Virus record (IMG/VR): IMGVR_UViG_3300006141_000002 | Source: a virus | Lineage: Duplodnaviria; Heunggongvirae; Uroviricota; Caudoviricetes | DNA length: 64,000 nucleotides | Strand: one strand, 5' to 3' | In this document: piece by piece, positions 1-64,000 of the stretch | How the letters are laid out: each line of letters begins with the position of its first letter | Numbering within the stretch: the first letter of the stretch is position 1 | Program-made: the position numbers and the translations under genes | Notes under the pieces: generated by a model | The model's database searches: none | The model's input: only the letters and a program-made list of their open reading frames with translations | What the model was told of the DNA's origin: nothing

Positions 1-231
1 ATTGGGTTGCTGTTCAGCATGGCTTGCGCTTCTTTTCTCACGCGGTCCATGTCCTTTTGCAGAACCGTGAACTTATTGCTGATCTTGATCTGACCGACCA
101 TGCTGTTGATTTGCTTGTTGAACTCAGCCTTACTCGACCGATCAACAGTAAGTTTAACCTTCGCGCCAAAACCTGCCATTTTTATCACCGTCCTTAGAAA
201 AATGGGCAGGATTTCTCCCGCCCATCAATGA

Positions 232-687
232 TTAAAAATATCTGTCCAGCCCGGACTGTATTGCATTCCGAATTGCCGAACTATGATCTATTTCTTTTTG
301 CGCATTACCGATTGCAGGTCTTGGGAATCCATTCCTCCAGATTCCCATTCTTCCTGTCTCTAATAACTTCAGAAATGATCCAGGCCGCCTGTTATGGAAG
401 CTGTACCCAGGAACAACCGACTTCGACGCGGTCGCCCTGCTTGTCACCATGATTTCATCATCATTCACAAACTCGCAATATACAGAGCTGTTAAGTACAT
501 GGCGGCGTTGATATGTCGTTCCGTTAACCCACCCATGTGGAGTTGGAGTGTATACATCATAAATGTCACTCTGGATATGTTTTTTAACAATTTCCTTTGC
601 AACAGGTGCCACATCTCGTTTCAAAACATCATGGCACTTCTTTTGCGCTGCATCACAAAGTTCTTCCCAGCTACCATAATCAGGCAT
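232..687 (-). CDS. hypothetical phage protein (structural-module end)
   Basis: ORF in co-directional minus-strand structural module; no recognisable motif. Confidence 0.35.
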   Translation of the reverse strand: MPDYGSWEELCDAAQKKCHDVLKRDVAPVAKEIVKKHIQSDIYDVYTPTPHGWVNGTTYQRRHVLNSSVYCEFVNDDEIMVTSRATASKSVVPGYSFHNRRPGSFLKLLETGRMGIWRNGFPRPAIGNAQKEIDHSSAIRNAIQSGLDRYF

Positions 688-692
688 TGCTA

Positions 693-1355
693 TCAGACCT
701 TCCTCTTGCGAAGCGTAACAACGTCTCCGTCAGAAGCCACTACGACATTATCATTGGGATGCTCATTCGTCTTCTTCTGCGCATCAAACACAGCCTCAAC
801 CAGCTTGCTCTCATCAATGCTACCGGCATTGGCAAGATTCTTCACCAGCGTAGCCATGTCGTCCCCCTTAACAGAACCAAACAGTTCTTCGCTGTTGTTG
901 ATAAAGGAATTCAACTTTGCGGTCAGTTCTGCCATCTGGGCTGCAAGTGCATTCTCTGCCATAGCGACACCATGACGAATACGCTCGTTGATAGCGTACA
1001 GAATTTCGTCGTACTGCACCCGGTCAATGTGCCCCATTACCTGCTGAAATGCGTCCGTATTGTAGATCAGGTCATATTGCTTTTCTGGATCTTTGGGAAG
1101 CGTAAAATTCGCATATCGCGTCAAAACAGACGCTCTGACTGTGAATGCCTGGATTTCAGGGATGTACTGTCCAGTCTCCACATCAATGCAGGAAGACACA
1201 ACGTCCTCAACAAACTGGAGAACTTCCTGCAGGGGAAGAATACGACGGATTATGATCTCAATATCAGGGTTCCCATCCATAGGAACCGTAACGGTGTTGT
1301 TCTGCACAATGGATTCAAGTTTATTGATAGAAATTCGATTCGACTTCTTGCTCAT
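693..1355 (-). CDS. hypothetical phage protein
   Basis: 220-aa ORF tightly packed in minus-strand module. Confidence 0.4.
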   Translation of the reverse strand: MSKKSNRISINKLESIVQNNTVTVPMDGNPDIEIIIRRILPLQEVLQFVEDVVSSCIDVETGQYIPEIQAFTVRASVLTRYANFTLPKDPEKQYDLIYNTDAFQQVMGHIDRVQYDEILYAINERIRHGVAMAENALAAQMAELTAKLNSFINNSEELFGSVKGDDMATLVKNLANAGSIDESKLVEAVFDAQKKTNEHPNDNVVVASDGDVVTLRKRKV

Positions 1356-1367
1356 AGCGATTCTCCT

Positions 1368-1937
1368 TTATTTCTTATCTCCGCGTTTGCGGAGCACCTT
1401 GTCCTTTTTCAGTATTTCAACAGCATTTACGATGTAATACCCTTGGCATATCGCGTCTGCCAAGTTATCGTTCTCTGTATCTATACCAAACTGGTCTTTT
1501 ATGAACTGTATGGAAAGGATCTTTGACTGTTTCACGCCTGACCTTTCAAGAGCAAGCACACGGGCGCTTTTTTCTTTTGTGTTACGCCCACGCGCACGAC
1601 AGAAATTCTGCCATTGCGATGGCGCAATATAGCCATACAAGTATTCGTTCTCCTCAAAAAGGTTAACGAGGACGCCCTGAAGCTGTGCCAGCTTCTTGAA
1701 TGAAGACACTGAAACGCGCATCTGTATGTCCTCAATAAACACAGCGTCAATGTCGTATGTTTTCAACACCGCTGCAATCAGCTCTTTGATGTGCATAATT
1801 GCTTTTGCGTATGTATACTTCTCAAGAGAAAACTCAAACGTGCCATACCCAATCAGCTCGCCTTTCTCATAGTCAAAGACAGCCCAAGCCCCATTCCGCG
1901 CCTGGTCGATTGCAAGGATGTTCAAATATATCACCAC
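1368..1937 (-). CDS. RuvC-like Holliday junction resolvase (phage type)
   Basis: N-terminal LAIDQARNGAWAVFD resembles the RuvC/YqgF catalytic Asp strand; size 189 aa. Confidence 0.45.
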   Translation of the reverse strand: MVIYLNILAIDQARNGAWAVFDYEKGELIGYGTFEFSLEKYTYAKAIMHIKELIAAVLKTYDIDAVFIEDIQMRVSVSSFKKLAQLQGVLVNLFEENEYLYGYIAPSQWQNFCRARGRNTKEKSARVLALERSGVKQSKILSIQFIKDQFGIDTENDNLADAICQGYYIVNAVEILKKDKVLRKRGDKK

Positions 1938-1985
1938 ACAAAAACAGGGGAGGGGAGATCTTTCTTCTCCTCCTCCCCAAAGAAT

Positions 1986-2297
1986 TTAGTTTTCTGCAGG
2001 CGCGTCAACTTCTGGCTCTGCGGGCTGAATGTCCTGCTTGACAGCAGAGGCCGTCTCAGAGGCCACAGGAGCCTGTCTGATGGCCACCTCGCGCCGGGTA
2101 TGTACTTTCCTGTCCTTCGGCTTAGGAGCCGGATTACGGGCCTCCTGCACGCGCTGGAAGTAAGTCTGCCCGCACTCAGGAGAACAGCACATCTCACGCC
2201 AGTTGAAGACGCCGCTGCCGTTTTTGATACTGCGGCAGGACTCATAAGTCTTACCGCAAACGCGACATACCTTCGTCTGTTTTGGCATAGTTACCAC
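1986..2297 (-). CDS. small Cys4 zinc-ribbon protein
   Basis: CRVCG...CCSPECG pairs of cysteines; 103 aa. Confidence 0.4.
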   Translation of the reverse strand: MVTMPKQTKVCRVCGKTYESCRSIKNGSGVFNWREMCCSPECGQTYFQRVQEARNPAPKPKDRKVHTRREVAIRQAPVASETASAVKQDIQPAEPEVDAPAEN

Positions 2298-2305
2298 CTC
2301 GCAAA

Positions 2306-3163
2306 TTACTCAGCGTCAGGGGTATCTTCGCCAAAAATGGTATAAGTCCACAGGGTAGCACCGGAATTGCCATTGCCTGCACCGTTACAAGCGCTGCCAG
2401 CAAGAGAACGGGCCTCGAACGCATGGGCGCTCTGGTTCTCGCCGAACTCCAGGTCAAAGTTGCCGTTGAAGTCGGCCTTCGGGATGTAGAACTGCACACG
2501 GAACACATTGGCGCACTTGTCCTCGGCAAAAGCGTCCACGTACAGAGACACCTTCTCGGAATAGTGGTCAGAAAGGTTCTCCAGCACATTGGCCTGAATC
2601 TTGCGGAAGTAGTACACGGCGATCTCTTCGCCGTCCGCAACGTCAGCCGGAACAGCAGGATCAGCAGCCGAATCACCAGGATAGAACTCGATCTCGCGGG
2701 TGTCGGGGTCGTAGGTGAACTTGCCGGGGCCGACGGCAGAATCCTGGGTCAGCGCTGTGCCAAGCGTACCATCGTTATTGCGGATATAGATGGTCTCAAT
2801 CTCATTACCGGCGGTGCCGACTGCCTTGTAGGATGTAGTCGCCTTGTTGCCAGCCACAGTCAGGTAGTCGGGGTACATGATGGAAGTCATCTTCTTTTCA
2901 AAGGCGCTGCCGGTCTGGGTCTCAAGCAGGCCGCCGGAGATCAGACCGTTGCTGCCGCTCACAGTCACAGCCTTGTTCTTCTTCAGCGTGTTCAGCAGCC
3001 GTCCCTGCTTACCGGTGATGTCGGTCGTTTCCTGCGTGTTTGCGATTGTCGCGTTCTGAAGTTCGTCCAGGACCCACTTGAACGCACCTGAACTGATGTC
3101 AAACGCAGTGATCGTTTCGATACTGGTCACGGTAATATCGTTGACATTAACCATTGATATCAT
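2306..3163 (-). CDS. phage structural protein, possible major tail/tube protein
   Basis: 285 aa, Thr/Gly/Ser rich, positioned after head-tail joining genes. Confidence 0.35.
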   Translation of the reverse strand: MISMVNVNDITVTSIETITAFDISSGAFKWVLDELQNATIANTQETTDITGKQGRLLNTLKKNKAVTVSGSNGLISGGLLETQTGSAFEKKMTSIMYPDYLTVAGNKATTSYKAVGTAGNEIETIYIRNNDGTLGTALTQDSAVGPGKFTYDPDTREIEFYPGDSAADPAVPADVADGEEIAVYYFRKIQANVLENLSDHYSEKVSLYVDAFAEDKCANVFRVQFYIPKADFNGNFDLEFGENQSAHAFEARSLAGSACNGAGNGNSGATLWTYTIFGEDTPDAE

Positions 3164-3167
3164 CCTC

Positions 3168-3881
3168 CTATTTTGATGTCAGCCAGTTTAGTCGATCCTG
3201 GCTCAATTCCTTTGCGTTGATCGTCCCTGCATAGCAGCCGATCATTGTGTTGTCGTAATTGATCTTCCTGATAATTTGATAAACACTGGCGTGAAACTGG
3301 TAAATCGTTAAGTCTCTTGTTTCCTCGTACCCGTACTTGTATTGCTCGGTGTTGACCATCGCAATAATCAGGTCTTCCAACTGCGACTTATGCGGTCTGC
3401 GTGCCGCTCTCTTTTGCTTGATGCGTGCACGTTCGATCATGTATTTTTTGGCTTCTTCATTGCCGGGATTTTTGTCGCTCTTTTCAAGGTGGTTGATCTT
3501 GCGTATCACTCTCCGAATCTGGTCATGAATAGCCCGATCTATCACAATATCTTTATCCTGATCCACCAGGACAACTTTCCCGTTCTTCTCGTTGATTGCC
3601 GTTTTGAATCCGGATAGATCGAGGTCCCCAAAAACAAGGCTTGTGTCTGTTGACCTGATTCCGTTAAAAAGTAATAAAAAAAGCTCGAACGATGAAATCG
3701 AGGAAAAGTCGATTCCTATATCGTCAAGCTGAACCATGAAGTCTGACGGGGTTGCGATGATGGATGTAATAAGACCATAATATTCGGCTTCGTTATCCCA
3801 TATCTGACCAACTGTTGGTATTGTGATTGAGATGTAATCATTGACCGGGAAAGATCGCGCATACAAATACCCGCTACTCAT
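3168..3881 (-). CDS. hypothetical phage morphogenesis protein
   Basis: ORF overlapping neighbours by 4 nt in structural operon. Confidence 0.4.
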   Translation of the reverse strand: MSSGYLYARSFPVNDYISITIPTVGQIWDNEAEYYGLITSIIATPSDFMVQLDDIGIDFSSISSFELFLLLFNGIRSTDTSLVFGDLDLSGFKTAINEKNGKVVLVDQDKDIVIDRAIHDQIRRVIRKINHLEKSDKNPGNEEAKKYMIERARIKQKRAARRPHKSQLEDLIIAMVNTEQYKYGYEETRDLTIYQFHASVYQIIRKINYDNTMIGCYAGTINAKELSQDRLNWLTSK

Positions 3882-4384
3882 GGCCTCTTACGATTTGCCG
3901 GCGGCTTTTTGGATATGCCAAGACGATTAAAGTCCTTTGCCGCATATGTCATAACGCGGCCTTGGTAATCTGAAATCGGGGAAAACCTGCCCACTGAATA
4001 CAGATCCAATTCGCCAAGCCCAAAATATCTGCTGCCGTTTAGCTCCTTGTTGATTTCAACGGCCAGTTGATCCGTGCGAATGCCACCTTGACTCAAACGC
4101 ATTTTGCTTTTATGGGCGAACACCCATAAGTAAAGCACTGGCTCGTAATATGTCTTGTCGTATACTTGTGCGATATCCACATCAAAGCAGATGAATATTC
4201 TGCCATCATCCACAGTCTCCGGGATGTATTCAAACGGAAATAGTTGAGTGTATGCCAAGCTGTAATTTGGAACCGGTGCGCTCTCGCTATCTGTCACTAA
4301 CCTGACAATATTCTCGTTCTTGCACAACGTTTCCATCAGCTTGTTCTTGTAGTCAAAAAATTCATTAAGAAGCATTACAACCAC
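3878..4384 (-). CDS. hypothetical phage morphogenesis protein
   Basis: translationally coupled ORF in structural operon. Confidence 0.4.
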   Translation of the reverse strand: MVVMLLNEFFDYKNKLMETLCKNENIVRLVTDSESAPVPNYSLAYTQLFPFEYIPETVDDGRIFICFDVDIAQVYDKTYYEPVLYLWVFAHKSKMRLSQGGIRTDQLAVEINKELNGSRYFGLGELDLYSVGRFSPISDYQGRVMTYAAKDFNRLGISKKPPANRKRP

Positions 4385-5187
4385 ACCCCATTTCTCTCAA
4401 TTTCTTCTTGTGTGGCCTTATCCTTCTCGACAGCCGCAGCCGCAATTTCTTCAAATGTCGCCTCTATCTTGGTGTCTGGCGTAATACGGTCAGTCCGTGG
4501 CTTCCAGCTATAATAATCTGCAATTCGCAACTGAGTATTATCATTGTCTGTCAGATTTGACTCTCCCATGATAAACCGAAATACACCTTTACCATTGAAG
4601 ACATTGAACATCTTATTGGGCTTTGTTACCTCGAACGCAAGCACATCTTTCGAGTCTATATCGTCAATCAGGAATCTCCTTCCACGACTGATTTGGCTTG
4701 TCTCCGTGTCCTTGCCGATAGTAACAGCCATTCTGGCATCACCAATCGACATAGTATCTTCTTCGCGTTCACCAATCAGATACTTAGTTCCGTCTTCAAC
4801 GACACACCAGCGACCAATTACATTGCCTTTATCATTGATCCATTTGAGGTAGTAGTTGCAGCGCCGCATCTTCCCCTCAGAGCATAGCTCCTTATGGGCA
4901 TTCAGTTCTGTGATTAGCCAATACGAGTCTTCCCATTCAATAACTGATCCATGTGGAAGTGTCTCGCCAGGCATGGAGAAGATTTTCTTAGTCCCAAAAT
5001 CATTTGAGACATCGACAATCGCCATTTGCATATCTGCGCCTGAGCACTTTACGCGCTTATACGAAAGGGAAGAAACAAGCTTTCGACGCATTCTGCTTTG
5101 GATGTGATCTTGGGCGGAGTTCCAGCGTGGGTCCATATCCTGATTCCCTTGCGCAAACCGCGCCTCATAAGTGCTCCATACACTCAT
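4375..5187 (-). CDS. hypothetical phage structural protein
   Basis: 270-aa ORF in structural operon. Confidence 0.4.
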   Translation of the reverse strand: MSVWSTYEARFAQGNQDMDPRWNSAQDHIQSRMRRKLVSSLSYKRVKCSGADMQMAIVDVSNDFGTKKIFSMPGETLPHGSVIEWEDSYWLITELNAHKELCSEGKMRRCNYYLKWINDKGNVIGRWCVVEDGTKYLIGEREEDTMSIGDARMAVTIGKDTETSQISRGRRFLIDDIDSKDVLAFEVTKPNKMFNVFNGKGVFRFIMGESNLTDNDNTQLRIADYYSWKPRTDRITPDTKIEATFEEIAAAAVEKDKATQEEIERNGVWL

Positions 5188-5192
5188 TCAGA

Positions 5193-5522
5193 TCACCCCT
5201 CCCCACCGCAATATTTTTCTCGTAGCTTTTTGCAAATCGAAATTGCCTTGAATACTTCGCGTTTAACCACCGGCGTATCACAATCATTGTCAATCAGATA
5301 TTGGAGAATTGACAGAAGCGCCATATACATGGAGTCATATTTGAGATACCGCATCAAGCCCTTATGCCCAAGCAGCTCCACTTGTAGGCTCCGCATGAAC
5401 TCGTTCAAAGAGGGCTCCCCGCTTTCTTTAATGGGGAGAATTTTGAAGAACTGGTTCACAAGGCCGCCCAAATAGTTCCCAACCATTTCAGTAGGGATGT
5501 TATAACCATTTGTCGTTCTCAT
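5193..5522 (-). CDS. hypothetical head-tail connector-sized protein
   Basis: 109 aa, between capsid and tail genes. Confidence 0.35.
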   Translation of the reverse strand: MRTTNGYNIPTEMVGNYLGGLVNQFFKILPIKESGEPSLNEFMRSLQVELLGHKGLMRYLKYDSMYMALLSILQYLIDNDCDTPVVKREVFKAISICKKLREKYCGGEG

Positions 5523-6016
5523 AGCGCAAGATTACTCAAGTCTCCATGGTTATACGAGTATTCCCTCACCATATTCCTGAAGTCCCTCTTTGCTTCGTTA
5601 TAGGCGCTGGTGATTCGATACAGCAATTCAGCCGGGGAATATGCTGAAAAATCCGCAGTATTCAATACATTTTCAAGATTGTCTGCCCGGAAAAAGTACG
5701 GCTTCATCCATTGTACCAGCATACCCTCCGATACAATATCAACGATTTCGTCCAGGTCTTCTTCCAATTCCTTATCCAATCGTTTCTGCAACTCTCCGTC
5801 TGGATCATCTCTGTCTGTCTTGATGATGAACTCTCGCACGTTGTCATCCGCAGTATTTGTAAGGTCATATTTACAGACATGCTTGAACGCAGCGATAGCA
5901 CGTTTCATATATCCATCCACGGTCTTGTTCCTGTCATAATCGTCAAGCCGCAGAAAATCATACTCAGTAACTTTCCCGAGAAATGCGCCGGCGAATACAT
6001 CGTATGGTACGTTCAT
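5519..6016 (-). CDS. hypothetical head-tail joining protein
   Basis: 165 aa ORF, 4-nt overlap with downstream gene. Confidence 0.35.
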   Translation of the reverse strand: MNVPYDVFAGAFLGKVTEYDFLRLDDYDRNKTVDGYMKRAIAAFKHVCKYDLTNTADDNVREFIIKTDRDDPDGELQKRLDKELEEDLDEIVDIVSEGMLVQWMKPYFFRADNLENVLNTADFSAYSPAELLYRITSAYNEAKRDFRNMVREYSYNHGDLSNLAL

Positions 6017-6028
6017 AAGACACCTCCG

Positions 6029-6631
6029 TTATCTCTCAATCAGATCGATAGAGAGGCTTTCCTCCAACGCATTGATGACTTTGATCGAATCGATCTCGCC
6101 CTCCTGAATAAGCTGTTTTGCACGGAACGCAACGGACTTTTTCTGTCCGTCAGACAGTTTAGCGACAGTCTCCTTGATCTCATCTGGTGTTCCAGAGAAC
6201 AGATCGTTGAAGGATTCGCTGTTCAGGGCGTGCTTGTAATACTGCGTCATACCAAGCCACTCGATAACCTCCGGGTCATCAAACAGGAACCAGTTATTGA
6301 TGAAAAACGCCTTGTATGTATTCCTGGCTGCTTTCAGATCCTGCAGTTCCATCTCCTGCTCGCTTCCGAAAACATCCCATACAAATACCTCGCCGGTTCT
6401 TTTGCTCTTATACACCAATGTGCCGTTGAAACCGTTCTTAACTGTAACGACCATATTGGGGTTGAGGTCATTCTTGACCTTATAGACTGGTTTCTCTGCG
6501 GGTGCGGCGACCGTTTCAGCAGCCACTTCTGCAGCCGCAGGCACCGTCTCCACCGCCTTTTTAGCTTTAGTAGAGCTTTTTGATGTGGCAGTTGTCTTCC
6601 GAACCTTGCTGCCAGTGGTAGTATTAGGCAT
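6029..6631 (-). CDS. hypothetical protein with Lys/Ala-rich N-terminus
   Basis: 200 aa, immediately downstream of capsid gene. Confidence 0.4.
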   Translation of the reverse strand: MPNTTTGSKVRKTTATSKSSTKAKKAVETVPAAAEVAAETVAAPAEKPVYKVKNDLNPNMVVTVKNGFNGTLVYKSKRTGEVFVWDVFGSEQEMELQDLKAARNTYKAFFINNWFLFDDPEVIEWLGMTQYYKHALNSESFNDLFSGTPDEIKETVAKLSDGQKKSVAFRAKQLIQEGEIDSIKVINALEESLSIDLIER

Positions 6632-6706
6632 GATTCACATTCCTTTCATTCAGCATATAAGTGGCAGCCCCGCAAAACACGAAGCTGCCACTTGGTGTTG
6701 TCTTTG

Positions 6707-7732
6707 TTACGCCATCTCGTAACGGCCGATGCCAGCGTTGCCGCCAGCCAGGACGATACCCATGCCGTAACGATCAGCATAGTAGTAGTCCTGGGTCATA
6801 TCGGCATTCTTGAACATGTCGCCCATGATGACAGTGGACTGACCCTCATACACGCACTTGATTGGCTTGTCGTCTCCGGCAATGATGGTCAGGGTGTTGT
6901 CGGGGAAGATAAAGTCAGTAGAACCGACCTTGTGGCGCTGAGGAGTCACCACGACGCTTGTTCCATAGAACTTGCCATAGTAGCCCATGTTATACAGGTC
7001 GCTCTTGGAATCTGTACCCTCAATAGCTGGCGCCAGATTGCGGACAGCCTTCTTGGTGCCGATGATGGTTGCGTTGCGGCCATTCGCGGCGGCCTCGACA
7101 TGGTTAATCAGGTCGAGCAGAGCGTCCTCGTCATATGTACCAGCAGCAGGGAAATAAGTCGTGCCACCGAAGTCAGCGGAAGTGGCGGTGCTCCACAGTC
7201 CGTAGATGTCATCCAGCAGCTTCCGGCGGAAGGATTCGGCGACCTTGTTGATGAAGTAGTTGAAGTCCACCTGACCAGACAGCACCCGGTTCATTTCCTC
7301 ATAAATCTTAACGACCTTGAGATGAGTGGGGATAGAGGTCTGCGTGACCCCGCCGAGGCGCTGCCGGCGGATGCCCTGAGTTCCCTCAGTGGCGTCGGCA
7401 ACCACAAACAAGTTGCTGTCCTCGACCTCAAAAATGTTCTTGTCGCCCAGGGCGACATTGCGGAAATCGACCAGAGCGTTGAAATACTCGTCGCCCTGGA
7501 AACCCTCGACGACAGTGCGGGACAGGATTTCCTCGATCAGAGTAAACAGGCCAACGCACTTACCGTCGCGGATCGCCTTATAGTCCATCTTCGTGGAACC
7601 GTTGTTGGCGGCAACCAGCGCCTGACGCAGCGTGTCCATGGACTCGTTCATGGAATACTTGCCAGTGGTAACGCCATGATAAGCGTCAACAGCAAGCCGA
7701 ACAATTTCATTCATTTCAGCCATCTTTTTCAC
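6707..7732 (-). CDS. major capsid protein (HK97-like fold inferred)
   Basis: 341 aa, position after protease/scaffold, Gly-rich C-terminal half typical of HK97-type capsids. Confidence 0.55.
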   Translation of the reverse strand: MKKMAEMNEIVRLAVDAYHGVTTGKYSMNESMDTLRQALVAANNGSTKMDYKAIRDGKCVGLFTLIEEILSRTVVEGFQGDEYFNALVDFRNVALGDKNIFEVEDSNLFVVADATEGTQGIRRQRLGGVTQTSIPTHLKVVKIYEEMNRVLSGQVDFNYFINKVAESFRRKLLDDIYGLWSTATSADFGGTTYFPAAGTYDEDALLDLINHVEAAANGRNATIIGTKKAVRNLAPAIEGTDSKSDLYNMGYYGKFYGTSVVVTPQRHKVGSTDFIFPDNTLTIIAGDDKPIKCVYEGQSTVIMGDMFKNADMTQDYYYADRYGMGIVLAGGNAGIGRYEMA

Positions 7733-7741
7733 CCTCCTTCA

Positions 7742-8239
7742 TTAGGCTTCCGTATTACCAATACGGATCACATAGTAGGTGTAGCGACCGGCAGCTTCAA
7801 CGGCCTGCGTAGTTCCCAGACCAGAACCGGAAGCATTGATCTTACCGTCTGCGCCGATACCAACGGCGTCGCCCTTGGCGGGAGCAGTGCCGCCAACAAA
7901 GCCTTCCTTTGTGACGCTGAACATATTGCGGCTGCGCAGGATGTACCCACGGCAGATGGAGCCAGCATCGTTGATAAACTCATCCAGGTTCTTCTTTCGC
8001 TCATCGTAGAAGACTTCCTCAGAGCCAATAACGACGCAATCAGACAGCTTGCTGGAAGCGGTCGCAAGAACACCCTTCCATACCTCACGCTCGCCGTCCT
8101 CATACTCCTTCAGCTCGACAATGGCGCCATTCTCCACGGCAATAGGTTCGTCACTTGCATCATAGACACGGACAGAGACCAGATCCACGCCAGAATCCGT
8201 TCCGTGCATCAGGTCAGACCGAAAAACTGTATAAGCCAT
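7742..8239 (-). CDS. hypothetical head protein (decoration/scaffold-associated?)
   Basis: 165 aa between scaffold and capsid. Confidence 0.35.
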   Translation of the reverse strand: MAYTVFRSDLMHGTDSGVDLVSVRVYDASDEPIAVENGAIVELKEYEDGEREVWKGVLATASSKLSDCVVIGSEEVFYDERKKNLDEFINDAGSICRGYILRSRNMFSVTKEGFVGGTAPAKGDAVGIGADGKINASGSGLGTTQAVEAAGRYTYYVIRIGNTEA

Positions 8240-8268
8240 GATATATTCCTCCTTATAGTGTTACAGCG

Positions 8269-9834
8269 TTATCGCTGTGGTGGGAACTCAACAAAAAGCC
8301 CGCCGTATGGTTCATCAGCCGCGCCTTTTTCGATGGGCAGACGCGGTGTCTTCTGCTTCTGTGCAGAGAATGTCTGGTTTGAAGCATTCCGTCCACGAAT
8401 AGCGAAGCACTTGTCCTCGATATCTTCGATTGACATCTCTGCGCAATTTTCGCGCAGCTTCTCAAACGCCTCGATACCATTCAGATCTGGGAACATAGCA
8501 AAAACTGCACCCTCAGCGGCATCACGCTCATCACTGAGCTTCTGCTGCTTATACTGGCGCAGTTCGTTAAGTTCCGTATTCATTTGTTCGATTGTCCCGA
8601 ACGCAGCTTGGTACTTTCCCTCCAACTCAGCCTTCTCTGTATCAAACTTTGATTGGAGTTCACTTGTTTTTGCGGCAACCGATTTTTCAAGGACCGCATT
8701 GAACATCTCTCGATATGGAGAATCCGCGCTCCCCTCGTTAAAGGGCTCAACAGCGAGCTTCATGCGCTTCTTGCTGGCAAAATCGATCACGACGCGGTCG
8801 CCGTCCATGGAAAATCCAAACCCATACAGATTCCAGTCGCATGTATCTGTCGCATACACCTCAGACAAATCCCTGTCGTAATCCCAGAACCAATAATGGG
8901 AGTCCATACCCCACGAAGTCCCAACCTTCTCCTCGTAAAGCGCATTGAGGAGTTCATCACGGAATGTGCCTTCCAGAGAGAAGTCCTGTGTGCCGTTTTC
9001 GCCGTTGTTGTCATTGCTGGCGGCTTTCATTTCCTCAAACTTTGTCCGCAGTTCATCGAGAGACATATCGTCCACGGAAAAGCCCAGACTCTCAATATCG
9101 AGTCCATATTCAGCGGCCAGCTTCTTTTTCTCGTCCAACTCCTTTTCTCCTCCTTCCGTTGCGAAATTTTGTGTATTATTGTCATCCTGAATAGATGGAT
9201 TGACCGATTTGATGTTTTGTTTCAACTCTTTCATCATCAGAGCAAATTGTTGCCTACAGTTTCCTCTATCAAATAACTGCAGTGATGCAGATTCAAAACA
9301 GGGCTCTACGCCCTCACCGAGCAGGCAGAACGCTGTGAAGATAAACTTCTCGATCACATACAGGTCTCCCTGCATGTGTCCTTCGGTAACTGTAATCTCC
9401 ATCGACTGAGATACGATTCCATCTCGCTTAATCTTGTCATAAGCGGGAGAGCGTTTCCATAGGATCGCGTCCACAATAAAATACTCATGAACAGACCCGT
9501 CTTCTTCCTCGATCTTTTCAAAACTGTATTTTGCCCCCATCGGAATAACGCCGACAGCCGATGTCAAATTGATCAGCTTAACATCGCCAGAATCGGTGGC
9601 CACAATATCTATGTCATGGCCGCCAATCGTATCGGACTCTACATCGTAATTACATACGATTGGACAGTTGAACATTGATGGAATTGCATCTTCTGTACTT
9701 GACTTGTTGATAAATGAGCCATTCCGATTCCCGCCAAGATAAAATGCCTTCAGACGGGCAGAGGCAAACGACTCGTTAATATCGCAAATATCTTCGATAG
9801 AGGAAGTGAACTGCAGACGGATTTGGTTATCCAT
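8269..9834 (-). CDS. prohead protease / scaffold fusion protein (putative)
   Basis: 521 aa; N-terminal globular domain then long coiled-coil, acidic C-terminal half (KELDEKKKLAAEYG..., ELQSKFDTEKAELEGKYQ). Confidence 0.4.
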   Translation of the reverse strand: MDNQIRLQFTSSIEDICDINESFASARLKAFYLGGNRNGSFINKSSTEDAIPSMFNCPIVCNYDVESDTIGGHDIDIVATDSGDVKLINLTSAVGVIPMGAKYSFEKIEEEDGSVHEYFIVDAILWKRSPAYDKIKRDGIVSQSMEITVTEGHMQGDLYVIEKFIFTAFCLLGEGVEPCFESASLQLFDRGNCRQQFALMMKELKQNIKSVNPSIQDDNNTQNFATEGGEKELDEKKKLAAEYGLDIESLGFSVDDMSLDELRTKFEEMKAASNDNNGENGTQDFSLEGTFRDELLNALYEEKVGTSWGMDSHYWFWDYDRDLSEVYATDTCDWNLYGFGFSMDGDRVVIDFASKKRMKLAVEPFNEGSADSPYREMFNAVLEKSVAAKTSELQSKFDTEKAELEGKYQAAFGTIEQMNTELNELRQYKQQKLSDERDAAEGAVFAMFPDLNGIEAFEKLRENCAEMSIEDIEDKCFAIRGRNASNQTFSAQKQKTPRLPIEKGAADEPYGGLFVEFPPQR

Positions 9835-9872
9835 TTACAATGTCACCTCCAACGCACCCATATCACATCCGC

Positions 9873-10064
9873 TTAAAATGTAAGCGTATTGGACAAAACA
9901 AATTTCACACCGACATTATCCAGCTTTCCATCACTGTCAAATGCAATGTCGTTTTTGTTTTGAAATATCCATATATGGTTCCGTTTGTCTTCCTTCATCA
10001 GGGCATATCCAAGCGCAAGCATCAGGTCTCTATCCTGCTCGCTCTTCACATAGACAAAGCGCAT
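9873..10064 (-). CDS. small hypothetical protein
   Basis: 63-aa ORF filling gap between portal and protease genes. Confidence 0.25.
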   Translation of the reverse strand: MRFVYVKSEQDRDLMLALGYALMKEDKRNHIWIFQNKNDIAFDSDGKLDNVGVKFVLSNTLTF

Positions 10065-10076
10065 ACCAGAACCCCC

Positions 10077-11633
10077 TTACCCATTCATGCTGTCGTCGCC
10101 ATCATCATGCTCTTGTGACGACTCTCCGGAATCCGTCAGGTCACCAATTTCCTTCTTTGGCCTCCCAGCGTCGCCAGTTCCGTCAGAACCGCTGCCAGAA
10201 TTCTCAGATTGTCCACTACTGATAGTCGAAGAACTCTGCAGCGGCTTAAACCGGCTCTTAAGGTCAAGCACGTCATTTTCCAAAAAGTCCATGCAATCCA
10301 TGTCGGCCTGTGAAAGTCCTTGCGAAACACAATAATGTGACAGCATGGGGAGCCCATACTGCGCTCCCTTCAAATATTGTTCTCCGATCTCGCGCCGGTT
10401 GTATGGGCTCACATCGAGGAATGTAACCTTGAAATTCTTTCCGTAGGAGTAACTCTGGATAAAACGGTTGACCACACACTCGATGCTCTTCACGATTCCA
10501 TATGTCAGAGCTTGGTCTGCCTTGATAGACAGCAAAAGCGCATTGCTCGACGCTTTATCGTTGTTAAAGAGCAGGGTCGATACGCCAGCAGAGGTAAACA
10601 GATTTTGTTCCGCATCTGCAATCGTGTCTGTGTCACCGGTATTGGACTTTTCAAAACTTATTTTGTTGATGTCCATTGGGGACAATACGGCTCCGACTTC
10701 CTCCGGCAATACACCGTCGAGGTTAGAGTAAAACTCCCTCGCCTTGTCAAAGTCCATCTCCCACTCGCCATCCTTATTGATGCCAAGACGCATGACCAGT
10801 AAGGCGTAATTCTCCAGTTCCGTTTTTGTCATCTTCAAATTCCTGTAATCTTCCAGGTCGTAAATATCTCTGAAAATACCGGCGAACGGAGGAACGGAAT
10901 AATTCAAAATATCGTTGTTGCACTTCACGGCAAACGAAGTGGGTGAGTCAAGTTCCTGCCATTTCATCCCAGTTCTGTCGTCTTGGTACAGATTGTACTT
11001 TTTATTGAACTCAGGAGGATACAGTTCAAGGAACTCGCTATTTGAATCAAAATACGAGAAATCGAATGACACGTTCAACACGTTACCCTCAATTACTGCA
11101 ATCTCACAGTAATCAGACGGGAGTTGCTGAATGGTTACATTGTCATTGGTGACCCACATAGTCCCAAAGAAGGTATCCTCGCGCAGGCAGACAGTCAATA
11201 TCTTAGGAAACTGATTCTTGATATCCATAGCGGAAAGCATATTGAGCGTACGCCTGTACTGCTTCCCTATCGTGGCCGCCTTGGCGGTACTTGTGTCGAT
11301 CCTGTACGGAGATACGATATAAGACAAATCGGACAAAGCTACAAAATACTGTATCAACCGTCTGAAATGCGAACTTGCTGCATACATATAGATTGCCGCA
11401 TTACGCAAATTCTTCTGGTAAGAATACGGATTTGTCAGATAAGTCGCAATCTGATCTTTCGTATACTTATAGAATGTAGGGCTTCTTCCGCTGCCGTTCA
11501 GATCGCGCATAATCACACGATTAAGTGCCGCAAATCTCTGCGGAATTCTAATCAGCCCGTTCGCATCAAATGTCAGTGGTTCTTTATGCGGATTATCAAC
11601 ACTCTCCTGTGCATCTACAATTTTCCTTGCCAA
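10077..11633 (-). CDS. portal protein
   Basis: 518 aa directly downstream of large terminase, acidic Ser/Gly-rich C-terminus. Confidence 0.5.
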   Translation of the reverse strand: MARKIVDAQESVDNPHKEPLTFDANGLIRIPQRFAALNRVIMRDLNGSGRSPTFYKYTKDQIATYLTNPYSYQKNLRNAAIYMYAASSHFRRLIQYFVALSDLSYIVSPYRIDTSTAKAATIGKQYRRTLNMLSAMDIKNQFPKILTVCLREDTFFGTMWVTNDNVTIQQLPSDYCEIAVIEGNVLNVSFDFSYFDSNSEFLELYPPEFNKKYNLYQDDRTGMKWQELDSPTSFAVKCNNDILNYSVPPFAGIFRDIYDLEDYRNLKMTKTELENYALLVMRLGINKDGEWEMDFDKAREFYSNLDGVLPEEVGAVLSPMDINKISFEKSNTGDTDTIADAEQNLFTSAGVSTLLFNNDKASSNALLLSIKADQALTYGIVKSIECVVNRFIQSYSYGKNFKVTFLDVSPYNRREIGEQYLKGAQYGLPMLSHYCVSQGLSQADMDCMDFLENDVLDLKSRFKPLQSSSTISSGQSENSGSGSDGTGDAGRPKKEIGDLTDSGESSQEHDDGDDSMNG

Positions 11634-11647
11634 ACTTACTCACCTCC

Positions 11648-13378
11648 TTACTTGATTTTTGGTGCCCTAAACAAAAACGTCTGCCCTGTTGAAGGCAGAG
11701 ATGCGCTCCTTTTGCGCATCTTGTTTTCAACTTGGCAGGCGACCCAATAATTATAGGCTAAGCTGGAATATCTGTCCTTCCGTTTGCCAGAACGCTCAAA
11801 TATCCGCACATACCCATCCTTTTCCTCGTGCTGCAGTTTCGTTAATTCATCAATCAGTAGCGTCGTGTGGACATATGGAAGAGATAACTGCGTGCGCTCT
11901 ACCGGATTAAGGGATGAATATCCGCGCAATTCGCTCATACTGGTTTCTCCGCCAACCTCGGTCTCCAAAAGGCGAATACGTCCGCTTCTGAATCCTTCGC
12001 GCAGAAGATACGCAATATCGGAGTTGAACTTCTTGGATGCTTTGATTGACCAGATCACTTTTCTGGCGTCAGGAACCGTACACCGCGCCGCCATCTCTGG
12101 ATCATTGCAACACGATATGGCTGGATAAATATCACCAGTAACGGGGTCTGGAATGTCTCGCATAATCAGATCCGCAACGCCCGCGCCCACACCGTTGGCA
12201 TCGATTACAAGATAGTCACAATCGTAATCATCAAACATCTTGCGGATAAGTAAAGCCTGGTCTGCAGTGTGCATACCCTCGTTGCTGTCCGCATACACGA
12301 TATTACTCACATACCGGCCAGCTTTTGTTGGTAGCATCTGATTGATAAAGATTGCCGTTGCGTCATTCTTTCGTTTCTTACTGCGCATAAGAGCGATATC
12401 AACGGAGAGAATTCTTTTCTCTCCGACCTTCTTTGGAACAATGCGGATATTCTGATTAGAGGATATTTTACCGGATATATTGTCCGGCAACATCGGATAC
12501 TTGATGCGTCGATTCTTGGACAGCGACTCAAAATCAAAGAACGCATCTTCGCTGGAGCCATAGAACAATGCTTCATACTCCATTGAGAATTTTACTTCTG
12601 AAAAATCTGTCTCAGACATTTCGTCCAAAACCGTATTTGCGTCCAGCAGCCCTTCTTCAATCGAAAGCTGATAAGGGAGGCTGCATACAAATTGAGACTT
12701 TGAGTCATTGAGCATTTCTTCAAAGGTGTCCACACATTTCGTATAGCTCCAATGATCCGTATAATATGCGGAACTGAGATACGCCGTCATATTCTTATCT
12801 TTGTCGTACTCAATGTTGCGCTCCGCCTTTGACAATTCCTCATACTTCGGCATACGGCGCTGCGTTAGAAATTTGCGGAGGATCGTATCAATGACATCTT
12901 TTGAGATCAGACGGAACTCATCCAAAATCAGAACGGTGGCACGATTACCTCTCGCGGAGTCACCAGCAGTGACAACCTTGATGTAGCTGCCATTTTTGAA
13001 TATGATCTTTGCATCCGTTCCGTTGATTTTCGCATCTTCAATTTCTGCGGCCAATTCTGGTGAGTTTGGTTTCAGTTCCAGCATGATTTTCTCAAGCACA
13101 TTGATAGACTGACCTCGCGTACCAGACGCAATGACTATTTTCGACCCAGGCCACAAGATAGCCTTAACGCAGCAAAAAATAGCACTCAGATAAGTTTTGC
13201 CAATACCACGCGAGCCAATGAACACATTGTTCGTGCTTCGCATCATCATAATAATGACGATCTTCTGGAACAGTCTCAGGTCAATATGTAAATAGTCTTT
13301 GACGAACCTGTGTGGGTTCGCTCGATAGTAGGCGCAGTATTGAGCTACGCCTTCCATAACCCGTTCAACTTTCGTCAT
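11648..13378 (-). CDS. terL: terminase large subunit
   Basis: Walker A-like GSRGIGKT, Walker B LILDEF, C-terminal nuclease-sized domain; start refined to internal MTKVER Met. Confidence 0.7.
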   Translation of the reverse strand: MTKVERVMEGVAQYCAYYRANPHRFVKDYLHIDLRLFQKIVIIMMMRSTNNVFIGSRGIGKTYLSAIFCCVKAILWPGSKIVIASGTRGQSINVLEKIMLELKPNSPELAAEIEDAKINGTDAKIIFKNGSYIKVVTAGDSARGNRATVLILDEFRLISKDVIDTILRKFLTQRRMPKYEELSKAERNIEYDKDKNMTAYLSSAYYTDHWSYTKCVDTFEEMLNDSKSQFVCSLPYQLSIEEGLLDANTVLDEMSETDFSEVKFSMEYEALFYGSSEDAFFDFESLSKNRRIKYPMLPDNISGKISSNQNIRIVPKKVGEKRILSVDIALMRSKKRKNDATAIFINQMLPTKAGRYVSNIVYADSNEGMHTADQALLIRKMFDDYDCDYLVIDANGVGAGVADLIMRDIPDPVTGDIYPAISCCNDPEMAARCTVPDARKVIWSIKASKKFNSDIAYLLREGFRSGRIRLLETEVGGETSMSELRGYSSLNPVERTQLSLPYVHTTLLIDELTKLQHEEKDGYVRIFERSGKRKDRYSSLAYNYWVACQVENKMRKRSASLPSTGQTFLFRAPKIK

Positions 13379-14441
13379 CCTGATCCTCCTCTCCAAACAC
13401 ATCGGAGAAGAAGGTCTCATCATCTTCGTCGTCAAACTCCGGTCGCTCCAGCCGCCGTTTTGCGATTTCTTTTTCATAAAGCGCAGAATAGGCGTTCTTT
13501 TTCCCGAGCATCTTTGATAGATGACCTCTGAGCCAGATATCTATATACCTGACAATGCCGTCAACATCCTGCATCTCTGGATCTGGCTCCGGGATTGGCC
13601 TTTTATCTTCCCATCGTTTGATCCACACTCCAAATGGCGTCTTCTCCATAGAACCATCTGCATTGTCCGCTTTCTGACTTGGTTTCAGCATAGCGCTCCC
13701 AAGCAGTGTGTTCAGTGTACCGATTGCCTTGTCCACAGATTTTCCTGCAGCACGGTCGCGGTTGATGTCAACCTCAAGGTTGCAGATTTGCCGGATCAGA
13801 GCTTTGATACCGATACCGAGATCAACGCCTTCAGGAAGGTTGCTCATCCAATAATTCCTTCTCTGCTCAAGTTCGATATACATGGTTGGAGTAAGCCCAG
13901 GTCCCCAGAAGTCAATAACATCCTGGTCAATCTGTATGTCTTGCTCCTGATCCTCACCTTCAACGTTGCCGTCGTGCTGCCGCAGCATCCACGCCGATTT
14001 ATCAGCTTCCGCTGCTGCCTCCTCGTCCAGTGTGTCGTCAAATGTCTTTCCGACAAACTGATATAGATTCGACTTACTGATATAGCTTAAAACCCTGGAG
14101 TTCGTTGTAGAAGATTTGTTGAGCATCTTATAAATGTCGTCACTCCAGTAGATGTCGAACTTCAGACAAATACGTCTGAGAGCAGCCCTCTCGGCCTTTT
14201 CATCTCCGAGCACATCTCTATAATGTTCCTTGTAGTGATCGTACAGTTCATCAACGCAATGCCTGCAAACAGGGAGATAACCGCCATTCTCACGCCACAT
14301 TGGACTTTGCACCGCAGGAAAATTCGATTTCTGTTTGGTAAAAGACCTGGGACAGCGTGTGCAATAAAATCTGTCAGGCTTATCTTTGACAGGAGCGGCT
14401 ACATTCGGCCTGGAACTGGTAATCTTACTCTGCTTTGGCAT
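13365..14441 (-). CDS. putative terminase small subunit / zinc-ribbon DNA-binding protein
   Basis: immediately upstream of terL, N-terminal CTRC...CRHC zinc ribbon, acidic C-terminus. Confidence 0.3.
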   Translation of the reverse strand: MPKQSKITSSRPNVAAPVKDKPDRFYCTRCPRSFTKQKSNFPAVQSPMWRENGGYLPVCRHCVDELYDHYKEHYRDVLGDEKAERAALRRICLKFDIYWSDDIYKMLNKSSTTNSRVLSYISKSNLYQFVGKTFDDTLDEEAAAEADKSAWMLRQHDGNVEGEDQEQDIQIDQDVIDFWGPGLTPTMYIELEQRRNYWMSNLPEGVDLGIGIKALIRQICNLEVDINRDRAAGKSVDKAIGTLNTLLGSAMLKPSQKADNADGSMEKTPFGVWIKRWEDKRPIPEPDPEMQDVDGIVRYIDIWLRGHLSKMLGKKNAYSALYEKEIAKRRLERPEFDDEDDETFFSDVFGEEDQDDES

Positions 14442-14452
14442 CGTGCGTCACC

Positions 14453-14740
14453 TCACTCCCGGATAAATCCCTCTTTGATCTCACGCTTCAGCTTTTTCCC
14501 AGGCGTGAAGTGCGCGGTTTGATAAGAGGGAATCACGATGGGCTCACCTTGAGGATTCGTACCCTTGCGCTCAGCACGCTCACGAATCTCAAATGTCCCG
14601 AACCCATGGAACATAACAGACTCTCCATTAACAAGAGCCTCTTCCAATGTTTTGATAAAGTCGTCCATTACAACGCCTGCATCCCGCTTTGTGTATCCCT
14701 TCTTTGACAGACGTTCGACGAACTCGTCCTTTGTTACCAT
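14453..14740 (-). CDS. HU/IHF-family DNA-binding protein
   Basis: GFGTFEIRERAERKGTNPQ...FTPGKKLK matches the HU arm motif. Confidence 0.75.
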   Translation of the reverse strand: MVTKDEFVERLSKKGYTKRDAGVVMDDFIKTLEEALVNGESVMFHGFGTFEIRERAERKGTNPQGEPIVIPSYQTAHFTPGKKLKREIKEGFIRE

Positions 14741-14785
14741 AAATTCACCCTTTCGTCTTTGCTTATATAAATGTTAGAATATTCT

Positions 14786-14859
14786 TGGTTGCGGTGCAGA
14801 GACTCGAACTCTGATTTCCTGGGCATGAACCAGGCGTCCTACCATTAGACGACTCCGCG
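14786..14859 (-). tRNA. tRNA-Met/Ile2 (anticodon CAT)
   Basis: cloverleaf on minus strand: acceptor GCGGAGU, anticodon stem CCUGG/CCAGG, loop UUCAUGC, T-loop UUCGAGU, CCA encoded. Confidence 0.6.
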
Positions 14860-14865
14860 ATATAA

Positions 14866-14900
14866 AAAAGAAAGGGAGGGGTTGTTCACCCCTCCCGGTC
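14866..14900 (-). terminator. rho-independent terminator for the 14904-16097 gene
   Basis: GGGAGGGG-UGAACAA-CCCCUCCC followed by U-run on minus strand. Confidence 0.5.
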
Positions 14901-14903
14901 GCT

Positions 14904-16097
14904 TTAGCTAAGATCAATGTTGTACGAGCACCTGATGCCAGACCCGTCACAGACACAAATCATCTGCTCCGGTCTCCCATAGATTCGTTTACTAACACAA
15001 AAATCATCCATTCCAAGGAAGCTGCCGGCCATAACCGTTTTGATTCCCTGGACTTCATCCATTCGACAGTGGTGTAAATGTCCCGACAAGACCGCATAGA
15101 GCGGTCTGCGAGCCATTGTTTGAAGTGCTTGCACTTTCGCAGCACTTCCATCGTAATCTCCGTGAATACCACAGTATGTCTTCCCACGGACATCAATCAA
15201 ATACATTGTGGAGTCAACTTTGTCCCCCGCGCCGATAATGACATTTTCAAAATTCTGTAATCGCGCAGACAAATACCATTCCACAAGATCATCAAGTCTT
15301 TCGTCCTTCAGCGCCCGATCCTTGATGTCGATACGCGAGTGATTTCCTGACGCGCTGACGAACTGCACTGTTGTAAAGTGCTTGCTCAGTTCTGCCAGAA
15401 ATTCGGCAATCAGTTCAGACACACCAACCACCTGCTCGATCACATTCTCTTTGTTTGTGACCGCGATGGAGTGATGGATATTACCAGAGATAGCGTCGCC
15501 ATTTTCCCATACAATACAATTCTCACTGTTATGTAATTCTCCGATTTCGATGATACGATCCAGATACCGGCGCATCATGTCACGGCAGATATCAGAATTG
15601 TACTTGTTCCAGTAATTATCTACATTCGCACCATAATGGATATCGTTCAGACTCACCAAAATATCATTGTCTGACGAAACAACACCGGATGGCGAATAAT
15701 CAAGGCGCGGGAGATTACCGTTAGATACTGCGTCAACCAGAAGTTCATTCAGTTCTTCCTGACGGGCGCGTTCTCGGATCAGCTTACTAAGCGCGGATCT
15801 CTGATCAAAGAATTTCTGCTTCTCCTTTTGGAGAGCGATTTTCTTTTCATCCAGTTCACTCAAGACGTCATCCGACGTAATAGACCGCTCAATGCTATCG
15901 CTCATAATTTCAAGCGTCCGCTTACTGCCGTACATCATCCTGCGTGCAACATCTGTACTGTATTCTCTGCCATAGACATATGGAGCCAGTTCTGAGTAGT
16001 CCTCGTCGGCAAGCGTCCCGTCAACCAACTTCCCATAGATCAGACGCTTGTGATACGCCAAATCTGTTTCGTTTGGCCTTTTCGAAAGCTTGTCCAT
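14904..16097 (-). CDS. calcineurin-like metallophosphoesterase
   Basis: GNHSRID and GHLHH metal-binding motifs. Confidence 0.55.
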   Translation of the reverse strand: MDKLSKRPNETDLAYHKRLIYGKLVDGTLADEDYSELAPYVYGREYSTDVARRMMYGSKRTLEIMSDSIERSITSDDVLSELDEKKIALQKEKQKFFDQRSALSKLIRERARQEELNELLVDAVSNGNLPRLDYSPSGVVSSDNDILVSLNDIHYGANVDNYWNKYNSDICRDMMRRYLDRIIEIGELHNSENCIVWENGDAISGNIHHSIAVTNKENVIEQVVGVSELIAEFLAELSKHFTTVQFVSASGNHSRIDIKDRALKDERLDDLVEWYLSARLQNFENVIIGAGDKVDSTMYLIDVRGKTYCGIHGDYDGSAAKVQALQTMARRPLYAVLSGHLHHCRMDEVQGIKTVMAGSFLGMDDFCVSKRIYGRPEQMICVCDGSGIRCSYNIDLS

Positions 16098-16432
16098 GTA
16101 GTCCTCCTCTTTATGCGGGCCTGCGAAGCGACCTCAAGATACGCATCACGCCACGGCTCTCTTCTGCGTAGTACCGATGGCGCTTAGACTTCTGTTTTAC
16201 CGTCCTTCGGATATGAGTCTCCGGAAGACGTTCCGCAATAATTTCTTTTTCCTTTGCGTTAATCGCAATCACAAACAAACATCCTTTCAACCTTATATTT
16301 AGGAGAACAGACGCAGAACACGGCCATTATTCTCCCTTACATAAATAGGCACATTGCATCGTGGTCTGTAAGAAGCGTGAACTGCGTCCTTACAGACCAC
16401 TTCTATTTCAAACTAAATCAGAAAATTTTACA

Positions 16433-17167
16433 TCAAATTCGATTACGCGCACGCTGCCTGTTCACATCAATCGCGCAGTCATGGCAGTATTTTTGAGCGT
16501 TGCTGCGCTTCTTAATAACAAGTCCGCACTCTTCGCATTCGATGTACGGGTCTCCATGGAAACGCATATATTGATATCCGAGATTGCGAAAATCTCGAAT
16601 TTTCAAAACAGTCTTCCCACCAGTATCCAGACACTGCACATTGATATTGACGTTATCCACCTTCCGGCTAAAACGGATCAGTCCGGCAGAACGAAAGTCA
16701 TTCAGCATGAGCGACTGTCTTTTGATAGACGTGACCACGTTGGCCAACTTGAAAATCTCTTTGTCCTGTTTGTTCACCCATCCGCCGTTTTTCTCATTAA
16801 CAAGATCTGAGTATTTTGCTAAACAAATCAGCGTAAACAACAGCCGGCGACATTGAACTCCCTCCAGAGAGTCACAGATTTTCATTTCACCTTCTGTAAT
16901 GGGAACGCTCTCTATGTTAATCAGCGGGAACTTATTCGCACCTCTAACAATTCTGTCAATGGTGTCCTGCCACTTTACCAGATTGATAGTAGGATCACAC
17001 CGGAGCATGAAGTCCTCAAGACTCGCGCTGACGCTCGATTTGGTGGCTCCCTTGAGAGACGAATAGTATCGTGCTACCCGCGATAGTGTTTCTGTTGGTT
17101 TCGAGCCAAGCTCGCCTCTGTCCAGGATATCTCTCACATAGTCAAGCTCATTCAACACTATCCCCAT
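16433..17167 (-). CDS. hypothetical protein with C-terminal zinc ribbon
   Basis: C-terminal CEECG...CHDC. Confidence 0.4.
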   Translation of the reverse strand: MGIVLNELDYVRDILDRGELGSKPTETLSRVARYYSSLKGATKSSVSASLEDFMLRCDPTINLVKWQDTIDRIVRGANKFPLINIESVPITEGEMKICDSLEGVQCRRLLFTLICLAKYSDLVNEKNGGWVNKQDKEIFKLANVVTSIKRQSLMLNDFRSAGLIRFSRKVDNVNINVQCLDTGGKTVLKIRDFRNLGYQYMRFHGDPYIECEECGLVIKKRSNAQKYCHDCAIDVNRQRARNRI

Positions 17168-19914
17168 CGTCTTCCCCCTCCAATCTGTTTCGTTACGAAT
17201 GTGAACTGATCTCCTCCGAAAGTAATATCACCATCCTCAGCACGAACAGGAAACGAGATACGTCCGCCATTATTCCTGAGCAGAGCGTCGATGATATCTT
17301 CACCTGCCATATCCCATACAAACTGTTTTGATCCTTCTTTCTGGTAGCATATATCCAGAAGGATATCGCACAACTGATCTTTGTTGGAACAAGCGATCTG
17401 GCACTCTCTGCGGAAATCCTGAACCATCACAAACCGCAGATTGGTGTGCTCATCCTCGTCCAGCCGCTCCTTCTTGGCATACTGCATATAATCCTGTATC
17501 CGTCTGTTATATGCTTCATATAGCCTTAGAATCGTGTTGTACTGCGTCTGCGAATACTCCGTGCCACTCTTCATGATTGTGTAATCGAACTCAGTTTCTG
17601 AAGTATGTCTTGCAATATAGCCATCGAACTCCGCCTCAAACCGGCGGCAAATCCTGTTCATAACGCAGTTATTTACACCAACTGGCATCTTGACGCAGTA
17701 GTAGTGGAGAAATTCCCGTTCCTCTTCTGTACTCTCGCCCGCGTTCTCTCGCTCAATTAACTCGTCCATCGTCATGCGGAATTCCCTGAGCGCTTTCTTG
17801 TTCGTGTTGGAGATATATGTATTGTACTTGCGCATCAACGAGGGATAGATGTACCGCATGAAGTATGGCTTCTTGTCGGCCACCACCCGCAAATTGAGCT
17901 GCACTGTAGCTTCGTCATCGCCGTCATCGCCCTTTGCGGCAACACGGTCGTACCAGCCCTTCGGCATCGGCTTGGAGATGATGCCTTTCGCCTTGTCGAT
18001 AGAATCCTGTTGGAATTTTTGCCCACATTTGATACGATAGTCCAACGTCGCGTACTCCTGGCTGTCCTTGTCGTACTGAGCGATGATATCAAACATAGAT
18101 GTAATATGATTAGTGATCTTCCCGATATCATCACCAAAGCTGGCGATATTAGAGTGGATAATGTCCTCCTCTGACGGCACACACTTCGTTGCTTTCCTCT
18201 GTGCGCATATGAGCGCCGGTAGTTGATTGTGACACTCCACCAAAATACGGTTGTCGGTGGTGAAGATCAGATCCCCGTCCTTATCCGCGCCGTTCAGTGC
18301 TGCCGCCGTCGTGTCCCATGCGTTCAGCAGCGTACACGCAGTCATGTACTGATACCAGTGTCTCGCATCGTCACTGCCGTTCACAGTCATCTTTACAACA
18401 TTGTTGGCGCAGGTCATCGGAGCGCGGAAGCATGATACTGTGTTGACCCCGTGCTCCAGCCAATAGTGATTGTAGATTTCTCCAGCTTGCAAAATACCTG
18501 TGACCTCTAACCCAAACATGTTTTGGCATAGTGCGTATGGGTCTCCAGATATGATGGAGTAATTCCCCCGTGCCTTGATAACACCAATTTTTGCATCTAC
18601 AATACGCTTCTTAATGAGCGCGTATATCTTTTTGGTGATAAATGGATCATCCATCATTCGCTGGTCGATCATAATAGCCTTTGCAAAATCAGAGTCAACA
18701 AAGTCTATGTTGTCCTCGGTGATACCGGTGCCCTTCAGGAATAGAACAGCCTTCCTCCAATCAAGTGCAAGGATGTCGTGAATCTCCTGTATGGTTGGCT
18801 GAATCAGCTCCTCGATCTGTTCGTCGTTCAAATCGTATACCTGTAGGAACTGGTAGTTGGTCATTCTCTCATTCTCTAGCACTCTTGGACACGATTTTGT
18901 AATCCCGAAGGTATATCCGTTCTCAACACAGTTTCTTATGTAGTCGTCGCAGCTCGCATAGCTGTCCCATAGCTTAACCATTGATGTAGTCAACACCATT
19001 TCCACATTGGAAAGGTCTACCTCGTTACCCCACGCATCTTTGATGATGCGCGTTCCAGCTACCTGATCTGCAAACTCTAGGAAGTCAAAGGTAAACACCA
19101 TGCCCTTCTCGAAAGAGAGCCGCGTATTCACCCCGCTCACCATATAATCGAGTTTTAATTCTTCAGACCACCTTCTCGCCAGAGAAGGGAGCATGATACC
19201 ATATCCGTCGGACTCGTCGAGTTCTACGTCTGCGCCCTCCTCGAACCACATCTTTGGCTCTCCGTCCGCGTCTTCGATGTTGACGACATCGGATTTGAAG
19301 TGCGTTACACAGTCATCCACCACAGCGATACCATGCGGTATAGACACCGGAATAGATCCACTGCACACCAGAGCCTGATATGCTTCCAGTTTGGCCGGCA
19401 CCAACTCCTTGCTCTTATCACGCCCGTTATCAATCAGCCGCCGAAGCTCTGGGGCGAGCCGCTCACTGACAAATACGATTGTCGAGTTCTTGATACCGCC
19501 GTTCGTTCCAAGCAGTCTGGCATACGCAACACCGTTGATTTTGAAGCCCTTGCAAGCTCTCCAGTAGTCCTTCTCCTTGTCGATAATCAGGCACATGTAG
19601 TCAGGCTTGTACTGAATTTCGTCCAATTCTTCGTATAATCTCTTGATTTTCTTGCGATTTTGTAGGGAATTTGGCTGTTTTCTGAGCATTTTTATCTCAT
19701 TTTTGATATTTCTTGCAACCTCGTCCCCGTTTTCGATACCGTTCAGCCTATCTATGAAGCGCAGCATCTGGCTGTCGCTCAAGGAAATAACCTCATCGTT
19801 TCTCCGTGCCTCGGAGATTGGGAGCGTCAAATTCCATCTCGCCTTGCGTAAGCGTGCGCTATGTATCTTATAGATAAACTTTTGACAAGACTGTTGTTTG
19901 GAAATATTGCTCAC
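17158..19914 (-). CDS. large 918-aa protein; candidate single-subunit YonO/RDR-like RNA polymerase or replication protein
   Basis: GADKDGDLIF resembles the DxDGD metal-binding loop of two-barrel RNA polymerases; no family A/B DNA polymerase motifs seen. Confidence 0.3.
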   Translation of the reverse strand: MSNISKQQSCQKFIYKIHSARLRKARWNLTLPISEARRNDEVISLSDSQMLRFIDRLNGIENGDEVARNIKNEIKMLRKQPNSLQNRKKIKRLYEELDEIQYKPDYMCLIIDKEKDYWRACKGFKINGVAYARLLGTNGGIKNSTIVFVSERLAPELRRLIDNGRDKSKELVPAKLEAYQALVCSGSIPVSIPHGIAVVDDCVTHFKSDVVNIEDADGEPKMWFEEGADVELDESDGYGIMLPSLARRWSEELKLDYMVSGVNTRLSFEKGMVFTFDFLEFADQVAGTRIIKDAWGNEVDLSNVEMVLTTSMVKLWDSYASCDDYIRNCVENGYTFGITKSCPRVLENERMTNYQFLQVYDLNDEQIEELIQPTIQEIHDILALDWRKAVLFLKGTGITEDNIDFVDSDFAKAIMIDQRMMDDPFITKKIYALIKKRIVDAKIGVIKARGNYSIISGDPYALCQNMFGLEVTGILQAGEIYNHYWLEHGVNTVSCFRAPMTCANNVVKMTVNGSDDARHWYQYMTACTLLNAWDTTAAALNGADKDGDLIFTTDNRILVECHNQLPALICAQRKATKCVPSEEDIIHSNIASFGDDIGKITNHITSMFDIIAQYDKDSQEYATLDYRIKCGQKFQQDSIDKAKGIISKPMPKGWYDRVAAKGDDGDDEATVQLNLRVVADKKPYFMRYIYPSLMRKYNTYISNTNKKALREFRMTMDELIERENAGESTEEEREFLHYYCVKMPVGVNNCVMNRICRRFEAEFDGYIARHTSETEFDYTIMKSGTEYSQTQYNTILRLYEAYNRRIQDYMQYAKKERLDEDEHTNLRFVMVQDFRRECQIACSNKDQLCDILLDICYQKEGSKQFVWDMAGEDIIDALLRNNGGRISFPVRAEDGDITFGGDQFTFVTKQIGGGRRWG

Positions 19915-19947
19915 CGCCTCATAATTTAGTGTTGAATGGCTAAAAAA

Positions 19948-20130
19948 TTAAACTTCGTCTCCGTTATTGCGGGTATAAACCGTCCAAAGTCTCCGAAATT
20001 CGTACAATCCGCCCTCAATTACATCTTCCTTGTTATCGTATTCGTCCATGGGGGTATAATCGCTGCACTCATTCTTGGCTGTATAGCACTGGTCTGCCCA
20101 CAAGCATTTATCGCATTTAGCCACGTACAC
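19948..20130 (-). CDS. small Cys-rich hypothetical protein
   Basis: 60-aa ORF filling gap. Confidence 0.2.
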   Translation of the reverse strand: MYVAKCDKCLWADQCYTAKNECSDYTPMDEYDNKEDVIEGGLYEFRRLWTVYTRNNGDEV

Positions 20131-21343
20131 TCACCTCCTCCATCCAGTTGGTGAGCAGATCGCGCATACGCTTGCTTGGGACATACAGCCAAATCTCGTT
20201 CCCATCCCTGATTGCACTTCTCCAAATCCACTGTACCATGATGGACAGCGCATAAGCGTCTTCGTTTACATCAACACCGTTATTTTCATAGAAAATCTTT
20301 TGTCCAACGTTCATGTAAAGATTGACGCAATACGCCACGGCAGTGCGATCTCTATACTCATTGGTTGCTTTCTTATTGAATGGGATAAATCCTCTGGTGT
20401 ACCCTTTACCCTGTATCTTGTGTTTAGCGTCTTTATATGTACTCCACATCTTCTCGGCAGTATCTGTACCGCAGATATGACGGAAAAAGTTGTATAGGTT
20501 GTTCTTCAACTGATTGATGTCCGACCCCTCTTTGTTGAACCAGTTCAAGGACAGAGAGAACTCTGACTCTCCAATCTTGTTCAGCTTTGGATCATCCACC
20601 ACATGAATCATATCCTTCAACGTTGCAACGTACTCAGGGACATAACCCGATGAATCACTGAATCTGAACCCGACACTTTCGTCTCGCTGCACTCCGATGA
20701 ACTCATACGGGATATCGTACATCTCCAGAAAGTGGTGAAGGCTCTGCCCCTCGAACAGGTATGTCAGGATAAACACCTCGTCGAATGAAGTGATAAGTTC
20801 TGGCGGCAACTGCCAATAGAAGAAAGATTCCTTTTTCTCACCAGTCATACGGATCAGATCTCGCGTCCGCAGGATGCGGAACAACTCGCGGTGAGTCTTC
20901 CCGTTGTATACGTCTCTGGCGAGATGATATACGTCCTGCCGGACTTCTTCGATATACCCGGCATCTATCGCCATTTGAATGTCCGCCGGGTCTTCCTCCA
21001 GCGTCTCCAACACGTCAACGTTCTCGTCGATGATAAGCGTGTATCCACGATCCCTAACCATGTCCAGCAGCTCCTGTGGATAGAATCTGAACGCCTGGTG
21101 TGTGGTGGCGATGTTTTCCCCGCGTTTCACCAGATCAAGTGTATGGAGCGTTTTGGAACCGTTAAACTCTGTTTTCTTTTTGGGCTCGAAGAATTGGAGA
21201 CGTGGGCATGACGTTACGATCCGCGTCGCCTCCTCCAGATACGGTGTGATATAGACGAATCTTTTTTCAGGGTGCTCGTTCATGTATGTAATAGCAGCGG
21301 AACTTTTCCCCGTGCCCATAATGGCGTCGCATACTTTTACCAA
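20117..21343 (-). CDS. P-loop NTPase (helicase/ATPase-like)
   Basis: Walker A AIMGTGKSS, Walker B LIIDEN. Confidence 0.5.
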   Translation of the reverse strand: MVKVCDAIMGTGKSSAAITYMNEHPEKRFVYITPYLEEATRIVTSCPRLQFFEPKKKTEFNGSKTLHTLDLVKRGENIATTHQAFRFYPQELLDMVRDRGYTLIIDENVDVLETLEEDPADIQMAIDAGYIEEVRQDVYHLARDVYNGKTHRELFRILRTRDLIRMTGEKKESFFYWQLPPELITSFDEVFILTYLFEGQSLHHFLEMYDIPYEFIGVQRDESVGFRFSDSSGYVPEYVATLKDMIHVVDDPKLNKIGESEFSLSLNWFNKEGSDINQLKNNLYNFFRHICGTDTAEKMWSTYKDAKHKIQGKGYTRGFIPFNKKATNEYRDRTAVAYCVNLYMNVGQKIFYENNGVDVNEDAYALSIMVQWIWRSAIRDGNEIWLYVPSKRMRDLLTNWMEEVSVRG

Positions 21344-21720
21344 AAGATCACGTCCTTTATCCGGTCATTAAAGTAAAAGCCATGCTCGCCGGCCTCGTAC
21401 TTCTTCTTGTATCCAATACGCTCTAACGCCCACTGCGACGATCCGCACGGTTCGCACACGATACTGTCTGATGCTTGGATGTAATCAAAGTCATCGTGCT
21501 CCTCATCCCACACCTTATAACATACTGGACACCCATTGATGTCGCGGATGATTCCGACTACCACCCCGGCGTGGACAACACCGCTCTTATCTGATGCCTC
21601 CAGCTCATCACCGATAGATATGCGGTGATCCTCGCCAGAGCCGTAGTCGTCGAAGTCCTCCTCCACCGGTACGGCGCTGCAAATCCTATAGAACTGTAAC
21701 CAATTATTTTTCATAAGCAA
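21337..21720 (-). CDS. hypothetical Cys-rich protein
   Basis: 127-aa ORF with strong RBS. Confidence 0.4.
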   Translation of the reverse strand: MLMKNNWLQFYRICSAVPVEEDFDDYGSGEDHRISIGDELEASDKSGVVHAGVVVGIIRDINGCPVCYKVWDEEHDDFDYIQASDSIVCEPCGSSQWALERIGYKKKYEAGEHGFYFNDRIKDVIFW

Positions 21721-21736
21721 ACCTCCTTGCCACCGT

Positions 21737-21840
21737 TTGCCACCACCAAGGTGGCAAAACGAAAATTTGGTCCCTTGAAATGGGGCTTTTCAGGGGGTGA
21801 CCCTTAAAGAGAATCTCTGTAGGAACACTTGTAGCTATAG
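21737..21840. repeat. about 105-bp element, copy A (direct repeat of 29658-29755)
   Basis: TTGCCACC..GGTGGCAAAACG hairpin plus ACCCTTAAAGAGAATCTCTGTA shared with copy B. Confidence 0.6.
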
Positions 21841-21916
21841 AGCCTTAAAACAACGTAGCAGAGGGCTATGGTACTCTATGAAATTGTCAAGGTGCAATGG
21901 TGCCAGAGACGTCGGG

Positions 21917-22738
21917 TCAGCCGGCAGTCTGTTCGATGATGGTGCTGTCCACCAGATGCAGCTCGCGACGTCCACCCAGATTGAGTTTCAGGTACGCATC
22001 CTCGATCTCCTCACCAGTAATGCCGATATAGTCCAGTGTCTGGGCGGAGGTGCTATGTCCGAACATCTTCTGCAGGAGCAGGAGCTTGCGCGGATCGTTG
22101 TTGCTCATGACCATCTGATGATAGGCGAATGTCTTGCGGAGTGTATGTGTTGCAATGTGGATGTCGAGACCTAATGCCTCTCCGACCTCCTTCAGCACAC
22201 GATCTGCTGACTTCCTGGAGAGAGACTTGTTGTTGTCTTTACCGCACCTGTTGCTCACGCCCTTGAACATGAAGTCGCTAAGCCTGACGTTGGGCGTGTT
22301 CTCCAGATAGAGGGTGACAGCATCCACAACGGCATCGTTGATGGTGATGTATCTGTTCTTCTTTACATTTCTGGTGTTCTTCGTCTTCTTCTCCAGAATG
22401 GGAAATGTAGTCTTGAACCTGAACTGCTCGTCGATGATGTGGGAGAACCGCAGCGTCAGCAGATCGCTCACTCGCAGGCCAAAGTTGATGCCAACAATGA
22501 AGAGCATGTTGTCTCTGTACCGGCCATTGGAGATAAACCACTCAGAGACGGCGTATATGTCGTCCACACTCTTGATTGGCTCGCTGGTGTGTTCGTTGGC
22601 GATCTCGTAGCTCGTATCCTCTGTGGCCGGTGCGATCAGGCCATCTCGGAGAGCCCTGGCAGACCGGGCAACCGCCTTAACATCAATGATGGAGTCCTCA
22701 CTCCTCGCTCTGAAATCTACGGTAATTACCTTGTTCAT
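21917..22738 (-). CDS. int: tyrosine integrase/recombinase
   Basis: HTLRKTFAYH and LDYIG C-terminal catalytic region; start refined to MNKVITV with AGGAGGT RBS. Confidence 0.75.
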   Translation of the reverse strand: MNKVITVDFRARSEDSIIDVKAVARSARALRDGLIAPATEDTSYEIANEHTSEPIKSVDDIYAVSEWFISNGRYRDNMLFIVGINFGLRVSDLLTLRFSHIIDEQFRFKTTFPILEKKTKNTRNVKKNRYITINDAVVDAVTLYLENTPNVRLSDFMFKGVSNRCGKDNNKSLSRKSADRVLKEVGEALGLDIHIATHTLRKTFAYHQMVMSNNDPRKLLLLQKMFGHSTSAQTLDYIGITGEEIEDAYLKLNLGGRRELHLVDSTIIEQTAG

Positions 22739-22905
22739 CGTATTTGGTGACCTCCTATGTATCTGGCGAAACCGCCTCATAAATGCCTGTTGACTACGAT
22801 ACCATTATACCACATCTGGCCAAGATGTCAAGCGTTTTCTTCATAAAAAATTGTTGATTTTGGAGCCGTGGATCAAAGTCACAAATCAAGGCACTTTGGA
22901 AGGCA

Positions 22906-22977
22906 CCCTTTTATTATCTGTGATGATCCTATATAGAAATTGGCTTGTTCAAGGCACCATCCCCGATAATAAAAGGG
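22906..22977. promoter_or_regulatory. 13-bp perfect inverted repeat (CCCTTTTATTATC / GATAATAAAAGGG), each preceded by GGCACC
   Basis: seen directly in the int-regulator intergenic region. Confidence 0.45.
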
Positions 22978-23168
22978 CTTGAAACACAACGGATTGATGG
23001 GCGAGAAATCGGTGCCGAAGTGAGGAAAAATTGGGTGTGGGAGATGGGGCAACTAATGGGCTGGGGCGCGGCGTTGCCGTCTCAAAATATGGAAATTACG
23101 CCCCTATGGGACATAGTGTCATTTTGTGACATAGGGAACAGGGAGAAAAGCGGCCCACACTCCACATA

Positions 23169-23189
23169 GTGACATACAAGCCCATGCGT
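23169..23189 (+). promoter_or_regulatory. GTGACATACAAGCCCATGCGT motif copy 1 (promoter-like: GTGACA-N16-TACTAT)
   Basis: same 21-mer recurs at 24168 and 24249. Confidence 0.4.
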
Positions 23190-23213
23190 TACTATGCGCC
23201 ATAAAGAAAAGTG

Positions 23214-23242
23214 TTGACAAGTGGCGTTCGGTGGTGTATAGT
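23214..23242 (+). promoter_or_regulatory. sigma-70 consensus promoter TTGACA-17-TATAGT
   Basis: perfect -35, 17-nt spacer, near-consensus -10, 70 nt upstream of the 23315 start. Confidence 0.6.
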
Positions 23243-23314
23243 AGCTATATCACCAGGGCAGACACGCCGCAAACGTGCCACCCGATACCATTGGTGAATA
23301 GAAAGGAATACACC

Positions 23315-24097
23315 ATGAAATACCAAATTTGCACATTGGGAGCAGCCACCGAACAGGGGCGCACAGTCACAGCCACCGCACAAGTGGAAGCGGACACAAT
23401 CGCACAGGCCACCGAACAGGCCACGGCACAAGGGTATAAATTGGCGGATATTCGCGTTTATCCCTTCTGTACTCCCACCGATGGAGCGGCGCAAATGGAG
23501 CTTGCGCGTCACACATTGGCAAGCGTGGAAAATTGGGAGCGACGCAACAATAACGCCGTATTGAACCCCCAACGCCGTAACATATGGGAGCGTGAAGACA
23601 TGGTAATGATTGCATGTGTAGCAATCAACGCCATATTTGCGGAGAACGCCGCCGCCGATATGCACACGCTGAAAACCGCCGCCTTTTCTGCTATCCGCAC
23701 AGAACAGGGCAAAAAGGACAGGAATAGTGAGCGGGAATATATGCCCGGCTGGATTGCTTGCAACGTTACGCCGCGAGAGGCCCGCGCCACTTGCCCGGCC
23801 CTTGACAGACTGATTAGAAAAGCCGTCAAAAGCGCGGATATGACAGATGGGCAAATGAACGCGCTTTTGATGTCCTATGAACAGGGCAAAAGCGTGCAAG
23901 ACATAGCAGACGAAACAGGCACGAAACGCGCCACCGTCTACCAGACGCTTTACAGGGCTTATTACAAGGTACTTTCCCGCGCCGTTGAAATTGACGTCAA
24001 TTTACAAGCGTTCACCGCCGCTGGATACACGGCAAGCGACATTGACGAAACGTTGAACATTTTACGCCACCGCGCACGTTGGGACAAGAAAAAGTGA
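23315..24097 (+). CDS. transcriptional regulator with sigma-70 region-4-like HTH
   Basis: C-terminal MTDGQMNALLMSYEQGKSVQDIADETGTKRATVYQTLYRA resembles a region-4 HTH; RBS GAAAGGAA. Confidence 0.5.
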   Translation: MKYQICTLGAATEQGRTVTATAQVEADTIAQATEQATAQGYKLADIRVYPFCTPTDGAAQMELARHTLASVENWERRNNNAVLNPQRRNIWEREDMVMIACVAINAIFAENAAADMHTLKTAAFSAIRTEQGKKDRNSEREYMPGWIACNVTPREARATCPALDRLIRKAVKSADMTDGQMNALLMSYEQGKSVQDIADETGTKRATVYQTLYRAYYKVLSRAVEIDVNLQAFTAAGYTASDIDETLNILRHRARWDKKK

Positions 24098-24113
24098 TAC
24101 CAGGCCACCACGC

Positions 24114-24155
24114 AAGAGGGGAGCGGCACACGCCGCGCCCCTCTTTTTTTTTTTC
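24114..24155 (+). terminator. rho-independent terminator
   Basis: GAGGGGAGCGGCACACGCCGCGCCCCUC followed by U11. Confidence 0.7.
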
Positions 24156-24166
24156 GTTCGCCCTCT

Positions 24167-24301
24167 GGTGACATACAAGCCCATGCGTATATGTAGGGCG
24201 AACGGCACAGCACCGCCCCACAGCACCGCCACCGCCCACGCCGCACGGGTGACATACAAGCCCATGCGTATATGTAGGGCGAACGGCACAGCACCGCCCC
24301 A
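24167..24301 (+). repeat. tandem 54-bp direct repeat (x2) each carrying the GTGACATACAAGCCCATGCGTATATGTA promoter-like motif
   Basis: exact duplication separated by 27 nt. Confidence 0.65.
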
Positions 24302-24329
24302 CCAAAAAAAACAAGATACCAATGCAGCC

Positions 24330-25000
24330 CAGTCAATCCCTTATGGGTATTGGCCGGTCAGTCCCAAGCCTGTAATGCAGAGGGGTATCTCAGCGCCACC
24401 TTGAGGGCATCCCACGCTTGCTCAAGGGGTACTTCTGCCATCAGAAGAAGTGTACTCTTGCAACATGTGACGGCTCCAACCGTCCCAAGAGAAGGCCAGC
24501 CAAAAATTGGGAGAGTTAGGCTCCCAGTGCGCGGGTACTGAACGCGGGCAGTATTGAGTTCTCGGCAATCAGTTGGTTCCGCTCCAACTGCAAACGTGAT
24601 GGAAACGTGTGGGTGGATAAGTGCTTGACGGTTCAGGATGGCTCAGCTATAAAGCAGCTTTGTGACTATGCTTAAAAGGCGTCGCAGTTCTCAAGGAGGG
24701 TTGCGCGTTGCGTGGCACATCGCCGCCGGAAGGCTCTAAGGGAGTTAGTACAGCGAGCGGAATAGTTGGCCGGAGTGGATTTGATAGCATGATAACGTGA
24801 ATTTTTCTCTCCCAATGGTGAGCGGTTGAAATGCCGCGCACTTCGGTGAATACTGCGACAAGTGGTGCGGGCGTCTTTACGTCCCGTGGACTTGAGCGCA
24901 GAGCAGAAGTCACCAGAGGGAGTGCAAACCTATATCGAGCCCTGGAGCGGCTTCGTTCCAGGGCTTCATTATGGGCTTGCCCATAGAAAATCTTATTAGG
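24330..25000 (+). ncRNA. about 670-nt ORF-poor GC-rich region, candidate structured ncRNA or long leader
   Basis: no ORF over 90 aa; downstream of tandem promoter-like repeats. Confidence 0.2.
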
Positions 25001-25010
25001 AGGTTACGTT

Positions 25011-25874
25011 ATGGCAACGAAAAATCGTAAGGCAGAGCTGCTGAAGGATTACGAGGCGAAGATCGCCGAGGTCAACCAGGCTTGCGCCAAGGGAACGAAC
25101 GCCGACGTTGAGGGCAAGCTGGCTGAGCTCGTCAACATCGAGAAGGAGTATCGCTCCTTGCGCGAGTCCGAGGTGTTCGCCGGGCTTCTGGACACCCACC
25201 AGGCCATCGAGCTTCACCACTTCACCACCATCGGCCACAAGAAGACCACCGACGAGGGCCGCATGACCGGCGTTGAGAAGGCCGAGCGCACCGTTCAAAT
25301 CGACCTTAAGAAGTTCTGCGAGGTCAAGGGGTTCGACCTGGGCTGGTTCTATGAGCTTCAGGCTCTCAACAAGCGGCTGACGCTCCGCGTCGCCGAGACC
25401 ATCGGAGTTACCGCCGCTGAGATGAAGCGGATTGATGACTCCTACAACATGGACAAGTTGGCGTCTGAAATCCAGTTGGGCAAGACACCCACCAGCGACA
25501 CCCAGGTCGTCAAGCATATGCAACGGGTTTTGGACATGCTTTCCCCCGGTGAGGGCAAGGTCAACGGCCACGACCTGGGCTATGTGATGTCCTGTTACAC
25601 CAAGCGCAACAACCGCGCCGCCCTGCGGGTTCAGTGTTCCAAGCACACCATCCTGATGTCCTTGATGGGCGACGTTTTCTACCGCATCGTTACCAAGGGT
25701 GTCTACGGCGTGGATTACAAGCGCAACGGTGCCGCCGCCACCGAGCCCAAGGATGAGAAGGGTTCTGCGCCCAAGGCCAAAACGGGTTCCAAGACCCGCG
25801 CCAAGAAGTCCAAGGCGGCTGAGGTTTCCACTCCTGAGCCGATGACCGCCGAGAAGGCTCCTGCCGCCGCCTGA
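25011..25874 (+). CDS. hypothetical protein with Lys/Ala-rich histone-H1-like C-terminal tail
   Basis: strong RBS AGGAGGT; C-terminal KAKTGSKTRAKKSKAAE. Confidence 0.5.
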   Translation: MATKNRKAELLKDYEAKIAEVNQACAKGTNADVEGKLAELVNIEKEYRSLRESEVFAGLLDTHQAIELHHFTTIGHKKTTDEGRMTGVEKAERTVQIDLKKFCEVKGFDLGWFYELQALNKRLTLRVAETIGVTAAEMKRIDDSYNMDKLASEIQLGKTPTSDTQVVKHMQRVLDMLSPGEGKVNGHDLGYVMSCYTKRNNRAALRVQCSKHTILMSLMGDVFYRIVTKGVYGVDYKRNGAAATEPKDEKGSAPKAKTGSKTRAKKSKAAEVSTPEPMTAEKAPAAA

Positions 25875-26011
25875 TTGCGGCACAGCGGAGGTTTTACCTC
25901 CGCGCCTAATGCGACTGGCGGACGTTGTCCGCTAACGGTCTCAAGTCCGTGTAAACGCAGAGAGGGCAAAAGGTTTTGACTTACGGCCTGAAGGCCAGGA
26001 GGAGGTTTTGT

Positions 26012-26398
26012 ATGAGAAAACGTTTGACGGTTCTCATCTCTGCGGTCGTGATGGCCGTATCCCTGATGGCGATAGGTTCCACCGCGTTTGCTATCGGTCC
26101 CATTCTGGGAGGTCTGTCAATCGAAACGCCTGACGTTTCGGCCTACCATCTGAGGACTGCTGAGGTGGTGTCCTTGGATTATGAAGCGGATACGGTTTAT
26201 CTCGTGGACGCTGTAGGTTTTCGTTGGCAATTCGCTGGCTGTGAGGATTGGTGTACCGGCGATATTGCCGAGATTCTCTTGTGGGATTGTAACGGGACGC
26301 CCGACACCATCCTGGATGATGTGATTTTGAAAACAGAATACTCCGGCTATGTGATCCTTGAGCTGAGTCATCCGCCGTATGTTGTAAGCCAGGGTTAG
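26012..26398 (+). CDS. secreted/exported small protein (signal peptide)
   Basis: MRKRLTVLISAVVMAVSLMAIGSTAFA signal-like N-terminus, RBS GGAGGAGG. Confidence 0.45.
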   Translation: MRKRLTVLISAVVMAVSLMAIGSTAFAIGPILGGLSIETPDVSAYHLRTAEVVSLDYEADTVYLVDAVGFRWQFAGCEDWCTGDIAEILLWDCNGTPDTILDDVILKTEYSGYVILELSHPPYVVSQG

Positions 26399-26490
26399 GT
26401 TTTTGGCTCTGCTCTGGTGAGGTTTCTGATTGCAAATCAATTCTGCTGATGGTATAATTGGCTTAAACTTTAGGCAAGGAGCGTGATGGA

Positions 26491-26829
26491 TTGTACCAGT
26501 TTGAGCACATCTTCGAGGCTCTGCTTGTGGCTGCCGTAAGGGACGGCCCTTCGGACAAATGCACTGTGAACGATGGTCAGTATGAGGTTTTGAAATCCGT
26601 TTACAATGAGGTTTCCGACATCATTGGAGCGGCGGCGACCTTGAAGCTATACCCGACGTTCACTTCTGGGAGCGTTTCGATTGAGATTCCTGACATCCAC
26701 TTGGAAGGAGAAAAGGTTTCTATGCTGAGAGACGCTTTGAGCAAGTGCAATACCTTCGAGCTGGTTCCATTGAACAATGGCGGTCTAAGGGCTTCGATGA
26801 CGGTGAAAGGCGTTTTCGACGACAACTGA
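26491..26829 (+). CDS. hypothetical protein (TTG start)
   Basis: AAGGAG RBS 10 nt upstream of TTG. Confidence 0.3.
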   Translation: MYQFEHIFEALLVAAVRDGPSDKCTVNDGQYEVLKSVYNEVSDIIGAAATLKLYPTFTSGSVSIEIPDIHLEGEKVSMLRDALSKCNTFELVPLNNGGLRASMTVKGVFDDN

Positions 26830-26844
26830 ACAGGCGTATAAAAG

Positions 26845-26882
26845 GACTCTCTGAGGTTTCGACCCAGAGGGTCTTTTTTATG
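26845..26882 (+). terminator. rho-independent terminator
   Basis: 9-bp stem GACUCUCUG/CAGAGGGUC then U6. Confidence 0.5.
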
Positions 26883-26998
26883 CCCATTTGATAGCCGCGC
26901 TGATGAGCCGTAATGACGGCGAAACGGGCTTTTGCCCGTCCGCGGATGGAATACTGTCTGCTGAGGTTCACAAATCAAAAAATGAACGGAGGAAATCT

Positions 26999-27130
26999 AT
27001 GGCGAATTATTCTTGTAAGGAGACATGCGGGCAGGAGAAGCCCTGCGGAAACAGATATTGCTCCGCTAATCCGAAGTATGTCCCGCCCGCTCCCAAGAAG
27101 AAGGGCAAGAAGGTTTCCGGCAGTAAGTAG
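26999..27130 (+). CDS. 43-aa Cys-rich basic peptide
   Basis: MANYSCKETCGQEKPCGNRYC...KKKGKK; RBS AACGGAGGAAA. Confidence 0.3.
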   Translation: MANYSCKETCGQEKPCGNRYCSANPKYVPPAPKKKGKKVSGSK

Positions 27131-27360
27131 TCGGCATATAGCCGCCCTGACGAGTCGCTGAAAATTGCGACGAAACCGCCCAATAGGGCGGTCGGCGGAA
27201 CAGGCATATAGGGGCCGCGTTCGAGTCACCCATGTTGCCGGGTTCACAGGCTAAACTCCCTCGATTTGCTTCAAGTGAACTGTTGAGCTGAGGGTAATGG
27301 AACTGTATGCTGTTCCGCCATCAGGTTTCAAACCAAAATCGAATATGAGAGGGTGATACG

Positions 27361-27573
27361 ATGACCAAGTTTGAGCAGCGCGGCGTTGAGCTCCAGCATG
27401 AAGCTGTATCCATCGGCCACGCAAGAAAGAATTTCTCTTACTCCTGCGATGTGTGCTGCAATAGGGGTTTGCATCTGGATTGCGATAGGTGTGCTATCGC
27501 AGCTACTCACTCTCTCGTTGTCGCCACATTCGAGGGTGCTTCTGTATCCATGCCCAGAAGGGTTTTAAGGTAA
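27361..27573 (+). CDS. small Cys-rich hypothetical protein
   Basis: CDVCCNRGLHLDCDRC; RBS GAGAGGGTGA. Confidence 0.35.
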   Translation: MTKFEQRGVELQHEAVSIGHARKNFSYSCDVCCNRGLHLDCDRCAIAATHSLVVATFEGASVSMPRRVLR

Positions 27574-27677
27574 CATCTGGCCAGTGCGCCGTGTTCGGAG
27601 GTTGGCGGCGTTGAACGAGGTGGAGGCTGGCCTCGTGGTAAAAATCATAGCGGTTCATTTGCATAGGGGGATTAGAT

Positions 27678-27833
27678 ATGAAACGCTTTGCAGTTTTCGG
27701 TTATGGGTATAACCCCAATATTCCGGTCTGTTATGTCTTCGCGCTGAAAATCGAAGAAGCATGGGAACAGGCAAAAGAACTTGTCGGCGGACGGGTTTTC
27801 ATCTCTGATGTGGTGGAAGAACAGCCGGCATGA
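27678..27833 (+). CDS. small hypothetical protein (51 aa)
   Basis: ATG after RBS-like GGGGGATTAG. Confidence 0.2.
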   Translation: MKRFAVFGYGYNPNIPVCYVFALKIEEAWEQAKELVGGRVFISDVVEEQPA

Positions 27834-27885
27834 TTTCAGTTAGTAAACCGATCCTCATACCGATTTTGAGGTTCGGTTTGCATAT

Positions 27886-27958
27886 GGCGTGGTAGCTCAG
27901 TAGGTAGAGCTGCGGATTGATAATCCGTGTGTCGCCGGTTCAAGCCCGGTCCACGCTA
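27886..27958 (+). tRNA. tRNA-Ile (anticodon GAT)
   Basis: GGCGUGG acceptor, D-loop AGCUCAGUAGGUAGAGC, anticodon loop UUGAUAA, T-loop GGUUCAAGCCC. Confidence 0.7.
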
Positions 27959-28206
27959 AACCACATGGCAAAGCTGACCGCGACGGGCTTTACGCGGCAT
28001 ACCGTATCGTGAAAAGAGTACCGAGATACGGAAGGGATTGGGAGGCGTCCCCATTCCTTGGTCTGAGGGGATGACCCAGCAGTGGGTAGAAAGTCGGGAA
28101 AATCCGATAGTTTAGTTTATGAATTGATACGGACTAAGCTACACGCACACTTACGAAATAAGAAACCTCAGTAGCGTGGGTCGCCGTCCAGAATTTCCGG
28201 ACGGCT

Positions 28207-28255
28207 TCTTAATGCAGCCATTGGCGGTCACAAGCCCGCATGAGAAATGCAGAGT
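28207..28255 (+). repeat. 48-nt conserved element copy 1 (covarying hairpin with loop UCACAAGC)
   Basis: TTAATGCAGCCATTGGCGGTCACAAGCCCGCATGAGAAATGCAGAGTG vs copy at 29601. Confidence 0.5.
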
Positions 28256-28285
28256 GAGAAACCCGCAACGAGAGGGAGGTTTTAG

Positions 28286-28492
28286 ATGGCAGCTTATACA
28301 AGAAATCAGCGCCGCCAGAAGCTAATGGCACAGCAAAGGGTCATGGGTTTGATTATGCTCCTTATCACAGGTCTCATCTTCTGGCTCGCTTCAACCGGCG
28401 TAACACCTGAAGACCAGGACTGTACCGCAATCTTCATCACGCTCCCACTCGGTCTGTGGTTTCTGTTCAGCCGCAAAATCGTGATTGTATAA
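28286..28492 (+). CDS. small membrane protein
   Basis: two hydrophobic segments; RBS AGAGGGAGG. Confidence 0.4.
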   Translation: MAAYTRNQRRQKLMAQQRVMGLIMLLITGLIFWLASTGVTPEDQDCTAIFITLPLGLWFLFSRKIVIV

Positions 28493-28504
28493 AGAGGTGA
28501 GGTC

Positions 28505-29050
28505 ATGAAAGAAAACATCACCGTGGATGAGCTTTGGGAATATTTCTCAGAGCACAGGAAAGCGTTGGCAAATGAGTATCAGGTAATTGCCAGCGATGAA
28601 GATCAAGGCGTTGAAATCTATGTCGCCGAAGATGGAGGTTTCCCCTGTTTCTCTGTTGAGGTTGACGGCGAGGAGGTTCACAACGTCAAGACCTATTCGT
28701 ACCTCGACGCAGAGAAGACCTATGATAACTTGCTTTCCACATATATCTATCCCGACGATGATGAGGAAGATTATGTGTCGGGCGATGAAGAACGGGTCAA
28801 TGAAATCATCGGTTCCGTCGAGGACATGCTTACCGTCATGCTTGACGAAGACCCCGCAAAGGCGGGAATTTCTCCACAGGAAATTGATGAAATCGCCTCA
28901 ATCGTCGAGGAATACCTGTTCGAGAACTTTGGGTTCTCTATCCGACACCCAACCAATGTTGACGGCGTGATGGTTCAGTACCCGTTTGGAGATCCCGATG
29001 AGGGTTCGGAAGACATTCCTGATCCTGATAGCATCGACCAGGAAACCTAA
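28505..29050 (+). CDS. acidic hypothetical protein
   Basis: 181 aa, Asp/Glu rich; RBS AAAGAGGTGAGG. Confidence 0.5.
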   Translation: MKENITVDELWEYFSEHRKALANEYQVIASDEDQGVEIYVAEDGGFPCFSVEVDGEEVHNVKTYSYLDAEKTYDNLLSTYIYPDDDEEDYVSGDEERVNEIIGSVEDMLTVMLDEDPAKAGISPQEIDEIASIVEEYLFENFGFSIRHPTNVDGVMVQYPFGDPDEGSEDIPDPDSIDQET

Positions 29051-29447
29051 AACGGTAGTTTTATTTCGTTATTCTGCACTCTGAAGACGCCTAGGAGTGT
29101 TTGAATATTATCTTCATGGAGGTATCCGAGAATTTATGCCCGCCGCGCCCGGCGGTAGACCGGGCCCATTGCGCCGGGGACGGAACCTCGAAAAGGAGGG
29201 AAGGTTTTGCATCGAGCACGCGACCAGCCCAAATCTTCATAATAGATTGATTATCGAAGATTAAATTGAAAGATTTTACGGCGCCGCCGGCAGATTTGCC
29301 AGACGGCGTGAAGTCCATGCTTTACCGATGAGTAAAGGAGGTTTGCCGAACCTTGACATCAACCTGGGGAGTCATATGTGCTCCCCGTTGAATGCCGGCC
29401 TATCAGCAGTTTGGTGGTTCTGCCTGAACAAAAACCACCACCCTAAG

Positions 29448-29515
29448 TCGGGGTGGCCGAGCGACTGGAGGCGGGAAACCGTCCGTGGGTTCAAATCCCA
29501 CTCCCGATGCCAGCG
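29448..29515 (+). other. tRNA-like element lacking an anticodon arm
   Basis: acceptor GUCGGGG/UCCCGAU with G.U pairs, class-II D arm GCC-GAGCGACUGGA-GGC, T arm GUGGGUUCAAAUCCCAC, 3' GCCA. Confidence 0.3.
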
Positions 29516-29600
29516 CCATAGGCGCTTCCCAATGCCGTAGGTTACATCCAGCGGTTCTTTCCTTTCCGATAGGCGGCCTGCAAAGTAGCGGGCCGCCTGC

Positions 29601-29648
29601 CTAATGCGGCCATAGCCGGTCACAAGCCCGGTTCAGAAACGCAGAGTG
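29601..29648 (+). repeat. 48-nt conserved element copy 2
   Basis: CTAATGCGGCCATAGCCGGTCACAAGCCCGGTTCAGAAACGCAGAGTG; stem covaries (GCGG/CCGC vs CCGG/CCGG). Confidence 0.5.
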
Positions 29649-29657
29649 GGCAATCGC

Positions 29658-29755
29658 TTGCCACCATCGAGGTGGCAAAACGCTCAAAAAGTCCTTGATT
29701 TGCAATGGTTTGAGGGGTGTTACCCTTAAAGAGAATCTCTGTACTATTGTAGATA
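29658..29755. repeat. about 100-bp element, copy B (direct repeat of 21737-21840)
   Basis: alignable over about 100 bp with copy A. Confidence 0.6.
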
Positions 29756-29765
29756 GGGAAACGAC

Positions 29766-29800
29766 AGACACTGGCTGGAGACAGTTAGTGTCTTTTTTAC
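29766..29800 (+). terminator. terminator-like hairpin + U6
   Basis: GACACU...AGUGUC then UUUUUU. Confidence 0.4.
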
Positions 29801-30017
29801 TCGCCAGAGGAAGAAAGTGAGGTGCCTCATGTATCAGTTCAAATGGGTCAGAGGACACATTGAGGTCTTCCTCGATGGTGTCTTTCAGTTCAGCGCGGAT
29901 ACCATGAAAGAAGCGTTGGACGAACTTGATGGTGTCGATTGACGATGCCAATCCCATTGGGATTAGCGCTCTCCCCGAGCGTTTGATCTAAGTACATAAA
30001 GGAAAGGAGTTTAGTCA

Positions 30018-31334
30018 ATGCCCAAATACAAAGAGGGGGATAAGGTCAAGGTGTTGGACGATCTCGAAGTGCGCAGCGGGTACTACATGGATGATGGTAG
30101 TCATCACAATAGTGTTGTGCCCGAAATGACGCATCTCCGCGGTCAAGTTGTGACCATCGAAGAAGTTGACTGTTACGGCTACCATATCCGAGAGGACTGC
30201 GGTGGATGGGGGTGGACCGACGAAATGTTCGCAGGTTTTGCTGTCAAATACCATGTCGGCGATAAGGTTATGGTGAGGTCTGACCTCGACGACCTTCATG
30301 CCCCTGCGATGCGGGAACTGGCTGGCCGCGAAGTTACGATCACTGGGGAGGATGTGGTGGACGTGTTCGGGAGCGAACCCGGTTACTCCATCGCTGAAGA
30401 CGATGGAATGTGGGTCTGGCACGCTAACGACTTTGCCGGTCCTGCTATCCAGCGGTTCACCCGCACGACGGCGCCCGCCTGCAGATCCACAGTTCCCTGC
30501 ATCCCCGGCGTTCCTGTTCAGCCTACTGTGACTGGCGGAATCACCTGCGGCACCCAGACCAACACTACAACAAAGAATGAAAGGAAGAAGTCCAAAATGA
30601 AGTTTGATTTCAAGAAAATGCTGAAGCAGTACATGCCCCACGCCATCGATGACGGCTCCGTCGCTCTGAGCATCTCCGGCGACATCGCCTACCAGCGCAA
30701 GAACGGCGACTATGTCTTCTACGATCCCGAGAGCAAGTCCATCAACAACTGCATGGATCTGGTGCTGGGTTCCGAGGCGCTGGACAAGATGGTCTTCGTC
30801 ATGCCCGTGAAGGACGTCAGCGTCGGCGACGTGGTTCTCAACGGCGGAAAGTATATCTACATCACCAACATCACCCACTCGGGTGCCATCAAGGGTGTGT
30901 CTCTGGACAGTGGCCGTACCGCCACTCTGGTGAAGGAGATCAACACCGTGATGGGCTACTGCCCCTACGCCAAGGTCACTTCTCTGTTCACCATGATGAA
31001 CGGCAAGGGTGCTGAGGGCATCAACCCCATGTTCCTGATGCTGATGGGCGACGCCGACAGCGAGGACGATCTGTTCACCACTGTTGCCATGATGACCATG
31101 ATGGGCGGCAACGCTGCTGCGGCTCCCACCGGTGGCCTGTTCGGTGGGATCAACCCCCTGATGCTGATGGCTCTGTCCGGCGGCGATGACGATGGCGAGT
31201 CCGGCGGTATGATGAAGATGCTGATGCTGAGCCAGATGATGGGCGGCGGCCTGTTTCAGGCTCCTGCGGCTGTTCCTGCTCCGGCTCCGGTTGTCCAGCA
31301 GACTGAGGCTGACGAGGTTGCTGACGCGGAGTAA
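30018..31334 (+). CDS. protein with two N-terminal SH3-like repeats and a Met/Gly-rich low-complexity C-terminal half
   Basis: YKEGDKVKVLDD / YHVGDKVMVRSD repeats resemble the 43811 and 44103 proteins; C-terminus MLMGDADSEDDLFTTVAMMTMMGGN; internal RBS+ATG at 30597 could give a separate product. Confidence 0.4.
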   Translation: MPKYKEGDKVKVLDDLEVRSGYYMDDGSHHNSVVPEMTHLRGQVVTIEEVDCYGYHIREDCGGWGWTDEMFAGFAVKYHVGDKVMVRSDLDDLHAPAMRELAGREVTITGEDVVDVFGSEPGYSIAEDDGMWVWHANDFAGPAIQRFTRTTAPACRSTVPCIPGVPVQPTVTGGITCGTQTNTTTKNERKKSKMKFDFKKMLKQYMPHAIDDGSVALSISGDIAYQRKNGDYVFYDPESKSINNCMDLVLGSEALDKMVFVMPVKDVSVGDVVLNGGKYIYITNITHSGAIKGVSLDSGRTATLVKEINTVMGYCPYAKVTSLFTMMNGKGAEGINPMFLMLMGDADSEDDLFTTVAMMTMMGGNAAAAPTGGLFGGINPLMLMALSGGDDDGESGGMMKMLMLSQMMGGGLFQAPAAVPAPAPVVQQTEADEVADAE

Positions 31335-31399
31335 TCCCCAGCGAGGTTCTGGCGGCTCCTCTTAAAAGCCGCCCATCCGAAATTCAAGGAGGAGTCTGT

Positions 31400-31588
31400 A
31401 TGAACATTGTTTTCTGGCTTCTCGTCATTATCGTGTTGGTTCTGGTCTGGTTCTGCCTGAGCTTTGCCTTCAAAGACATTGGCGGGTGGTTTTTAGACCT
31501 ATTCAACGATGCAAAAAGAGAAATCGAGGACGACGAGTCCGAGGAATACTTTGAAGAATGGGAGGACGATTCATCGAATGAAAGGTAA
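31400..31588 (+). CDS. small membrane protein (NfeD-like partner of the SPFH protein)
   Basis: single TM then acidic tail; RBS AAGGAGGAG. Confidence 0.4.
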   Translation: MNIVFWLLVIIVLVLVWFCLSFAFKDIGGWFLDLFNDAKREIEDDESEEYFEEWEDDSSNER

Positions 31589-32507
31589 AATTGGTGCGCT
31601 GCTTCTGGCACTTGCCCTGATCCTTGGCCTGATTGGTGCCGTTATCTGTCTGGAGCGTGTGCCTGCCGGCTATGTTGGGGTGGTTTACAACATGAACGGC
31701 GGCGTTGACGGAGAGATTCTGACCCAGGGCTGGCATCTGGTCTCTCCCACAAAGAAGGTCACTACATACTCCATCGGCATTGAGCAGTCCTATCTGACCG
31801 CTGAGGACAAGGGTGACTCCAAGGACGACGAGAGTTTCAGTATCCCAACGTCCGATGGAAAGACCGTACGTGTGAACCTTGAGTTCTCCTACCGGTTTGA
31901 CGAGGCACGTGTGGCGCAGACGTTCGTCACATTCAAGGGCAAGTCCGGCGAGACTATCAAGGACACATTCATCAAGCCCAAGGTCATCGCCTGGACGCAG
32001 GAGGTTTCCGCTAATTATCCCGTTACCGACATCTTCGGTGATAAGCGTACTGCTATCAATGCGGAGTTGGATACCTACCTGCGACAGAAATTTGATGTGT
32101 ACGGCATCATCATTGACACCGTGAACTTCACCGATATTTCTGTTGATGCTGAAACTGCTGCGGCCATTCAGAAAAAGGTTACCGCCCAGCAGGAGCTGGA
32201 GCTGGCCAATATCGAGGCTCAGACAGCCAAGGTACAGGCGGAGAAAGAGCGCGAGGTTGCTCTGATTCAGGCTCAGAAGGAAAAAGAGGCTGCCGAAATT
32301 CAGGCAGAGACGGAAATCATTGAGGCCAATGCAGCTGCAGAGGTGGTTCGGATCGCCGCAGAAGCAGAGGCGGCGGCTAACCAGCAGATTGCACAGTCTC
32401 TCACGCCCGAGCTGATTGAAAAGATCAAGTATGAGCAGTGGAACGGTGTTCTCCCCAAGGTTAATTCGTCTGGCGGCACTATTGTCGGTGTTGACGGGAT
32501 CGACTAA
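31578..32507 (+). CDS. SPFH/band-7 (prohibitin/HflC-like) membrane protein
   Basis: N-terminal TM, PAGYVGVVYNMNGG.. SPFH core, C-terminal Ala/Glu coiled coil. Confidence 0.6.
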   Translation: MKGKIGALLLALALILGLIGAVICLERVPAGYVGVVYNMNGGVDGEILTQGWHLVSPTKKVTTYSIGIEQSYLTAEDKGDSKDDESFSIPTSDGKTVRVNLEFSYRFDEARVAQTFVTFKGKSGETIKDTFIKPKVIAWTQEVSANYPVTDIFGDKRTAINAELDTYLRQKFDVYGIIIDTVNFTDISVDAETAAAIQKKVTAQQELELANIEAQTAKVQAEKEREVALIQAQKEKEAAEIQAETEIIEANAAAEVVRIAAEAEAAANQQIAQSLTPELIEKIKYEQWNGVLPKVNSSGGTIVGVDGID

Positions 32508-32562
32508 CATCGTGAGTGTGAAATTCAAGCGCGTCAATATAGACGCACCGTGAAAGCCGGTT

Positions 32563-32648
32563 CTATGAGAGTGTAGCTCAGTGGCAGAGCGGGGCAGATA
32601 CATGCCTGTCAACCGGATATGCGCTGCGTGGGTTCGATTCCCACCACT
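32563..32648 (+). tRNA. tRNA-like gene, anticodon unresolved (possibly CAU)
   Basis: acceptor GAGAGUG/CACUCUC, D arm AGCUCAGUGGCAGAGC, T arm GUGGGUUCGAUUCCCAC; the anticodon region did not fold cleanly by eye. Confidence 0.4.
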
Positions 32649-32657
32649 CTCTAATAT

Positions 32658-32733
32658 GGGGATATAGCTCAGATGGGAGAGCGCCTGCCTTGCAAGCAGG
32701 AGGTCGCCGGTTCGATCCCGACTATCTCCACCA
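32658..32733 (+). tRNA. tRNA-Ala (anticodon TGC)
   Basis: GGGGAUA acceptor, anticodon stem CCUGC/GCAGG loop CUUGCAA, CCA encoded. Confidence 0.75.
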
Positions 32734-32762
32734 TATGAAATTTAGTTAGGACGGGTGATGAC

Positions 32763-32960
32763 GTGAGAATCCATATGCCATATTGGGGAGAAGAACGATT
32801 CATTAAGCGTTTTGCAATTTTCCCTGTCAAAGTCGATCATGAAATTGTGTGGCTTGAGACAGTTTATCTCCGTCAGGAATGGAGGCCAGACATAACAATT
32901 CGCGGATGGCATAATGACAGATTCCTGGATAAAGAGTCATATGAACGGGCAATCCGATAG
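32763..32960 (+). CDS. small hypothetical protein (paralog of 35186-35359)
   Basis: shared W..RF.I.P...D..I.WLE.V......RGW.ND pattern. Confidence 0.4.
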   Translation: MRIHMPYWGEERFIKRFAIFPVKVDHEIVWLETVYLRQEWRPDITIRGWHNDRFLDKESYERAIR

Positions 32961-32978
32961 GTTTTGAATGGAGGCAAT

Positions 32979-33407
32979 ATGATGGATTATCTGAGCTTTT
33001 ACCACAATGGCAGGCGGTGTACTTGCCATTCCTGCAAGCACTTTTCTTGTTCGGTAGCGGAAGCCCCATGCAAAGATTGTATACCAGGACTGGAAAGCGG
33101 AAGGTTCTTTGATCGTCACGCAATTAAATATGATGAAAATCCAAGATTTGTGGGTGAAACGATAAAAGTCCATGAACTCAAAATTCTTCCGAAATATTTT
33201 TCCTTTGAGAAAAACTTCGAACTTCGGAGGAACGATAGGGACTTTGTGGTTGGCGATATTGTGGTGCTTCGAGAATGGAGCTCTGACAACGGATACACCG
33301 GAGAGTATTCCATCCGTATGATTCAGTACATCCTTAAAGACGCAAAAGAATATGGGTTGGCCGATGGATACTGTATCCTTGGGCTTTCGGAAAGCGCTCC
33401 ATGGTAA
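32979..33407 (+). CDS. PUA/ASCH-like (DUF3850-type) protein
   Basis: HELKILPKYF..FEKNFELRRNDRDFVVGDIVVLREW pattern; RBS GGAGG. Confidence 0.45.
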   Translation: MMDYLSFYHNGRRCTCHSCKHFSCSVAEAPCKDCIPGLESGRFFDRHAIKYDENPRFVGETIKVHELKILPKYFSFEKNFELRRNDRDFVVGDIVVLREWSSDNGYTGEYSIRMIQYILKDAKEYGLADGYCILGLSESAPW

Positions 33408-33425
33408 GAGAGAGGAGCGTCTTGA

Positions 33426-33569
33426 ATGAAACGAGAAGATTTCGTATCTGATTTGGCATGGGAACGGTATGTCGAGGAACGTTCTTGTTGCCGCAAACTC
33501 TACCAAAAACAAGGCTTCTGGTGTTTGGCGATAGTCATACTTTTCATTATCGTTACAGCAATCAAATAG
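33426..33569 (+). CDS. 47-aa membrane peptide
   Basis: RBS GAGAGGAG; C-terminal hydrophobic segment. Confidence 0.2.
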   Translation: MKREDFVSDLAWERYVEERSCCRKLYQKQGFWCLAIVILFIIVTAIK

Positions 33570-33597
33570 TTCTTTGATGCGAAGGAGGTTGGCGCGA

Positions 33598-34410
33598 GTG
33601 AGTAGCAAAATGAACAGAATTCCATTTATTGGTTCCTACGAAGACATAAGGACTGAGATGCGGGATGACCTGCGGTATAGATTACAGAGCAGGAAGGTGG
33701 AAACGTCCCTTGGCCGACCTCTGTACTACCGTATCAATGTCCAGTTGATTACAACGGAAGAGTGCCCCTTTAACTGCCCGTTCTGTTTGGAGCGGCAAAA
33801 CCCTATGGCGGGCGACAATAATTTCCCTGCCCAAATCGAGGCTTTGAAAATAGTACTTGGCGAGCATCCAGATGCCAGACTTACCATAACAGGTGGAGAA
33901 CCAGGACTTTACCCAGAGCAGATTGCGAATATCGCTGAGACATACAGGTGTAATAGCAACAATGTTTTTTGCTCTATCAATACTGCTGGTTTCAACGCAG
34001 ACCTGAGTGGGTTGGCTCATATCAACCTGTCCCACAATGAGTTCGTCCATGCAAATCCGGCCCGGTTTCCCGGTTGCACAGTCCAAACAGTGATGGAAAG
34101 TCCGTCTCTCTCGTCAATCAAAGATTACATGAAGATAGATGCCGACAGCTTTTCGTTCCGGTTCCTTAGCGGGCTTGAGAAGAAGGATTACCCGGTAGAT
34201 ATCTGGAATGCTCTGCAAGAGGACGAAGAAATTGATGTACATACATTCAGAATCGGTGACTTCTTTGTCTATGCGACCTTTGACTACGATGGAAAGCACG
34301 CCCGCGTAACACTTGGAGATATGTGGCAGCAACGCCAGAATGACTATGGAGCCGGATACTCCAATATCATAATCCACCCAGACGGTCGGATTGGTACGAA
34401 CTGGAGATAA
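33598..34410 (+). CDS. radical SAM enzyme
   Basis: CPFNCPFC (CX3CX2C) and TITGGEP glycine-rich SAM motif. Confidence 0.6.
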   Translation: MSSKMNRIPFIGSYEDIRTEMRDDLRYRLQSRKVETSLGRPLYYRINVQLITTEECPFNCPFCLERQNPMAGDNNFPAQIEALKIVLGEHPDARLTITGGEPGLYPEQIANIAETYRCNSNNVFCSINTAGFNADLSGLAHINLSHNEFVHANPARFPGCTVQTVMESPSLSSIKDYMKIDADSFSFRFLSGLEKKDYPVDIWNALQEDEEIDVHTFRIGDFFVYATFDYDGKHARVTLGDMWQQRQNDYGAGYSNIIIHPDGRIGTNWR

Positions 34411-34525
34411 AAATGAGTAAGAAAACATTTATTTCCTGGTTGGCCTGACAGGCTTGGTTTGGGCTGTAACCACAGATATCGAGCACGATGAATAAAACAG
34501 TCCTTTGATTAGGAGGCGGCCAAAG

Positions 34526-34711
34526 ATGGAAGAAAGCATATTGTTCCTCATTTATTGTTCTGCAATTATCATCCTTTCGTTGCTGCGTTTGGCGCTTCAA
34601 TTTCTGTCGAAAGAAAGTTACTATTTAACATACAAGAGGCTTTTGGATTTGTTAGATTGGTTCTTTCTGGGTGGTGCAACGTTTTATTCCATCATGAACT
34701 GGCCATGGTAA
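34526..34711 (+). CDS. small membrane protein
   Basis: two hydrophobic helices; RBS AGGAGG. Confidence 0.35.
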   Translation: MEESILFLIYCSAIIILSLLRLALQFLSKESYYLTYKRLLDLLDWFFLGGATFYSIMNWPW

Positions 34712-34730
34712 TGGAGGGGATATCGTGAGG

Positions 34731-34976
34731 ATGTATCAAATGTATGTCTGTGAACATTGCGGCAAAGAGTCTCTGAGCCATGATGCGATTGAGGAATGTG
34801 AGGCTGCCCACATGGGATTAACCATGGCGGAGAAACGCACTTTGGACGCGTTGAAATCTGCTGCAAAGTATTTTGGAAGCATTGTATCAAGAACCAATAA
34901 CGAGAAGACGCGAGCTGCATATGACGACGCGATTGAGAAACTTGTTTCGTTTGAGCAATCTCACGGAATAACATAA
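34731..34976 (+). CDS. small zinc-ribbon protein
   Basis: CEHCGK... Confidence 0.35.
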   Translation: MYQMYVCEHCGKESLSHDAIEECEAAHMGLTMAEKRTLDALKSAAKYFGSIVSRTNNEKTRAAYDDAIEKLVSFEQSHGIT

Positions 34977-34988
34977 AATTACTCTTCT

Positions 34989-35075
34989 GTGGGCGTGGTG
35001 GAATTGGAAGACACATGGAGTTTAAGCCTCTATATCGGGTTCGATGTGCGGGTTCAATTCCCGCCGCCCACACCA
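34989..35075 (+). tRNA. tRNA-Leu (anticodon TAA)
   Basis: class-II tRNA: D arm GUGGAAUUGGAAGACAC, anticodon loop UUUAAGC, variable arm AUCGGGUUCGAU, CCA encoded. Confidence 0.7.
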
Positions 35076-35078
35076 TAT

Positions 35079-35164
35079 GTCGATGTGATGGAATAGTAGA
35101 CATGACAGGCTCAAACCCTGTTGGCTCTAACGCCGTATGGGTTCAAATCCCATCATCGACACCA
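35079..35164 (+). tRNA. tRNA-Leu (anticodon CAA)
   Basis: acceptor GUCGAUG/CAUCGAC, anticodon stem ACAGG/CCUGU loop CUCAAAC, long variable arm. Confidence 0.7.
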
Positions 35165-35185
35165 TTATATCAGGAGGTGCAAACC

Positions 35186-35359
35186 ATGGTTTGGAGTTTT
35201 CCGATTGCTGGAGAAACGAGAATTGTGACCCGATTTATGATTCTGCCTACCATTATCGGAGATAAGTTATGGTGGCTTGAATCCGTCATCATACACCAAT
35301 CGTACAACACCCGGCATCGTGGATGGAATAACGATTGGGCAGAACGAAAACGGAGGTGA
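35186..35359 (+). CDS. small hypothetical protein (paralog of 32763-32960)
   Basis: RBS CAGGAGGTG; same motif as 32763 ORF; also sits immediately after a tRNA pair. Confidence 0.4.
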   Translation: MVWSFPIAGETRIVTRFMILPTIIGDKLWWLESVIIHQSYNTRHRGWNNDWAERKRR

Positions 35360-35364
35360 AATGA

Positions 35365-35646
35365 GTGGATCTGAAAACTGTTATGCTTGGTAGCGATACG
35401 GTTGTCGTCACTGAAAACGCAGATGGCGATCCGTACTTGATTCAGGCTAAGTACCTTCAGGGCGTCGTTGACGATTGGAATGGTGAATGCAATTTTGTTC
35501 CAGCCAACGATGCAAAAGTGCTCTTTGCTATGTATAATGGTCATCCCATCAATCCTTACGATTACACCGACTTCGAGTCTCTGCTCAATATTCTAACTCG
35601 GGGGGGGGTGAGTCTCAATGGTAGATTGGCCAGACACTCCGCTTGA
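35365..35646 (+). CDS. small protein with C-terminal DFESLLNILTRGG + 12-aa extension (GTG start)
   Basis: RBS GGAGGTG; 9-G tract 35600-35608 encodes RGG. Confidence 0.4.
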   Translation: MDLKTVMLGSDTVVVTENADGDPYLIQAKYLQGVVDDWNGECNFVPANDAKVLFAMYNGHPINPYDYTDFESLLNILTRGGVSLNGRLARHSA

Positions 35647-35974
35647 GATTTCAATGCTATTCAACGGTGTCATCATCCATTGTCCTGACAAAGACTTGGT
35701 AGATGAACTGTTTTCGTTTTTAGAAGAAAACGATATAAAATGGTATGGTGATGAGCCAGTTGGAGAAACTCATTGGCATGAGAACAGAGAAGAAACCTGT
35801 TATCGCATTGAACCGCGAGGAACAATGAAATATGGGAGCAGAACATGTTACTCAGACAGCGCATACAGAAATTATATCAAATGCACATTTTACGGCGTGG
35901 AGCCCGACTTTGAAATCTCCGATGCCGGATTTGAAGCAATTATCTCTGCGGGGGGGGGTAATCAAGGGAGGTAA
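35618..35974 (+). CDS. small Cys-containing protein, C-terminus DAGFEAIISAGGG+NQGR (paralog of 35980)
   Basis: paralogy with next gene; 9-G tract 35950-35958 at C-terminus. Confidence 0.45.
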   Translation: MVDWPDTPLEISMLFNGVIIHCPDKDLVDELFSFLEENDIKWYGDEPVGETHWHENREETCYRIEPRGTMKYGSRTCYSDSAYRNYIKCTFYGVEPDFEISDAGFEAIISAGGGNQGR

Positions 35975-35979
35975 GACAA

Positions 35980-36294
35980 ATGTGGGACAGGCCATTTGAT
36001 ACATCAATGCTGGGAGAAAACAGCTATGTTGCTGTAAATTGCCCAGAAGCAGATTTGGAGCGTGAATTTGCCGCAATATTAGTCGCGTTTGGCATCAAAT
36101 ACCCGACCGGCGAGAGTCCTCTGAAGAAAAATTACTGGGAGAAACACCGTGGTAATTTCTGCTACTATATCAGAGGCGATACTGTGAGATATGGGTCAAA
36201 GAACGATGCGGACGACTACATGAAATGCACTTTCTATGGGGAAGAGCAAGAGGACATCTCCGACGAAAGTTTTGCGGCTATCATCGGGAGGTGA
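35980..36294 (+). CDS. small Cys-containing protein, C-terminus DESFAAIIGR
   Basis: paralog of 35618 gene (CP..DL..EF...GIK..W....CY.I....YGS...Y.KCTFYG). Confidence 0.45.
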   Translation: MWDRPFDTSMLGENSYVAVNCPEADLEREFAAILVAFGIKYPTGESPLKKNYWEKHRGNFCYYIRGDTVRYGSKNDADDYMKCTFYGEEQEDISDESFAAIIGR

Positions 36295-36298
36295 TTAA

Positions 36299-36742
36299 GT
36301 GGAACTTTCCGATTTGGTAGGAACACACAAACTGTCAGGTGTCGAAACCGGACGTATATGTGTGGATGATAGTTGGGGTGAATCACAGGATTGCAACTTC
36401 GTAAAGTTTACGCTTGACGGTGTTCACTACATGGCTGTCGAAGACCCGGAAGATGGATATAGAAGCAGATGCAGGGAGCTTGTTGTGTCCGATGATCCGC
36501 CGAGATATTCGTTTCCGCCGCAGGCCATGAAATGTTACATGAAGAACGAAGAAGATGGCGGATACGATAATGACATCCTGGTGATGCAAGACGAGGTAAC
36601 TGACGAGATCATTTTGGAGGTTGGAACCGGAGACTATAACGACTGGTATCCATACTGCCACTTTGAATACCATCCAGAGGGGATGGCCTGCAATAACCCG
36701 GAAATATCAGAAGACGCATTCAATCGAATCATCAGAAGTTGA
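36299..36742 (+). CDS. small acidic Cys-containing protein, C-terminus SEDAFNRIIRS (GTG start)
   Basis: RBS GGGAGGTGA; shares the C-terminal motif family. Confidence 0.4.
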   Translation: MELSDLVGTHKLSGVETGRICVDDSWGESQDCNFVKFTLDGVHYMAVEDPEDGYRSRCRELVVSDDPPRYSFPPQAMKCYMKNEEDGGYDNDILVMQDEVTDEIILEVGTGDYNDWYPYCHFEYHPEGMACNNPEISEDAFNRIIRS

Positions 36743-36748
36743 CAAGAG

Positions 36749-36782
36749 CCCCGTAGCTGAAAAGTTACGGGGTTCTTTGCGG
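36749..36782 (+). terminator. rho-independent terminator
   Basis: CCCCGUAGC-UGAAAAG-UUACGGGG then UUCUUU. Confidence 0.5.
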
Positions 36783-36893
36783 CCTGATCGGCCCCACCTC
36801 CTCGTGGTTCAGGCTGGGGAGCCCCCGATGGGGGGGGGTGAGCAAACGGGGTACATATTAAGGGCAAAGCCCGAACAGAAAGGATGTATCAGT

Positions 36894-37295
36894 ATGGCAA
36901 AGATCACCATTGCTGGTGACGCGATCATCGTCACCAGCGGCAAGAGCCTCAAGGCTCTGAAGACGCTGGAGGAGTACCGCCCGAAGGCTCTTCGTCTCAT
37001 CGAGACCGATGAGAACGGTAAGAAGGAGGAAATCTTCCGCGTGGAGACCGCCGCTGCTGCCGGCAGCATCAACCAGAACGGCGCGACTTTCGCCTCCGAG
37101 ACCCACGACGAGGCGAAGCTGGCCACCATCACGATTCCCGTCCCCGCTGGGACTGAGAACGTGATCGACTATGCTGCCAAGCTGGTCGGCAAGGCCGTGG
37201 TTCGCCTGAACAAGGTGGAGGCCGGCATCGACGATGCCCTGGCCGAGGTCGAGGCTGAGAACGCCGAGGTCATGGCTAACATCACCGTCATCTAA
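36894..37295 (+). CDS. hypothetical protein upstream of the Ubl-conjugation genes
   Basis: RBS AAAGGA; 133 aa, Ala-rich; in-frame ATG at 36828 immediately followed by a 9-G tract. Confidence 0.45.
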   Translation: MAKITIAGDAIIVTSGKSLKALKTLEEYRPKALRLIETDENGKKEEIFRVETAAAAGSINQNGATFASETHDEAKLATITIPVPAGTENVIDYAAKLVGKAVVRLNKVEAGIDDALAEVEAENAEVMANITVI

Positions 37296-37382
37296 GGATG
37301 GCTAAGTCCGGGCGGGGGAATCCCCGCCCGGCAACACAAACCTGTCAACCCAAAATTTTTTGAATAAGAAGGAGAATGAATC

Positions 37383-37637
37383 ATGATTAACGTCACTATC
37401 GGTAACAACCTGAAGCGCGCCCGTTTCAACCTGAACCCCAACACCACCATCCGCCAGGCTCTGGAGAGCACCCAGGGCGAGACCGGCATCGACTACTCCG
37501 TGGGTATGCTGTCCCTGGACGGCGAGACCGTCACCGGTGCCAAGCTGGATCAGACCTTCGCCGAGATGGGCTACACCGGCGAGCCCGGCCACGACAAGTG
37601 CTTCCTGATCTCCGTCGTCAAGGCTGACAACGCCTGA
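37383..37637 (+). CDS. 84-aa candidate ubiquitin-like (beta-grasp-sized) protein
   Basis: size, beta-beta-alpha start (MINVTIGNN..KRARFNL..TTIRQALES), and position directly upstream of the E2/JAB/E1 genes; no terminal GG. Confidence 0.35.
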   Translation: MINVTIGNNLKRARFNLNPNTTIRQALESTQGETGIDYSVGMLSLDGETVTGAKLDQTFAEMGYTGEPGHDKCFLISVVKADNA

Positions 37638-37726
37638 TCAGACCCACCGCAGTCCCCTATACATAGGGCCGAGGGCTCCCATCTGAGCGGTGGGAGCCCT
37701 TAAATCTTTCAGAAAAGGAGCAGGCT

Positions 37727-39220
37727 ATGTTCTCAAAAGAAATCACTGGTCTGACTCTCACCAATGAGATCGCATCGACCGTATTCCCGAATATCGGCGG
37801 AGATAAGTTCCGCAATGACGAGTCGTTCGTTGCGACCTTGAGAGCTTTGCTGTATAGCAGGGTTCCGAAAGAGGAGTCAATCACACTGCGATATAAAAGC
37901 ACAGACTACAGTTCCGGGCAGTTATCTGGCTCGTCTCCGAGAGACTGCGTCAGGGCTTTCTTTAACCGAACTCCGATTATGGATGGTTCAACCGGCATTT
38001 TGCTCATCCATTCATTTGAGGGGAGCGACGAGAGCAACACAACCTGCTTCGAGAAACTCGTTGAAGGTGTTCCAAAGACAGTCTCTGGATACAAGCTCCT
38101 GGCGGATCTGTCCGCATGGATTGAGAGCGACGCAAAGTTCCGCGCCAAGGTCTATGTGAACGAGGAGTACCGCAACACCATCATCTTCACGGAAAAGATG
38201 AACATGAAGCGGTGGCACATGCTGGAGTCTCTGATTTCCCGCTACTTCCCGTGGTACTTCGAGTCCAATCCGATGACTGACGAGGAGATTGAGATCGTCA
38301 AGACGCTCACAAAGCGTTACGCCCCCAGCTATGAAACGAAGATTCAGGAGTTCGCCAAGCGGTTTGACTTCCGGTCACAGGTTATCCGCAATCAGTTGAC
38401 CGGCTTTGAAACACACTTTGACCGCCGGAAGCTGGAGTCCGTCCGCAGCCAGATCAACGATATGGATCGCAGGATGCGTGATTTGGAGAGCACTTTCTCC
38501 AATTACTACCAGCAGATGGACGACCTGAGAACGCAGGAGTGCGGTCTGGTCGATAAAATCACACACGGAGGCGGCGCGGAGAGCAGCGAGCTTTTGGACT
38601 ACTTCCTATGCAACAATTCGCTGCATCTGGTCAGCGTATACAATGGCGAAATCAAGTTCATTGTAACCACCACGGTTGCAAACTTCGATCCTGACGCAGC
38701 GGAGTCCGTCATTCAGAATAACCGTAGCTACATCTATGAATATCGTGACAACGAAAATATGACGGTAGAGCGCATTAAGCGTCTGATGACGGAGATTTTC
38801 GTCAAAGAGACGATGAAGATTCGCATTTGCGCCGCATATTCGCTGAACTTCGATAACGGCAGGTACGCCGGGATTAGCGGATACGATTTCCCGTCGGATA
38901 TCATCATGGATCACACGCCGAACCAGCACATCCAGGCGTTTCACTGCCTTGGTGGAAATGAGGCGACAATTCGCCAATCTATGCGTAACCGGGATTATGT
39001 CGGCGCGGTAGCTGCTTGTGTTCAGTCGGCAAAGAGCGTCAATGTTCAGGAGAGCGCAACAACCGGCAAGATGACGCAGTTGCTGTTCTCGAACAGGATC
39101 GGTAAGGTAATCGAAATGCCCGACGGTACGACCAAGACGCCGTTTGAGGCCGTATTGTGGTTGGAGGAACAAGATGTCAAGGCGAAGAAAGAAAAAGAAC
39201 AGGAGGAGAGCCATGAGTAA
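37727..39220 (+). CDS. 497-aa protein with C-terminal E2(UBC)-like active-site region
   Basis: HTPNQHIQAFHCLGG reproduces the E2 HPN-x7-Cys spacing; operon context with JAB and E1. Confidence 0.4.
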   Translation: MFSKEITGLTLTNEIASTVFPNIGGDKFRNDESFVATLRALLYSRVPKEESITLRYKSTDYSSGQLSGSSPRDCVRAFFNRTPIMDGSTGILLIHSFEGSDESNTTCFEKLVEGVPKTVSGYKLLADLSAWIESDAKFRAKVYVNEEYRNTIIFTEKMNMKRWHMLESLISRYFPWYFESNPMTDEEIEIVKTLTKRYAPSYETKIQEFAKRFDFRSQVIRNQLTGFETHFDRRKLESVRSQINDMDRRMRDLESTFSNYYQQMDDLRTQECGLVDKITHGGGAESSELLDYFLCNNSLHLVSVYNGEIKFIVTTTVANFDPDAAESVIQNNRSYIYEYRDNENMTVERIKRLMTEIFVKETMKIRICAAYSLNFDNGRYAGISGYDFPSDIIMDHTPNQHIQAFHCLGGNEATIRQSMRNRDYVGAVAACVQSAKSVNVQESATTGKMTQLLFSNRIGKVIEMPDGTTKTPFEAVLWLEEQDVKAKKEKEQEESHE

Positions 39221-40085
39221 GCCCATTAAGCTCACGGACGAGCTGCTGCAAAAAATTCAGGAGGAGTTCATCGCAAAGGTGAAGTCCACCAAGATGTTTG
39301 ACGGAAAGCTGGAATACAGCCGGACGTTCAAGTGGGAGGGCGATGACGACCGGGCAACTGTCTACCTGTCCTCGATTGCCTTCGCCAAGATGAACTCGCT
39401 CATTCAGCAGTTCAACGACGAGGTCGCGTGGCACGGCGTGGTTCACCGTGATGAGCAGGATCCGTCCATCTTCCACATCACCGACATTTTGGTATACCCG
39501 CAGGTTGTTACCGGCGCAACGGTCAACACCGATCAAGAGGCGTACCAGACGTGGCTTTACTCCTTTGATGATGATGTGTTCAATAACATCCGGATGCAAG
39601 GACACAGCCACGTCAATATGGGCGTGTCTCCCTCTGGTGTGGACACAACTCACCAGGAGAAGATTCTGGAGCAAATCTCCGATGACGACTACTACATCTT
39701 CATGATCTGGAACAAGCGGTACGAGCACTTTGTCCGCATCTTCGATCTGAAGAACAACACCCTGTACGACACGGCAGATGTTGATGTGTATATTGGAGAT
39801 GTCGGCGTGGATCTTCAGGCTTTCATCAGCAGCGCCAAGGAGATCGTCACCAACAGAACCTATAAGCCTGTCACCGGTTTTCAGGGAACCTATCAGCAGA
39901 CGCAGACGCGGGTCGTCACACCCATCAGTCAGACAACAACGCCGGCGGCGACGGCCGGTGCGAGCGTCGTCGGAGTCAAAACAAAACCGAAGGTAAACGG
40001 AGGTGATACCGGCATTGGCCGGTCCTTTTCCGACTACCAATTCGACGAAGACGATCCCTATGACCGCCTATACCTCGGACAGTAA
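39213..40085 (+). CDS. JAB/MPN+ (JAMM) metalloprotease, deubiquitinase-like
   Basis: HSHVNMGVSPSGVD matches the JAMM HxHx7Sx2D motif; upstream Glu in EVAWHG; 8-nt overlap with upstream gene. Confidence 0.65.
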   Translation: MSKPIKLTDELLQKIQEEFIAKVKSTKMFDGKLEYSRTFKWEGDDDRATVYLSSIAFAKMNSLIQQFNDEVAWHGVVHRDEQDPSIFHITDILVYPQVVTGATVNTDQEAYQTWLYSFDDDVFNNIRMQGHSHVNMGVSPSGVDTTHQEKILEQISDDDYYIFMIWNKRYEHFVRIFDLKNNTLYDTADVDVYIGDVGVDLQAFISSAKEIVTNRTYKPVTGFQGTYQQTQTRVVTPISQTTTPAATAGASVVGVKTKPKVNGGDTGIGRSFSDYQFDEDDPYDRLYLGQ

Positions 40086-40102
40086 GAAAGGAGAGACAAA
40101 CA

Positions 40103-40774
40103 ATGGATTTGGCGAAGTCCTACGAATTCTTCAAGCCGGATATGCTCGAATCGCGGATTCATATCATCGGCTGTGGAGCGATTGGTTCCACGGTCGCTGA
40201 GAATCTGGTGCGGTTCGGCATTACGAAAATCACGCTGTATGACTTCGATACCGTAGAAGCCCACAACATTGCCAACCAGATGTTCCGGAATACGGATATC
40301 GGCAAGGCCAAGGTTGATGCTTTGGCTGAGTATCTCACCGAGATCAATCCGGACTGCGCCCCCGATCTGAAGCTGGTCAAAGAGGGCTGGACAGGCCAGC
40401 GTCTCTCCGGTTATGTGTTCCTGGCGGTGGACAACATTGACCTCCGCCGGGAGATCGCCACCTCCTGTAAGGAGAACACGTTCGTCAAGGGGATGTTCGA
40501 CTTCCGGATGCGGCTGACGGACGCCCAGCACTATGCCGCTGACTGGAGCGACAAGAAGATGGTGGAGAACTTTATCGACAGCATGGCGTTCTCTCATGAT
40601 GAGGCAAAAGAGGCGACGCCCGTTTCTGCCTGCAATATCACACTGTCGGTTGTTCCGACGGTGCGAACGATCGTTGCCTACGGCGTAGCCAACTTCATCA
40701 ACTTCGTGAAGGGCGAGAAACTCCGCAAGATGATTCTTGTGGATGCTTTTGAATTCGACGTGATCGCCGTGTAA
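40103..40774 (+). CDS. E1-like ThiF/MoeB-family adenylyltransferase
   Basis: IHIIGCGAIGSTVAENLVRFGITKITLYDFDTVEAHNIANQMF matches the Rossmann GxGxxG + DxDxVExSNLxRQ-like ThiF signature. Confidence 0.7.
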   Translation: MDLAKSYEFFKPDMLESRIHIIGCGAIGSTVAENLVRFGITKITLYDFDTVEAHNIANQMFRNTDIGKAKVDALAEYLTEINPDCAPDLKLVKEGWTGQRLSGYVFLAVDNIDLRREIATSCKENTFVKGMFDFRMRLTDAQHYAADWSDKKMVENFIDSMAFSHDEAKEATPVSACNITLSVVPTVRTIVAYGVANFINFVKGEKLRKMILVDAFEFDVIAV

Positions 40775-40794
40775 GGCATCACGTTTTACGATAG

Positions 40795-40835
40795 TTCTAT
40801 AGGGGCAGTGGCTTTGGTTGCCGCTGCCCCTTCCA
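40795..40835 (+). terminator. rho-independent terminator after the E1 gene
   Basis: GGGGCAGUGGC-UUUGGUU-GCCGCUGCCCC then UUCC. Confidence 0.5.
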
Positions 40836-40839
40836 TATA

Positions 40840-41218
40840 GTCTGTATTGCATTACTTTCAGAGTTATTCTGAGGGTGCTCTGTATTGTAAATCAGAGTTG
40901 CGCATGGCTGGGAGAAGGGACACCCCGCCCGGAGGCGGAATCTGAAGGCGCCTGCCCGCCACCGAGGTCAAGAGGTAATAAATAAACTGTTTTCTACTGC
41001 TCCAAATACGCAAAGAACTCTTGACATCTCGACCAGAAAGGTGACGGACAGCAAACAGGAAGACAGATGGCGACCCCAAGAACCATCGGACCGCCGCAAA
41101 TCACTCACCAGATTACCCACCGAGCCCGCACTCAGTCCCAGCTCTCAAGTACCCATCGCATCCTGAATTCCTCAACCTACTGTATACCAGAATACAGACA
41201 TCAGGAGGTATTAAAAAT
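40840..41218 (+). ncRNA. candidate retron-type ncRNA (msr/msd) or structured leader upstream of the RT
   Basis: GC-rich hairpins; ATAGTCTGTATTG at about 40840 complementary to CAGAATACAGAC at about 41184 (a1/a2-like). Confidence 0.2.
40878..40897 (+). repeat. hairpin repeat copy 1 (CTCTG-TATTGTAAAT-CAGAG) with 25-nt conserved 3' extension
   Basis: 5 copies in window, stem covaries in copy 5. Confidence 0.6.
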
Positions 41219-42358
41219 ATGCCATACATAACCGTCATGCAATCGCCTGCATACCATCAGATATCATTTGAGGAAATCATATCTGGTGAGGTCAACATGC
41301 AGTCTATGATAACTTCAAACAGCACCAATACCAGAACGCATTTCGCACAGCGACTCAAGCCACAGTTTCTGGATCGGTTCGATTTCGCCGGTATGGTCTC
41401 CGCTCTGGAGAGTTTTTGCGAACAAAATGCCGAGCTGTATGCCGTTCCGAGAGAAGCCCTCTATACCACATTCCATATTCCGAAGAAGTCCGGCGGCCTG
41501 CGTGAGATCAATGCCCCTGTGCCAGAACTGATGACGGCGCTTCGGAATCTGAAGACTTTGTTTGAGACCAAGATGTTTGCGCTGTACCACACCTCCGCCT
41601 TTGCCTATGTTAAGAATCGTTCCACCATTGACGCCATCAAACGTCACCAGAGGAATGACAGTCATTGGTTCTTAAAGACGGATTTCTCGAACTTTTTTGG
41701 GGACACAACGCTGGTATTCCTTCGGTATTCGCTCTCTTTGATTTTCCCGTTCAGCGAGATTGTCAAGTCAGAACGGGGCAGAGCAGCACTGGACAAGGCA
41801 CTCAACCTCTGTTTTCTTCATGGCGGATTGCCGCAGGGCACGCCGATTTCTCCGATGCTCACAAATCTGATGATGATCCCCCTTGATCACAAGGTATACA
41901 ATACCCTGCGTGATTTTAACGGGCAGTCGTTCGTTTACACCAGATACGCAGACGACTCTCTAATTTCAAGCCGGAGAGAGTTTGACTACAATAAGGTCAT
42001 CGACTTCATCAATCAGACGCTGGATGATTTCCATGCGCCGTTCAAGATCAAGGATGAGAAGACGAGGTATGGTTCCAGAGCCGGCAGTAATTGGAACCTC
42101 GGGCTCATGCTCAATAAGGACAATGAGATCACCATCGGTCACAAGAACAAGCAGCGTTTTCGTGCAATGATCAGCAACTACATCCTCGACCGTAAGAACG
42201 GAATTGTCTGGGAACTGCACGATGTTCAGGTTTTGCGCGGCCTTATCAACTACTACCGGATGGTTGAAGAAAAGTATGTTGACGAGGTCATCAAGTACAA
42301 CAACGAAAAATATCAAACGGACGTAATGCGTACCATCCATGAGGATTTGGCCGCATAA
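41219..42358 (+). CDS. retron-type reverse transcriptase
   Basis: IPKKSGGLREI, NRSTIDAIKRH, FLKTDFSNFFG, LPQGTPISPMLTNL, YTRYADD; C-terminal region alignable to the retron INxKKT...VTG...IG region with NLG for VTG. Confidence 0.7.
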   Translation: MPYITVMQSPAYHQISFEEIISGEVNMQSMITSNSTNTRTHFAQRLKPQFLDRFDFAGMVSALESFCEQNAELYAVPREALYTTFHIPKKSGGLREINAPVPELMTALRNLKTLFETKMFALYHTSAFAYVKNRSTIDAIKRHQRNDSHWFLKTDFSNFFGDTTLVFLRYSLSLIFPFSEIVKSERGRAALDKALNLCFLHGGLPQGTPISPMLTNLMMIPLDHKVYNTLRDFNGQSFVYTRYADDSLISSRREFDYNKVIDFINQTLDDFHAPFKIKDEKTRYGSRAGSNWNLGLMLNKDNEITIGHKNKQRFRAMISNYILDRKNGIVWELHDVQVLRGLINYYRMVEEKYVDEVIKYNNEKYQTDVMRTIHEDLAA

Positions 42359-42404
42359 ATAAGCAAAATTTTGTAATGTATAGCCTTTTGTTCCTCAAAA
42401 GGCA

Positions 42405-42424
42405 CTCTGTATTGTAAATCAGAG
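42405..42424 (+). repeat. hairpin repeat copy 2 + conserved extension TAACGAATGGCTGGGAGAAGGGAGCC
   Basis: preceded by a small variable hairpin GCCTTTTG..CAAAAGGC. Confidence 0.6.
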
Positions 42425-42730
42425 TAACGAATGGCTGGGAGAAGGGAGCCTGCCAGGCTGCGCAGTGCTGCCGGCCGCGACGGCAGCAGGAGATGCTAAA
42501 CACCCTTACCAACATCACGAAGAACGGAACTATTACCGAACTGCACATTTCGCCAGGAAATCAGCAGGAACTCCGTCACAAAAATTCCTGAAACCTGACA
42601 CCAGTTCGGACAGCCGGGAACACACGAGATGACATTCCCAGACTCACCTCTCTGGAGGAAACCATGGCCAGCTTCCTATCCCTTATGGTAGATTACAAAG
42701 TTTATGCAAAGCATGAAAGAGGTGGTTGAT

Positions 42731-43282
42731 ATGATTCAACTGGCAGTCGAAGTCAGTGATTTGGATTGCGGCGAATCCAAAGTCATTGTACTGCCATGTA
42801 ATCTGCGGGCAGAATTAGAGAATCATTATGATTACATTATTCTGTCCACCACGCCCAACATTCCAATCAGCCGAAACGACGATATCAGTGGATTGAACGA
42901 TATACTGGATGATATCAACAGCGAAAATCCTGGGATGACGGAAGATTATTTGAAGGTTCTGATGGAAGCTTCGTCTTCTGGTGACCTGTTCGATCCGGAA
43001 TTTGTGCGTAAGCTGAAAGAAAACGATTTTATGTTCGAGGACATATCTGATCTTCATTGGGCGATGAACGCAAAGGAGACCGCAGCTTGTTATCTGGCGA
43101 CTGAACTCAAAGTGCCGTTTGACCACGGTGTTACAGACGAGATGCTTGACACCCTCAGTAAAGACGTGCTGACCGACTATATCAACTGGGGACAGGTTTG
43201 GGATCAGTATTCTTCTGTTGGTTTTCGGGTCGTTGAGCAAGAGCCGCCGACCGGCGGGCGATATATTGTGCATATAAAATAA
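42731..43282 (+). CDS. acidic hypothetical protein (DNA-mimic/anti-restriction-like composition)
   Basis: RBS AAGAGGTGG; Asp/Glu-rich. Confidence 0.4.
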   Translation: MIQLAVEVSDLDCGESKVIVLPCNLRAELENHYDYIILSTTPNIPISRNDDISGLNDILDDINSENPGMTEDYLKVLMEASSSGDLFDPEFVRKLKENDFMFEDISDLHWAMNAKETAACYLATELKVPFDHGVTDEMLDTLSKDVLTDYINWGQVWDQYSSVGFRVVEQEPPTGGRYIVHIK

Positions 43283-43321
43283 CTTTGTTGTTGCGATGTA
43301 TTTTAAGTCGAAAGACTTAAA

Positions 43322-43341
43322 CTCTGTATTGTAAATCAGAG
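43322..43341 (+). repeat. hairpin repeat copy 3 + conserved extension
   Basis: ACTCTGTATTGTAAATCAGAGTAACGAATGGTTGGGTGGAGG. Confidence 0.6.
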
Positions 43342-43810
43342 TAACGAATGGTTGGGTGGAGGATGACGGCTTGGCGGCCGCAGTGCGTGCGATCAGAGAT
43401 CCCGCGGCAGCCGACGACCACCTGCTCAGGCGCCGACCCGCACAGGGGCCATCAGGACAAAGGTCACCAAACCCGCCAACACACTGAGACTCAAGGAGTT
43501 CGGCACCCGATGTCAGGAACCCACAGACACACGACATCATTCCAAACCAGATGACAGCAGTAACCGGGAGCTGTATCCGGATGCAGGGAGCCCTCCTCGT
43601 AGCCTGCCGAGATATAATGCAGATCACAAACAACAAAGTGCGTATTTCAAGGACTTTAGGACGCTGATCCGAGTATTTATTTGAAATAAGAGGTAGTGGA
43701 AAATCCCGAGTTCAGCGTCCTTTTGCCATCCCATGCAGTATGGCTATTATGTATGGGATAAAACACAGGTTTTAAGTATTGCGCCAGACTTTCACGAAAG
43801 GGTGGTATCC

Positions 43811-44146
43811 ATGGCAAGGTATCAAATTGGAGATCGAGTAGAAGCTATCGTCAACAACCCAGATGAGAGTGACTATATCATGGTTGGCGATACTGGAACG
43901 GTGTGCGATATTGACGGAGATCATGTTGGTGTCGATTGGGATAATGAATTAGGTGAAGGACATGATTGCTCCGGAAATTGTGAGTACGGCCACGGGTGGT
44001 ATGTCCATACGAGATATATCAGGCCGTACGAAGATGATGTTGAAGATATCGACGAGAACTCCTTCCTTGGTGTCGCTCTCCGTGCGGGGGGGGTGACAAA
44101 GCGTGATGGAATTTCAAGTAGGAGATTGTGTCGAAGCTATTCGTAA
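43811..44146 (+). CDS. small SH3-like domain protein, C-terminus ENSFLGVALRAGG + 17-aa extension
   Basis: paralog of 44103 gene; 8-G tract 44086-44093 encodes AGG. Confidence 0.45.
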   Translation: MARYQIGDRVEAIVNNPDESDYIMVGDTGTVCDIDGDHVGVDWDNELGEGHDCSGNCEYGHGWYVHTRYIRPYEDDVEDIDENSFLGVALRAGGVTKRDGISSRRLCRSYS

Positions 44147-44384
44147 TCATCCAGACGGCAATCCTGATATCAAGATAGGCGACCTTGGCACAGTATGCAG
44201 GGTATCAGATAATATTGGTGTTAATTGGGGTAAGCCCATCCAAAGAGGACACGACTGCGGACATACTTGCAAGCATGGACTTGGATGGTATGTTGGACGC
44301 AATGAGATCAGGCTGTATGAACCAGAAGGAACCATCGACATTGAGGAAGACAGCTTTATGCGTATGCTTGGAGGTTCAAAATGA
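44103..44384 (+). CDS. small SH3-like domain protein, C-terminus EEDSFMRMLGG+SK
   Basis: shares GD.VEAI.N.PD......GD.GTVC.....GV.W......GHDC...C..G.GWYV with the upstream paralog. Confidence 0.45.
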   Translation: MMEFQVGDCVEAIRNHPDGNPDIKIGDLGTVCRVSDNIGVNWGKPIQRGHDCGHTCKHGLGWYVGRNEIRLYEPEGTIDIEEDSFMRMLGGSK

Positions 44385-45055
44385 TCTATGTGACAGGGGA
44401 TACTCATGCGGACATTGACATAAAAAAGTTGTCTGTCAAGAACTTCCCGATGCAAAAATCGCTCACTAAGAAGGATTATTTAATTGTCTGTGGGGATTTT
44501 GGGCTCATATGGGACGGTTCTACACGAGAGATATGGTGGAAAAAATGGCTCGCGGGTAAAAACTTCACCACGCTCTGGATCGATGGGAACCATGAGAATT
44601 TTGATATCCTCCGCAAATTTTCGCTTCAAGATAAGTTCGGTGGTAAAGTCCGAGAAATAGCGCCAAATATTTACCATCTGGAGAGAGGACAAGTTCTGAC
44701 CATCGACGGGCAAAGGTTCTTTGTGATGGGCGGTGCAAGATCTCATGACAAAGAATATCGTACAGAACATATTTCTTGGTGGAAAGACGAAATGCCATCT
44801 ATGGAAGAGATGGAACGGGGGATCAACGCGCTTGATAACAACGGATGGTCTGTTGATTATGTGTTAACGCACTGTGCGCCAAGAAGCATTCAGACCATGA
44901 TTGCAGATTGGTATGAAAATGATCCGCTCGTAAGCTATCTGGAGCGTATTATGGTTGACCTTCAGTTCAAACGTTGGTATTTTGGACACTACCATATCGA
45001 CAAAATTATGAATGATCAATTCATTGCCTTATACAATAAGGTAATGCTTGTATAG
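44381..45055 (+). CDS. metallophosphoesterase (Ser/Thr phosphatase-like)
   Basis: GDTHAD, GDFG, GNHE motifs. Confidence 0.6.
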   Translation: MIYVTGDTHADIDIKKLSVKNFPMQKSLTKKDYLIVCGDFGLIWDGSTREIWWKKWLAGKNFTTLWIDGNHENFDILRKFSLQDKFGGKVREIAPNIYHLERGQVLTIDGQRFFVMGGARSHDKEYRTEHISWWKDEMPSMEEMERGINALDNNGWSVDYVLTHCAPRSIQTMIADWYENDPLVSYLERIMVDLQFKRWYFGHYHIDKIMNDQFIALYNKVMLV

Positions 45056-45090
45056 TCCTACGGAGCGGTCAATTCGACCGCTCCCAATAT

Positions 45091-45165
45091 TGGGGTGTCG
45101 CCAAGCGGCAAGGCAAGGGACTTTGACTCCCTCATTCGCTGGTTCGAATCCAGTCACCCCAGCCA
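45091..45165 (+). tRNA. tRNA-Gln (anticodon TTG)
   Basis: acceptor UGGGGUG/CACCCCA, anticodon stem AGGGA/UCCCU loop CUUUGAC. Confidence 0.65.
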
Positions 45166-45169
45166 ACAT

Positions 45170-45244
45170 GCTGATGTAGCTCTAATGGCAGAGCGAGGCT
45201 TTCGTAAAGCTTAGGTTCGCGGTTCGAGTCCGTGCATCAGCTCC
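45170..45244 (+). tRNA. tRNA-Thr (anticodon CGT)
   Basis: acceptor GCUGAUG/CAUCAGC, anticodon loop UUCGUAA. Confidence 0.6.
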
Positions 45245-45248
45245 ATTT

Positions 45249-45324
45249 GCTGGTATAGCTCAGTTGGTAGAGCATCGGTTTTGTACTCCGAGTGTCGCGG
45301 GTTCGACTCCTGTTACCAGCTCCA
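45249..45324 (+). tRNA. tRNA-Thr (anticodon TGT)
   Basis: acceptor GCUGGUA/UACCAGC, D arm AGCUCAGUUGGUAGAGC, anticodon loop UUUGUAC. Confidence 0.55.
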
Positions 45325-45429
45325 CCCCGAAAGGGGAACGTGCAAACATGGTATTTAATAAGACAGCGCACCCATGCGGTCTATAACAATGTGGGGAACG
45401 GCCCGGCTATACGCCGGGCCTCTTTTACG

Positions 45430-45847
45430 GGGCCGTAAAGGTTTCGACGGGGTTCTGAGAGAGTAAGATTCGCAGGTAGAGACCGCCTTAAGGCTAAACA
45501 AAAAATGAAATGACAATGATATGAGTGTTGTTATGATCCATCCCGCTTTCGCCGCCTTCATGGCAGAGAGGGTCGCCGCTTAACTGTCGGCAGGATTCCA
45601 AAACGGTACACCTCTGGCTGGGTAAGTACCTGCGGTCGAGGATACGCCAGAAAAACAGTTTTCCTTGTAATCTGTTCAAAAAGACAAGGTGGTGGAGGTG
45701 TACTTAACTGGTACGCCCTGGGGTAGATTTGGATTCCATCTTGGTGCCCCGCCATAAGGCATCCACCTAAAAGGAAACCTATTGCGTAAAAAGGTCTTGC
45801 TCATGTAGGAATTTCGGACGCGGGTTCGATTCCCGCCGGCTCCACCA
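45430..45847 (+). ncRNA. ssrA: tmRNA (SsrA)
   Basis: 5' GGGGCCGUAAAGGUUUCGACGGGG and 3' GGACGCGGGUUCGAUUCCCGCCGGCUCCACCA match the tmRNA tRNA-like domain consensus; candidate tag ORF ending ..AFMAERVAA-stop near 45540-45590. Confidence 0.7.
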
Positions 45848-45850
45848 TCT

Positions 45851-45926
45851 GTGGGAGTAACTCAACTGGCAGAGTGCCGTCCTTCCAAGTCGGAAGCTGC
45901 GGGTTCAAGTCCCGTCTCTCACTCCA
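45851..45926 (+). tRNA. tRNA-Gly (anticodon TCC)
   Basis: acceptor GUGGGAG/CUCUCAC, anticodon loop CUUCCAA, T-loop UUCAAGU. Confidence 0.55.
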
Positions 45927-45927
45927 G

Positions 45928-45960
45928 CGTGCCGTAGTTCTCGGCACGATCTTTTTCTTT
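45928..45960 (+). terminator. rho-independent terminator
   Basis: GUGCCG-UAGUUCUC-GGCAC then UUUUUCUUU. Confidence 0.5.
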
Positions 45961-46083
45961 GCTCCAAAGTACACGGAGCACCCCGCCGCCCTGCGGGATG
46001 GGCACGCTCAAAACCGAGTGTAGCAGGTTTACAGGGACGCTCGCCTGCGGGAGTCCTGTTTTTAGAGCTACACAATACAAAAT

Positions 46084-46250
46084 GTGCGGTGGCGGAATAG
46101 GTAGACGCTATAACGAGAGGTAGGGTAAGACAATGGTTCGAGTCCATCGTTGTCCTCCTGTTTGGGTTCGGTGAAGTAGCCGATGGGCGACAAGCTCGGT
46201 AGCAGGTACATAATCTTACCTATGCGGGGTGAAAATCCCCGCCCGCACAA
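46084..46250 (+). other. about 167-nt tRNA-Leu-like element with expanded middle (no encoded CCA)
   Basis: 5' UGUGCGG-UG-GCGGAAUAGGUAGACGC (tRNA-Leu D arm) ... 3' GCGGGGUGAAAAUCCCCGC-CCGCACA pairing the 5' end. Confidence 0.3.
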
Positions 46251-46253
46251 TAT

Positions 46254-46329
46254 CTGGGTGTAGCTCAGTTGGCAGAGCGCGTGATTTGGGATCACGAGGC
46301 CGGGAGTTCGATCCTCCCCACTCAGACCA
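46254..46329 (+). tRNA. tRNA-Pro (anticodon TGG)
   Basis: anticodon stem CGUGA/UCACG loop UUUGGGA. Confidence 0.65.
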
Positions 46330-46332
46330 TAC

Positions 46333-46407
46333 GGCCCGGTAGTCAAGCGGTTAAGACACCAGACCTTCACTCTGGTAACGCGGGTTCGACTCCCGTCCGG
46401 GTCACCA
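46333..46407 (+). tRNA. tRNA-Glu (anticodon TTC)
   Basis: acceptor GGCCCGG/CCGGGUC, anticodon loop CCUUCAC (C33). Confidence 0.55.
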
Positions 46408-46431
46408 ATTCAACAGAAAGGGGTCTTCTTC

Positions 46432-46872
46432 ATGACACGTCAGGAATTTATCGAAGGTGTAAACTCATTCGGCGACCTAATCAGTTTCTGTGTTGATGAG
46501 GGAATTGATGATCTCTGCAACGATGTTTATGATGCAGAATACCTCAATGAAATCCTGCTGGAAACAATCGGCAATATGCGTGACTGGGAAGAAATCCGTG
46601 GCCTTCTGGCGAACATTCCGACTCGTTGCGATTACTACCGCGAGGATGGATATGGCGGATATGAGGACGCAGATTATTCATTTGACGACTACAAGAACGA
46701 AGTCCTCCGGCATATGGACGAAAACGAAGCGTGGGATGAAGAAGAAGAAAATGTCGAAGACGATATTGAAGAAGACACCGATGAAGATGCCGACGACTGG
46801 TTTGCGCCTGCTGACATCGAGGAGGATATTGAAACGGACAGCTTTATAGCTGTGCTTGGGAGGGCGAGCTGA
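46432..46872 (+). CDS. highly acidic protein, C-terminus ETDSFIAVLGRAS
   Basis: Asp/Glu-rich 146 aa; shares the C-terminal motif family. Confidence 0.5.
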   Translation: MTRQEFIEGVNSFGDLISFCVDEGIDDLCNDVYDAEYLNEILLETIGNMRDWEEIRGLLANIPTRCDYYREDGYGGYEDADYSFDDYKNEVLRHMDENEAWDEEEENVEDDIEEDTDEDADDWFAPADIEEDIETDSFIAVLGRAS

Positions 46873-47486
46873 TGGGACAGTATTATAGACCGCTGATGAT
46901 TTTTGAAGACGGAGAGGAACGGTCTGCGTATTCTCACGCATTTGACAATGGGCTCAAGCTGATGGAGCACTCATGGATCGGCAATAACTTTGTTAACGCG
47001 GTGCTGCATGAAATCGAGGACAGACCGGCCCGTATCGCATGGATGGGAGACTATGCCACCGATGCAGTGGAGGATGGATGCAACTTTGGTGATGGATATA
47101 TCACAAGTGTTGAAGCCTTCCTTGAAAAGTATAACGGCGTGTGGGGTGAATACAGAAGCGTTCAGGATATCTCACCGGAAACGCCACAATATAAGCTCGA
47201 TCTCGACAGCGCCGGGTGCTATCTGGTGAATGCAACGAAAAAGTGCTACATCGACATAGAGGAATACATAAGGCGGAACTCCGTCCGCGACAGATACGGG
47301 ATGTCTGGCGTGTGGTGTATCAACCCGCTTCCGCTTCTCACTTGCATCGGGAATGGCATGGGAGGCGGAGATTATCGCGGAGAGGCTGGCATGGGAGATG
47401 TCGGTTCTTGGGCGTTTGACAAAATCTATATCACATATCTAAGACCTGGGAACTGGGAGAGAGTTGACTACAGGTTCCAGGAGTAA
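46872..47486 (+). CDS. hypothetical protein
   Basis: 204 aa, start overlaps upstream stop (ATGA). Confidence 0.45.
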   Translation: MGQYYRPLMIFEDGEERSAYSHAFDNGLKLMEHSWIGNNFVNAVLHEIEDRPARIAWMGDYATDAVEDGCNFGDGYITSVEAFLEKYNGVWGEYRSVQDISPETPQYKLDLDSAGCYLVNATKKCYIDIEEYIRRNSVRDRYGMSGVWCINPLPLLTCIGNGMGGGDYRGEAGMGDVGSWAFDKIYITYLRPGNWERVDYRFQE

Positions 47487-47532
47487 TAATCATTTTGCAG
47501 CGTATTAGCCCACAGTCTGCGTACATAGGGCA

Positions 47533-47552
47533 CTCTGTATTGTGAATCAGAG
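47533..47552 (+). repeat. hairpin repeat copy 4 (CTCTG-TATTGTGAAT-CAGAG)
   Basis: GGGCACTCTGTATTGTGAATCAGAG. Confidence 0.55.
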
Positions 47553-47750
47553 AAACGCAAGGGTAACCGTTCACACGCTCAAAGAAGTTCCTCCGAATGA
47601 TCAAAGATCCGTACGGATCGCGGGCGATCCTCCCGGATCTTGGATCATCGGCGTCACTTCTTCAAGGCTGCAAAAAGAAAATTCCGACAGTTCTGTAATG
47701 TATATCGCCTGTTATAACCAATCAATACATAAAGCGGGCACTCCGTATTG

Positions 47751-47770
47751 TTAATCGGAGTATGGATTTG
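47751..47770 (+). repeat. hairpin repeat copy 5 with compensatory stem change (CTCCG..CGGAG)
   Basis: GGGCACTCCGTATTGTTAATCGGAG. Confidence 0.55.
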
Positions 47771-47933
47771 TTTGTTTCCTCGCTGCGCGAGCGCGACGAG
47801 GTCGGCTGACGCCGACGAAGTCGCGCCGCTCGCGAGTCCTTTGGCATCATTCAGATGTCCAGTCACATCTCACCTGGACATCTGTAATGACGGATTACAG
47901 AACGAACAACATATCAGTTTAAGGAGAAAACCA

Positions 47934-48452
47934 ATGCGGCAAGTACGAAATTCGGTGTTTGAGACCAATTCCAGCAGCACCCACTGTATTTGTATTGTGA
48001 CGGACAGGAAGGCTGAACTAGAATATCCAGAAAAGGTGTATTTTCGATGTGACGATTTTGGCCGAGAGCCTGCTGAACTGCGGTCAGTCGAGGATAAGGC
48101 TGCGTATTTATACTCCAGTATCCTGTCGCTTTATGAAATGAAAAAGGCAGAGAACGCAAAGACATGGATTATGGAAGAACTGATGAAAGTTGGTGTTCAA
48201 TGTGAGTTTGAAAAGGCCACCTATCACAGATATGGAAGCGGCGTTTATTGCGTTAATGCTTTTGTCGATCATGCTGGTGAGGACGATCATCTGAGGTTCG
48301 TGGACGGAATACTTCGGAGCAGCGGGCGGCTGCTCCGTTATTTATTCTCCGATAAAAGCGTTGTTTTAACAACAAGTGATGAAATTGACGATGATCGCGT
48401 GGAAAATTTCCATGTCGATTACCGGCACGAATTTTACTACAAGGGGAACTAA
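47934..48452 (+). CDS. hypothetical protein with N-terminal MRQVRxxVFETNSSSTH motif
   Basis: RBS TAAGGAGAAAA; paralogous N-terminus with 52986 gene. Confidence 0.45.
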   Translation: MRQVRNSVFETNSSSTHCICIVTDRKAELEYPEKVYFRCDDFGREPAELRSVEDKAAYLYSSILSLYEMKKAENAKTWIMEELMKVGVQCEFEKATYHRYGSGVYCVNAFVDHAGEDDHLRFVDGILRSSGRLLRYLFSDKSVVLTTSDEIDDDRVENFHVDYRHEFYYKGN

Positions 48453-48462
48453 GGAGGTACAT

Positions 48463-49011
48463 ATGAGTAAGGTATTGGTCATTGTTGATATGCAAAACGA
48501 TTTCATTGATGGGTCTCTTGGCACCAAAGAGGCGCAGGCGATTCTGCCGAAGGTTGTTGCGAAAGCCGAAGAGTTTGACGGCGAGATCCTTGCAACCTTT
48601 GATACCCACGATAAGGACTATCTGGAGACGCAGGAAGGGAAGATGCTCCCCGTTGAGCACTGCATTGATAAGACCGAGGGCTGGTGCGCCCCTGATGTGC
48701 TTTTCAATGCAATCGTAGACAAGGAGGAGTGGACTTCTACTTTCAGAAAGAAAACGTTTGGCTCTATTGAACTTGGCGAGTACCTGCGCATTAAAAACAG
48801 CGTGTCGAGCCATATTGACGAGATTGTCCTGGTCGGCCTCTGCACCGATATCTGTGTCATTTCCAACGCGCTGCTGCTTAAAGCGTTTTTGCCGGAAGTC
48901 AAAATTACGGTGGATGCCGCTTGCTGCGCTGGCGTGACACCAGAGAGCCACGAAAATGCCCTCAAGGCCATGAAGATGTGTCAAATCAACATTGAGAACT
49001 GGGAGGAGTAA
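48463..49011 (+). CDS. pncA: nicotinamidase/isochorismatase-family cysteine hydrolase (PncA-like)
   Basis: VDMQNDF Asp, LVGLCTDICV Cys of the D-K-C triad; RBS AAGGAGG. Confidence 0.6.
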   Translation: MSKVLVIVDMQNDFIDGSLGTKEAQAILPKVVAKAEEFDGEILATFDTHDKDYLETQEGKMLPVEHCIDKTEGWCAPDVLFNAIVDKEEWTSTFRKKTFGSIELGEYLRIKNSVSSHIDEIVLVGLCTDICVISNALLLKAFLPEVKITVDAACCAGVTPESHENALKAMKMCQINIENWEE

Positions 49012-49014
49012 GAC

Positions 49015-49815
49015 ATGATTCTGGTGAACAGAACCCCTGTTAACTTTACGCAGTTCCCAGACGGGACCACATCCTTCCGCCTTGATACCAAAGACGCTGT
49101 CTGGTTCCGTATTGAGTGGCGGTATGATGGCGACCACGAGTGTATGCTCCTGTGGCATTTGGTGCATCACATTCGGGCGAACAATCGGATGGGTGTGGAT
49201 ATTGAGCTCGTTTTGCCGTACATTCCCAATGCTCGTATGGACAGGGTCAAGAGCGGCGACGAGGTGTTCACCCTGAAATGGTTCGCCGAGTTCATTAACA
49301 CTCTCAACTTTCGTAAGGTTGAAGTGCTTGATCCACATTCCAATGTGGCGGCAGCGCTTATCGACCGCATCTGCGTGAAGGAGCCTGCGGACAATATCCG
49401 TCTGGCTATTGAGCGTGTCATGGCTGATACAGGCGATACTGATGTTCTGATGTGCTACCCGGACGAGGGCGCTGCCAAGCGGTACTCCGACCTGATGGGC
49501 CGGGAGTATGTGTTCGGTATCAAGCACCGTGACTGGCGCACTGGCAAAATTGAAGGGCTTGAACTCGCCAACAGTGAGAAGGTCGCCGGTCGAAATGTTC
49601 TTATTGTGGACGACATTTGCTCCCGTGGCGGTACGTTTACCCATACTGCTGCTGCCCTGAAAGAAGCTGGTGCAAAGGAAATTTTTCTGTATGTGTCCCA
49701 TTGTGAGAGCACCATCTTCAAGGGCTCCGTGTTGACAGATGGCCAGATTTCACGAGTATTTACAACAAACAGCATCTATCGTGGTGAACATGAGAAAGTG
49801 GCTGTATTAGAGTAG
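49015..49815 (+). CDS. PRPP-synthetase-like phosphoribosyl pyrophosphokinase (Prs/Adps-like)
   Basis: VLPYIPNARMDR (Prs catalytic flexible loop), VLIVDDICSRGGTF PRTase type I motif. Confidence 0.6.
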   Translation: MILVNRTPVNFTQFPDGTTSFRLDTKDAVWFRIEWRYDGDHECMLLWHLVHHIRANNRMGVDIELVLPYIPNARMDRVKSGDEVFTLKWFAEFINTLNFRKVEVLDPHSNVAAALIDRICVKEPADNIRLAIERVMADTGDTDVLMCYPDEGAAKRYSDLMGREYVFGIKHRDWRTGKIEGLELANSEKVAGRNVLIVDDICSRGGTFTHTAAALKEAGAKEIFLYVSHCESTIFKGSVLTDGQISRVFTTNSIYRGEHEKVAVLE

Positions 49816-49831
49816 TCATAGGAGGTGCGCG

Positions 49832-49999
49832 ATGAGATGGCTTATCAACTATATCCGCTCGCTGTTTTGCAAACATGAGTGGGAACATATCACGAGAGTA
49901 ACCAACTATTCTGAGTGGGCTCCACAGGATATGCCTATTGGATACACAGAAATATACCGTTGCAAAAAGTGTGGTTATGTCCAGAAAATTCACTATTGA
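49832..49999 (+). CDS. 55-aa zinc-ribbon protein
   Basis: CKHEW...CKKCG; RBS GGAGGTG. Confidence 0.3.
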   Translation: MRWLINYIRSLFCKHEWEHITRVTNYSEWAPQDMPIGYTEIYRCKKCGYVQKIHY

Positions 50000-50008
50000 G
50001 GTGACAAT

Positions 50009-50233
50009 ATGCTGTTTCTAATCGTTTTAATTGTTATCACTTACATTCTGATTGGTTCTTCTCTTGGCGGTTTTTACTACTACCTGATGTATAAAAAGAA
50101 CAGCTATAGCGACCTGGAAGATATGCACTATCTACCAATATGGATCATGGCTTTGTGGTTTATCGTGGCTCCTCTTGCATTTGCAATCTACTATGCGGGA
50201 AAGAAAGTTGAAAGTGAGGATGATGAGAAATGA
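50009..50233 (+). CDS. small two-TM membrane protein
   Basis: hydrophobic helices; RBS GAGGTGA. Confidence 0.4.
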   Translation: MLFLIVLIVITYILIGSSLGGFYYYLMYKKNSYSDLEDMHYLPIWIMALWFIVAPLAFAIYYAGKKVESEDDEK

Positions 50234-51756
50234 GTGGTTGTTGCTACAATCCACTGCTTTGCCTGGACTTTTACAAGACGGCCCACGCAGAGCAGTATCC
50301 GCAGACCCTGACCAAGATGGTCTCCTACTACACTCCCCGCATGACCCGGCTGGGAGACACAGATAAGGTCACGATGTTTGGCCTCCAGGCGTTCATCAAG
50401 GAGTACCTCGTTGATGCCTTCAACCACTTTTTCTTCCAAGAGGACTGGGAGGATGTCCTCAGCGAGTATAAGCGGGTTCTCAACGCCACCATCAACACCG
50501 ATGGTGTTGGAGAAAAGCGCCTGAAAGCTCTTCATGACTTGGGCTATCTTCCCCTAGAGATTCGGGCCGTGCCGGAGGGTGTGCGTACCAATATCAAGGT
50601 GCCGCAAATTGAGATTTCCAACACCCATCCGAACTTTGTGTGGCTGGTGAACTCCATTGAGACCATGCTGTCCTGCACCATGTGGCACACCCAAGTTTCC
50701 GCCGAGGTCGGCTATCGCTACCGCCAAATCGTCAACGAGTTTACAGATCGCACCTGTGATGACAGCGTGGTCCGCGCCAGACTCCTTGGCGATTTTTCCA
50801 TGCGTGGTCAAGAGAGCGTGGAGAGCGCCACCAAAAGTTCTGCCGCTTTCTGTCTCAGCTTCCTGAACACCGCCACTGTTCCCGCAATCCTGTGGCTGGA
50901 GGACAACTATCACTGCGACTGTGCTAAGGAGCCGGTAGCCTATGGCGCTTTGTCCACCGAACACAGCGTGATGTGTTCCAACTTCGCTATGGACGGTGAC
51001 GAGGTCACCCATATCCGCCGTCTGCTGACCGAGATTTACCCTCACCAGAACTTCTCCATGGTCAGTGACAGCTACGATTACTGGAATCTGGTAGACAACA
51101 TCCTGCCGCAGCTCAAAGACGAGATTCTGGCACACGATGGATGTCTGCTTATCCGTGGAGACAGTGGAGACCCCGTCGAGGTCGTGACCAAGACTGCGTT
51201 CAAGCTGTGGGACATTTTTGGAGGCACCGTGAACAGCAAGGGGTTCAAAGTGCTGAATCCGCACGTCAAGGCGTTGTATGGTGACAGCATTACTCCCCAG
51301 CGATGCAAGCAAATCTATCAGATTCTGGAATCCAACGGGTTTGCCATTAACAATGTCTCCCTTGGCGTCGGTTCCTTCTCCATGCAGTGCTTGGAGACTT
51401 TGGAACGAAGTGAACCCAATCCCGTTTCCGGTATCTCTGTTGTCAATAAGACATACGCACCATACACCCGTGACACCTTTGGTATCGCCGTTAAGGCCAC
51501 CTATGCCGAGGATGCAGACGGCAAGCCCATCATGATTTTCAAGAATCCCAAGACCGACACTGGTCACTTCAAGAAGTCTCAGCGGGGTTGCTGCCGTGTG
51601 ATCAAAAACGGTGATAACTACATCTATAAGGATGGCCTAACTTGGGCTGAGGCTCAAGAGAACAATGAATTACGGGTGGTCTTCAAGAATGGGGAGTTCA
51701 TCAAAATTTATACCTTGGATGAGGTTCGGCAGAATCTCCATGGAGGGGAATTTTGA
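50230..51756 (+). CDS. nadV: nicotinamide phosphoribosyltransferase (NAMPT/NadV/Namat-like)
   Basis: 508 aa; CYNPLLCLDFYKTAHAEQYP N-terminus typical of NAMPT; start overlaps upstream stop. Confidence 0.65.
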   Translation: MSGCCYNPLLCLDFYKTAHAEQYPQTLTKMVSYYTPRMTRLGDTDKVTMFGLQAFIKEYLVDAFNHFFFQEDWEDVLSEYKRVLNATINTDGVGEKRLKALHDLGYLPLEIRAVPEGVRTNIKVPQIEISNTHPNFVWLVNSIETMLSCTMWHTQVSAEVGYRYRQIVNEFTDRTCDDSVVRARLLGDFSMRGQESVESATKSSAAFCLSFLNTATVPAILWLEDNYHCDCAKEPVAYGALSTEHSVMCSNFAMDGDEVTHIRRLLTEIYPHQNFSMVSDSYDYWNLVDNILPQLKDEILAHDGCLLIRGDSGDPVEVVTKTAFKLWDIFGGTVNSKGFKVLNPHVKALYGDSITPQRCKQIYQILESNGFAINNVSLGVGSFSMQCLETLERSEPNPVSGISVVNKTYAPYTRDTFGIAVKATYAEDADGKPIMIFKNPKTDTGHFKKSQRGCCRVIKNGDNYIYKDGLTWAEAQENNELRVVFKNGEFIKIYTLDEVRQNLHGGEF

Positions 51757-52195
51757 TGTCTATCAAAATAATTGATGGAGACCTGTTCTCTACAAAATCA
51801 AATTATATTTGCCACCAAGTGAACTGCCAAGGGAAAATGGGAAGCGGCGTCGCAAAGCAGATAAGGACAAAATTCCCCACAGTTTACAAATGGTATAAGG
51901 TCAGGTGCGATGAGGGCGCACACCTGTTGATGGCAAGAATATTGATCCCCAGGTTGTTTGCAATCTGTTTTCTCAAGACCAGTACGGTTATAACGGAAGG
52001 CAGTACACAGACTATGCAGCTTTTGAAAAGTGTCTACTCCAATTAAAACAGATCGTTCCTGCTGGCGAGACGATTGCAATGCCATACAAGATTGGATGTG
52101 GTCTTGGTGGAGGCAACTGGGGTGTTGTGTTCGGAATCATTGAGAAGATTCTTGGCCAGCAATACACGGTAGAACTATGGAGAAAAGAGGGGTAA
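51753..52195 (+). pseudogene. TARG1/OARD1-like macro domain gene interrupted by a -1 frameshift near 51915
   Basis: N-terminal GDLFS..ICHQVNCQGKMGSGVAKQIRTKF in frame 0 (to 52046); C-terminal MPYKIGCGLGGGNWGVVFGIIEKI in frame -1 (51914-52195). Confidence 0.5.
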
Positions 52196-52198
52196 TTT

Positions 52199-52963
52199 AT
52201 GCTTCCAAACCCAAAACACACAAAAGACGCAATCGTTCAGTGGATTCGTGATTATTTTCAGGAAAACGGCCCGGAGTGCAGTGCGGTTGTCGGAATTTCT
52301 GGCGGGAAAGACAGCTCGATTGTCGCCGCCCTGTGCGTTGAGGCGCTCGGCAAAGACCGCGTATTTGGTGTTTTGATGCCAAATGGTGTCCAGCACGACA
52401 TCAAGGACAGCCGAAAGGTAGTGGAGACGCTTGGCATTGAGCACTGCACTATCAATATCGGAGGAGCGATTGAGCGTCTGACTTTGGAAATTCGCGGTTA
52501 TATGCCTGTAACGGAGCAGTCGAAGGTAAATCTGCCAGCTCGCATCCGCATGGCAACACTGTATGCGGTTGCGCAGTCGCTTCCGAACGGCGGACGGGTA
52601 GCCAACACATGTAATGGCTCAGAGGATTATGTGGGATATTCCACAAAGTTTGGGGACAGTGCGGGAGATTTCAGTCCTCTTGCCAGTCTCCTGGTGAGTG
52701 AAGTCCTGCAAATCGGGTACGAATTGCCCATTCCGCGTGAACTGGTGGACAAAACGCCGTCTGACGGCCTGTGTGGCAAAAGTGACGAGGACAATCTCGG
52801 TTTTACCTATGCGCAGCTCGACAAGTACATCATGGTCGGTACAACAGGAGATCCTTCGCTTGACAGTAAAATCAAGACCATGAACGAGCGTAACCTGCAC
52901 AAGCTCCTGCCGATGCCATTCTTTCAGAATGTGACATCGCGGCCTATAAAATGTGAGTTTTAA
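52199..52963 (+). CDS. nadE: NH3-dependent NAD+ synthetase
   Basis: PP-loop VVGISGGKDSS; 254 aa. Confidence 0.7.
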   Translation: MLPNPKHTKDAIVQWIRDYFQENGPECSAVVGISGGKDSSIVAALCVEALGKDRVFGVLMPNGVQHDIKDSRKVVETLGIEHCTINIGGAIERLTLEIRGYMPVTEQSKVNLPARIRMATLYAVAQSLPNGGRVANTCNGSEDYVGYSTKFGDSAGDFSPLASLLVSEVLQIGYELPIPRELVDKTPSDGLCGKSDEDNLGFTYAQLDKYIMVGTTGDPSLDSKIKTMNERNLHKLLPMPFFQNVTSRPIKCEF

Positions 52964-52985
52964 TCGCAATCAAAAAGGAGAGCGT

Positions 52986-53282
52986 ATGAGACAAGTAAGA
53001 TGTGGAGTGTTTGAAACAAACAGCAGCTCCACGCATAGCATCGTTATCTGCACGCAGGAAGAATACGAGAAATTCAAGCAGGATGAACTGATGTATGACT
53101 GCTTCGATGGCAAACTCGTTCCGTATTCAAAGCTGCTCCTCGAATCTGAGGAATACCGATATCAGGATCATCGACACTTGGGTTACAGTGACTGGGGTTC
53201 TATGGAATCATACTCCCACTACTTCACTACGCCGAGTGGAGACAAGATGGTCGCGTTTGGTGAGTACGGGAGAGACGGATAA
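52986..53282 (+). CDS. hypothetical protein with MRQVRCGVFETNSSSTH N-terminus (paralog of 47934)
   Basis: RBS AAAGGAGAG. Confidence 0.4.
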   Translation: MRQVRCGVFETNSSSTHSIVICTQEEYEKFKQDELMYDCFDGKLVPYSKLLLESEEYRYQDHRHLGYSDWGSMESYSHYFTTPSGDKMVAFGEYGRDG

Positions 53283-53300
53283 GATAAGGGAGGAACCTTC

Positions 53301-54221
53301 GTGAGTATTTTAGGCGAGTACACCAACGGGAATTACCGTGTGAGAATCTATAGCGACGGAACGAAGGTTCGTGAAAACGACCTGGATTTCTTTGAGCCTG
53401 AGTTCCCAGAGTCGTTTGACATCAAGATCACAAACCAGTGTGATATGGGATGCGCTATGTGTCACGAGGACTCAAGACCGGATGGCAGACATGGAGACAT
53501 CCTGCATCTGCCATTCTTGGATTCTATCCGCCCCTATACTGAGCTTGCTATTGGCGGCGGCAATCCGCTCGCCCATCCAGATTTGATTCCATTTCTACAG
53601 CAACTCAAAGAGCGGAAGCTGATTCCCAATATCACGGTTAACAAAACGCATTTCATGAAAAATCTTCCCATGCTCCGATACCTGACGGAGCATGGGTTAA
53701 TTTATGGGCTTGGTATCTCCTATCTGGACTGGACGGAAGACACAGACAGCTTTATTGAGATGGTTAAGTATTACCCCAATGCTGTCATTCACATCATCAA
53801 CGGTATGATTTCGATGAAGGGGTTCAGGTCGCTGGCTGGTCACAACCTGAAGATTCTGATTCTCGGGTATAAAGATTTCCGGCGCGGCGAGGACAACTTG
53901 GAGCGGCACGGCGAAGACATCGCGGCTAAAAAGGTTGCACTCTATAACGCATTGGGTGACGCTGTGAAACATGGCTTCTTCAAAGCAGTCAGCTTTGACA
54001 ATCTTGCTATTCGCCAGCTCGATGTAAGGCGGCTGATGTCGGAGGATCAGTGGAAGGAATTCTACATGGGGGACGACGGTATGGATGGAGAGTTCACGTC
54101 CGCCTCCATGTATATCGACGCTGTCGAGGGGAAATTCGCAAAGAATTCCTGTTGCTCCATCCGGCACGATATTACAAACGATATTACAGAAATGTTCCAA
54201 TATCTGAAGAAACAAGGGTGA
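53301..54221 (+). CDS. radical SAM enzyme (second copy in window)
   Basis: ITNQCDMGCAMCHE (CX3CX2C), ELAIGGGNPL; GTG start with RBS AAGGGAGG. Confidence 0.55.
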   Translation: MSILGEYTNGNYRVRIYSDGTKVRENDLDFFEPEFPESFDIKITNQCDMGCAMCHEDSRPDGRHGDILHLPFLDSIRPYTELAIGGGNPLAHPDLIPFLQQLKERKLIPNITVNKTHFMKNLPMLRYLTEHGLIYGLGISYLDWTEDTDSFIEMVKYYPNAVIHIINGMISMKGFRSLAGHNLKILILGYKDFRRGEDNLERHGEDIAAKKVALYNALGDAVKHGFFKAVSFDNLAIRQLDVRRLMSEDQWKEFYMGDDGMDGEFTSASMYIDAVEGKFAKNSCCSIRHDITNDITEMFQYLKKQG

Positions 54222-54225
54222 TACG

Positions 54226-54708
54226 ATGCACAGCAGAATTTTTCAAATTGAGAGCTTGCCAGTCGATGTAGAAGACCGCATCTGCGCAGATTCTATTCCA
54301 GAGTGGTTCACTGGTTCCATCGCTGATTATGTTTCCGATGTTAGCGACGAGAACCGCAATGAAGAACTTGAATGGTTGATGAGTACGAGTTTCGGCCGGG
54401 TGTGTACCAGAGACGGCGATACGCTCACATTCAAAATTGATATTGGCGACTACTTTGACGAATATTTTGAGAAGTTTAAGAAGGCGGTCGATGCTCTGTC
54501 AAAAATTGACTTCAATCAATTTGTTGCAAAATCAACCGTCTGTTGCGGCCTTGACTCGGCTATGTACGACCTGAAAAAATCGTACAGTGATCAATTCGGC
54601 TTTTATGTGTGGAATGAAGATGAACTGTATACAATGCAGCAGTGGATGCGCACGGTAGAGCCGCTGGGGACGTACTATTTGGGCGGCGTTGTTGACTATC
54701 ACTTCTGA
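54226..54708 (+). CDS. hypothetical acidic protein
   Basis: 160 aa ORF. Confidence 0.45.
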   Translation: MHSRIFQIESLPVDVEDRICADSIPEWFTGSIADYVSDVSDENRNEELEWLMSTSFGRVCTRDGDTLTFKIDIGDYFDEYFEKFKKAVDALSKIDFNQFVAKSTVCCGLDSAMYDLKKSYSDQFGFYVWNEDELYTMQQWMRTVEPLGTYYLGGVVDYHF

Positions 54709-55037
54709 TGGAACAAAAGGTCTTGTCTTTTATTTCTCGCTTTACCAACGACGGGAAGTATCAGGAGGTCATCAAAATCTTCACTTGCGGAGCGTGCTAT
54801 TGGTTCGCCAAGATTTTATACGAACGTTTCAAGCAGTATGAGTGGGATGCTAATGTAGCAATCGTCTATGATGCTCCTGTCAACCATTTCGGATGCCGGA
54901 TTGATGGCCATATCTATGACATAACCGGCGACTGTACGGATCAGTACGATTGGAAAAGATGGCCAACATTTGATGACCTCAGTTGGGAACGCAGAATTGT
55001 CCGGGATTGTATCTTGTTTGAGGAGGTAGATGAATGA
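54708..55037 (+). CDS. hypothetical protein
   Basis: ATGA overlap with upstream gene. Confidence 0.45.
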   Translation: MEQKVLSFISRFTNDGKYQEVIKIFTCGACYWFAKILYERFKQYEWDANVAIVYDAPVNHFGCRIDGHIYDITGDCTDQYDWKRWPTFDDLSWERRIVRDCILFEEVDE

Positions 55038-55192
55038 AGGAATCAAATAACTGCGTACATAACAAGATGATTGAGTGCTCCGGGGAGTTTCGACCCTGCT
55101 ACAAGTGCGGTTGGAACCCAGAAGTACGCGAGAAGCGTGTGCAGAAAGCACTCGCCGCACGAAAACCAAAGCAGACGGGGATAAAGCTGTGA
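55034..55192 (+). CDS. 52-aa zinc-ribbon protein
   Basis: CVHNKMIEC...CYKCG; RBS GAGGAGGT. Confidence 0.3.
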   Translation: MKESNNCVHNKMIECSGEFRPCYKCGWNPEVREKRVQKALAARKPKQTGIKL

Positions 55193-55524
55193 GTACACCA
55201 AAGAAACCAATGGTTCCGCATATTAGGGCAGACAATGATAACTTTGGCTGCATTCTCAACTGCGCTGTTCGGTATGCCATCGGCCGCCAGACATACATGC
55301 CTGGTGTTGTGATCGACTTCATCATTCCCTTCCTTCCACATGTGACCAAGAAAACGCTTTACGTGCTTGACCAGGATATAACCGACCAAAAGTATAGAGG
55401 TGGTTACGGAGACAAGAATATCGACGAGCCTTTATGGATGCGGTTTCATCAGATGGTCATAGAGGAAGAGCTGCGGCGTTGCGTGGAACCGTACAAAGAT
55501 TGGAGGATAGAGCAGGATGGTTGA
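55189..55524 (+). CDS. hypothetical protein (GTG start)
   Basis: ORF continuity; alternative ATG at 55210. Confidence 0.35.
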   Translation: MSTPKKPMVPHIRADNDNFGCILNCAVRYAIGRQTYMPGVVIDFIIPFLPHVTKKTLYVLDQDITDQKYRGGYGDKNIDEPLWMRFHQMVIEEELRRCVEPYKDWRIEQDG

Positions 55525-55837
55525 ATTTCAGTCCGTATCTGATTTCTTTCGATCTCACCAGAACGACATCTTTCGATTCTGGGTGTACCGGAAGGTGTAT
55601 ACGCCATATGAACAGCAGCAGGCTTTCATGGATGAGAGTATGTTCGAGGATTCAAGCGCAAACTATGGCTTCGTTATTGAGTGCGTCCCTCTGGGTAACG
55701 GCGATTTCCTAGTAGGTTTCCAAACCGTTGCCGACCCGGATGAAATCGGGGTGCAGTCCTACAACGGGCTGGTTGAATATTACAAGTTGAGCGAGATCCG
55801 CATGGGTCTATATCAGCCAACAACAGAGGAGGAATAA
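55517..55837 (+). CDS. hypothetical protein
   Basis: 106 aa overlapping upstream gene by 8 nt. Confidence 0.4.
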   Translation: MVEFQSVSDFFRSHQNDIFRFWVYRKVYTPYEQQQAFMDESMFEDSSANYGFVIECVPLGNGDFLVGFQTVADPDEIGVQSYNGLVEYYKLSEIRMGLYQPTTEEE

Positions 55838-55841
55838 AAGG

Positions 55842-56480
55842 ATGTATCTGAAAGAAGCTTTTCGGTATCAGAATTTTCTGAGCCGGATGGTTGACCGCAC
55901 CACAATGTATCTGGGCAACCGCAACTACATCACAAAGACGACGCAGGTGCATCTGCGTAAGAAGGCAAATCACGAGGCGGAGGACGAGACGGTCGAGGTG
56001 GTCGTTGATCGTCCGTTCGACTGTACCAACAATCAACTGGTGAGTTTCCTTGAGCATCTGATGAAGGAGAAGGAGAAGCTCACGGCCGCCATCAGCGCAG
56101 CAAAGCGTACCAGCGATATCGACATTGACGCGGAACTGGCCAATAATCGAACTCGCCAAAAGGTGGCTGGAGTCCTTGCCGACATGAGCAAGGCGCGTCC
56201 CTCCGAGAGCGTTATCCGTGGAACCGCCTACAAGTTCAACGGCGAGGGCAATCAGGTCCCGTACAACTACGATGTCAAGCAGGTTACGACCATCGACTTT
56301 GACCGGAACAAGGTCAGAGACGCGAGCCGTGCCATGGTTGCAAAGTCTGACGAGGTTTCCACCAGTATCGACAAGCTGATGGTGGAACTGGTTGTCGAAT
56401 ACGATCCCGAATACAGTGTCAACGACTCCTTCGAGGATATCGTAGCACAGTTTATCGAAGCAGCCCACCCTGCGGAGTAA
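55842..56480 (+). CDS. hypothetical protein
   Basis: 212 aa; RBS AGGAGGAA; terminator-like hairpin after stop. Confidence 0.45.
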   Translation: MYLKEAFRYQNFLSRMVDRTTMYLGNRNYITKTTQVHLRKKANHEAEDETVEVVVDRPFDCTNNQLVSFLEHLMKEKEKLTAAISAAKRTSDIDIDAELANNRTRQKVAGVLADMSKARPSESVIRGTAYKFNGEGNQVPYNYDVKQVTTIDFDRNKVRDASRAMVAKSDEVSTSIDKLMVELVVEYDPEYSVNDSFEDIVAQFIEAAHPAE

Positions 56481-56499
56481 ACATGAGACAGCCATTCGG

Positions 56500-57040
56500 C
56501 TGTCTCGTTCAGGGTCAGAGTGGAATATGAAATTTCAACCGCTTCAGCCACAGACGAAGTGTAGTGCTGCGGGGCGAATTGAGTGCGCCATAGAACTCAA
56601 ATGAAATCTTTCAAAAACAGGAAGATTCCGCCATTTTAAGGTAATGGTCTGGACTTGAAATATATAAATGTGGACTGATAATCCATATCAAGAAAGTAGG
56701 CGTTACCTGTTCATCGTACTTTTTTTGACGCAAATCGTTACGGCGTTCTAAGCATCTACTCGAAAACTCACCAACTCGAACATTGCGGAGCACGATACAC
56801 GCCTCCATATACGCCGTTCTAATTAAAATCTTTGATTGCTGCGTCTTGAAAACGCAATTCTATAATGAGGATGTACCCGTCCTCTTCAGATAATTTTACT
56901 CGTATGAGCAAAGAAATTGGTTGAAATGAATTAGGAAACCCTGACTCTGAACAAGACAGCCGAACATAAGAAACAGCACCCGGACTACCAAATCCATGGC
57001 GGTTCGGGTATTTTTTTCGCACAAATACGAAAGGGAGGAA
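56500..57040 (+). other. 540-bp ORF-free AT-rich region ending in a stem + U7 (candidate sRNA or origin)
   Basis: no ORF; ACCCGGA...UUCGGGU AUUUUUUU at about 56977-57020. Confidence 0.2.
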
Positions 57041-57045
57041 TCATC

Positions 57046-57618
57046 GTGGGACTTGATATGAATGTGTTTCGTATCCAAAAACCGGCTATCGACAAAGGGA
57101 AAGTGTATGACAGAGATGAGCTTGATGGCATTGTACTTAGCAGTGAGGACATCGTGTCTCCAATGTACCGGCAGCTTGCACCGTACTGCGTGGAAGTCCG
57201 AGTTGTCAACCATTACTACGATTTGAAGAAGATCGGAGAGGACTACGGGCTGGAAGATGCTCATATCGGAGGTTGGAGTTGCGACAGCAACGGTTCCTCC
57301 GCCACAAGCATCTATGGAAAGAAAAACGGCGCGAGCGAACATGTGACCATCCCAGATGAGCTGATTGAGAGCAAATACACCATTGACCGCGAGGAAACCT
57401 GCTATGTGTGCGACCGGGATGAGGTATGTTACTGGCGTAAGGCGTACGACATTCAAGACTGGTTCCACAAAAACATCCCGGAACCCGTTGAGAATACAGG
57501 TTACTATGTGCTGAACGAACAGCAGATTGCGGCTTTCAATAAGGAATTCCCGGAAGACAACATTCTTGTAGAGGCGCCAAGTGAGACTTCTGCGCTTGTC
57601 TACTGGGAGTGGTATTAA
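57046..57618 (+). CDS. hypothetical protein (GTG start)
   Basis: RBS AAGGGAGG. Confidence 0.4.
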   Translation: MGLDMNVFRIQKPAIDKGKVYDRDELDGIVLSSEDIVSPMYRQLAPYCVEVRVVNHYYDLKKIGEDYGLEDAHIGGWSCDSNGSSATSIYGKKNGASEHVTIPDELIESKYTIDREETCYVCDRDEVCYWRKAYDIQDWFHKNIPEPVENTGYYVLNEQQIAAFNKEFPEDNILVEAPSETSALVYWEWY

Positions 57619-57631
57619 GGAGGTCATACAT

Positions 57632-58039
57632 ATGTTGGATATTTTCAGATTAAGCCTTGCCGACCAGCGCGACCAGATTGTTTTTGGTGAGGACTACAAA
57701 TCCGAGAAATATGGCGGCGGGCTGAGACGTTTCCACGAACTTACGATTTCTCAAATCGACCAGCTTGAGGAAGTTGGTGTTATTGATAAGAGAGACTCCC
57801 AGAATGACTCCCCTACTGCCGGAGAAATTATTGAGTTTCTCCGCAAGCGGGAGACAGACGGATGGTATGTTCACGGTTACTGTATTGGCCCAGACAGGAA
57901 CGATTTCAGAATTACTTTTGAGGGTGTTGGGAAGAAAACGGCGCCAAGTCAGCAGGATATTATTGACTTTGCTATGATGTTCCGTTTCGCTGATGAGTTC
58001 GATATCAGTGATGATGGGGTACGGTGCTGGTATGACTGA
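57632..58039 (+). CDS. hypothetical protein
   Basis: RBS AAGGAGGT. Confidence 0.45.
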   Translation: MLDIFRLSLADQRDQIVFGEDYKSEKYGGGLRRFHELTISQIDQLEEVGVIDKRDSQNDSPTAGEIIEFLRKRETDGWYVHGYCIGPDRNDFRITFEGVGKKTAPSQQDIIDFAMMFRFADEFDISDDGVRCWYD

Positions 58040-58050
58040 GAGGTGAGATC

Positions 58051-58554
58051 GTGTTTTATGAATTTGATCAGAACAACTCTGGTGGTTCGTTCATTGTGGA
58101 CGATAATGTCTGTCATCGGTTGTTCATCGAAGCGAACAGCGAGGAGGAGGCAATCGCCAAGGCAGAAGATCTTGGATGCTACTGGAACGGCGTTACGGAT
58201 GGAATTGATTGTCCGTGCTGCGGAGATCGCTGGACTCCGTATGCGGATGAAATCAATCTTCTGGAATTCGCCACAAATGGGTACAGTGTGAGCGCCAGCA
58301 GCGAAGACCGCGACAGTGCTATTGCAGAATGGAACAAACGTTATGGAAAGTTCCAGGTTGTCAGCGCGCCAGCGCTTGAGAATAAGATTTTCTACCGTAG
58401 TGTATATGCCACTGGCAGCATTTGTTTTGCTGATATTGAGGAATATGCGCAATTTCTTGCTGACGAGTACGGTTGGACAACGCCGGACGCAAGGATTTAC
58501 TATGCAAACGGTAAGGTCACAGAAATCCATAGTTCCAAGAAATCAAGAAATTAG
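58051..58554 (+). CDS. hypothetical protein (GTG start)
   Basis: RBS GAGGTGAGA. Confidence 0.4.
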   Translation: MFYEFDQNNSGGSFIVDDNVCHRLFIEANSEEEAIAKAEDLGCYWNGVTDGIDCPCCGDRWTPYADEINLLEFATNGYSVSASSEDRDSAIAEWNKRYGKFQVVSAPALENKIFYRSVYATGSICFADIEEYAQFLADEYGWTTPDARIYYANGKVTEIHSSKKSRN

Positions 58555-58563
58555 GTGAAGCCA

Positions 58564-58995
58564 ATGGGATACAGACGTCTGTTTATTATGCGAAAAGACC
58601 TTGCCATGTCTCCAGGCAAGCTGGCTGCACAGGTATCGCATTGTGCTGAAGCCTATTGGACGCATCTTCTCAGGCGAAAAATCACACATGACGGAATGGA
58701 TTTTGTTACTTGCTCCGTTCATGTGGATAAGGAAATTTTTGAGGATTATGTCTGTGGCTCGTTTGTCAAGACCATCTGTGAGGCCAGAAACAAAAGTCAC
58801 CTGTTGAAGGCGAAGACCGTTGCAGAGGAACTTGGTCTGGTCGAAGGGGTGGGGTTCGGGCTGATTTATGATAAGTGTCTGACAGAACTGACGCCAGAGG
58901 AAGACGATGGGACGACTCTTACCGGCATCTGGTTTGCTCCTCTGCCAGATGAGACAGCGCACTCTATCAGTAAAAAGTACCATCTATATACATAA
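58564..58995 (+). CDS. PTH2-family peptidyl-tRNA hydrolase
   Basis: RKDLAMSPGKLAAQVSHCA matches the Pth2 motif (..MG.GK.AAQ..HA). Confidence 0.55.
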   Translation: MGYRRLFIMRKDLAMSPGKLAAQVSHCAEAYWTHLLRRKITHDGMDFVTCSVHVDKEIFEDYVCGSFVKTICEARNKSHLLKAKTVAEELGLVEGVGFGLIYDKCLTELTPEEDDGTTLTGIWFAPLPDETAHSISKKYHLYT

Positions 58996-59012
58996 GACGG
59001 GAGGGATACAGT

Positions 59013-59594
59013 ATGGGTCAGCGGTTGAACTTTGAGGTATGCTATGACGGCGAAGTGCTCGCCAACGCATACTATCACTGGTCTGCCTACACAAGCTCCT
59101 CGCTCGGAATACTGGAGAATGTCATCGAAGCCTATAAAAACAGGACTGAGATCAATCCTCTGCGCGTTGCGGTCGAAATCCTGCAGGCTACTGGAGCTGG
59201 TGTCGATGACGAGGAAAAGAGCAGAATCCGTATGGACAAAAGCGGCAAATTTGATGGTATCAAGTTCCGCGATGCAGTTGATAGAAACGAGGGACTGCTC
59301 TCTGTTACTCCAGAAGGCATTGAGGATACGCGAAGATGGGAGGAAGGCCGCGTTACTGTCGATATCAGCACAGAGAAGTTCCTTTTCGATGTCGTGTGGG
59401 TTGAGAGTAATGAGGAATATGAAGAATACCGTGAGCCTGGGGATGCCGCGAAGCTTCCCTATATGGATGATGTAGGGATTGATATTACCGAGCCATACCC
59501 CTTGTGGAAATGTGATAAGCTGGCGAAGATAATTCGAGACAATCCGGATGGCATCCGGATTGATGATGAAACCATATGGTGTTGGATCGAGTAG
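59013..59594 (+). CDS. hypothetical protein
   Basis: RBS GGGAGGGA. Confidence 0.45.
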   Translation: MGQRLNFEVCYDGEVLANAYYHWSAYTSSSLGILENVIEAYKNRTEINPLRVAVEILQATGAGVDDEEKSRIRMDKSGKFDGIKFRDAVDRNEGLLSVTPEGIEDTRRWEEGRVTVDISTEKFLFDVVWVESNEEYEEYREPGDAAKLPYMDDVGIDITEPYPLWKCDKLAKIIRDNPDGIRIDDETIWCWIE

Positions 59595-59601
59595 GTGCAT
59601 C

Positions 59602-60345
59602 ATGAAAAAGGTCCTCGGATTACTTCTCCTTTTGGCAGTATGGCAGATCGGATCAATGGTAACAATCCCACTCTTTGTTCCGTCTCCGCTATCTGTATGG
59701 AAAGCACTGGTTGGTTTGTACGGAACAGGGCAGCTCATTCCGGGCCTGCTGTATTCTCTTACCAGAATCACAGCGGCATCTTTACTTTCTATGGCAACAG
59801 CGGTTCCGCTCGCCTTGCTGATCTGCTCAGTAAAGTTCTTGAAAGACATGGTGTCGCCAGTGGTGTCTGCCATGCGGTACATACCTGTAACCGCGTTCTC
59901 TCCTCTGCTGATTTTGTGGTTCGGAATTGACGAGACAATGAAGGTCTCGTTTTTATTTTTGGCCACCTTCGTATATGTCCTGCCGTCTACGGTCATGTGC
60001 TTGGAGGATGTTCCACAGGATTTGATTGATACAGGGAAGTCCATTGGAATGCGCCAGCATGAAATCATTACGGAAATTCTCCTGCCAGCCGCACTCCCAT
60101 CTATTATGAGTTCCTTCCTGATGATGTATGGAATCGGATGGACGTACGTTGCTGTGGTTGAAGCGACAAACGCCAAGAGAGGTCTTGGATTCATTATAAA
60201 TGTAGGAGCCGCAAGAGGTAAAACGACAATCGTGTTTGCTGCAATCATTGTGATCGTACTGTTCAGCTATGTGTTTGACAAAATCGGGAACAAGGTTATC
60301 CACCGCGTGTTCAGATGGAGGTACTTGGATGATAATCTTGAATGA
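59602..60345 (+). CDS. ABC transporter permease (TauC/SsuC-like)
   Basis: 6-TM pattern, EAA-like loop region, N-terminal signal-like segment. Confidence 0.6.
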   Translation: MKKVLGLLLLLAVWQIGSMVTIPLFVPSPLSVWKALVGLYGTGQLIPGLLYSLTRITAASLLSMATAVPLALLICSVKFLKDMVSPVVSAMRYIPVTAFSPLLILWFGIDETMKVSFLFLATFVYVLPSTVMCLEDVPQDLIDTGKSIGMRQHEIITEILLPAALPSIMSSFLMMYGIGWTYVAVVEATNAKRGLGFIINVGAARGKTTIVFAAIIVIVLFSYVFDKIGNKVIHRVFRWRYLDDNLE

Positions 60346-60925
60346 TTTGGTAATCGGCTATCAAAAGCCTCTAATGGAGCCAATCAGCATGACGTTTGAG
60401 GATGGCCTCGTGTACGGTATTCTTGGCAAGTCTGGTTGCGGCAAAAGTACACTTCTGAAAACAGTGTCCAAAATGATAAAGCCACTTTCTGGTTCCGTTC
60501 AATTTGACGATGACAAAGGCATCTATATGATGCACCAGCGGTATACAAATTTCAACTGGCTGACATGTATCGACAATGTTCTGATAGCAGTACGGCAGAG
60601 GCGAAAAAGAAAAGAGCTAAAGCCGGTTGCAGAGGCAATCTTGGAGCAGGTTGGACTCAGCGAGTATATGGATTGGTATCCAACAGAACTGTCCGGTGGA
60701 ATGCAGCAGCGCCTTTCGTTAGCAAGGGTTCTGTTTGTCCGGCCTCGGTATCTGCTTATGGACGAGCCACTGTCCGCGCTGGATGATGCGACCAGAGCGA
60801 AGATGCAGCGTTTGATTATGGACATTCATCAGGAAACAAACAGCACCGTCGTGATGGTTACGCACAGCGAGGACGAAGCGCGAAAAATGTGTGACAAAAT
60901 TATAAAACTTGGAGGAGAAACATGA
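60329..60925 (+). CDS. ABC transporter ATP-binding protein
   Basis: Walker A GKSGCGKST, signature LSGGMQQR, Walker B LLMDEP. Confidence 0.7.
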   Translation: MIILNDLVIGYQKPLMEPISMTFEDGLVYGILGKSGCGKSTLLKTVSKMIKPLSGSVQFDDDKGIYMMHQRYTNFNWLTCIDNVLIAVRQRRKRKELKPVAEAILEQVGLSEYMDWYPTELSGGMQQRLSLARVLFVRPRYLLMDEPLSALDDATRAKMQRLIMDIHQETNSTVVMVTHSEDEARKMCDKIIKLGGET

Positions 60926-61464
60926 ATTTATTTGAAAAAATTGGGCTTGTTGAGCGCGAAGCTCCGGTGCTGGACAGCACATATCAAGCGCCTGTCAATG
61001 TCGATAGCGACCTGCCGGATGTTGACGCGGAGGTGAGTTCTCCAGAGAGCGTGGTAAGCGACATTTATGCCCAGAACGATCTGAGCGATAAGAGCAACTC
61101 TATCTTCACTGTCCAGGCGCTCATTGCCACGCTGCCGTCTGAAATGACGACCGCCAAGAAGCAGGCAACTGTGTCTGGCATTCTCCAGGTGTCTGGAAAG
61201 TCCGTTCAGGATCTTTTGGACGACGCCGCAAAGCGTATTGAGACCCTGACTGCGGCGCGTGACAAAATCGTCGGCGAGCGCAACGCCGAAATCTCCGAGG
61301 CCAATGCGGACATCGAGTCTCTCAAGCAGGCGATTGAGGCCGCGAATATTAAGATCAGGGAGGCCGAGGAAATTATCAACGCCACCAAACAGTCCGTTTC
61401 TGACGAGATCAGCGTCATTGACGGTCTGGTGGAATTTTGTAATGGAATGGAGGAAACCAAATGA
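60922..61464 (+). CDS. coiled-coil hypothetical protein
   Basis: heptad-rich, overlapping starts. Confidence 0.4.
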   Translation: MNLFEKIGLVEREAPVLDSTYQAPVNVDSDLPDVDAEVSSPESVVSDIYAQNDLSDKSNSIFTVQALIATLPSEMTTAKKQATVSGILQVSGKSVQDLLDDAAKRIETLTAARDKIVGERNAEISEANADIESLKQAIEAANIKIREAEEIINATKQSVSDEISVIDGLVEFCNGMEETK

Positions 61465-62204
61465 AGCTGATCTTAGGCATTGTTCTCGGGATTATTCTTC
61501 TGGCCTTGCTCATCTTCCCTGAGTTTCGCAAGAAAATCAAGGTTCTGGTGGGCGGGTTCCTGAACGTGTTTGTCGAGGACGCGGCAAAGACGCCGGAGGG
61601 CGCCGAAGCTGTGTTCAATCAGGCCATTCAAGAAGCCCAGAACAACTACAACAAAGCCGCTTCCACATTCAATAAGCTGTCTGGCGAGCTGAAAAGTACA
61701 GAGGATTCGATTGCAAGGCTCACAAAGGAGCTGCGAGATGTGGAGGCAAACTGCGAGCGTCTGGTAAAAAGCGGGCAGTACAGTGATGCGGAGGTCTATT
61801 CCGCTCGAAGGAGCGAAATCCTTTCGGAGATCGAGCGGAAGAAGGAGTGCGCAGAGAAGCTGAAACCTATGGTTGCAGACGCACGGCAAATCTACGCTGC
61901 GTGTGGGAAGAAGCTCACAGATCTGAAGCGGGTCAAGAAGGAGACGGTTGCAAAGCTCCAGATGAACGGCCAGCTTAAGGATCTCCTTGGCGACTTGGAC
62001 GAACTCCGCAAGGACACCGCAACGTCCAGAATGCTTGACGCTGTGATGGACAAGTCGAGGGATCTCCAGAAGGAGGTTGATGGTGCGCGAATTGTCCATG
62101 AGAACCGCGCTTCCACCAAGATTGCCCGCGCTGAGCAGAAGGCCGCGCAGATGCGCGGAGACGAGTATCTCGAATCTCTCAAAAAGAAATATGGAGGAAA
62201 GTAA
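61461..62204 (+). CDS. PspA/IM30-like coiled-coil protein with N-terminal TM segment
   Basis: long amphipathic coiled coil, N-terminal hydrophobic helix. Confidence 0.4.
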   Translation: MKLILGIVLGIILLALLIFPEFRKKIKVLVGGFLNVFVEDAAKTPEGAEAVFNQAIQEAQNNYNKAASTFNKLSGELKSTEDSIARLTKELRDVEANCERLVKSGQYSDAEVYSARRSEILSEIERKKECAEKLKPMVADARQIYAACGKKLTDLKRVKKETVAKLQMNGQLKDLLGDLDELRKDTATSRMLDAVMDKSRDLQKEVDGARIVHENRASTKIARAEQKAAQMRGDEYLESLKKKYGGK

Positions 62205-62207
62205 ACG

Positions 62208-63803
62208 ATGAAATTGAGACTGACAAAAGCTGGGCGTGTTGTTATCTTCGTCCTGATCGTTGCCATCCTTGGGACGGCCGGGTTCTTCGGGTATCAATAC
62301 CTCTCTGAGCGCGACCCCGGATTGTTCGGCACGTCACAGTCAGACAACACCAACACGCCGAAGCCGAGCACAACGCAGACGCCTGGCGTTTCCACTGCTC
62401 CCAATCAAACAACGCCAGTACATACGGGCACCGGCGACGCGACAATCAACCTCTCCTTGGACGAGTGGATTGGTTGGAAGCCGATTATTGACGCTAACGG
62501 CGGCTTGACAACAAAGTCAGGTTCAATTTTTGACAATCTGGGTATTAAGGTCAACATCAACATCATCAATGACGCTGATTCTTCCAGCAACGCGCTGATC
62601 AAGGGCGACCTGAATGCCGCCGGCTATACTATAAATCGTGTCGCATTCCTGTCCGGCAAGTTCAAGGAGGCTGGTCTGGATGTTGTGATGCCAGTTTTCA
62701 CCAACTATTCAGATGGCGGTGATGGCATCATTGCTCTGAATGGTATTAACTCCATTGAGGATCTGGCCAACGCTAAGGTTGGCGTACCGAAGTTCAGCGA
62801 GGCGCAGACACTGGTTGTGTGGTTTGTCAATAAGTCCGATCTGCCTGACACCACAAAGCAGGAGATCATCAAGAATATGATTCTGATGGACGATGCCGAG
62901 GCCACCGGTCAGGCGTTCTTTGCAGGCAAGCTGGATGTGGCCGCGACCTGGCAGCCGTTCCTGTCAAACGCGGCGGACAGCACCAATTCTCATATCCTGT
63001 TCTCCACAGCCTCCTCCAACAAGCTGATTATGGATGGCATTGTGTTTAGAAGCGATTTCGCTGAAGCGCATCCTGACGTCGTTTCCAAGTTCGCAGATGG
63101 TATCTTCCAAGCGGCGGATACCATGTATACCACAGAATTTGACTATATCCGCAGCGTTATGCCCATGTTTGCGGACGCTTCTGACGAGGATATTCTCTCC
63201 CAGTGTGGCGATGCCGGTATGATGGGATACGCAGATAACATTGCTTCTCTGGAGAATGATTGCCCCGTGATTTATTCGGATATGTGCGACATCTGGGAGA
63301 GTATTGGCGAAAGTGTGGATCGCAACCTCGGCGCGACTTTGTTTGATATGAGCTATGTAAAGGCTCTGTCTGACCACTATACGCAGACTACCACCAAGGT
63401 TGTTTCTGAGATTACTCAGGAGCAGCGTGATATTGCAAAGGAGACAGCCGCATTGCTCTCCAAGAGCGCAACGGTCAACTTCGTTGCCGATACCGCAAAG
63501 TTCCTGGATACGGCGGAGACTGATTCCATTCTCCATGAATTCGTTGAGATCGCAAACACCTTGGATGGGACGATTATTCAGATTGAAGGCAATATCAACT
63601 CTGTGAACAACACAGAGGGCGGCATTAAGCTCTCTGAGGAACGTGCAAAGACCGTGAAGAATTATCTTGTTGCCAACGGAATTGATGCTAATCGCATCAT
63701 TGTAGTCGGCAATGGTAACTCCAACATGGTCGCTGACCCGCATGGTCCCGATGCAGAGCAGAACCGCAGAACCGATATCTTCTTCAAGACAATCGAAAGT
63801 TGA
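62208..63803 (+). CDS. ABC substrate-binding protein (NMT1/SsuA-like) fused to C-terminal OmpA-like domain
   Basis: N-terminal TM anchor, SBP-sized middle, C-terminal LSEERAKTVKNYLVANGIDANRIIVVGNGNS...NRRTDIFF OmpA-C motif. Confidence 0.5.
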   Translation: MKLRLTKAGRVVIFVLIVAILGTAGFFGYQYLSERDPGLFGTSQSDNTNTPKPSTTQTPGVSTAPNQTTPVHTGTGDATINLSLDEWIGWKPIIDANGGLTTKSGSIFDNLGIKVNINIINDADSSSNALIKGDLNAAGYTINRVAFLSGKFKEAGLDVVMPVFTNYSDGGDGIIALNGINSIEDLANAKVGVPKFSEAQTLVVWFVNKSDLPDTTKQEIIKNMILMDDAEATGQAFFAGKLDVAATWQPFLSNAADSTNSHILFSTASSNKLIMDGIVFRSDFAEAHPDVVSKFADGIFQAADTMYTTEFDYIRSVMPMFADASDEDILSQCGDAGMMGYADNIASLENDCPVIYSDMCDIWESIGESVDRNLGATLFDMSYVKALSDHYTQTTTKVVSEITQEQRDIAKETAALLSKSATVNFVADTAKFLDTAETDSILHEFVEIANTLDGTIIQIEGNINSVNNTEGGIKLSEERAKTVKNYLVANGIDANRIIVVGNGNSNMVADPHGPDAEQNRRTDIFFKTIES

Positions 63804-63813
63804 TCCAGCGCAA

Positions 63814-63845
63814 CGGGGCGGGCGTAAGCCCGCCCTTTTGTATTG
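63814..63845 (+). terminator. rho-independent terminator
   Basis: GGGGCGGGCGUAAGCCCGCCC then UUUUGUAUU. Confidence 0.55.
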
Positions 63846-63872
63846 CGCGCCTATGTTGAAGGTGGTGAAAGA

Positions 63873-64000
63873 ATGGTCACAGCAAAACTCGTATGGCCTG
63901 ACAATGGCAGTAAGTTTGATGTCGAAAAGGTAAAAGAGAGCGGGATGGTCGTTGGCTGTGAATATCCTGTGGATACGATTTCCATGGGTCAATCGCATAC
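63873..64000 (+). CDS. hypothetical protein (5' partial in window)
   Basis: RBS GAAGGTGGTGA then ATG; runs off window end. Confidence 0.3.
   Translation, partial: MVTAKLVWPDNGSKFDVEKVKESGMVVGCEYPVDTISMGQSH

Follow-up and report, generated by a model that had tools for sequence, protein, structure and literature searches.

Organization of the locus

By the window we mean the whole 64-kb stretch of DNA that was analysed, which has a GC content of 0.49 and comes from a phage, as the preliminary description of this DNA had proposed; tailed-phage genes for a large terminase subunit and a portal protein are present in the genome. The features of interest surround a reverse transcriptase (RT) gene and are all encoded on the same strand (Table 1). 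Upstream of the RT gene lies a block of four genes (37383..40774), and in nearly all related loci with a covered 5' flank the genes for p497, the JAB-like protein and the E1/ThiF-like protein adjoin the RT gene. Neither p497 nor the 84-aa protein has a family match in Pfam, NCBIfam or PHROGs or a sequence match in the PDB. Full-text searches of the literature returned no description of an RT linked to E1/JAB, and the lineage-wide conservation of the RT beside this block had escaped the preliminary description. Between the E1 gene and the RT gene, a terminator-like hairpin that has no U-tract lies 8 nt 5' of the first of the RNA units described below; its loop is inverted in L122, a close relative that is 96% identical to the window.

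Table 1. Features of the RT locus, with positions in the 64-kb window
Feature	Position	Strand	Remarks
84-aa small protein	37383-37637	+	upstream block; found in most, not all, RT-anchored loci
p497	37727-39220	+	upstream block
JAB-like protein	39177-40085	+	upstream block; Rpn11 match, E 0.005
E1/ThiF-like protein	40103-40774	+	upstream block; ThiF (Pfam) 1.6e-26; PDB matches E1/Cap2
Hairpin 3' of E1 gene	40801-40831	+	inverted repeat I1, 12 nt, 92% complementary
Unit 1, 5' arm (a2-like), GTCTGTATT	40840-40848	+	exact 9-bp complement of 41191-41199
Unit 1, candidate branching G	40849	+	directly 3' of 5' arm
Unit 1, hairpin 1	40853-40877	+	stem sequence differs among units; RNAalifold pairs all with compensatory changes
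Unit 1, hairpin 2, CTCTGTATTGTAAATCAGAG	40878-40897	+	candidate RT recognition element
Unit 1, variable (msd-like) region	40914-41190	+	candidate template; 3' end ...CCAG
Unit 1, 3' arm (a1-like), AATACAGAC	41191-41199	+	19 nt 5' of RT start codon
Retron-clade RT	41219-42358	+	379 aa; intact YADD; NLG for VTG; ~70-aa N-terminal extension
Unit 2	42370-42699	+	5' arm 42370-42377, G 42378, 3' arm 42692-42699; R1 70 bits, E 4e-13
Acidic ORF	42731-43282	+	183 aa; pI 4.2; between units 2 and 3
Unit 3	43282-43639	+	5' arm 43282-43292, G 43293, 3' arm 43629-43639; R1 58.7 bits
Metallophosphoesterase	44381-45055	+	Pfam Metallophos 2.5e-11; phrog_1649 2.4e-38
Unit 4	47493-47675	+	5' arm 47493-47501, G 47502, 3' arm 47667-47675; R1 37.5 bits
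Unit 5	47690-47903	+	5' arm 47690-47699, G 47700, 3' arm 47894-47903; R1 47.8 bits

The acidic ORF downstream of the RT gene exists as previously reported and encodes 183 aa. It has no match in Pfam, PADLOC, NCBIfam or PHROGs, and we found it in L001-L004, the clade of the window itself; L093 is the one further contig from the ThiF-anchored set, L088 and L089 being contigs of L002 and L003 and hence not new cases. Homologues of 183-186 aa also lie 3' of the RT in L122-L124. This narrow distribution, not noticed before, makes the ORF an improbable obligate partner of the RT, since it is limited to the closest clade plus a small number of additional loci. As an effector it was rejected, having no family match and being missing from most relatives. 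In most relatives the metallophosphoesterase gene comes first after the units downstream of the RT. Searches of Pfam, PADLOC, NCBIfam and PHROGs revealed no recognisable effector in the neighbouring genes, in agreement with what had been said of the locus, and no integrase lies near the RT locus.

The RT belongs to the retron clade

The RT had been called retron-type on the strength of its motifs. The ORF is intact and all of the quoted motifs were located in it, with IPKKSGGLREI at aa 87, FLKTDFSNFFG at aa 151, QGTPISP at aa 206, YADD at aa 243 and NLGLMLN at aa 293, and Pfam RVT_1 matches with an E value of 2.6e-17. In PADLOC the top match is RT_II-A (6.3e-47), and the best 25 families among the matches listed are retron RT classes. 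The top NCBIfam model is retron_St85_RT (175 bits, 2e-51), compared with 81 bits for the group II RT/maturase and 46 bits for Drt2, although the score of 175 is under the curated cut-off of 235 for the retron_St85_RT model. The closest PDB sequences are the Ec83, Ec78, St85-family, Ec67 and Ec86 RTs. An AlphaFold model of the RT (pLDDT 86.9) was compared with the PDB using Foldseek, and the best 12 matches to this predicted structure are all retron RTs, with target-normalised TM-scores of 0.65-0.80 for the top retron RTs, 0.37-0.40 for the longer RT-Toprim fusion Eco2 and 0.37-0.46 for DRT2/DRT9. All of these sequence and structure comparisons have retron RTs as their best matches, which places the RT in the retron clade. 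It contains no maturase or endonuclease domain, as had been stated, the retron RT profiles spanning aa 70-374, and Rfam gave no intron match at E values up to 1.

The RT does depart from the usual retron signatures. The NAxxH motif is a feature of retron RTs, and here AIKRH is aligned with NALAH, with the H alone retained. The VTG in RT motif 7 is present in most retrons (PMC8632793) and is absent from this RT family; in a HMMER alignment with solved retron RTs, NLG falls opposite VTG ('nwNLGlmLn' against 'hvTGvtLn'), which agrees with the substitution read earlier by eye. YADD, QGTPISP and NWNLG are invariant across the RT family.

Five structured units flank the RT gene

The region upstream of the RT gene had been described as ORF-free, GC-rich and bracketed by an a1/a2-like pairing. 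The first point stands, with no RT-strand ORF of at least 60 aa being kept there in relatives, but the region is not GC-rich (0.50 vs 0.49 for the window), GC-rich sequence being limited to positions 40914-40965 (0.73). The pairing is kept by compensatory changes, but the exact match is 9 bp rather than the 12-13 bp proposed. Taken alone, this 9-bp match in the window would say little; it is significant because comparison across related units supports the pairing (see below). The multiple hairpins and msr-like layout that had been suggested for the region were borne out, as an invariant G after the 5' arm, two covarying hairpins and pairing arms. Retrons carry a conserved branching G in the msr (PMC8632793).

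A search of the window with covariance model R1 (search filters off) identified exactly five such units, all on the plus strand and no more than 7 kb from the RT gene. The 5' part of the leader is thus not specific to the RT but recurs four more times in the window, a multiplicity that went unseen in the preliminary description; the hairpin 2 sequence has 5 matches compared with 0.01 expected. Unit 2, between the RT gene and the acidic ORF, has complementary arms TTTGTAAT and ATTACAAA, as has unit 4 (TTTTGCAGC and GCTGCAAAA), while the arms of unit 3 (ACTTTGTTGTT and AACAACAAAGT) form 11 bp and those of unit 5 form 10 bp. Unit 4 abuts unit 5 with no intervening gene. Both fold into a closing stem with a long hairpin, of ~85 nt and msd-like in unit 4 (fold z-scores of -4.8 and -7.7 for units 4 and 5). 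The fold z-score of unit 1 is -2.4, and for the most part the variable regions of units 1-3 (251-277 nt) have little structure, in contrast to a classic msd hairpin. G is scarce in the 3' half of the variable regions (0.19 vs 0.25 in whole loci). No Rfam 15 family, the retron-associated motifs in that collection included, was found over any of the five units, either at gathering thresholds or at E values up to 1. Promoter-like sites are not enriched between 40000 and 48500 (15 vs 10.3 ± 3.3 expected), and the terminator-like calls inside units in the same scan are hairpin 1 itself.

The arms and hairpins covary across units

Anchored exact arm pairs of at least 8 were found in 46 of 65 distinct units, compared with 5% after swapping and 0.9% after shuffling of the arms. 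With anchors picked independently of pairing, arm positions 1-10 are paired in 65-100% of units with compensatory changes present, and positions 1, 4, 7, 8, 9 and 10 beat 998-1000 of 1000 permutations. The G after the 5' arm is an invariant column in a 23-sequence alignment and occurs in all but one of 90 aligned model matches, the exception (L001:104) being weak and possibly misaligned. At the other end, 64 of 66 units have a G immediately 5' of the 3' arm, and 56 of 66 have an A one base further 5'. Pairing reaches 84% in helix 1 (83 distinct matches) and 97% in helix 2, where 7 of the 8 pairs show compensatory changes, pair counts from alignment A3 being somewhat inflated by its having been fitted to the covariance model. 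For the two hairpins together 92% of cells are paired, and the covariation score is 0.825 vs 0.27 when shuffled and at most 0.19 with a slid partner. An independent run with MAFFT and RNAalifold gave compensatory changes in 12 of 12 pairs.

The one part of the unit that is shared within a genome is the tip of hairpin 2, with an identity of 0.91 within genomes and 0.53 between genomes; it reads TATTGTAAAT in the window and is of the CGCCAAAGGC type in other clades. Such sharing would be expected were all the units in a genome recognised by one protein. Hairpin 1 and the distal arms are not common to the units of one genome (identity 0.30-0.32; distal arm 0.32).

Repeated elements of 180-370 nt flanked by inverted repeats and adjacent to a phage RT could also be MITE-like, non-autonomous mobile elements whose ends are terminal inverted repeats, or they could be template and target repeats belonging to a diversity-generating retroelement (DGR), which likewise combines a phage RT with a nearby non-coding template. 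We regard either as highly improbable. The distal arms differ between copies, yet the arms are complementary within each copy, which indicates that what is maintained is a folded strand and not a shared transposase site. The units are also always oriented as the RT and occupy syntenic positions across loci, and on the copy-specific complementary arms and the synteny the MITE reading was rejected. As for a DGR, blastn at word sizes 7 and 11 detected no second copy of a variable region in the window, diverged or otherwise, but chance matches of 10-15 nt only; there is no template/variable repeat pair, no Avd-like accessory gene was seen, and the RT lies in the retron and not the DGR clade.

The units and the RT are a fixed feature of a phage lineage

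We examined 121 related loci, 61 viral and 26 from MAGs found via the RT and 34 found via the neighbouring E1 gene, all of which come from the same phage lineage. The carrier is a large gut phage, and the RT is present in every lineage member examined. The three sets contain 157, 45 and 41 unit matches, respectively, every one on the RT strand; typically 2-5 units flank the RT, and synteny of their positions extends over loci whose RTs are 45-85% identical. When the whole of IMG/VR was scanned for the motif, every match that was re-tested and confirmed by the model falls on contigs of this phage family, with confirmed units reaching ~10 kb from the RT. The closest match in a comparison with isolated phages is an unannotated faecal contig at 42% identity, with the remaining matches below 30%. 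Matches in GTDB are exclusively to MAGs of inconsistent taxonomy, most often Clostridia. An E1-anchored search for relatives lacking the RT found none, the RT being present in all of the 34 loci bar one that is ended by a contig edge. Because every unit-bearing relative also has the RT, the relatives give no natural control for the dependence of units on the RT.

Comparison with L122 indicates which parts of the unit change. Identity between the two is 95-100% in the 5' modules and 3' arms (100% for the 3' arm of unit 1), compared with 87-91% at third codon positions. By contrast, the unit 1 variable region is only 71.6% identical, against 87-91% at the third codon positions of the flanking genes.

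Several units precede genes

ORFs lie directly 3' of units 1, 2, 3 and 5, and in units 1, 2 and 5 the start codon is ~19-31 nt past the 3' arm. An arrangement of this kind is known from Retron-Vpa2 (type VI), in which the template shares a transcript with the downstream CDS and the cDNA controls translation of that CDS (bioRxiv 10.1101/2025.10.22.683967). The phage units resemble it in forming the leaders of downstream ORFs, but the RT is of another subtype, there is no HTH protein or small toxin, and some units are not followed by a gene. The Shine-Dalgarno GAGG of unit 1 (41205-41208) has a predicted pairing partner in CCUC (41170-41173). Such sequestration is predicted for unit 1 only and is absent for units 2 and 5, and we rejected translational control as a general explanation for the units on this ground. 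A cis effect on the genes preceded by units is possible.

The same arrangement raises the question of whether the units have anything to do with the RT. They may be leader or regulatory RNAs of the phage, like lambda nut or HK022 put, with hairpin 2 recognised by a phage RNA-binding protein or RNA polymerase and the proximity of the RT reflecting operon layout. The units preceding ORFs and the predicted Shine-Dalgarno sequestration in unit 1 would fit this explanation. So would the presence of multiple copies with one genome-specific hairpin, which is a property of nut-type sites. However, the sequestration is not seen in units 2 and 5, and tandem units without a gene between them occur both in the window (units 4 and 5) and in L010, where units lie back-to-back at 7167 and 7451. 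Furthermore, no unit is found in any of the many other operons of the 64-kb window, and a covarying closing helix of 9-10 bp over 165-350 nt with an invariant G at the junction is the layout of a retron, not of nut or put. We consider RT-unrelated leader RNAs unlikely overall, though with a better claim than the mobile-element readings discussed above.

A putative natural retron array

In the current view, retrons are defence systems of bacteria or prophages, each composed of one template RNA, one RT and one effector. This layout is not found here, the locus having five units and no recognised effector. Our comparative data suggest that the locus is probably a phage-borne natural retron array, in which one retron-clade RT would serve several templates and make several msDNA-like cDNAs. 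That one RT could serve several ncRNAs is feasible because in engineered retron arrays ('multitrons') one RT acts on several tandem ncRNA/msd units (PMC10370050). Those arrays are synthetic whereas the phage array is natural, and in full-text searches of the literature neither a phage retron with several ncRNAs nor a natural counterpart to the multitron was found described.

We infer action of the RT on the units, priming from the G and cDNA synthesis, and propose the following sequence of events. The units would be transcribed in the direction of the RT gene, within long transcripts in which they form leaders or intergenic segments, and in each the 5' arm would pair with its own 3' arm 165-350 nt away, setting the invariant G opposite the conserved xAG 5' of the 3' arm. 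The RT would bind the hairpin-2 tip, which is identical in all units of one genome, prime on the 2'-OH of the invariant G and copy the variable region from the A of the AG motif towards hairpin 2. The predicted products would be a set of different branched RNA-DNA (msDNA-like) molecules of roughly 100-280 nt.

The nearest known systems by RT profile are Ec86 (Eco1) and St85 of type II-A (PADLOC RT_II-A, NCBIfam retron_St85_RT). As in these retrons, the RT gene is directly preceded by an ncRNA on its own strand, two hairpins follow the G, and the RT is compact with no extra domain. Ec86 also has a G after the 5' arm, which we take to be its branch point, and a G before the 3' arm, both checked on the genuine Ec86 ncRNA sequence. 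The phage system differs in having five ncRNA units per RT rather than one, variable regions of up to 290 nt, no nucleoside deoxyribosyltransferase-like effector, and an RT with NLG for VTG, loss of NAxxH, an N-terminal extension and an NCBIfam score below the cut-off. It is also a fixed core feature of a large phage and not an accessory bacterial element. Ec67 (Eco2) and Ec73 are similarly phage-encoded with retron-clade RTs, the Ec67 RT being a detectable homologue, and are single-ncRNA defence cargo of temperate P2/P4-type elements with the effector fused or adjacent. The phage locus departs from them in its arrayed ncRNA, in having no nearby integrase or effector, and in the occurrence of the RT in every lineage member examined.

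Several observations weaken the interpretation as a retron array: the absence of VTG and NAxxH together with the sub-threshold NCBIfam score, the long and weakly structured variable regions of units 1-3 and the modest fold z-score of unit 1, the failure to recognise an effector, and the position of several units directly 5' of genes, which is also compatible with leader RNA. Some of these points would equally suit an RT that copies the units by priming other than from a branch (on a protein, from a 3'-OH or by rolling synthesis, as in DRT/Abi-like systems) and yields unbranched cDNAs or repeats. The features in which the RT is atypical of retrons (NLG, the lost NAxxH and the N-terminal extension) are consistent with this, as are the long templates of units 1-3, the low G content that the variable regions show in their 3' half, as would suit an unstructured template, and the detection of the solved DRT2 and DRT9 RTs as structural relatives. 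Retron RTs are nevertheless clearly the nearest, both by TM-score and by NCBIfam score (175 vs 46 bits for Drt2), and the invariant junction G would otherwise have no obvious purpose. Non-branch priming thus seems to us improbable, more so than RT-unrelated leader RNA.

If the units do form a retron array, we would suggest, with low confidence, that it works for the phage in a conflict, its cDNAs serving as decoys or sensors directed against factors of the host or of rival phages; this is favoured because the module is fixed in the lineage and the unit 1 template outpaces synonymous sites. A broader proposal, which we put forward tentatively, is that a widespread lineage of large animal-gut phages has a core retron-type RT with 2-5 templates from which several msDNAs are made, a natural multitron that would serve the virus and not the host, maybe together with the E1/JAB block (ubiquitin-like conjugation), the fast-evolving templates being decoys or sensors. 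An active array would mean that a lytic-type phage lineage has made retron chemistry one of its conserved core functions, that one RT naturally serves several templates, as otherwise known from engineering only, and that msDNA can do something besides guarding a host toxin. It would also provide a natural scaffold for making several ssDNAs simultaneously. Since the hairpin-2 tip changes in step across the units of a genome, the code by which RT and RNA recognise each other may be readable by comparison.

Identity of the reverse transcriptase

The reverse transcriptase (RT) ORF encodes a 379-aa protein, in which we recovered the motifs quoted in the preliminary description (IPKKSGGLREI, aa 87; FLKTDFSNFFG, aa 151; QGTPISP, aa 206; YADD, aa 243; NLGLMLN, aa 293). 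Its designation there as a retron-type RT held up as well, with retron classes on top in PADLOC and NCBIfam and among PDB sequences and folds. The protein matched RVT_1 in Pfam (2.6e-17), and the top PADLOC model was retron RT_II-A (6.3e-47, 158 bits), all of the best 25 families listed there being retron RT classes. NCBIfam retron_St85_RT scored 175 bits (2e-51), which falls below the curated cut-off of 235, and the other NCBIfam models scored 81 bits (group II RT/maturase), 46 (Drt2) and 28 (Drt3a). The closest PDB sequences were the retron RTs Ec83, Ec78/St85 family, Ec67 and Ec86. Searching the PDB by Foldseek with an AlphaFold2 model (mean pLDDT 86.9, pTM 0.80) gave retron RTs as all 12 top matches, followed by group II RTs; target-normalised TM-scores were 0.65-0.80 for retron RTs of similar size and 0.37-0.40 for the longer RT-Toprim fusion Eco2.

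The RT sits in the retron clade yet is non-canonical. A 'VTG' motif marks most retron RTs, and the branching G is conserved in retrons (PMC8632793). Here the HMMER alignment sets a family-invariant NWNLG against 'VTG' and AIKRH against NALAH, so that of NAxxH the H alone is retained. Residues 1-70 form a conserved extension outside the coverage of the retron profiles. Given these divergent signatures, it is possible that the RT uses non-branch priming. The homologues number more than 5,000; in the top 120, identity is 61% or higher and coverage of the RT 93% or higher, and JGI labels one of these 120 'retron-type reverse transcriptase'. No isolated phage carries the RT, the top match in the phage collection being 42% identical.

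Five putative template units in the window

The 444 nt from the stop of the ThiF-like gene E1 (40774) to the RT start are without a conserved ORF. This leader had been described as GC-rich, which did not hold: its overall GC content is 0.50 against 0.49 for the window, and only 40914-40965 reaches 0.73. The a1/a2-like complementarity proposed for it is real and amounts to an exact 9-bp inverted repeat, GTCTGTATT (40840-40848) with AATACAGAC (41191-41199). In 61 viral loci fetched for comparison (RT identity 45-85%), an ORF-free stretch of ~240-420 nt precedes the RT in every case. The shared order, 5' to 3', is a 5' arm, an invariant G, a variable hairpin 1, a conserved hairpin 2, the motif AGTAACAAnTTG, a variable region, (T)GTAG or xAG, and a 3' arm.

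Scanning the window for the hairpin-2 sequence CTCTGTATTGTAAATCAGAG gave five occurrences with 0-3 mismatches, where 0.01 would be expected. R1, a covariance model built from the 5' module of the unit, gave exactly five matches when run over the 64 kb with filters off, all on the + strand, and each of the five units (U1-U5) has its own arm pair. In their predicted folds U4 (z-score -4.8) and U5 (-7.7) resemble textbook retron ncRNAs, each combining a closing stem with two small hairpins and one long one; the closing stem is also present in U1, at a z-score of just -2.4. Shine-Dalgarno sequestration is predicted for U1 only. Searching Rfam 15 at E values as high as 1 gave no match to the units.

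Positions of features in the window
Feature	Position	Strand	Invariant G	Context
RT ORF	41219-42358	+
U1	40840-41199	+	40849	directly 5' of RT
U2	42370-42699	+	42378	between RT and acidic ORF
U3	43282-43639	+	43293	3' of acidic ORF
U4	47493-47675	+	47502	abuts U5, gene-free junction
U5	47690-47903	+	47700	ahead of 172-aa ORF
Acidic ORF	42731-43282
Conserved block	36900-40774			p224, 84-aa protein, p497, JAB-like, E1/ThiF-like
Portal protein	10077-11633
Large terminase subunit	11648-13477
tRNA cluster	45091-46407 and 32567-35164
tmRNA	45429-45847
NAD+ salvage genes	48466-51756			3' of U5
Nicotinamide phosphoribosyltransferase	50230-51756			phrog_448, 1e-156
Twister-P1-like matches	24316-24388, 25903-25968, 28206-28260, 29598-29652
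RAGATH-4 and type III hammerhead matches	24799-24933 and 27125-27181

Covariation and the arm junction

From an ordinary MAFFT alignment, RNAalifold predicted 12 pairs, 12/12 with compensatory changes. On 83 distinct matches to R1, 92% of cells were paired, a count that leans towards structure because the R1 alignment is fitted to the model. The R1 covariation score was 0.825, compared with 0.27 after shuffling (0/500 reached 0.825) and at most 0.19 with partners slid; the RNAalifold/MAFFT alignment, which is independent of R1, agrees with this covariation.

For the majority of units, the longest exact long-range duplex stops on its 5' side right before the invariant G and starts on its 3' side right after ...AG. 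At least 8 anchored exact pairs were present in 46 of 65 distinct arms, compared with 5% when arms were swapped between units and 0.9% for shuffled arms. We repeated the arm test on 20 distinct units, placing the anchors independently of pairing, at the G given by the model and at a unique downstream ATGTAG, and positions 1-10 were paired in 65-100% of these units; positions 1, 4, 7, 8, 9 and 10 show alternative Watson-Crick pairs and outscored 998-1000 of 1000 permutations. The base preceding the 3' arm is G in 64/66 units, and the next base 5' is A in 56/66. This junction is as in Ec86, whose ncRNA has TGCGCACCCTTA-G... at its 5' end and ...GAC-G-TAAGGGTGCGCA at its 3' end; the Ec86 sequence, checked against E. 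coli genomes, was 100% identical in 48 of them, where it adjoins a gene annotated 'retron St85 family effector protein'.

The strongest alternative is that the units are leader RNAs like nut or put, a reading that leaves unexplained why a long-range helix with a junction G covaries, why units stand back to back without an intervening gene, and why the other operons of the window lack units. A retron-like array, in which one retron-clade RT serves several template units, fits best. The RT would recognise the hairpin common to several units and, by analogy with retrons, might prime on the junction G and copy each variable region. In engineered arrays one retron RT can serve several ncRNAs (PMC10370050), and in Type VI retrons the template can belong to an mRNA leader, controlling translation (bioRxiv 10.1101/2025.10.22.683967); neither this phage family nor a natural retron with several ncRNAs turned up in full-text literature searches. 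The system agrees with strict retrons in RT clade and RNA architecture but departs from them in VTG, NAxxH, the one-ncRNA rule and the effector. A DGR was also considered and is disfavoured.

Distribution of the units and their link to the RT

The entire lineage has the unit array, and the array is linked to the RT. Across the 61 viral loci R1 made 157 matches, all on the RT strand, the usual layout being one unit ~300-370 nt 5' of the RT and one or two immediately 3' of it. A further 45 matches came from 26 metagenome-assembled-genome loci (human, ruminant, horse, rabbit and termite guts) and 41 from 34 loci retrieved via the E1 gene. Scanning all 2.9 million IMG/VR contigs with a degenerate hairpin-2 motif matched 63 stretches, 46 of them in contigs known via the RT; of the other 17, three were confirmed by R1, in contigs of the same family and at most ~10 kb from the RT, and 14, roughly the number expected by chance, had neither an R1 match nor an RT. 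In some more distant clades a further unit lies ~2.4 kb 5' of E1 (L102-L105 at ~7160-7725; L111 at 7536-7608), either before the region that p497 matches in tblastn or overlapping its start, and so units are not restricted to the immediate RT flanks.

Units of one genome have hardly any similarity in the distal arms (identity 0.32) or in the hairpin-1 stems (0.30), whereas the hairpin-2 tip has an identity of 0.91 within genomes and 0.53 between them. As the tip is common within a genome while arms and hairpin 1 differ, the pattern fits one trans-acting protein per genome recognising every unit, for which the retron RT is the obvious candidate. A MITE is disfavoured, since distal arms differ between copies and each copy's arms are complementary.

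In a related locus whose RT is 96% identical (L122), identity to the window is 95-100% in the 5' modules and 3' arms and 87-91% at third codon positions of flanking genes, compared with only 71.6% for the U1 variable region, indicating that the scaffold is constrained and that the U1 template diverges more quickly than synonymous sites. Because the module belongs to the core of the lineage and this template evolves fast, we favour, with low confidence, a function that serves the phage in conflict.

Within the U1 variable region, an island at 41016-41027 (GCAAAGAACTCTTGACAT) is identical in L122 amid diverged surroundings, and in other clades the units upstream of the RT again contain CTTGAC or its complement GTCAAG; the island might serve to bind a protein, as a stop signal or as a -35 promoter element. 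A hairpin after E1 (40801-40831), 5' of the 9-bp inverted repeat, has the loop TTTGGTT in the window and its reverse complement AACCAAA in L122; the loop has been inverted between the two.

Gene neighbourhood

The window, with its terminase and portal genes, is a tailed-phage genome. It has 12 tRNAs and a tmRNA (tag peptide AVEDTPEKQFSL); the tRNA at 32567-32652 was called with a four-base anticodon, 'acat'. The p497, JAB-like and E1/ThiF-like proteins lie 5' of the RT in essentially every locus with that flank covered, and among RT-anchored loci p224 and the 84-aa protein are usually found further upstream. The RT is present in 33/34 E1-anchored loci, the remaining one being truncated by the contig end. 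Since this gene order is common to the whole lineage, adjacency alone is no proof of a functional link between the RT and E1/JAB. The E1/ThiF-like protein matches Uba1 and Cap2 and the JAB-like protein Rpn11 (E 0.005); the 84-aa protein is without a C-terminal GG, and no family was found for the 497-aa p497. The conserved block suggests a phage-encoded ubiquitin-like conjugation cassette.

Many loci have a ~268-aa ORF between E1 and unit 1, and most have a metallophosphoesterase after the RT-downstream units. The acidic ORF (pI 4.2), found in the clade of the window and in a few loci besides, is without a detectable family; no retron effector was recognisable among the RT neighbours. Isochorismatase-family and phosphoribosyltransferase-family genes lie further downstream of the RT in another related locus (L124), and the NAD+ salvage region of the window may be a counter-defence region.

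Other repeats and ribozyme-like elements

The four twister-P1 ribozyme-like matches (E 5e-10 to 1.5e-5) are each under the gathering score, as is the RAGATH-4 match (73 bits, E 6e-14; gathering score 104), and the type III hammerhead match is weak (E 0.05). These matches sit in long intergenic gaps, coincide with the direct repeats D4, D6 and D7, and suggest that the phage carries a cluster of self-cleaving ribozymes. The D6 repeat consists of a 55-nt sequence duplicated exactly in tandem (24167 and 24248). Repeated non-coding elements also lie at 21729-21821 and 29650-29743 and at 23169-24302, and D10 and D13 are two copies ~7.9 kb apart.

What the first reader, a model, noticed from the sequence alone, without database searches (positions are those of the whole stretch)
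40878..47770. Five-copy plus-strand hairpin repeat with compensatory base changes, each opening a long untranslated leader
GGCACTCTG-TATTGTAAAT-CAGAG occurs at 40878, 42405, 43322, 47533 and 47751.

Copies 1-3 share a further 25 nt (TAACGAATGGCTGGGAGAAGGGAGCC). Copy 5 has CTCCG...CGGAG, a double compensatory change that preserves the 5-bp stem. That argues for selection on RNA or DNA secondary structure.

Each copy sits just after a gene end and is preceded by a small variable hairpin. It is followed by 150-380 nt of GC-rich non-coding sequence before the next ORF.

Candidates are a conserved phage promoter or processing site, an RNA-binding-protein target, or an element related to the RT, since two copies flank it. 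One speculative link is a promoter for the large DxDGD protein, should it be a YonO-like RNA polymerase.
Basis: seen in the sequence. Interest (0 to 1): 0.6.

Follow-up and report, generated by a model that had tools for sequence, protein, structure and literature searches.

The report
Five retron-like RNAs around phage RT
The repeated hairpin is one conserved stem-loop inside five closed, structured non-coding RNAs that sit beside a phage reverse transcriptase and look like retron template RNAs, which would make this an unusual retron-type system with several RNAs per enzyme.

Summary
There are five plus-strand copies of A/G-CTCYG-TATTGTNAAT-CRGAG-T, against none expected by chance, and the stem shows compensatory changes.

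The hairpin is neither a promoter nor the start of a leader. It is stem-loop P2 of a larger RNA domain of 183-360 nt.

- The sequence 25-42 nt upstream (yTGTAAT-G-yAT) pairs with a conserved motif far downstream (uAG|ATTACAra). This closing helix, P0, covaries in 12 of 12 pairs across 62 distinct elements.
- An invariant G follows the 5' strand of P0.
- Next come a variable hairpin P1, with heavy covariation, then P2, then a 120-270 nt interior.

The neighbouring gene (41219-42358) is a retron-clade reverse transcriptase (RT). In 62 related phage loci the same element lies about 290-380 nt upstream of the RT in 52, directly after it in 44, and in two or more copies in 49. It is always on the RT strand. 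The P2 loop is identical among the copies of one phage but differs between RT lineages.

Best reading: these are five paralogous retron-like (msr-msd-type) RNAs served by one phage RT. DNA synthesis from them is inferred, not shown. I rate this a new variant of a known kind.

The parts
40840..41199 (+). Element c1: closed retron-like ncRNA domain (360 nt) directly upstream of the RT gene. The invariant G is at 40849.
   Evidence: Covariance-model hit of 68.2 bits. The minimum-free-energy fold recovers P0, P1 and P2. Coordinates.
40840..40848 (+). c1 P0 5' strand, GTCTGTATT
   Evidence: Pairs with AATACAGAC at 41191-41199.
40854..40876 (+). c1 P1, variable hairpin (ACTTTCAGAG / TTCTGAGGGT)
40877..40898 (+). 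c1 P2, the reported hairpin G-CTCTG-TATTGTAAAT-CAGAG-T
41191..41199 (+). c1 P0 3' strand, AATACAGAC. It ends 19 nt before the RT start codon.
41219..42358 (+). Retron-clade reverse transcriptase (379 aa) with the YADD motif present
   Evidence: - Pfam RVT_1, 2.6e-17.
- PADLOC RT_II-A, 6e-47.
- NCBIfam retron_St85_RT, 2e-51 at 175 bits, below the 235-bit cut-off.
- Best solved relatives are retron RTs Ec83, Ec78 and 22et.
42366..42703 (+). Element c2 (338 nt). It starts 8 nt after the RT stop codon. The invariant G is at 42378.
   Evidence: Covariance-model hit of 82.6 bits. Folding z-score -3.97, and the centroid structure keeps P0, P1 and P2.
42366..42377 (+). c2 P0 5' strand, AAATTTTGTAAT
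   Evidence: Pairs with ATTACAAAGTTT at 42692-42703.
42383..42403 (+). c2 P1 (GCCTTTTG / CAAAAGGC)
42404..42425 (+). c2 P2, A-CTCTG-TATTGTAAAT-CAGAG-T
42692..42703 (+). c2 P0 3' strand
43283..43638 (+). Element c3 (356 nt). It starts right after the stop codon of the 183-aa gene. The invariant G is at 43298.
   Evidence: Covariance-model hit of 72.9 bits. Fold.
43283..43297 (+). c3 P0 5' strand, CTTTGTTGTTGCGAT
   Evidence: Pairs with ATCACAAACAACAAAG at 43623-43638, with one bulge and one C.A mismatch.
43303..43320 (+). c3 P1 (TTAAGTC / GACTTAA)
43321..43342 (+). c3 P2
43623..43638 (+). c3 P0 3' strand
47493..47675 (+). Element c4 (183 nt). It is stand-alone with no ORF, and its interior is one long hairpin. 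The invariant G is at 47502.
   Evidence: Covariance-model hit of 27.7 bits. Folding z-score -5.0, with P0 and a roughly 35-bp hairpin in the centroid structure.
47493..47501 (+). c4 P0 5' strand, TTTTGCAGC
   Evidence: Pairs with GCTGCAAAA at 47667-47675. Relatives in L024 show the covarying pair GTTTGCAAC/GTTGCAAAC.
47508..47531 (+). c4 P1 (GCCC...GGGC)
47532..47553 (+). c4 P2 (loop TATTGTGAAT)
47667..47675 (+). c4 P0 3' strand
47690..47903 (+). Element c5 (214 nt), 14 nt after c4. The invariant G is at 47700.
   Evidence: Covariance-model hit of 41.3 bits. Folding z-score -6.9.
47690..47699 (+). c5 P0 5' strand, GTTCTGTAAT
   Evidence: Pairs with ATTACAGAAC at 47894-47903.
47707..47739 (+). 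c5 P1 (GCCTG...CGGGC, long loop)
47740..47761 (+). c5 P2, A-CTCCG-TATTGTTAAT-CGGAG-T (compensated stem)
47894..47903 (+). c5 P0 3' strand. It ends 30 nt before the ATG at 47934.

Best explanation
The five repeats are the conserved stem-loop (P2) of five paralogous structured non-coding RNAs of 183-360 nt. These RNAs are the cognate partners, and most likely the templates, of the adjacent retron-clade reverse transcriptase (RT).

**Layout of each RNA**
- A long-range helix P0 joins its two ends, like the a2/a1 inverted repeats of a retron.
- An invariant G follows immediately. It is the candidate 2'-OH priming, or 'branching', guanosine.
- Two abutting hairpins come next, comparable to the msr part of a retron RNA. 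P1 varies freely. P2 carries a loop specific to the RT lineage and would be the recognition element for the RT.
- Then comes a 120-270 nt interior, comparable to the msd template. The conserved uAUGUAG immediately 5' of the P0 3' strand would be where cDNA synthesis starts.

**Shown**
- The RNA architecture and its covariation.
- The strand specificity.
- The retron-clade affinity of the RT.
- The tight positional linkage of the element to the RT.
- The within-genome identity of the P2 loop.

**Inferred**
- That the RT binds P2.
- That it primes from the G.
- That it makes one msDNA-like product per RNA.

What the products do in the phage is unknown. Options include anti-defence decoys, a prophage-borne defence, or control of the neighbouring genes.
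For: **1. Closing helix P0**
- The best contiguous complement to the 5' box within the downstream 440 nt averages 9.8 bp, against 6.6-6.8 in reversed or shuffled controls.
- The partner always lies next to the conserved uAG motif, 196-372 nt away.
- On 62 distinct elements:
  - 88% of cells are paired, against 69% in shuffles (0 of 500 shuffles as high).
  - 12 of 12 pairs change on both sides.
  - Sliding the partner gives 31-41% paired.
- RNAalifold recovers P0 de novo, and minimum-free-energy folds of all five window elements recover it.

**2. Hairpins P1 and P2**
- 95.5% paired on the MAFFT alignment A3, against 71% in shuffles.
- 95.6% paired on 82 distinct sequences, against 66%.
- G.U outnumbers A.C by 115 to 8 cells, which fits sense-strand RNA.

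**3. Invariant G**
- G is present after P0 in 62 of 62 elements.

**4. The RT is retron-clade**
- PADLOC RT_II-A 6e-47 and NCBIfam retron_St85_RT 2e-51, against group II RT at 7e-23.
- The best solved relatives are all retron RTs.
- The most conserved residues of the retron motifs NAXXH (the H) and VTG (the G) are kept (definitions from PMC7736814).

**5. Linkage to the RT**
- Of 62 RT loci, 52 have an element starting 286-384 nt upstream of the RT and 44 have one 6-44 nt after its stop.
- 49 loci have two or more elements, and there are no hits on the opposite strand.
- A 42%-identical RT in MT835544.1 still has the upstream element.

**6. Concerted P2 loop**
- The loop is the same in all copies of one phage but differs between lineages: UAUUGUAAAU, CGCCAAAGGC, UACUGUUAGU, UGUUAUUAGC, CGCUUUCAGC.

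**7. Stand-alone copies and stable folding**
- Some copies have no ORF: c4 here, and tandem copies in relatives.
- Folding z-scores are -4 to -6.9.
- The interiors of c4 and c5 are long hairpins, like retron msd stems.
Against: - No cDNA, transcript or protein-RNA data exist. Everything beyond the RNA structure and the linkage is inference.
- The RT scores below NCBIfam's retron cut-off (175 against 235 bits). Its NAXXH and VTG motifs are degenerate (AIKRH and NLG).
- The interiors of c1-c3 are long (about 250 nt), A+C-rich and multibranched rather than one long msd hairpin.
- The proposed helix between the GGGAGGAGG tract and a 3' pyrimidine tract could not be told apart from controls.
- No recognisable retron effector is present.
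- Canonical retrons have one ncRNA. I found no described precedent for several.
- No Rfam family matches the elements.
- The 3' partner of P0 was located by complementarity, which inflates the paired percentage. It does not inflate the between-element covariation or the conserved flanking motif.
Confidence: 0.6

Rival explanations
1. The elements are cis-acting RNA modules that a phage protein (possibly the RT, possibly another) recognises, but they are not reverse-transcribed. Candidate roles are mRNA processing or stability insulators between cistrons, or translational control of the downstream genes.
For: - They occupy intergenic positions in a co-directional gene cluster.
- The P0 3' strand ends 19-30 nt before a strong Shine-Dalgarno (SD) sequence and ATG in c1, c2 and c5.
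- The lineage-specific loop implies a trans-acting factor.
- Type VI retrons set a precedent for a template RNA fused to a regulated coding sequence (bioRxiv 10.1101/2025.10.22.683967).
Against: - Predicted SD accessibility is inconsistent among copies.
- c4 and many tandem copies have no ORF to regulate.
- c3 is separated from the next gene by about 170 nt containing a possible terminator and a promoter-like site.
- The retron-like layout (terminal repeats, G, hairpins) and the RT linkage would be left unexplained.
Confidence: 0.2
2. The elements are RNase III-type (or other host RNase) processing sites that cut a polycistronic transcript, like the T7 R sites or the SP82 early-mRNA sites (the comparison rests on my own knowledge).
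For: Repeated conserved hairpins lie between co-directional genes. The closing helix P0 would excise the whole domain.
Against: - P0 is only about 9-13 bp.
- A host RNase would not require a loop that changes with the phage RT lineage while staying identical within a genome.
- The elements cluster around the RT only, not across the other operons of the 64-kb window.
Confidence: 0.08
3. The elements are promoters, or hairpin promoters as in phage N4, for a phage RNA polymerase such as the YonO-like 918-aa protein.
For: - The phage encodes a DxDGD protein with homologues in SPbeta-family phages.
- The motif is conserved and strand-specific.
Against: - Sequence upstream of the hairpin is base-paired RNA with covariation and G.U pairs, so it is transcribed.
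- No copy lies upstream of the structural or late genes on the minus strand.
- Tandem copies occur without genes.
- No sigma-70-like sites lie at the repeat.
Confidence: 0.03
4. The elements are processive antitermination RNAs, like HK022 put or lambda nut, that modify RNA polymerase as it transcribes the region.
For: Two abutting hairpins, one with a conserved loop, resemble put (comparison from my own knowledge). There are several copies along one transcription direction.
Against: - The ends are closed by a long-range helix and the domain spans 180-360 nt.
- Tandem copies sit 14 nt apart.
- The association is specific to a reverse transcriptase.
- The loop varies with the RT lineage.
Confidence: 0.05
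5. The elements are miniature mobile elements (MITE-like) with terminal inverted repeats, inserted between genes.
For: Each element has inverted repeats of 9-15 bp at its two ends, and there are several copies.
Against: - The repeats differ between copies in a compensatory way, and G.U pairs are tolerated. That fits RNA pairing, not a shared transposase site.
- Copies sit at orthologous positions in phages whose RTs are 55-85% identical.
- The interiors of the paralogues are unrelated in sequence.
Confidence: 0.02

Closest known systems
Bacterial retrons: the msr-msd ncRNA plus retron RT. The closest RT profiles are type II-A / St85 (Retron-Sen2) and type I-A (Ec78/Ec83).
   Same: - The RT falls in the retron clade by profile and by solved relatives.
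- The ncRNA lies immediately upstream of the RT on the same strand.
- Terminal inverted repeats pair to close the RNA.
- A conserved G follows the 5' repeat directly.
- One or two msr-like hairpins follow.
- In c4 and c5 a long hairpin precedes the 3' repeat.
- The hairpin loop is specific to the RT lineage, as retron RTs are to their own msr (PMC7736814).
   Different: - There are three to seven RNAs per RT instead of one. Some follow the RT, some are tandem, and some precede unrelated genes.
- The system sits in a large (>64 kb) phage next to tRNA, tmRNA and phosphoesterase genes.
- No known effector is present.
- The NAXXH and VTG motifs are reduced to H and G.
- The interior is long and A+C-rich.
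- A small hairpin overlaps the 3' repeat.
- msDNA has not been demonstrated.
Type VI retron hybrid RNA (hyRNA; Retron-Vpa2, bioRxiv 10.1101/2025.10.22.683967)
   Same: A retron template RNA sits on one transcript with a downstream coding sequence. In that system cDNA synthesis changes expression of the coding sequence.
   Different: - There it is one RNA per system, with a small toxin and an HTH partner.
- Here SD occlusion is not consistently predicted.
- Here several copies have no ORF.
DRT2 / UG2 and other defence RTs that use a neighbouring structured ncRNA as template
   Same: An RT has an adjacent, structured, conserved ncRNA.
   Different: - The RT here scores far better against retron models than against Drt2 (2e-51 against 5e-12).
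- No stop-free frame exists on either strand of the elements, so a neo-like gene is not supported.
Intergenic processing or antitermination hairpins of phages: T7 RNase III sites, SP82 sites, lambda nut, HK022 put (comparison from my own knowledge)
   Same: Conserved hairpins are repeated along a co-directional gene cluster.
   Different: - These elements are closed 180-360 nt domains.
- They are linked to the RT.
- They carry lineage-specific loops.
- They occur in tandem copies without genes.

Membership tests
Retron (RT component) | The RT groups with retron or retron-like RTs rather than with group II, DGR, Abi or UG RTs. | tested here: met
   - PADLOC RT_II-A 6.3e-47, and the top 25 hits are all retron RT models.
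- NCBIfam retron_St85_RT 2e-51, against group II 7e-23 and Drt2 5e-12.
- The PDB top hits are retron RTs.
- However, the 175 bits fall below NCBIfam's 235-bit cut-off for the St85 family itself.
Retron (RT component) | Region X carries the NAXXH motif and region Y the VTG triplet (PMC7736814; the H and the G are the most conserved residues). | tested here: inconclusive
   In the alignment to retron RTs, NALAH aligns to AIKRH and VTG aligns to NLG. Only the most conserved residue of each motif is retained.
Retron (ncRNA component) | The ncRNA gene is contiguous with the RT on the same strand. | tested here: met
   c1 ends 19 nt before the RT start codon. In 52 of 62 loci an element starts 286-384 nt upstream of the RT.
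Retron (ncRNA component) | Inverted repeats at the two ends (a1/a2) hybridise. | tested here: met
   P0 is 88% paired, and 12 of 12 pairs change on both sides across 62 elements. It is recovered by RNAalifold and by single-sequence folds.
Retron (ncRNA component) | A conserved branching G sits at the inner end of the 5' repeat. | tested here: met
   G is invariant at that position in 62 of 62 distinct elements. This shows only that the residue is conserved; its role as a primer is untested.
Retron (ncRNA component) | The msr part has one to three hairpins. | tested here: met
   P1 and P2 are 95.6% paired with abundant covariation.
Retron (ncRNA component) | The msd part is a long stable stem-loop. 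| tested here: inconclusive
   - c4 and c5 fold into long hairpins.
- c1-c3 are predicted to be multibranched.
- The basal helix of the interior was not distinguishable from controls.
Retron (system) | The system produces msDNA, a cDNA linked 2'-5' to the branching G. | not testable with these tools
   This needs expression plus nucleic-acid analysis.
Retron (system) | An effector protein or domain is associated with the RT. | tested here: not met
   No PADLOC or Pfam effector-type hit appears among the genes that follow the elements. The RT has no fused domain.
Sigma-70-type promoter | -35 and -10 hexamers with 16-18 nt spacing at a fixed position in every copy. | tested here: not met
   No promoter-like site overlaps any of the five repeats.
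Any Rfam RNA family | A covariance-model match. | tested here: not met
   Across 40700-48100, the significant matches at E up to 5 are tRNA and tmRNA. The rest are weak matches far below their gathering scores. One of these (freshwater-2, 47853-47936, 24.7 bits against a 49.9-bit threshold, E 1.7) overlaps the 3' end of c5.

The most novel reading that the evidence does not exclude
A widespread family of large gut phages, probably infecting Clostridia, carries a 'retron array'. One retron-clade RT serves three to seven distinct template RNAs, all sharing a lineage-specific recognition hairpin. The RT would make several different msDNA-like products during infection or lysogeny. These might act as decoys against host defences, or as switches for the adjacent tRNA-repair and auxiliary genes. 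This would be the first multi-template retron, and a phage-side use of retron chemistry.
Probability: 0.45. Interest if true: 0.8.

Novelty: new variant of a known kind. Interest (0 to 1): 0.7.

Why it matters
Retrons are defined as one RT plus one ncRNA plus an effector, and they are studied as bacterial anti-phage systems and as genome-editing tools.

Several consequences would follow from a phage-encoded retron-type RT surrounded by several cognate RNAs:

- It would show that one RT can be programmed by an array of templates in nature.
- It would give a natural set of orthogonal RT/hairpin pairs, because the loops differ by lineage. Such pairs are useful for multiplexed ssDNA production.
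- It would open the question of what phages do with reverse-transcribed DNA.

The prediction is easy to test. Co-express the RT with each roughly 200-350 nt RNA and look for RT-dependent small DNA.

Even if no cDNA is made, this is a well-supported new structured RNA class. It has 82 distinct sequences and three covarying helices, and it is absent from Rfam.

Tried and rejected
- **Rfam.** Both the gathering and E-value thresholds gave no significant match on the elements.
- **Megablast of the region against INPHARED phages.** No match.
- **Exact-pattern scan of genome contigs.** Almost all hits were chance. Only L070, L077 and L083 were real. Host assignment from those bins (Bacteroides, Anaeroplasmataceae) is unreliable.
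- **Promoter readings of the upstream box** (sigma-70, extended -10, sigma-54, Bacteroidetes -7/-33). I considered these by eye and with the scan. I dropped them once the box proved to be one strand of P0.
- **Leader peptide from the conserved ATG after P2.** Rejected, because L010 has a stop after three codons and there is no SD sequence.
- **Stop-free frame on either strand, as in DRT2 neo.** Not found.
- **Interior sequences as antisense to, or copies of, other window sequence.** Nothing beyond 12-nt chance matches.
- **Helix P3, between GGGAGGAGG and a pyrimidine tract.** Duplex energy was -12.8 kcal/mol, against -13.0 with another element's partner and -12.2 shuffled. It is not discriminated.
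- **SD occlusion.** Inconsistent among copies.
- **Pairing between the box and the P2 loop.** This appeared in some minimum-free-energy folds. I judged it a by-product of the quasi-palindromic UGUA motif.
- **Literature searches for multi-ncRNA or phage-encoded retrons.** Nothing found in the held library.

Full report
**1. The observation**

The 24-nt pattern GGCACTCTGTATTGTAAATCAGAG, with up to three mismatches, occurs five times in the 64-kb window. The copies are at 40874, 42401, 43318, 47529 and 47737, all on the + strand. None was expected in 100 dinucleotide-preserving shuffles. The loop core GTATTGTNAATC gives the same five sites.

Copy 5 has CTCCG/CGGAG in place of CTCTG/CAGAG.

**2. 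Conservation elsewhere**

An exact-pattern scan of viral contigs found the hairpin at syntenic positions in related uncultured phages. There the stem takes several forms: CTCTG/CAGAG, CTCCG/CGGAG, CTTCG/CGAAG, CTTTG/CAAAG, CTTCA/TGAAG and the wobble form CTCTG/CGGAG. The loop stays TATTGTAAAT throughout.

The 'small variable hairpin' in front of the repeat (P1) is different in every copy but always pairs. Examples are GCCTTTTG/CAAAAGGC, GCTTTGC/GCAAAGC, ACTTCC/GGAAGT and GTCTGT/ACAGAC. It abuts the conserved hairpin (P2) with no spacer.

On a MAFFT alignment of 22 copies, P1 and P2 are 95.5% paired against 71% in shuffles. Nine of the 12 pairs change on both sides, and sliding the partner drops pairing to 26-48%.

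**3. The upstream box is one strand of a long-range helix**

A second conserved motif, yTGTAAT-G-yAT, lies 25-42 nt upstream of P2. I first considered it as a promoter. Aligning whole 'leaders' then exposed a conserved motif at their 3' ends...TGTAGATTACAra.... That motif is the reverse complement of the box.

The complementarity extends outward, and differently in each copy:

| Copy | 5' strand / 3' strand |
|---|---|
| c1 | GTCTGTATT / AATACAGAC |
| c2 | AAATTTTGTAAT / ATTACAAAGTTT |
| c3 | CTTTGTTGTT... / ...AACAACAAAG |
| c4 | TTTTGCAGC / GCTGCAAAA |
| c5 | GTTCTGTAAT / ATTACAGAAC |

Support for this helix (P0) across the family:
- Across 81 distinct elements, the best contiguous complement in the downstream 440 nt averages 9.8 bp. 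Reversed and shuffled controls give 6.6-6.8 bp.
- The partner always sits next to the same uAG motif, and the elements span 196-372 nt.
- On a gap-free composite alignment of 62 distinct elements, P0 is 88% paired against 69% in shuffles.
- All 12 pairs show double changes, and slid partners give 31-41% paired.
- In the wider family even the inner core covaries: TGTAAT/ATTACA, TGTAAC/GTTACA, TGCAAT/ATTGCA, TGTGAT/ATCACA and TACGAT/ATCGTA.

One caveat applies. The 3' strand was located by complementarity, which inflates the paired percentage. It does not inflate the specificity of each 3' strand for its own 5' strand.

RNAalifold run de novo on nine elements of another clade recovers P0, P1 and P2. 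It also finds a 3-bp extension that places the invariant G in a 2x2 internal loop opposite 'AG'.

G.U pairs greatly outnumber A.C in P1 and P2 (115 against 8 cells). The structure therefore belongs to the + strand, which is the sense strand of all the neighbouring genes.

Each repeat is thus part of a closed RNA domain:

| Element | Coordinates | Length |
|---|---|---|
| c1 | 40840-41199 | 360 nt |
| c2 | 42366-42703 | 338 nt |
| c3 | 43283-43638 | 356 nt |
| c4 | 47493-47675 | 183 nt |
| c5 | 47690-47903 | 214 nt |

The three elements tested with the folding tool (c2, c4, c5) fold far better than shuffles, with z-scores of -4.0, -5.0 and -6.9. Element c4 contains no ORF and is followed 14 nt later by c5.

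**4. The neighbouring enzyme**

The gene between c1 and c2 (41219-42358) is a reverse transcriptase (Pfam RVT_1).
- Against defence-system profiles its best 25 matches are all retron RT models, led by RT_II-A at 6e-47.
- NCBIfam gives retron_St85_RT at 2e-51, although its 175 bits fall below that family's 235-bit cut-off. Group II RT scores 7e-23 and Drt2 5e-12.
- The closest solved structures are retron RTs: Ec83, Ec78 and entry 22et.
- YADD is present.
- In that alignment the retron signature NAXXH reads AIKRH and VTG reads NLG. Mestre et al. (PMC7736814) name the H and the G as the most conserved residues, and only those survive.

**5. Linkage and concerted evolution**

The RT family is large: 61 viral loci at 45-85% identity on contigs of 7-150 kb, and thousands of proteins. 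A covariance model of box, P1 and P2 (R1) found 173 matches in the window plus 70 loci. All lie on the RT strand. In the window it found only the five known copies.

Counts over 62 RT loci:
- 52 have an element starting 286-384 nt upstream of the RT.
- 44 have one starting 6-44 nt after its stop codon.
- 34 have exactly three copies, typically a tandem pair after the RT with no ORF between them.
- 49 have two or more copies.

A 42%-identical RT from a human faecal phage record (MT835544.1) still has the upstream element.

The P2 apical loop is identical in all copies within a phage but differs between RT lineages. Examples are UAUUGUAAAU, CGCCAAAGGC, UACUGUUAGU, UGUUAUUAGC, CGCUUUCAGC and CGGUAUUACCG. 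This pattern is expected if a factor encoded by the same genome reads the loop. The RT is the obvious candidate, since retron RTs are specific for their own msr hairpins (PMC7736814).

**6. Interpretation**

The layout is terminal inverted repeats, a conserved G at the inner end of the 5' repeat, one or two hairpins, a template-sized interior and then the RT. This is the textbook retron msr-msd layout (PMC7736814).

I therefore read c1 as the retron-like ncRNA of this RT, and c2-c5 as paralogous extra templates.

The following are shown: the structure, the strand, the RT clade, the linkage and the concerted loop. The following are inferred: RT binding, priming from the G, and cDNA synthesis starting opposite the conserved uAUGUAG.

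The biological role is open. The phage has an integrase (21917-22780), so a prophage-borne defence is possible. The surrounding genes are a ThiF/E1-like protein, a phosphoesterase, a tRNA/tmRNA array and, in relatives, a probable RtcB-like RNA ligase, identified by eye from its sequence. They look like an auxiliary or counter-defence region, so an anti-defence role is equally possible.

**7. What does not fit, and what failed**

Points that do not fit a canonical retron:
- Canonical retrons have one ncRNA and an effector. Here there are several RNAs and no recognisable effector.
- The interiors of c1-c3 are long, A+C-rich and predicted to be multibranched.
- A putative basal helix of the interior (GGGAGGAGG with a pyrimidine tract) was no better than controls.

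Tests that gave nothing:
- Shine-Dalgarno occlusion is inconsistent among copies.
- Neither strand has a stop-free frame.
- The interiors match nothing else in the window.
- Rfam has no match.
- I found no paper describing multi-ncRNA or phage-lytic retron arrays in the held library. That is absence of evidence within that library only.

**8. Rivals**

- A promoter, including one for the YonO-like protein, is contradicted by transcribed, base-paired sequence upstream of the hairpin and by the element's distribution.
- Host RNase processing sites and antitermination RNAs do not explain the RT linkage or the lineage-specific loop.
- A MITE is contradicted by compensatory differences between the 'terminal repeats' and by orthologous positions.
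- The most serious rival is that these RNAs are recognised by a phage protein but act only at the RNA level.

**9. Verdict**

The finding is real and more interesting than a repeated hairpin. It is a new, well-supported structured RNA class that forms multi-copy arrays around a retron-clade RT in a widespread family of uncultured phages.

I rate it a new variant of a known kind (retron-like). My confidence is 0.6 in the retron-template mechanism and about 0.95 in the RNA-domain architecture.

Noticed in passing
window 17158-19914 (-): A 918-aa ORF carries the motif NGADKDGD (DxDGD). It has no Pfam hit and no sequence match to solved structures. tblastn finds homologues in Clostridium phage c-st (41%), in Enterocloster phages (38%, one annotated as RNA-dependent RNA polymerase) and in SPbeta-family Bacillus phages (26%, E 5e-18). 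It is plausibly a YonO-type single-subunit RNA polymerase, and the hits hint at a Clostridia host.
   Followed up: partly
window 24167-24221, 24248-24302, 23169-23189: A perfect 55-nt direct repeat, GGTGACATACAAGCCCATGCGTATATGTAGGGCGAACGGCACAGCACCGCCCCAC, occurs twice 81 nt apart, with a third partial copy. The GTGACATA motif recurs at 23109-23140. The repeats lie between the integrase and the first + strand genes, so they may be operators or regulatory repeats.
   Followed up: no
window 28182-28261 and 29574-29653: An 80-nt direct repeat at 74% identity, of unknown nature.
   Followed up: no
window 39144-40774 (+): A ThiF/E1-like protein lies at 40103-40774 (PADLOC E1-E2 1e-20; NCBIfam 6A-MBL cap2_3 3e-19). 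It is preceded by an ORF with a weak JAB hit, and both lie just upstream of element c1. A ThiF-like gene also precedes the RT locus in relative L162. This may be a ubiquitin-like conjugation or deconjugation pair.
   Followed up: no
window 45091-46407 and 32567-32652: An array of six tRNAs plus a tmRNA (tag AVEDTPEKQFSL) lies between elements c3 and c4. The stretch 45930-46250 inside the array has no call apart from weak permuted-tmRNA scores. ARAGORN calls one tRNA at 32567 with a 4-nt anticodon.
   Followed up: no
window 43668-43750: After c3 there is a 10-bp stem, GGACGCUGA...UCAGCGUCC, followed by UUUUG. It is a possible terminator, but the folding z-score is only -1.5. A sigma-70-like site, TTGCCA-16-TATTAT, lies just before the SH3-like gene.
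   Followed up: partly
L161-L187 and related loci, interior of the element that follows the RT: A conserved internal hairpin, CCAUUG-yGnCA-CAAUGG, sits in the middle of the otherwise variable interior. It may be a stop or recognition signal.
   Followed up: no
window 21917-22780 (-), 50230-51756 (+): A tyrosine integrase (phrog_216) suggests a temperate phage. A nicotinamide/nicotinate phosphoribosyltransferase gene is an NAD-salvage auxiliary gene.
   Followed up: no

Follow-up and report, generated by a model that had tools for sequence, protein, structure and literature searches.

A gut phage operon predicted to rebuild NAD+ by way of nicotinic acid, a candidate variant of NARP1

A tightly packed operon on the + strand of a ~141-kb gut phage genome seems, from the sequences of its genes and their relatives, to encode a counter-defence that rebuilds NAD+ after NAD+-cleaving immunity, and we lean towards reading it as a NARP1 variant that proceeds via nicotinic acid. 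The published NARP1 counter-defence consists of Adps and Namat (Osterman et al. 2024, bioRxiv 10.1101/2024.02.11.579819), and NARP1 structures are available (PMC12774641, PMC13586617). The new element is the transferase, which has lost the nicotinamide-recognising Asp. In the window (the whole stretch of DNA analysed, 64,000 nt), the gene order is PncA-like, Adps, two small ORFs, Namat-like transferase, Adpp-type macro gene and NH3-dependent NadE. Neighbouring genes are spaced by 3-17 nt or overlap (ATGA at 50230, TGATG at 51756), which is consistent with a single operon. Its features are the following:

48463..49011, +, PncA-like nicotinamidase, 182 aa (Pfam Isochorismatase PF00857, E=5.5e-21)
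49015..49815, +, predicted Adps, Prs-like ADP-ribose pyrophosphokinase, 266 aa (PF00156, PF14572, PF13793; phrog_619, E=7.7e-72)
49832..49999, +, small Cys-rich ORF, 55 aa (its only matches are PHROGs without known function)
50009..50233, +, small hydrophobic ORF, 74 aa (no family match)
50230..51756, +, Namat-like transferase, 508 aa, predicted nicotinate:ADPR-PP transferase (PF04095, PF18127)
50872..50874, +, Ala215 codon, equivalent to SpβL1 D215 and human NAMPT D219 (alignment to 9W5X)
50953..50955, +, Ser242 codon, equivalent to Ala242 in the SpβL1 Namat nicotinamide pocket
51388..51450, +, 21-residue insertion (residues 387-407) in the Namat 'selectivity-clamp helix' motif GSXΦXΦXΦTRD, by alignment
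51756..52046, +, macro pseudogene, N-terminal fragment, frame A (phrog_335 positions 53-111, E=1.2e-18; weak Pfam Macro)
51914..52195, +, macro pseudogene, C-terminal fragment, -1 frame (phrog_335 positions 126-202, E=6.5e-19)
52199..52963, +, NH3-dependent NAD+ synthetase NadE, 254 aa (PF02540, E=5.7e-52)

The first-pass annotation had described five genes in a row, read as an enlarged phage cluster for NAD+ reconstitution, of either the Adps/Namat or the NadV plus NMNAT type. All five families are indeed present on the + strand at the positions listed, but two small ORFs intervene between the Prs-like and NAMPT-like genes. The Cys-rich ORF is kept in only 3/80 related loci and the hydrophobic one in 1/80; both are outside the conserved module. 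The groupings of the Prs-like and NAMPT-like proteins described below bear out the Adps/Namat (NARP1) type, while the NadV plus NMNAT (NARP2) alternative is not the type found in this cluster.

In blastp comparisons, the Prs-like protein scored 160 bits with Bacillus phage Smudge gp68 and 114 bits with the biochemically validated Adps of ICP1, against 65.5 bits with E. coli Prs, and it remained under the cut-off of every NCBIfam Prs model. It is devoid of the C-terminal a11-a12 module, keeps the ICP1 residues F18, R87, H121, D161, K185, D212 and D213, and has DDICSRGGTF as its PP loop. By these similarities it belongs with the Adps of phages rather than with the housekeeping PRPP synthetases, as had been anticipated.

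Initial assignments of the two outermost genes also hold. Among PDB sequences, the top nine and 11/12 of all matches to the PncA-like protein, first read as a nicotinamidase-family cysteine hydrolase, are nicotinamidases/pyrazinamidases or PncA-like cysteine hydrolases, including those of P. horikoshii (1ILW, 3.4e-11) and S. pneumoniae, yeast Pnc1 and M. tuberculosis PncA. Its catalytic triad D9/K96/C131 and metal site D47/H49/H66 align. NadE scores 174.7 bits with TIGR00552 (cut-off 63.65), carries an SGGKDS P-loop at residue 34 and is a single-domain protein without a glutaminase domain, in agreement with an NH3-dependent NAD synthetase.

The NAMPT-like protein is placed within the clade of Namats and apart from Nampts of the NARP2 type. 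Its best PDB matches are SpβL1 Namat structures 9W5X/9W5W (E=4e-120), and Nampts match at 1e-52 to 1e-41. In the NJ tree, the clade of the transferase is supported by 100/100 bootstraps inside the Namat family, and the pair of NARP2-type Nampts is split from it at 100/100. Residues D13, Y15, R40, F189, R192, H245, R309 and D311 are common to the transferase and SpβL1 Namat. Five swaps distinguish the two: H187 to G187, H207 to F207, G213 to N213, D215 to A215 and A242 to S242. In the SpβL1 Namat crystal structure D215 hydrogen-bonds nicotinamide (PMC12774641), the specificity of NAMPT is set by Asp219 (PMC7096376), and human NaPRTase has Ser214 at the D219-equivalent position, 'directing specificity toward nicotinate' (PMC4442680). 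Loss of the Asp would lift a barrier to nicotinate, which is not in itself proof of nicotinate use.

The pocket changes extend to a whole class of relatives linked to PncA and NadE. Residue 215 is D/E in 80/80 canonical Namat loci and A/S in 80/80 and 15/15 related loci; residue 242 is A in 80/80 canonical loci and S in all related ones. The remaining positions, invariant in the 80 canonical loci as H187, H207 and G213, are occupied in the PncA/NadE-linked class by G/A/S/T, by W/F (H207 is kept in Phass-like members) and by N/K/R (G in 1/95), respectively. The five-position pocket signature separates canonical Namats from this class with no overlap.

Differences in the pocket are accompanied by differences in gene content. 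In ~125 related contigs residue 215 is A/S and residue 242 is S, and PncA and NadE adjoin wherever flanks allow, with one exception. In four sets of loci of this class, NadE was found in 35/35, 75/80, 11/11 and 4/4, and PncA in 31/35, 76/80, 11/11 and 4/4; in the set of 80, NadE comes immediately after the transferase or the macro gene in 75 loci, and PncA adjoins the transferase in 76. Loci lacking NadE or PncA are truncated, save one (L062) without NadE within 8 kb; another locus (L094) has no Adps. PncA and NadE were each found in 0/80 canonical Namat loci, an apparent 160-locus contrast that is inflated by phylogenetic inertia, since the main clade is monophyletic and the class-wide correlation comes from no more than two or three deep lineages. 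Deeply divergent Phass-1, whose transferase is 32% identical and lacks the clamp insertion, agrees with the main clade in gene set and in A215/S242; its joint monophyly with the main clade received 15/100 bootstraps. Across loci with transferases 45-89% identical, conservation is limited to PncA, Adps, transferase, NadE and, in most cases, the macro gene, and flanks differ. Among ~1540 phage records with an Adps homologue in the database, only 44 have any NadE and 8 this PncA, the overlap being mostly in gut-phage records.

Two routes might also operate in parallel, with an ordinary Namat joining nicotinamide and ADPR-PP into NAD+, and PncA and NadE boosting the ends of host Preiss-Handler salvage. 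Membership of the Namat clade and retention of R40, F383 and the catalytic core are compatible with this, Ser242 could in principle take over amide hydrogen-bonding from Asp215 with nicotinamide staying the substrate, and cyanophages and pelagiphages without NARP1 carry NadE alone as an auxiliary gene. Parallel routes nevertheless look unlikely: the amide-binding Asp/Glu, invariant in the 80/80 canonical Namats and in NARP2 Nampts, is gone from every PncA/NadE-linked protein, four more pocket positions switch together with residue 215, and canonical Namats are never accompanied by PncA and NadE (80 loci). In addition, a phage nicotinamidase and a nicotinamide-using Namat would compete for one substrate. 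With the nicotinamide-specifying Asp gone, the transferase itself appears to be part of the deamidated route. Parallel operation is in essence the reading of the first-pass annotation, in which PncA and NadE covered a deamidated route in addition to an ordinary Namat.

The macro domain reported earlier is present between 51756 and 52195, but it belongs to an already described type and is broken. About 55 N-terminal residues are encoded in one frame from 51756, homology stops near 51920, and from there frame A is an out-of-frame read-through to a TAA stop (52044-52046); about 90 C-terminal residues follow in the -1 frame (51914-52195). In alignment, intact relatives have a single in-frame ORF. 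The gene is thus a pseudogene in this genome through an out-of-frame internal deletion, with which the conserved 'LLGxxQxV' segment was lost. Six contigs that were assembled independently, from samples of JGI and ENA, share the same 441 nt without a difference, so the lesion is genuine and no error of sequencing. When the two fragments are joined, they match macro proteins that are associated with NARP1 and adjoin Adps in Bacillus phage FADO and Vibrio phages K470 and 184E37.1. The gene is of the Adpp type (ADPR-1''-phosphate phosphatase) known from NARP1-AP. An Adpp macro gene accompanies 68/80 loci of the PncA/NadE-linked class, and ~15% of relatives are without any. Its presence makes sense only if the precursor of the sugar donor is ADPR and not ribose-5-P.

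Preference of the transferase for ADPR-PP over PRPP is not secure, because the adenine selectivity clamp is altered. The insertion in the clamp motif occurs throughout the main clade, is hypervariable in length even between homologues at least 77% identical, and is absent from Phass-1 and canonical Namats. The second stacking Tyr of the clamp aligns to Pro in the transferase, with a Tyr one residue on, and Arg40 is replaced by Met in one subclade of the class. A PRPP-based Preiss-Handler route could be envisaged, in which the Prs-like protein would supply PRPP, the transferase would form NaMN, host NadD would convert it to NaAD and phage NadE would finish. It would accommodate the interrupted clamp, the subclade without Arg40 and the pocket changes, which suit nicotinate; moreover, SpβL1 Namat can still catalyse the NAM-PRPP reaction in vitro (PMC12774641), and the NARP2-type Nampt of KVP40 works with either PRPP or ADPR-PP. 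We find this route rather improbable, as the Prs-like protein is on the Adps side (114-160 bits vs 65), below Prs cut-offs and without the C-terminal module, and as the Adpp macro gene of 68/80 loci would be useful only for ADPR supply. It would also leave the NadD step to the host, whereas four conserved genes complete the ADPR-PP route.

According to the nicotinate-routed reading that we prefer, host NADases (TIR, SIR2 and similar) would cleave NAD+ into ADP-ribose and nicotinamide. Judging by homology, Adps would convert ADP-ribose and ATP into ADPR-pyrophosphate, and the phage nicotinamidase would turn nicotinamide into nicotinate and NH3. The transferase, with its remodelled pocket, may then join nicotinate and ADPR-PP directly into NaAD, a new reaction, and NadE would be expected to form NAD+ from NaAD, ATP and NH3. 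PncA, Adps, transferase and NadE would make a closed pathway in which host PncB and NadD are dispensable. In most relatives, the Adpp macro phosphatase would turn ADPR-1''-phosphate, a product of aRES defence, into ADPR and so feed Adps; in the present genome this gene is inactivated. The detour through nicotinate would cost the phage two extra ATP equivalents, which counts against this reading.

A role unrelated to immunity, as a general auxiliary metabolic module providing more NAD+ for replication in niacin-dependent gut Clostridia, is very doubtful. Clostridia are the predicted hosts (PMC10607447), NARP2 lifts NAD+ without any defence present, and marine phages carry NadE as an auxiliary gene. 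Against this, ADP-ribose and ADPR-1''-phosphate, the substrates of Adps and Adpp, arise from NADases and are not intermediates of normal biosynthesis, and counter-defence activity was found in every tested Adps/Namat pair.

The operon shares with NARP1 the phage-borne, adjacent Prs-like Adps and Namat-clade transferase, with catalytic core and clamp Arg40 kept, and recycling of ADP-ribose into NAD+ is expected of both. It differs in the change of Asp215 to Ala (Ser in a sister subclade) with four further pocket changes, in the clamp helix motif broken by a variable insertion, in nicotinamidase and NadE being obligate in the operon (0/80 in canonical NARP1), and in the predicted transferase product, NaAD instead of NAD+. 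NARP1-AP consists of Adps, Adpp macro phosphatase and Namat (bioRxiv 10.64898/2026.01.28.702374). Similarly, a Poa1p/TARG1/DarG-like macro gene, homologous to those of FADO and the Vibrio phages, lies within the operon in 68/80 relatives, but it is a pseudogene in this window, and NARP1-AP has no PncA, NadE or altered transferase. NARP2 comprises KVP40 NadV/Nampt and Nmnat, and NARP3 comprises PnuC and NadR (PMC13464706). Both likewise restore NAD+ by phage-encoded enzymes against NAD+-depleting defence, and the NARP2 enzyme is homologous (NAMPT family); however, the transferase shares only 26-28% identity with NARP2-type Nampts, from which it is split at 100/100 bootstraps, and NARP2 phages lack the Adps present here. 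Neither Nmnat nor the other NARP2/NARP3 genes PnuC and NadR were found in annotated parts of the window, and NadD and PncB were also not seen there.

The bacterial Preiss-Handler pathway (PncA, PncB, NadD, NadE) has the same first and last steps and the same penultimate NaAD. In that pathway, PncB forms NaMN from nicotinate and PRPP, and NadD forms NaAD from NaMN and ATP. Here both are absent and apparently replaced by Adps and one transferase acting on ADP-ribose. No description of a nicotinate-routed NARP1 variant was found in the searchable literature. If transfer of nicotinate to ADPR-PP is true, it would be a new reaction, and the operon would represent an undescribed detour via nicotinic acid.

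The genes of the NAD module occupy 48463-52963 of the window, with families assigned by Pfam, PHROG and NCBIfam scans:

48463-49011, plus strand: isochorismatase-family protein (PncA-like)
49015-49815, plus strand: Prs-like protein (Adps)
49832-49999, plus strand: small ORF of 55 aa
50009-50233, plus strand: small ORF of 74 aa
50230-51756, plus strand: NAMPT-family protein of 508 aa (the transferase)
51388-51450, within the transferase: clamp-motif insertion, residues 387-407 (alignment)
51756-52195, plus strand: macro-domain gene
52199-52963, plus strand: NadE

Neighbouring genes are separated by 3-17 nt or overlap (ATGA, TGATG), and this spacing makes the segment consistent with one operon. 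Upstream of it, the Rfam search for a riboswitch or any other RNA returned only tRNAs and tmRNA. Between 46.3 and 54.4 kb, promoter-like sequences are about as frequent as chance predicts and terminator-like ones exceed it (14 vs 6.7 expected), and neither kind coincides with an operon boundary. An N-terminal motif, VFETNSSSTHC/S, is common to the genes flanking the operon at 47748-48452 (+) and 52953-53282 (+), and each of them matches phrog_28997, of unknown function. A 306-aa protein immediately 3' of the operon, 53301-54221 (+), bears a weak radical-SAM signature below cut-off (PF04055, E=1.5e-4). The two paralogues and the radical-SAM-like gene were rejected as operon components because they are not kept beside the module in relatives.

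The first-pass annotation had proposed Adps and Namat as references for the Prs-like and NAMPT-like proteins, and both are found on that side. In blastp, the Prs-like protein matches Bacillus phage Smudge gp68 with 160 bits and ICP1 Adps with 114 bits, compared with 65.5 bits for E. coli Prs; its best Prs match in PDB reaches only 50.5 bits. Grouping with housekeeping Prs, considered at the time as the outcome that would contradict the proposal, is not observed. TIGR01251 scores 99.8 vs a cut-off of 113, and the NCBIfam Prs equivalogs all remain far below theirs. The ICP1 Adps residues F18, R87, H121, D161, K185, D212 and D213 are all kept, together with a PP loop DDICSRGGTF, although most of these seven residues are common to Prs too, so their presence is necessary rather than discriminating. 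In the alignment, the protein also stops about 30 residues short of the C-terminus of E. coli Prs (266 vs 315 aa), without the C-terminal a11-a12 module. Loss of this module has been called a signature of Adps, a family whose ICP1 member is characterised structurally and biochemically (PMC13586617). We regard the Prs-like protein as a true member of the Adps family, with ADPR pyrophosphorylation predicted by homology.

The best solved relatives of the transferase in a PDB sequence search are 9W5X and 9W5W (E=4e-120), identified as structures of SpβL1 Namat (PMC12774641). Similarity to Nampts is much lower, with 1.6e-52 for bacterial Nampt 7YQO and about 1e-41 for human NAMPT. A neighbour-joining tree places the protein inside the Namat clade, from which the NARP2-type Nampt pair splits off at 100/100. 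Adps is encoded 415 nt upstream of the transferase within the operon, and the two are neighbours in 78 of 80 related loci. Residues of the Nampt-like core, tested as Namat D13, Y15, F189, R192, the catalytic His, R306/D308 and G360/D361, are retained as D13, Y15, F189, R192, H245, R309, D311, G351 and D352.

The transferase differs from Namat in the pyridine pocket, described here in the numbering of SpβL1 Namat. In an alignment to this protein, the nicotinamide-bonding Asp215 is replaced by Ala (motif NTATV vs GTDTI), and Ser242 occupies the place of Ala242. The human NAMPT counterpart of Asp215, Asp219, defines nicotinamide specificity (PMC7096376; PMC12143786). The Asp in the motif GDFSMRG was considered as an equivalent of D219 and rejected, as the 9W5X numbering makes it D188, beside F189, while the true position 215 is Ala; the nicotinamide-specific reading of the transferase was therefore dropped.

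To define the distribution of these residues, we compared two sets of 80 IMG/VR loci, those nearest to the window protein (45-89% identity) and those nearest to a canonical Namat, that of Bacillus phage Smudge. Residue 215 is A in 44 and S in 36 of the related loci, compared with D in 65 and E in 15 of the canonical ones, and residue 242 is S in every related locus and A in every canonical one (80/80 each). Three further positions near the pocket change as well. Position 187 separates the sets with no overlap, being H in canonical proteins and G, A, S or T in the class to which the window protein belongs. Canonical H207 is W or F in the main clade of this class, and canonical G213 is N, K or R, with a single divergent locus (L094) carrying G. 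Bootstrap support for the main clade is 100/100. The best 120 clusters, formed at 90% identity in a large protein collection, all share 77% identity or more with the window protein, and the NTAT motif is present in 118 of them.

Pocket residues of this class (G187, R213, A215, S242) are found in phage phAss-1 and its 11 relatives, which form a deeply divergent lineage with the same gene set. Their transferase is only about 32% identical to that of the window, contains no clamp insertion and retains H207. The neighbour-joining tree gives 15/100 support to a joint clade of phAss-1 and the main clade, so that phAss-1 may be either its sister or a separate lineage, and for this reason we do not claim an independent origin of its pocket switch. 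A further variant at position 215, Glu in the motif GSETI/L, characterizes a subclade of otherwise canonical Namats comprised of crAss-like phage cr111_1 (L052) and 15 of the 80 canonical controls (within L133-L212, e.g. L142, L146, L150 and L151). These loci carry Adps, some of them also the macro gene, and have neither PncA nor NadE. Glu215 is a conservative variant.

The adenine selectivity clamp is also modified. Its helix motif, GSXΦXΦXΦTRD, is not contiguous in the window protein, where GSFSMQ and YAPYTRD are separated by a 21-aa insertion. The aromatic residue at motif position 3 is retained (F383), while the position-7 tyrosine, Tyr396, aligns to Pro411, with Tyr412 adjacent. Arg40, the stacking residue of the SpβL1 clamp loop, is kept in the window protein and its subclade, and is Met in the KTSTI subclade. 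The motif spans 24-43 residues among homologues otherwise at least 77% identical, and such hypervariability in length is unusual at an active-site entrance. Having lost Asp215 and with its clamp motif split, the transferase is not counted among the Namats by function; as judged from the alignments, it is a Namat-clade protein without the two features that define Namat, Asp215 and a contiguous clamp motif.

Two additional enzymes of the operon are assigned by homology. The PncA-like protein belongs to PF00857 (Isochorismatase), and its triad D9/K96/C131 and metal site D47/H49/H66 align to D10/K94/C133 and D52/H54/H71 of P. horikoshii PncA. Nicotinamidases or PncA-like cysteine hydrolases make up its nine best PDB matches, and 11 of 12 overall. 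The NCBIfam PncA equivalog NF008623, a model built on the E. coli type, scores 31.9 bits vs a cut-off of 174, and the window PncA is of a divergent phage lineage. NadE scores 174.7 with TIGR00552 (cut-off 63.65) and has a SGGKDS P-loop at residues 34-39; it is a single domain of 254 aa with no glutaminase domain, i.e. of the NH3-dependent type.

Presence of these genes follows the pocket residues. Of the 80 related loci, 76 have PncA, 75 NadE, 78 Adps and 68 the macro gene, and missing genes are explained by truncated loci, except in L062, which has no NadE within 8 kb, and L094, which has no Adps. PncA and NadE are both absent from the 80 canonical loci, of which 74 have Adps and 35 the macro gene. 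A narrower set, the 35 loci nearest to the window protein, agrees with this, and every one of them has NadE. The gene order in the phAss-1 lineage is PncA, Adps, transferase, optional macro gene and NadE. Across all compared loci, conservation is limited to genes of the module, and flanking genes are not kept. In a curated phage database, an Adps homologue is present in about 1540 records, any NadE in only 44 and this PncA in 8, mostly the same human-gut records. In the divergent relatives L090 and L094, the module is adjoined by a PurA-like adenylosuccinate synthetase (PF00709), which might be the PurZ of a diaminopurine (Z-genome) phage, and in L090 an IMPDH/GMP-reductase gene lies beside it as well (L090 11126-12220 and 14074-15135; L094 3757-4974).

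The macro domain of the window is split over two frames (A and A-1), the first about 55 codons in one and the last about 90 in the other. Both fragments match phrog_335 (“phosphatase”) at consecutive profile positions, while in relatives at 40-65% identity the gene is one intact ORF. The deletion responsible is not a multiple of three and removes the conserved “LLGxxQxV” segment, which forms a strand. A sequencing or assembly error was rejected as the cause, since independent assemblies of different JGI and ENA samples contain the same 441 nt, in six contigs altogether. A programmed frameshift was also rejected, as no slippery heptamer occurs and the gene is split by a deletion that takes out a conserved strand. 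Judging from its reading frames, the macro gene is dead in the window genome. When joined, its sequence matches macro genes adjoining Adps in FADO and Vibrio phages, and the family adjoins Adps or Namat in FADO, Vibrio, Pseudomonas and Rhizobium phages. The intact orthologue in a related locus (L002) matches Pfam Macro and the DarG macro model. The TARG1-like macro domain described in the first-pass annotation thus holds as a family assignment, that of a Poa1p/TARG1-like domain within a NARP1 operon, but not as an intact gene. Eight loci in the closest set of 35, and 12 in the wider related set of 80, have no macro gene at all, which makes it an optional accessory.

The window is contained in a 141.5-kb metagenomic contig (JGI 3300006131 Ga0080692_1000031). 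Genes for the large terminase subunit, integrase and a sigma factor lie on this contig together with those for 12 tRNAs and one tmRNA, which indicates a large phage. Close relatives come from human faecal viromes and from MAGs binned as Clostridia, Oscillospiraceae and Lachnospiraceae; a scan of genome contigs with a single protein returned only 4 MAG contigs. Clostridia are the predicted hosts of the related phAss-1 (PMC10607447). Stop-codon recoding was rejected for the window, where no signal was found and all three stop codons end genes of the cluster, while phAss-1 uses code 15.

Other features of the window were recorded as well. Twelve tRNA genes are distributed over 14786-46407, and a full-length tmRNA gene lies within this array at 45429-45847 (+), matching Rfam RF00023 with 96.1 bits over all model positions. 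Its tag peptide, AVEDTPEKQFSL* (ARAGORN), has an ending unusual for tmRNA. ARAGORN assigns a four-base anticodon, “acat”, to the tRNA at 32567-32652 (tRNA-???), still a tRNA in Rfam with 46 bits, and the 330-nt stretch between tRNA-Gly and tRNA-Pro (45927-46253) has no called gene. A reverse-transcriptase gene (Pfam RVT_1, 379 aa, 41219-42358, +), just 3' of a ThiF-like gene (40103-40774, +), could be part of a diversity-generating retroelement, a retron-like element or a group II intron. According to precomputed Pfam annotations of an identical contig, the plus strand at about 58.5-62.2 kb encodes a peptidyl-tRNA hydrolase (PTH2), an ABC permease and ATPase, and PspA/IM30.

Combining these observations, a route can be proposed for the operon. 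Nicotinamide would be hydrolysed by the phage PncA, as its triad, metal site and PDB matches suggest, and ADPR-pyrophosphate (ADPR-PP) would be made by Adps, likewise by homology. The remodelled transferase would then couple nicotinate and ADPR-PP to nicotinate adenine dinucleotide (NaAD), and NadE, assigned by TIGR00552 and its SGGKDS loop, would amidate NaAD, with the NH3 freed by PncA as its co-substrate. Use of nicotinate is suggested by the specificity residue, whose change is towards what nicotinate enzymes have, and by the nicotinamidase of the operon, which would otherwise starve a nicotinamide-using Namat. A weak point is that Ser242 might restore the binding of nicotinamide.

As for the second substrate, the altered clamp, with its length-variable insertion and Pro in place of Tyr396, means that the transferase may take PRPP as donor. 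ADPR-PP is favoured over PRPP by the four conserved genes, which form a closed pathway with no step missing, and by the frequent Adpp gene, which makes sense only if ADPR is the precursor. No NadD, PncB or Nmnat occurs among the Pfam annotations of about 20-62 kb, among the largest ORFs of 1-20 kb, or in the divergent loci L090 and L094. We give an even chance to the full proposal, that the “Namat-like” proteins with A215/S242 are nicotinate:ADPR-PP transferases forming NaAD in one step and, together with PncA and NadE, constitute a fourth phage NAD+ reconstitution route that is complete in itself (“deamido-NARP1”) and abundant among phages of Clostridia in the human gut. Abundance is estimated from about 125 contigs examined and at least 120 distinct 90%-identity clusters at 77% identity or more to the window protein.

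The closest known systems are NARP1, comprised of Adps and Namat (bioRxiv 10.1101/2024.02.11.579819), and NARP1-AP, in which Adps, the Adpp macro phosphatase and Namat counter the aRES defence (bioRxiv 10.64898/2026.01.28.702374). The operon would work alike, and its Adps and, in relatives, its Adpp are true family members. It differs from NARP2 in a transferase of another clade (100/100) and in having no Nmnat (no CTP_transf_like/Nmnat domain occurs in the Pfam annotations of about 20-62 kb or the ten largest ORFs of 1-20 kb), from NARP3 in having no PnuC and NadR, and from the Preiss-Handler pathway in having no PncB and NadD in these annotated parts. In the full text of the NARP literature and part of its supplements, no NadE, nicotinamidase, nicotinate or deamidated intermediate is linked with NARP. 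The operon predicts a new reaction, not described so far, in which nicotinate and ADPR-PP would give NaAD directly.

Why some phages send NAD+ repair via nicotinate is an evolutionary question raised by this operon. The detour costs two more ATP equivalents, and we can only speculate that it pays through competition with host nicotinamidase, irreversibility via the ATP-driven NadE step, access to an exogenous niacin pool, or evasion of an unknown host counter-measure aimed at nicotinamide. The decayed Adpp gene shows that arms-race modules are individually gained and lost within this family. For annotation, positions 187, 207, 213, 215 and 242, together with PncA/NadE neighbours, split the proteins annotated as “Namat” into two putative functional classes. 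NAD+ depletion is among the commonest bacterial antiviral strategies, and research on phage NAD+ reconstitution (NARP1, NARP1-AP, NARP2, NARP3) is recent and active, based mostly on E. coli, Bacillus and Vibrio phages. The operon points to a further branch, recognisable by sequence and dominating in uncultured human-gut phages.
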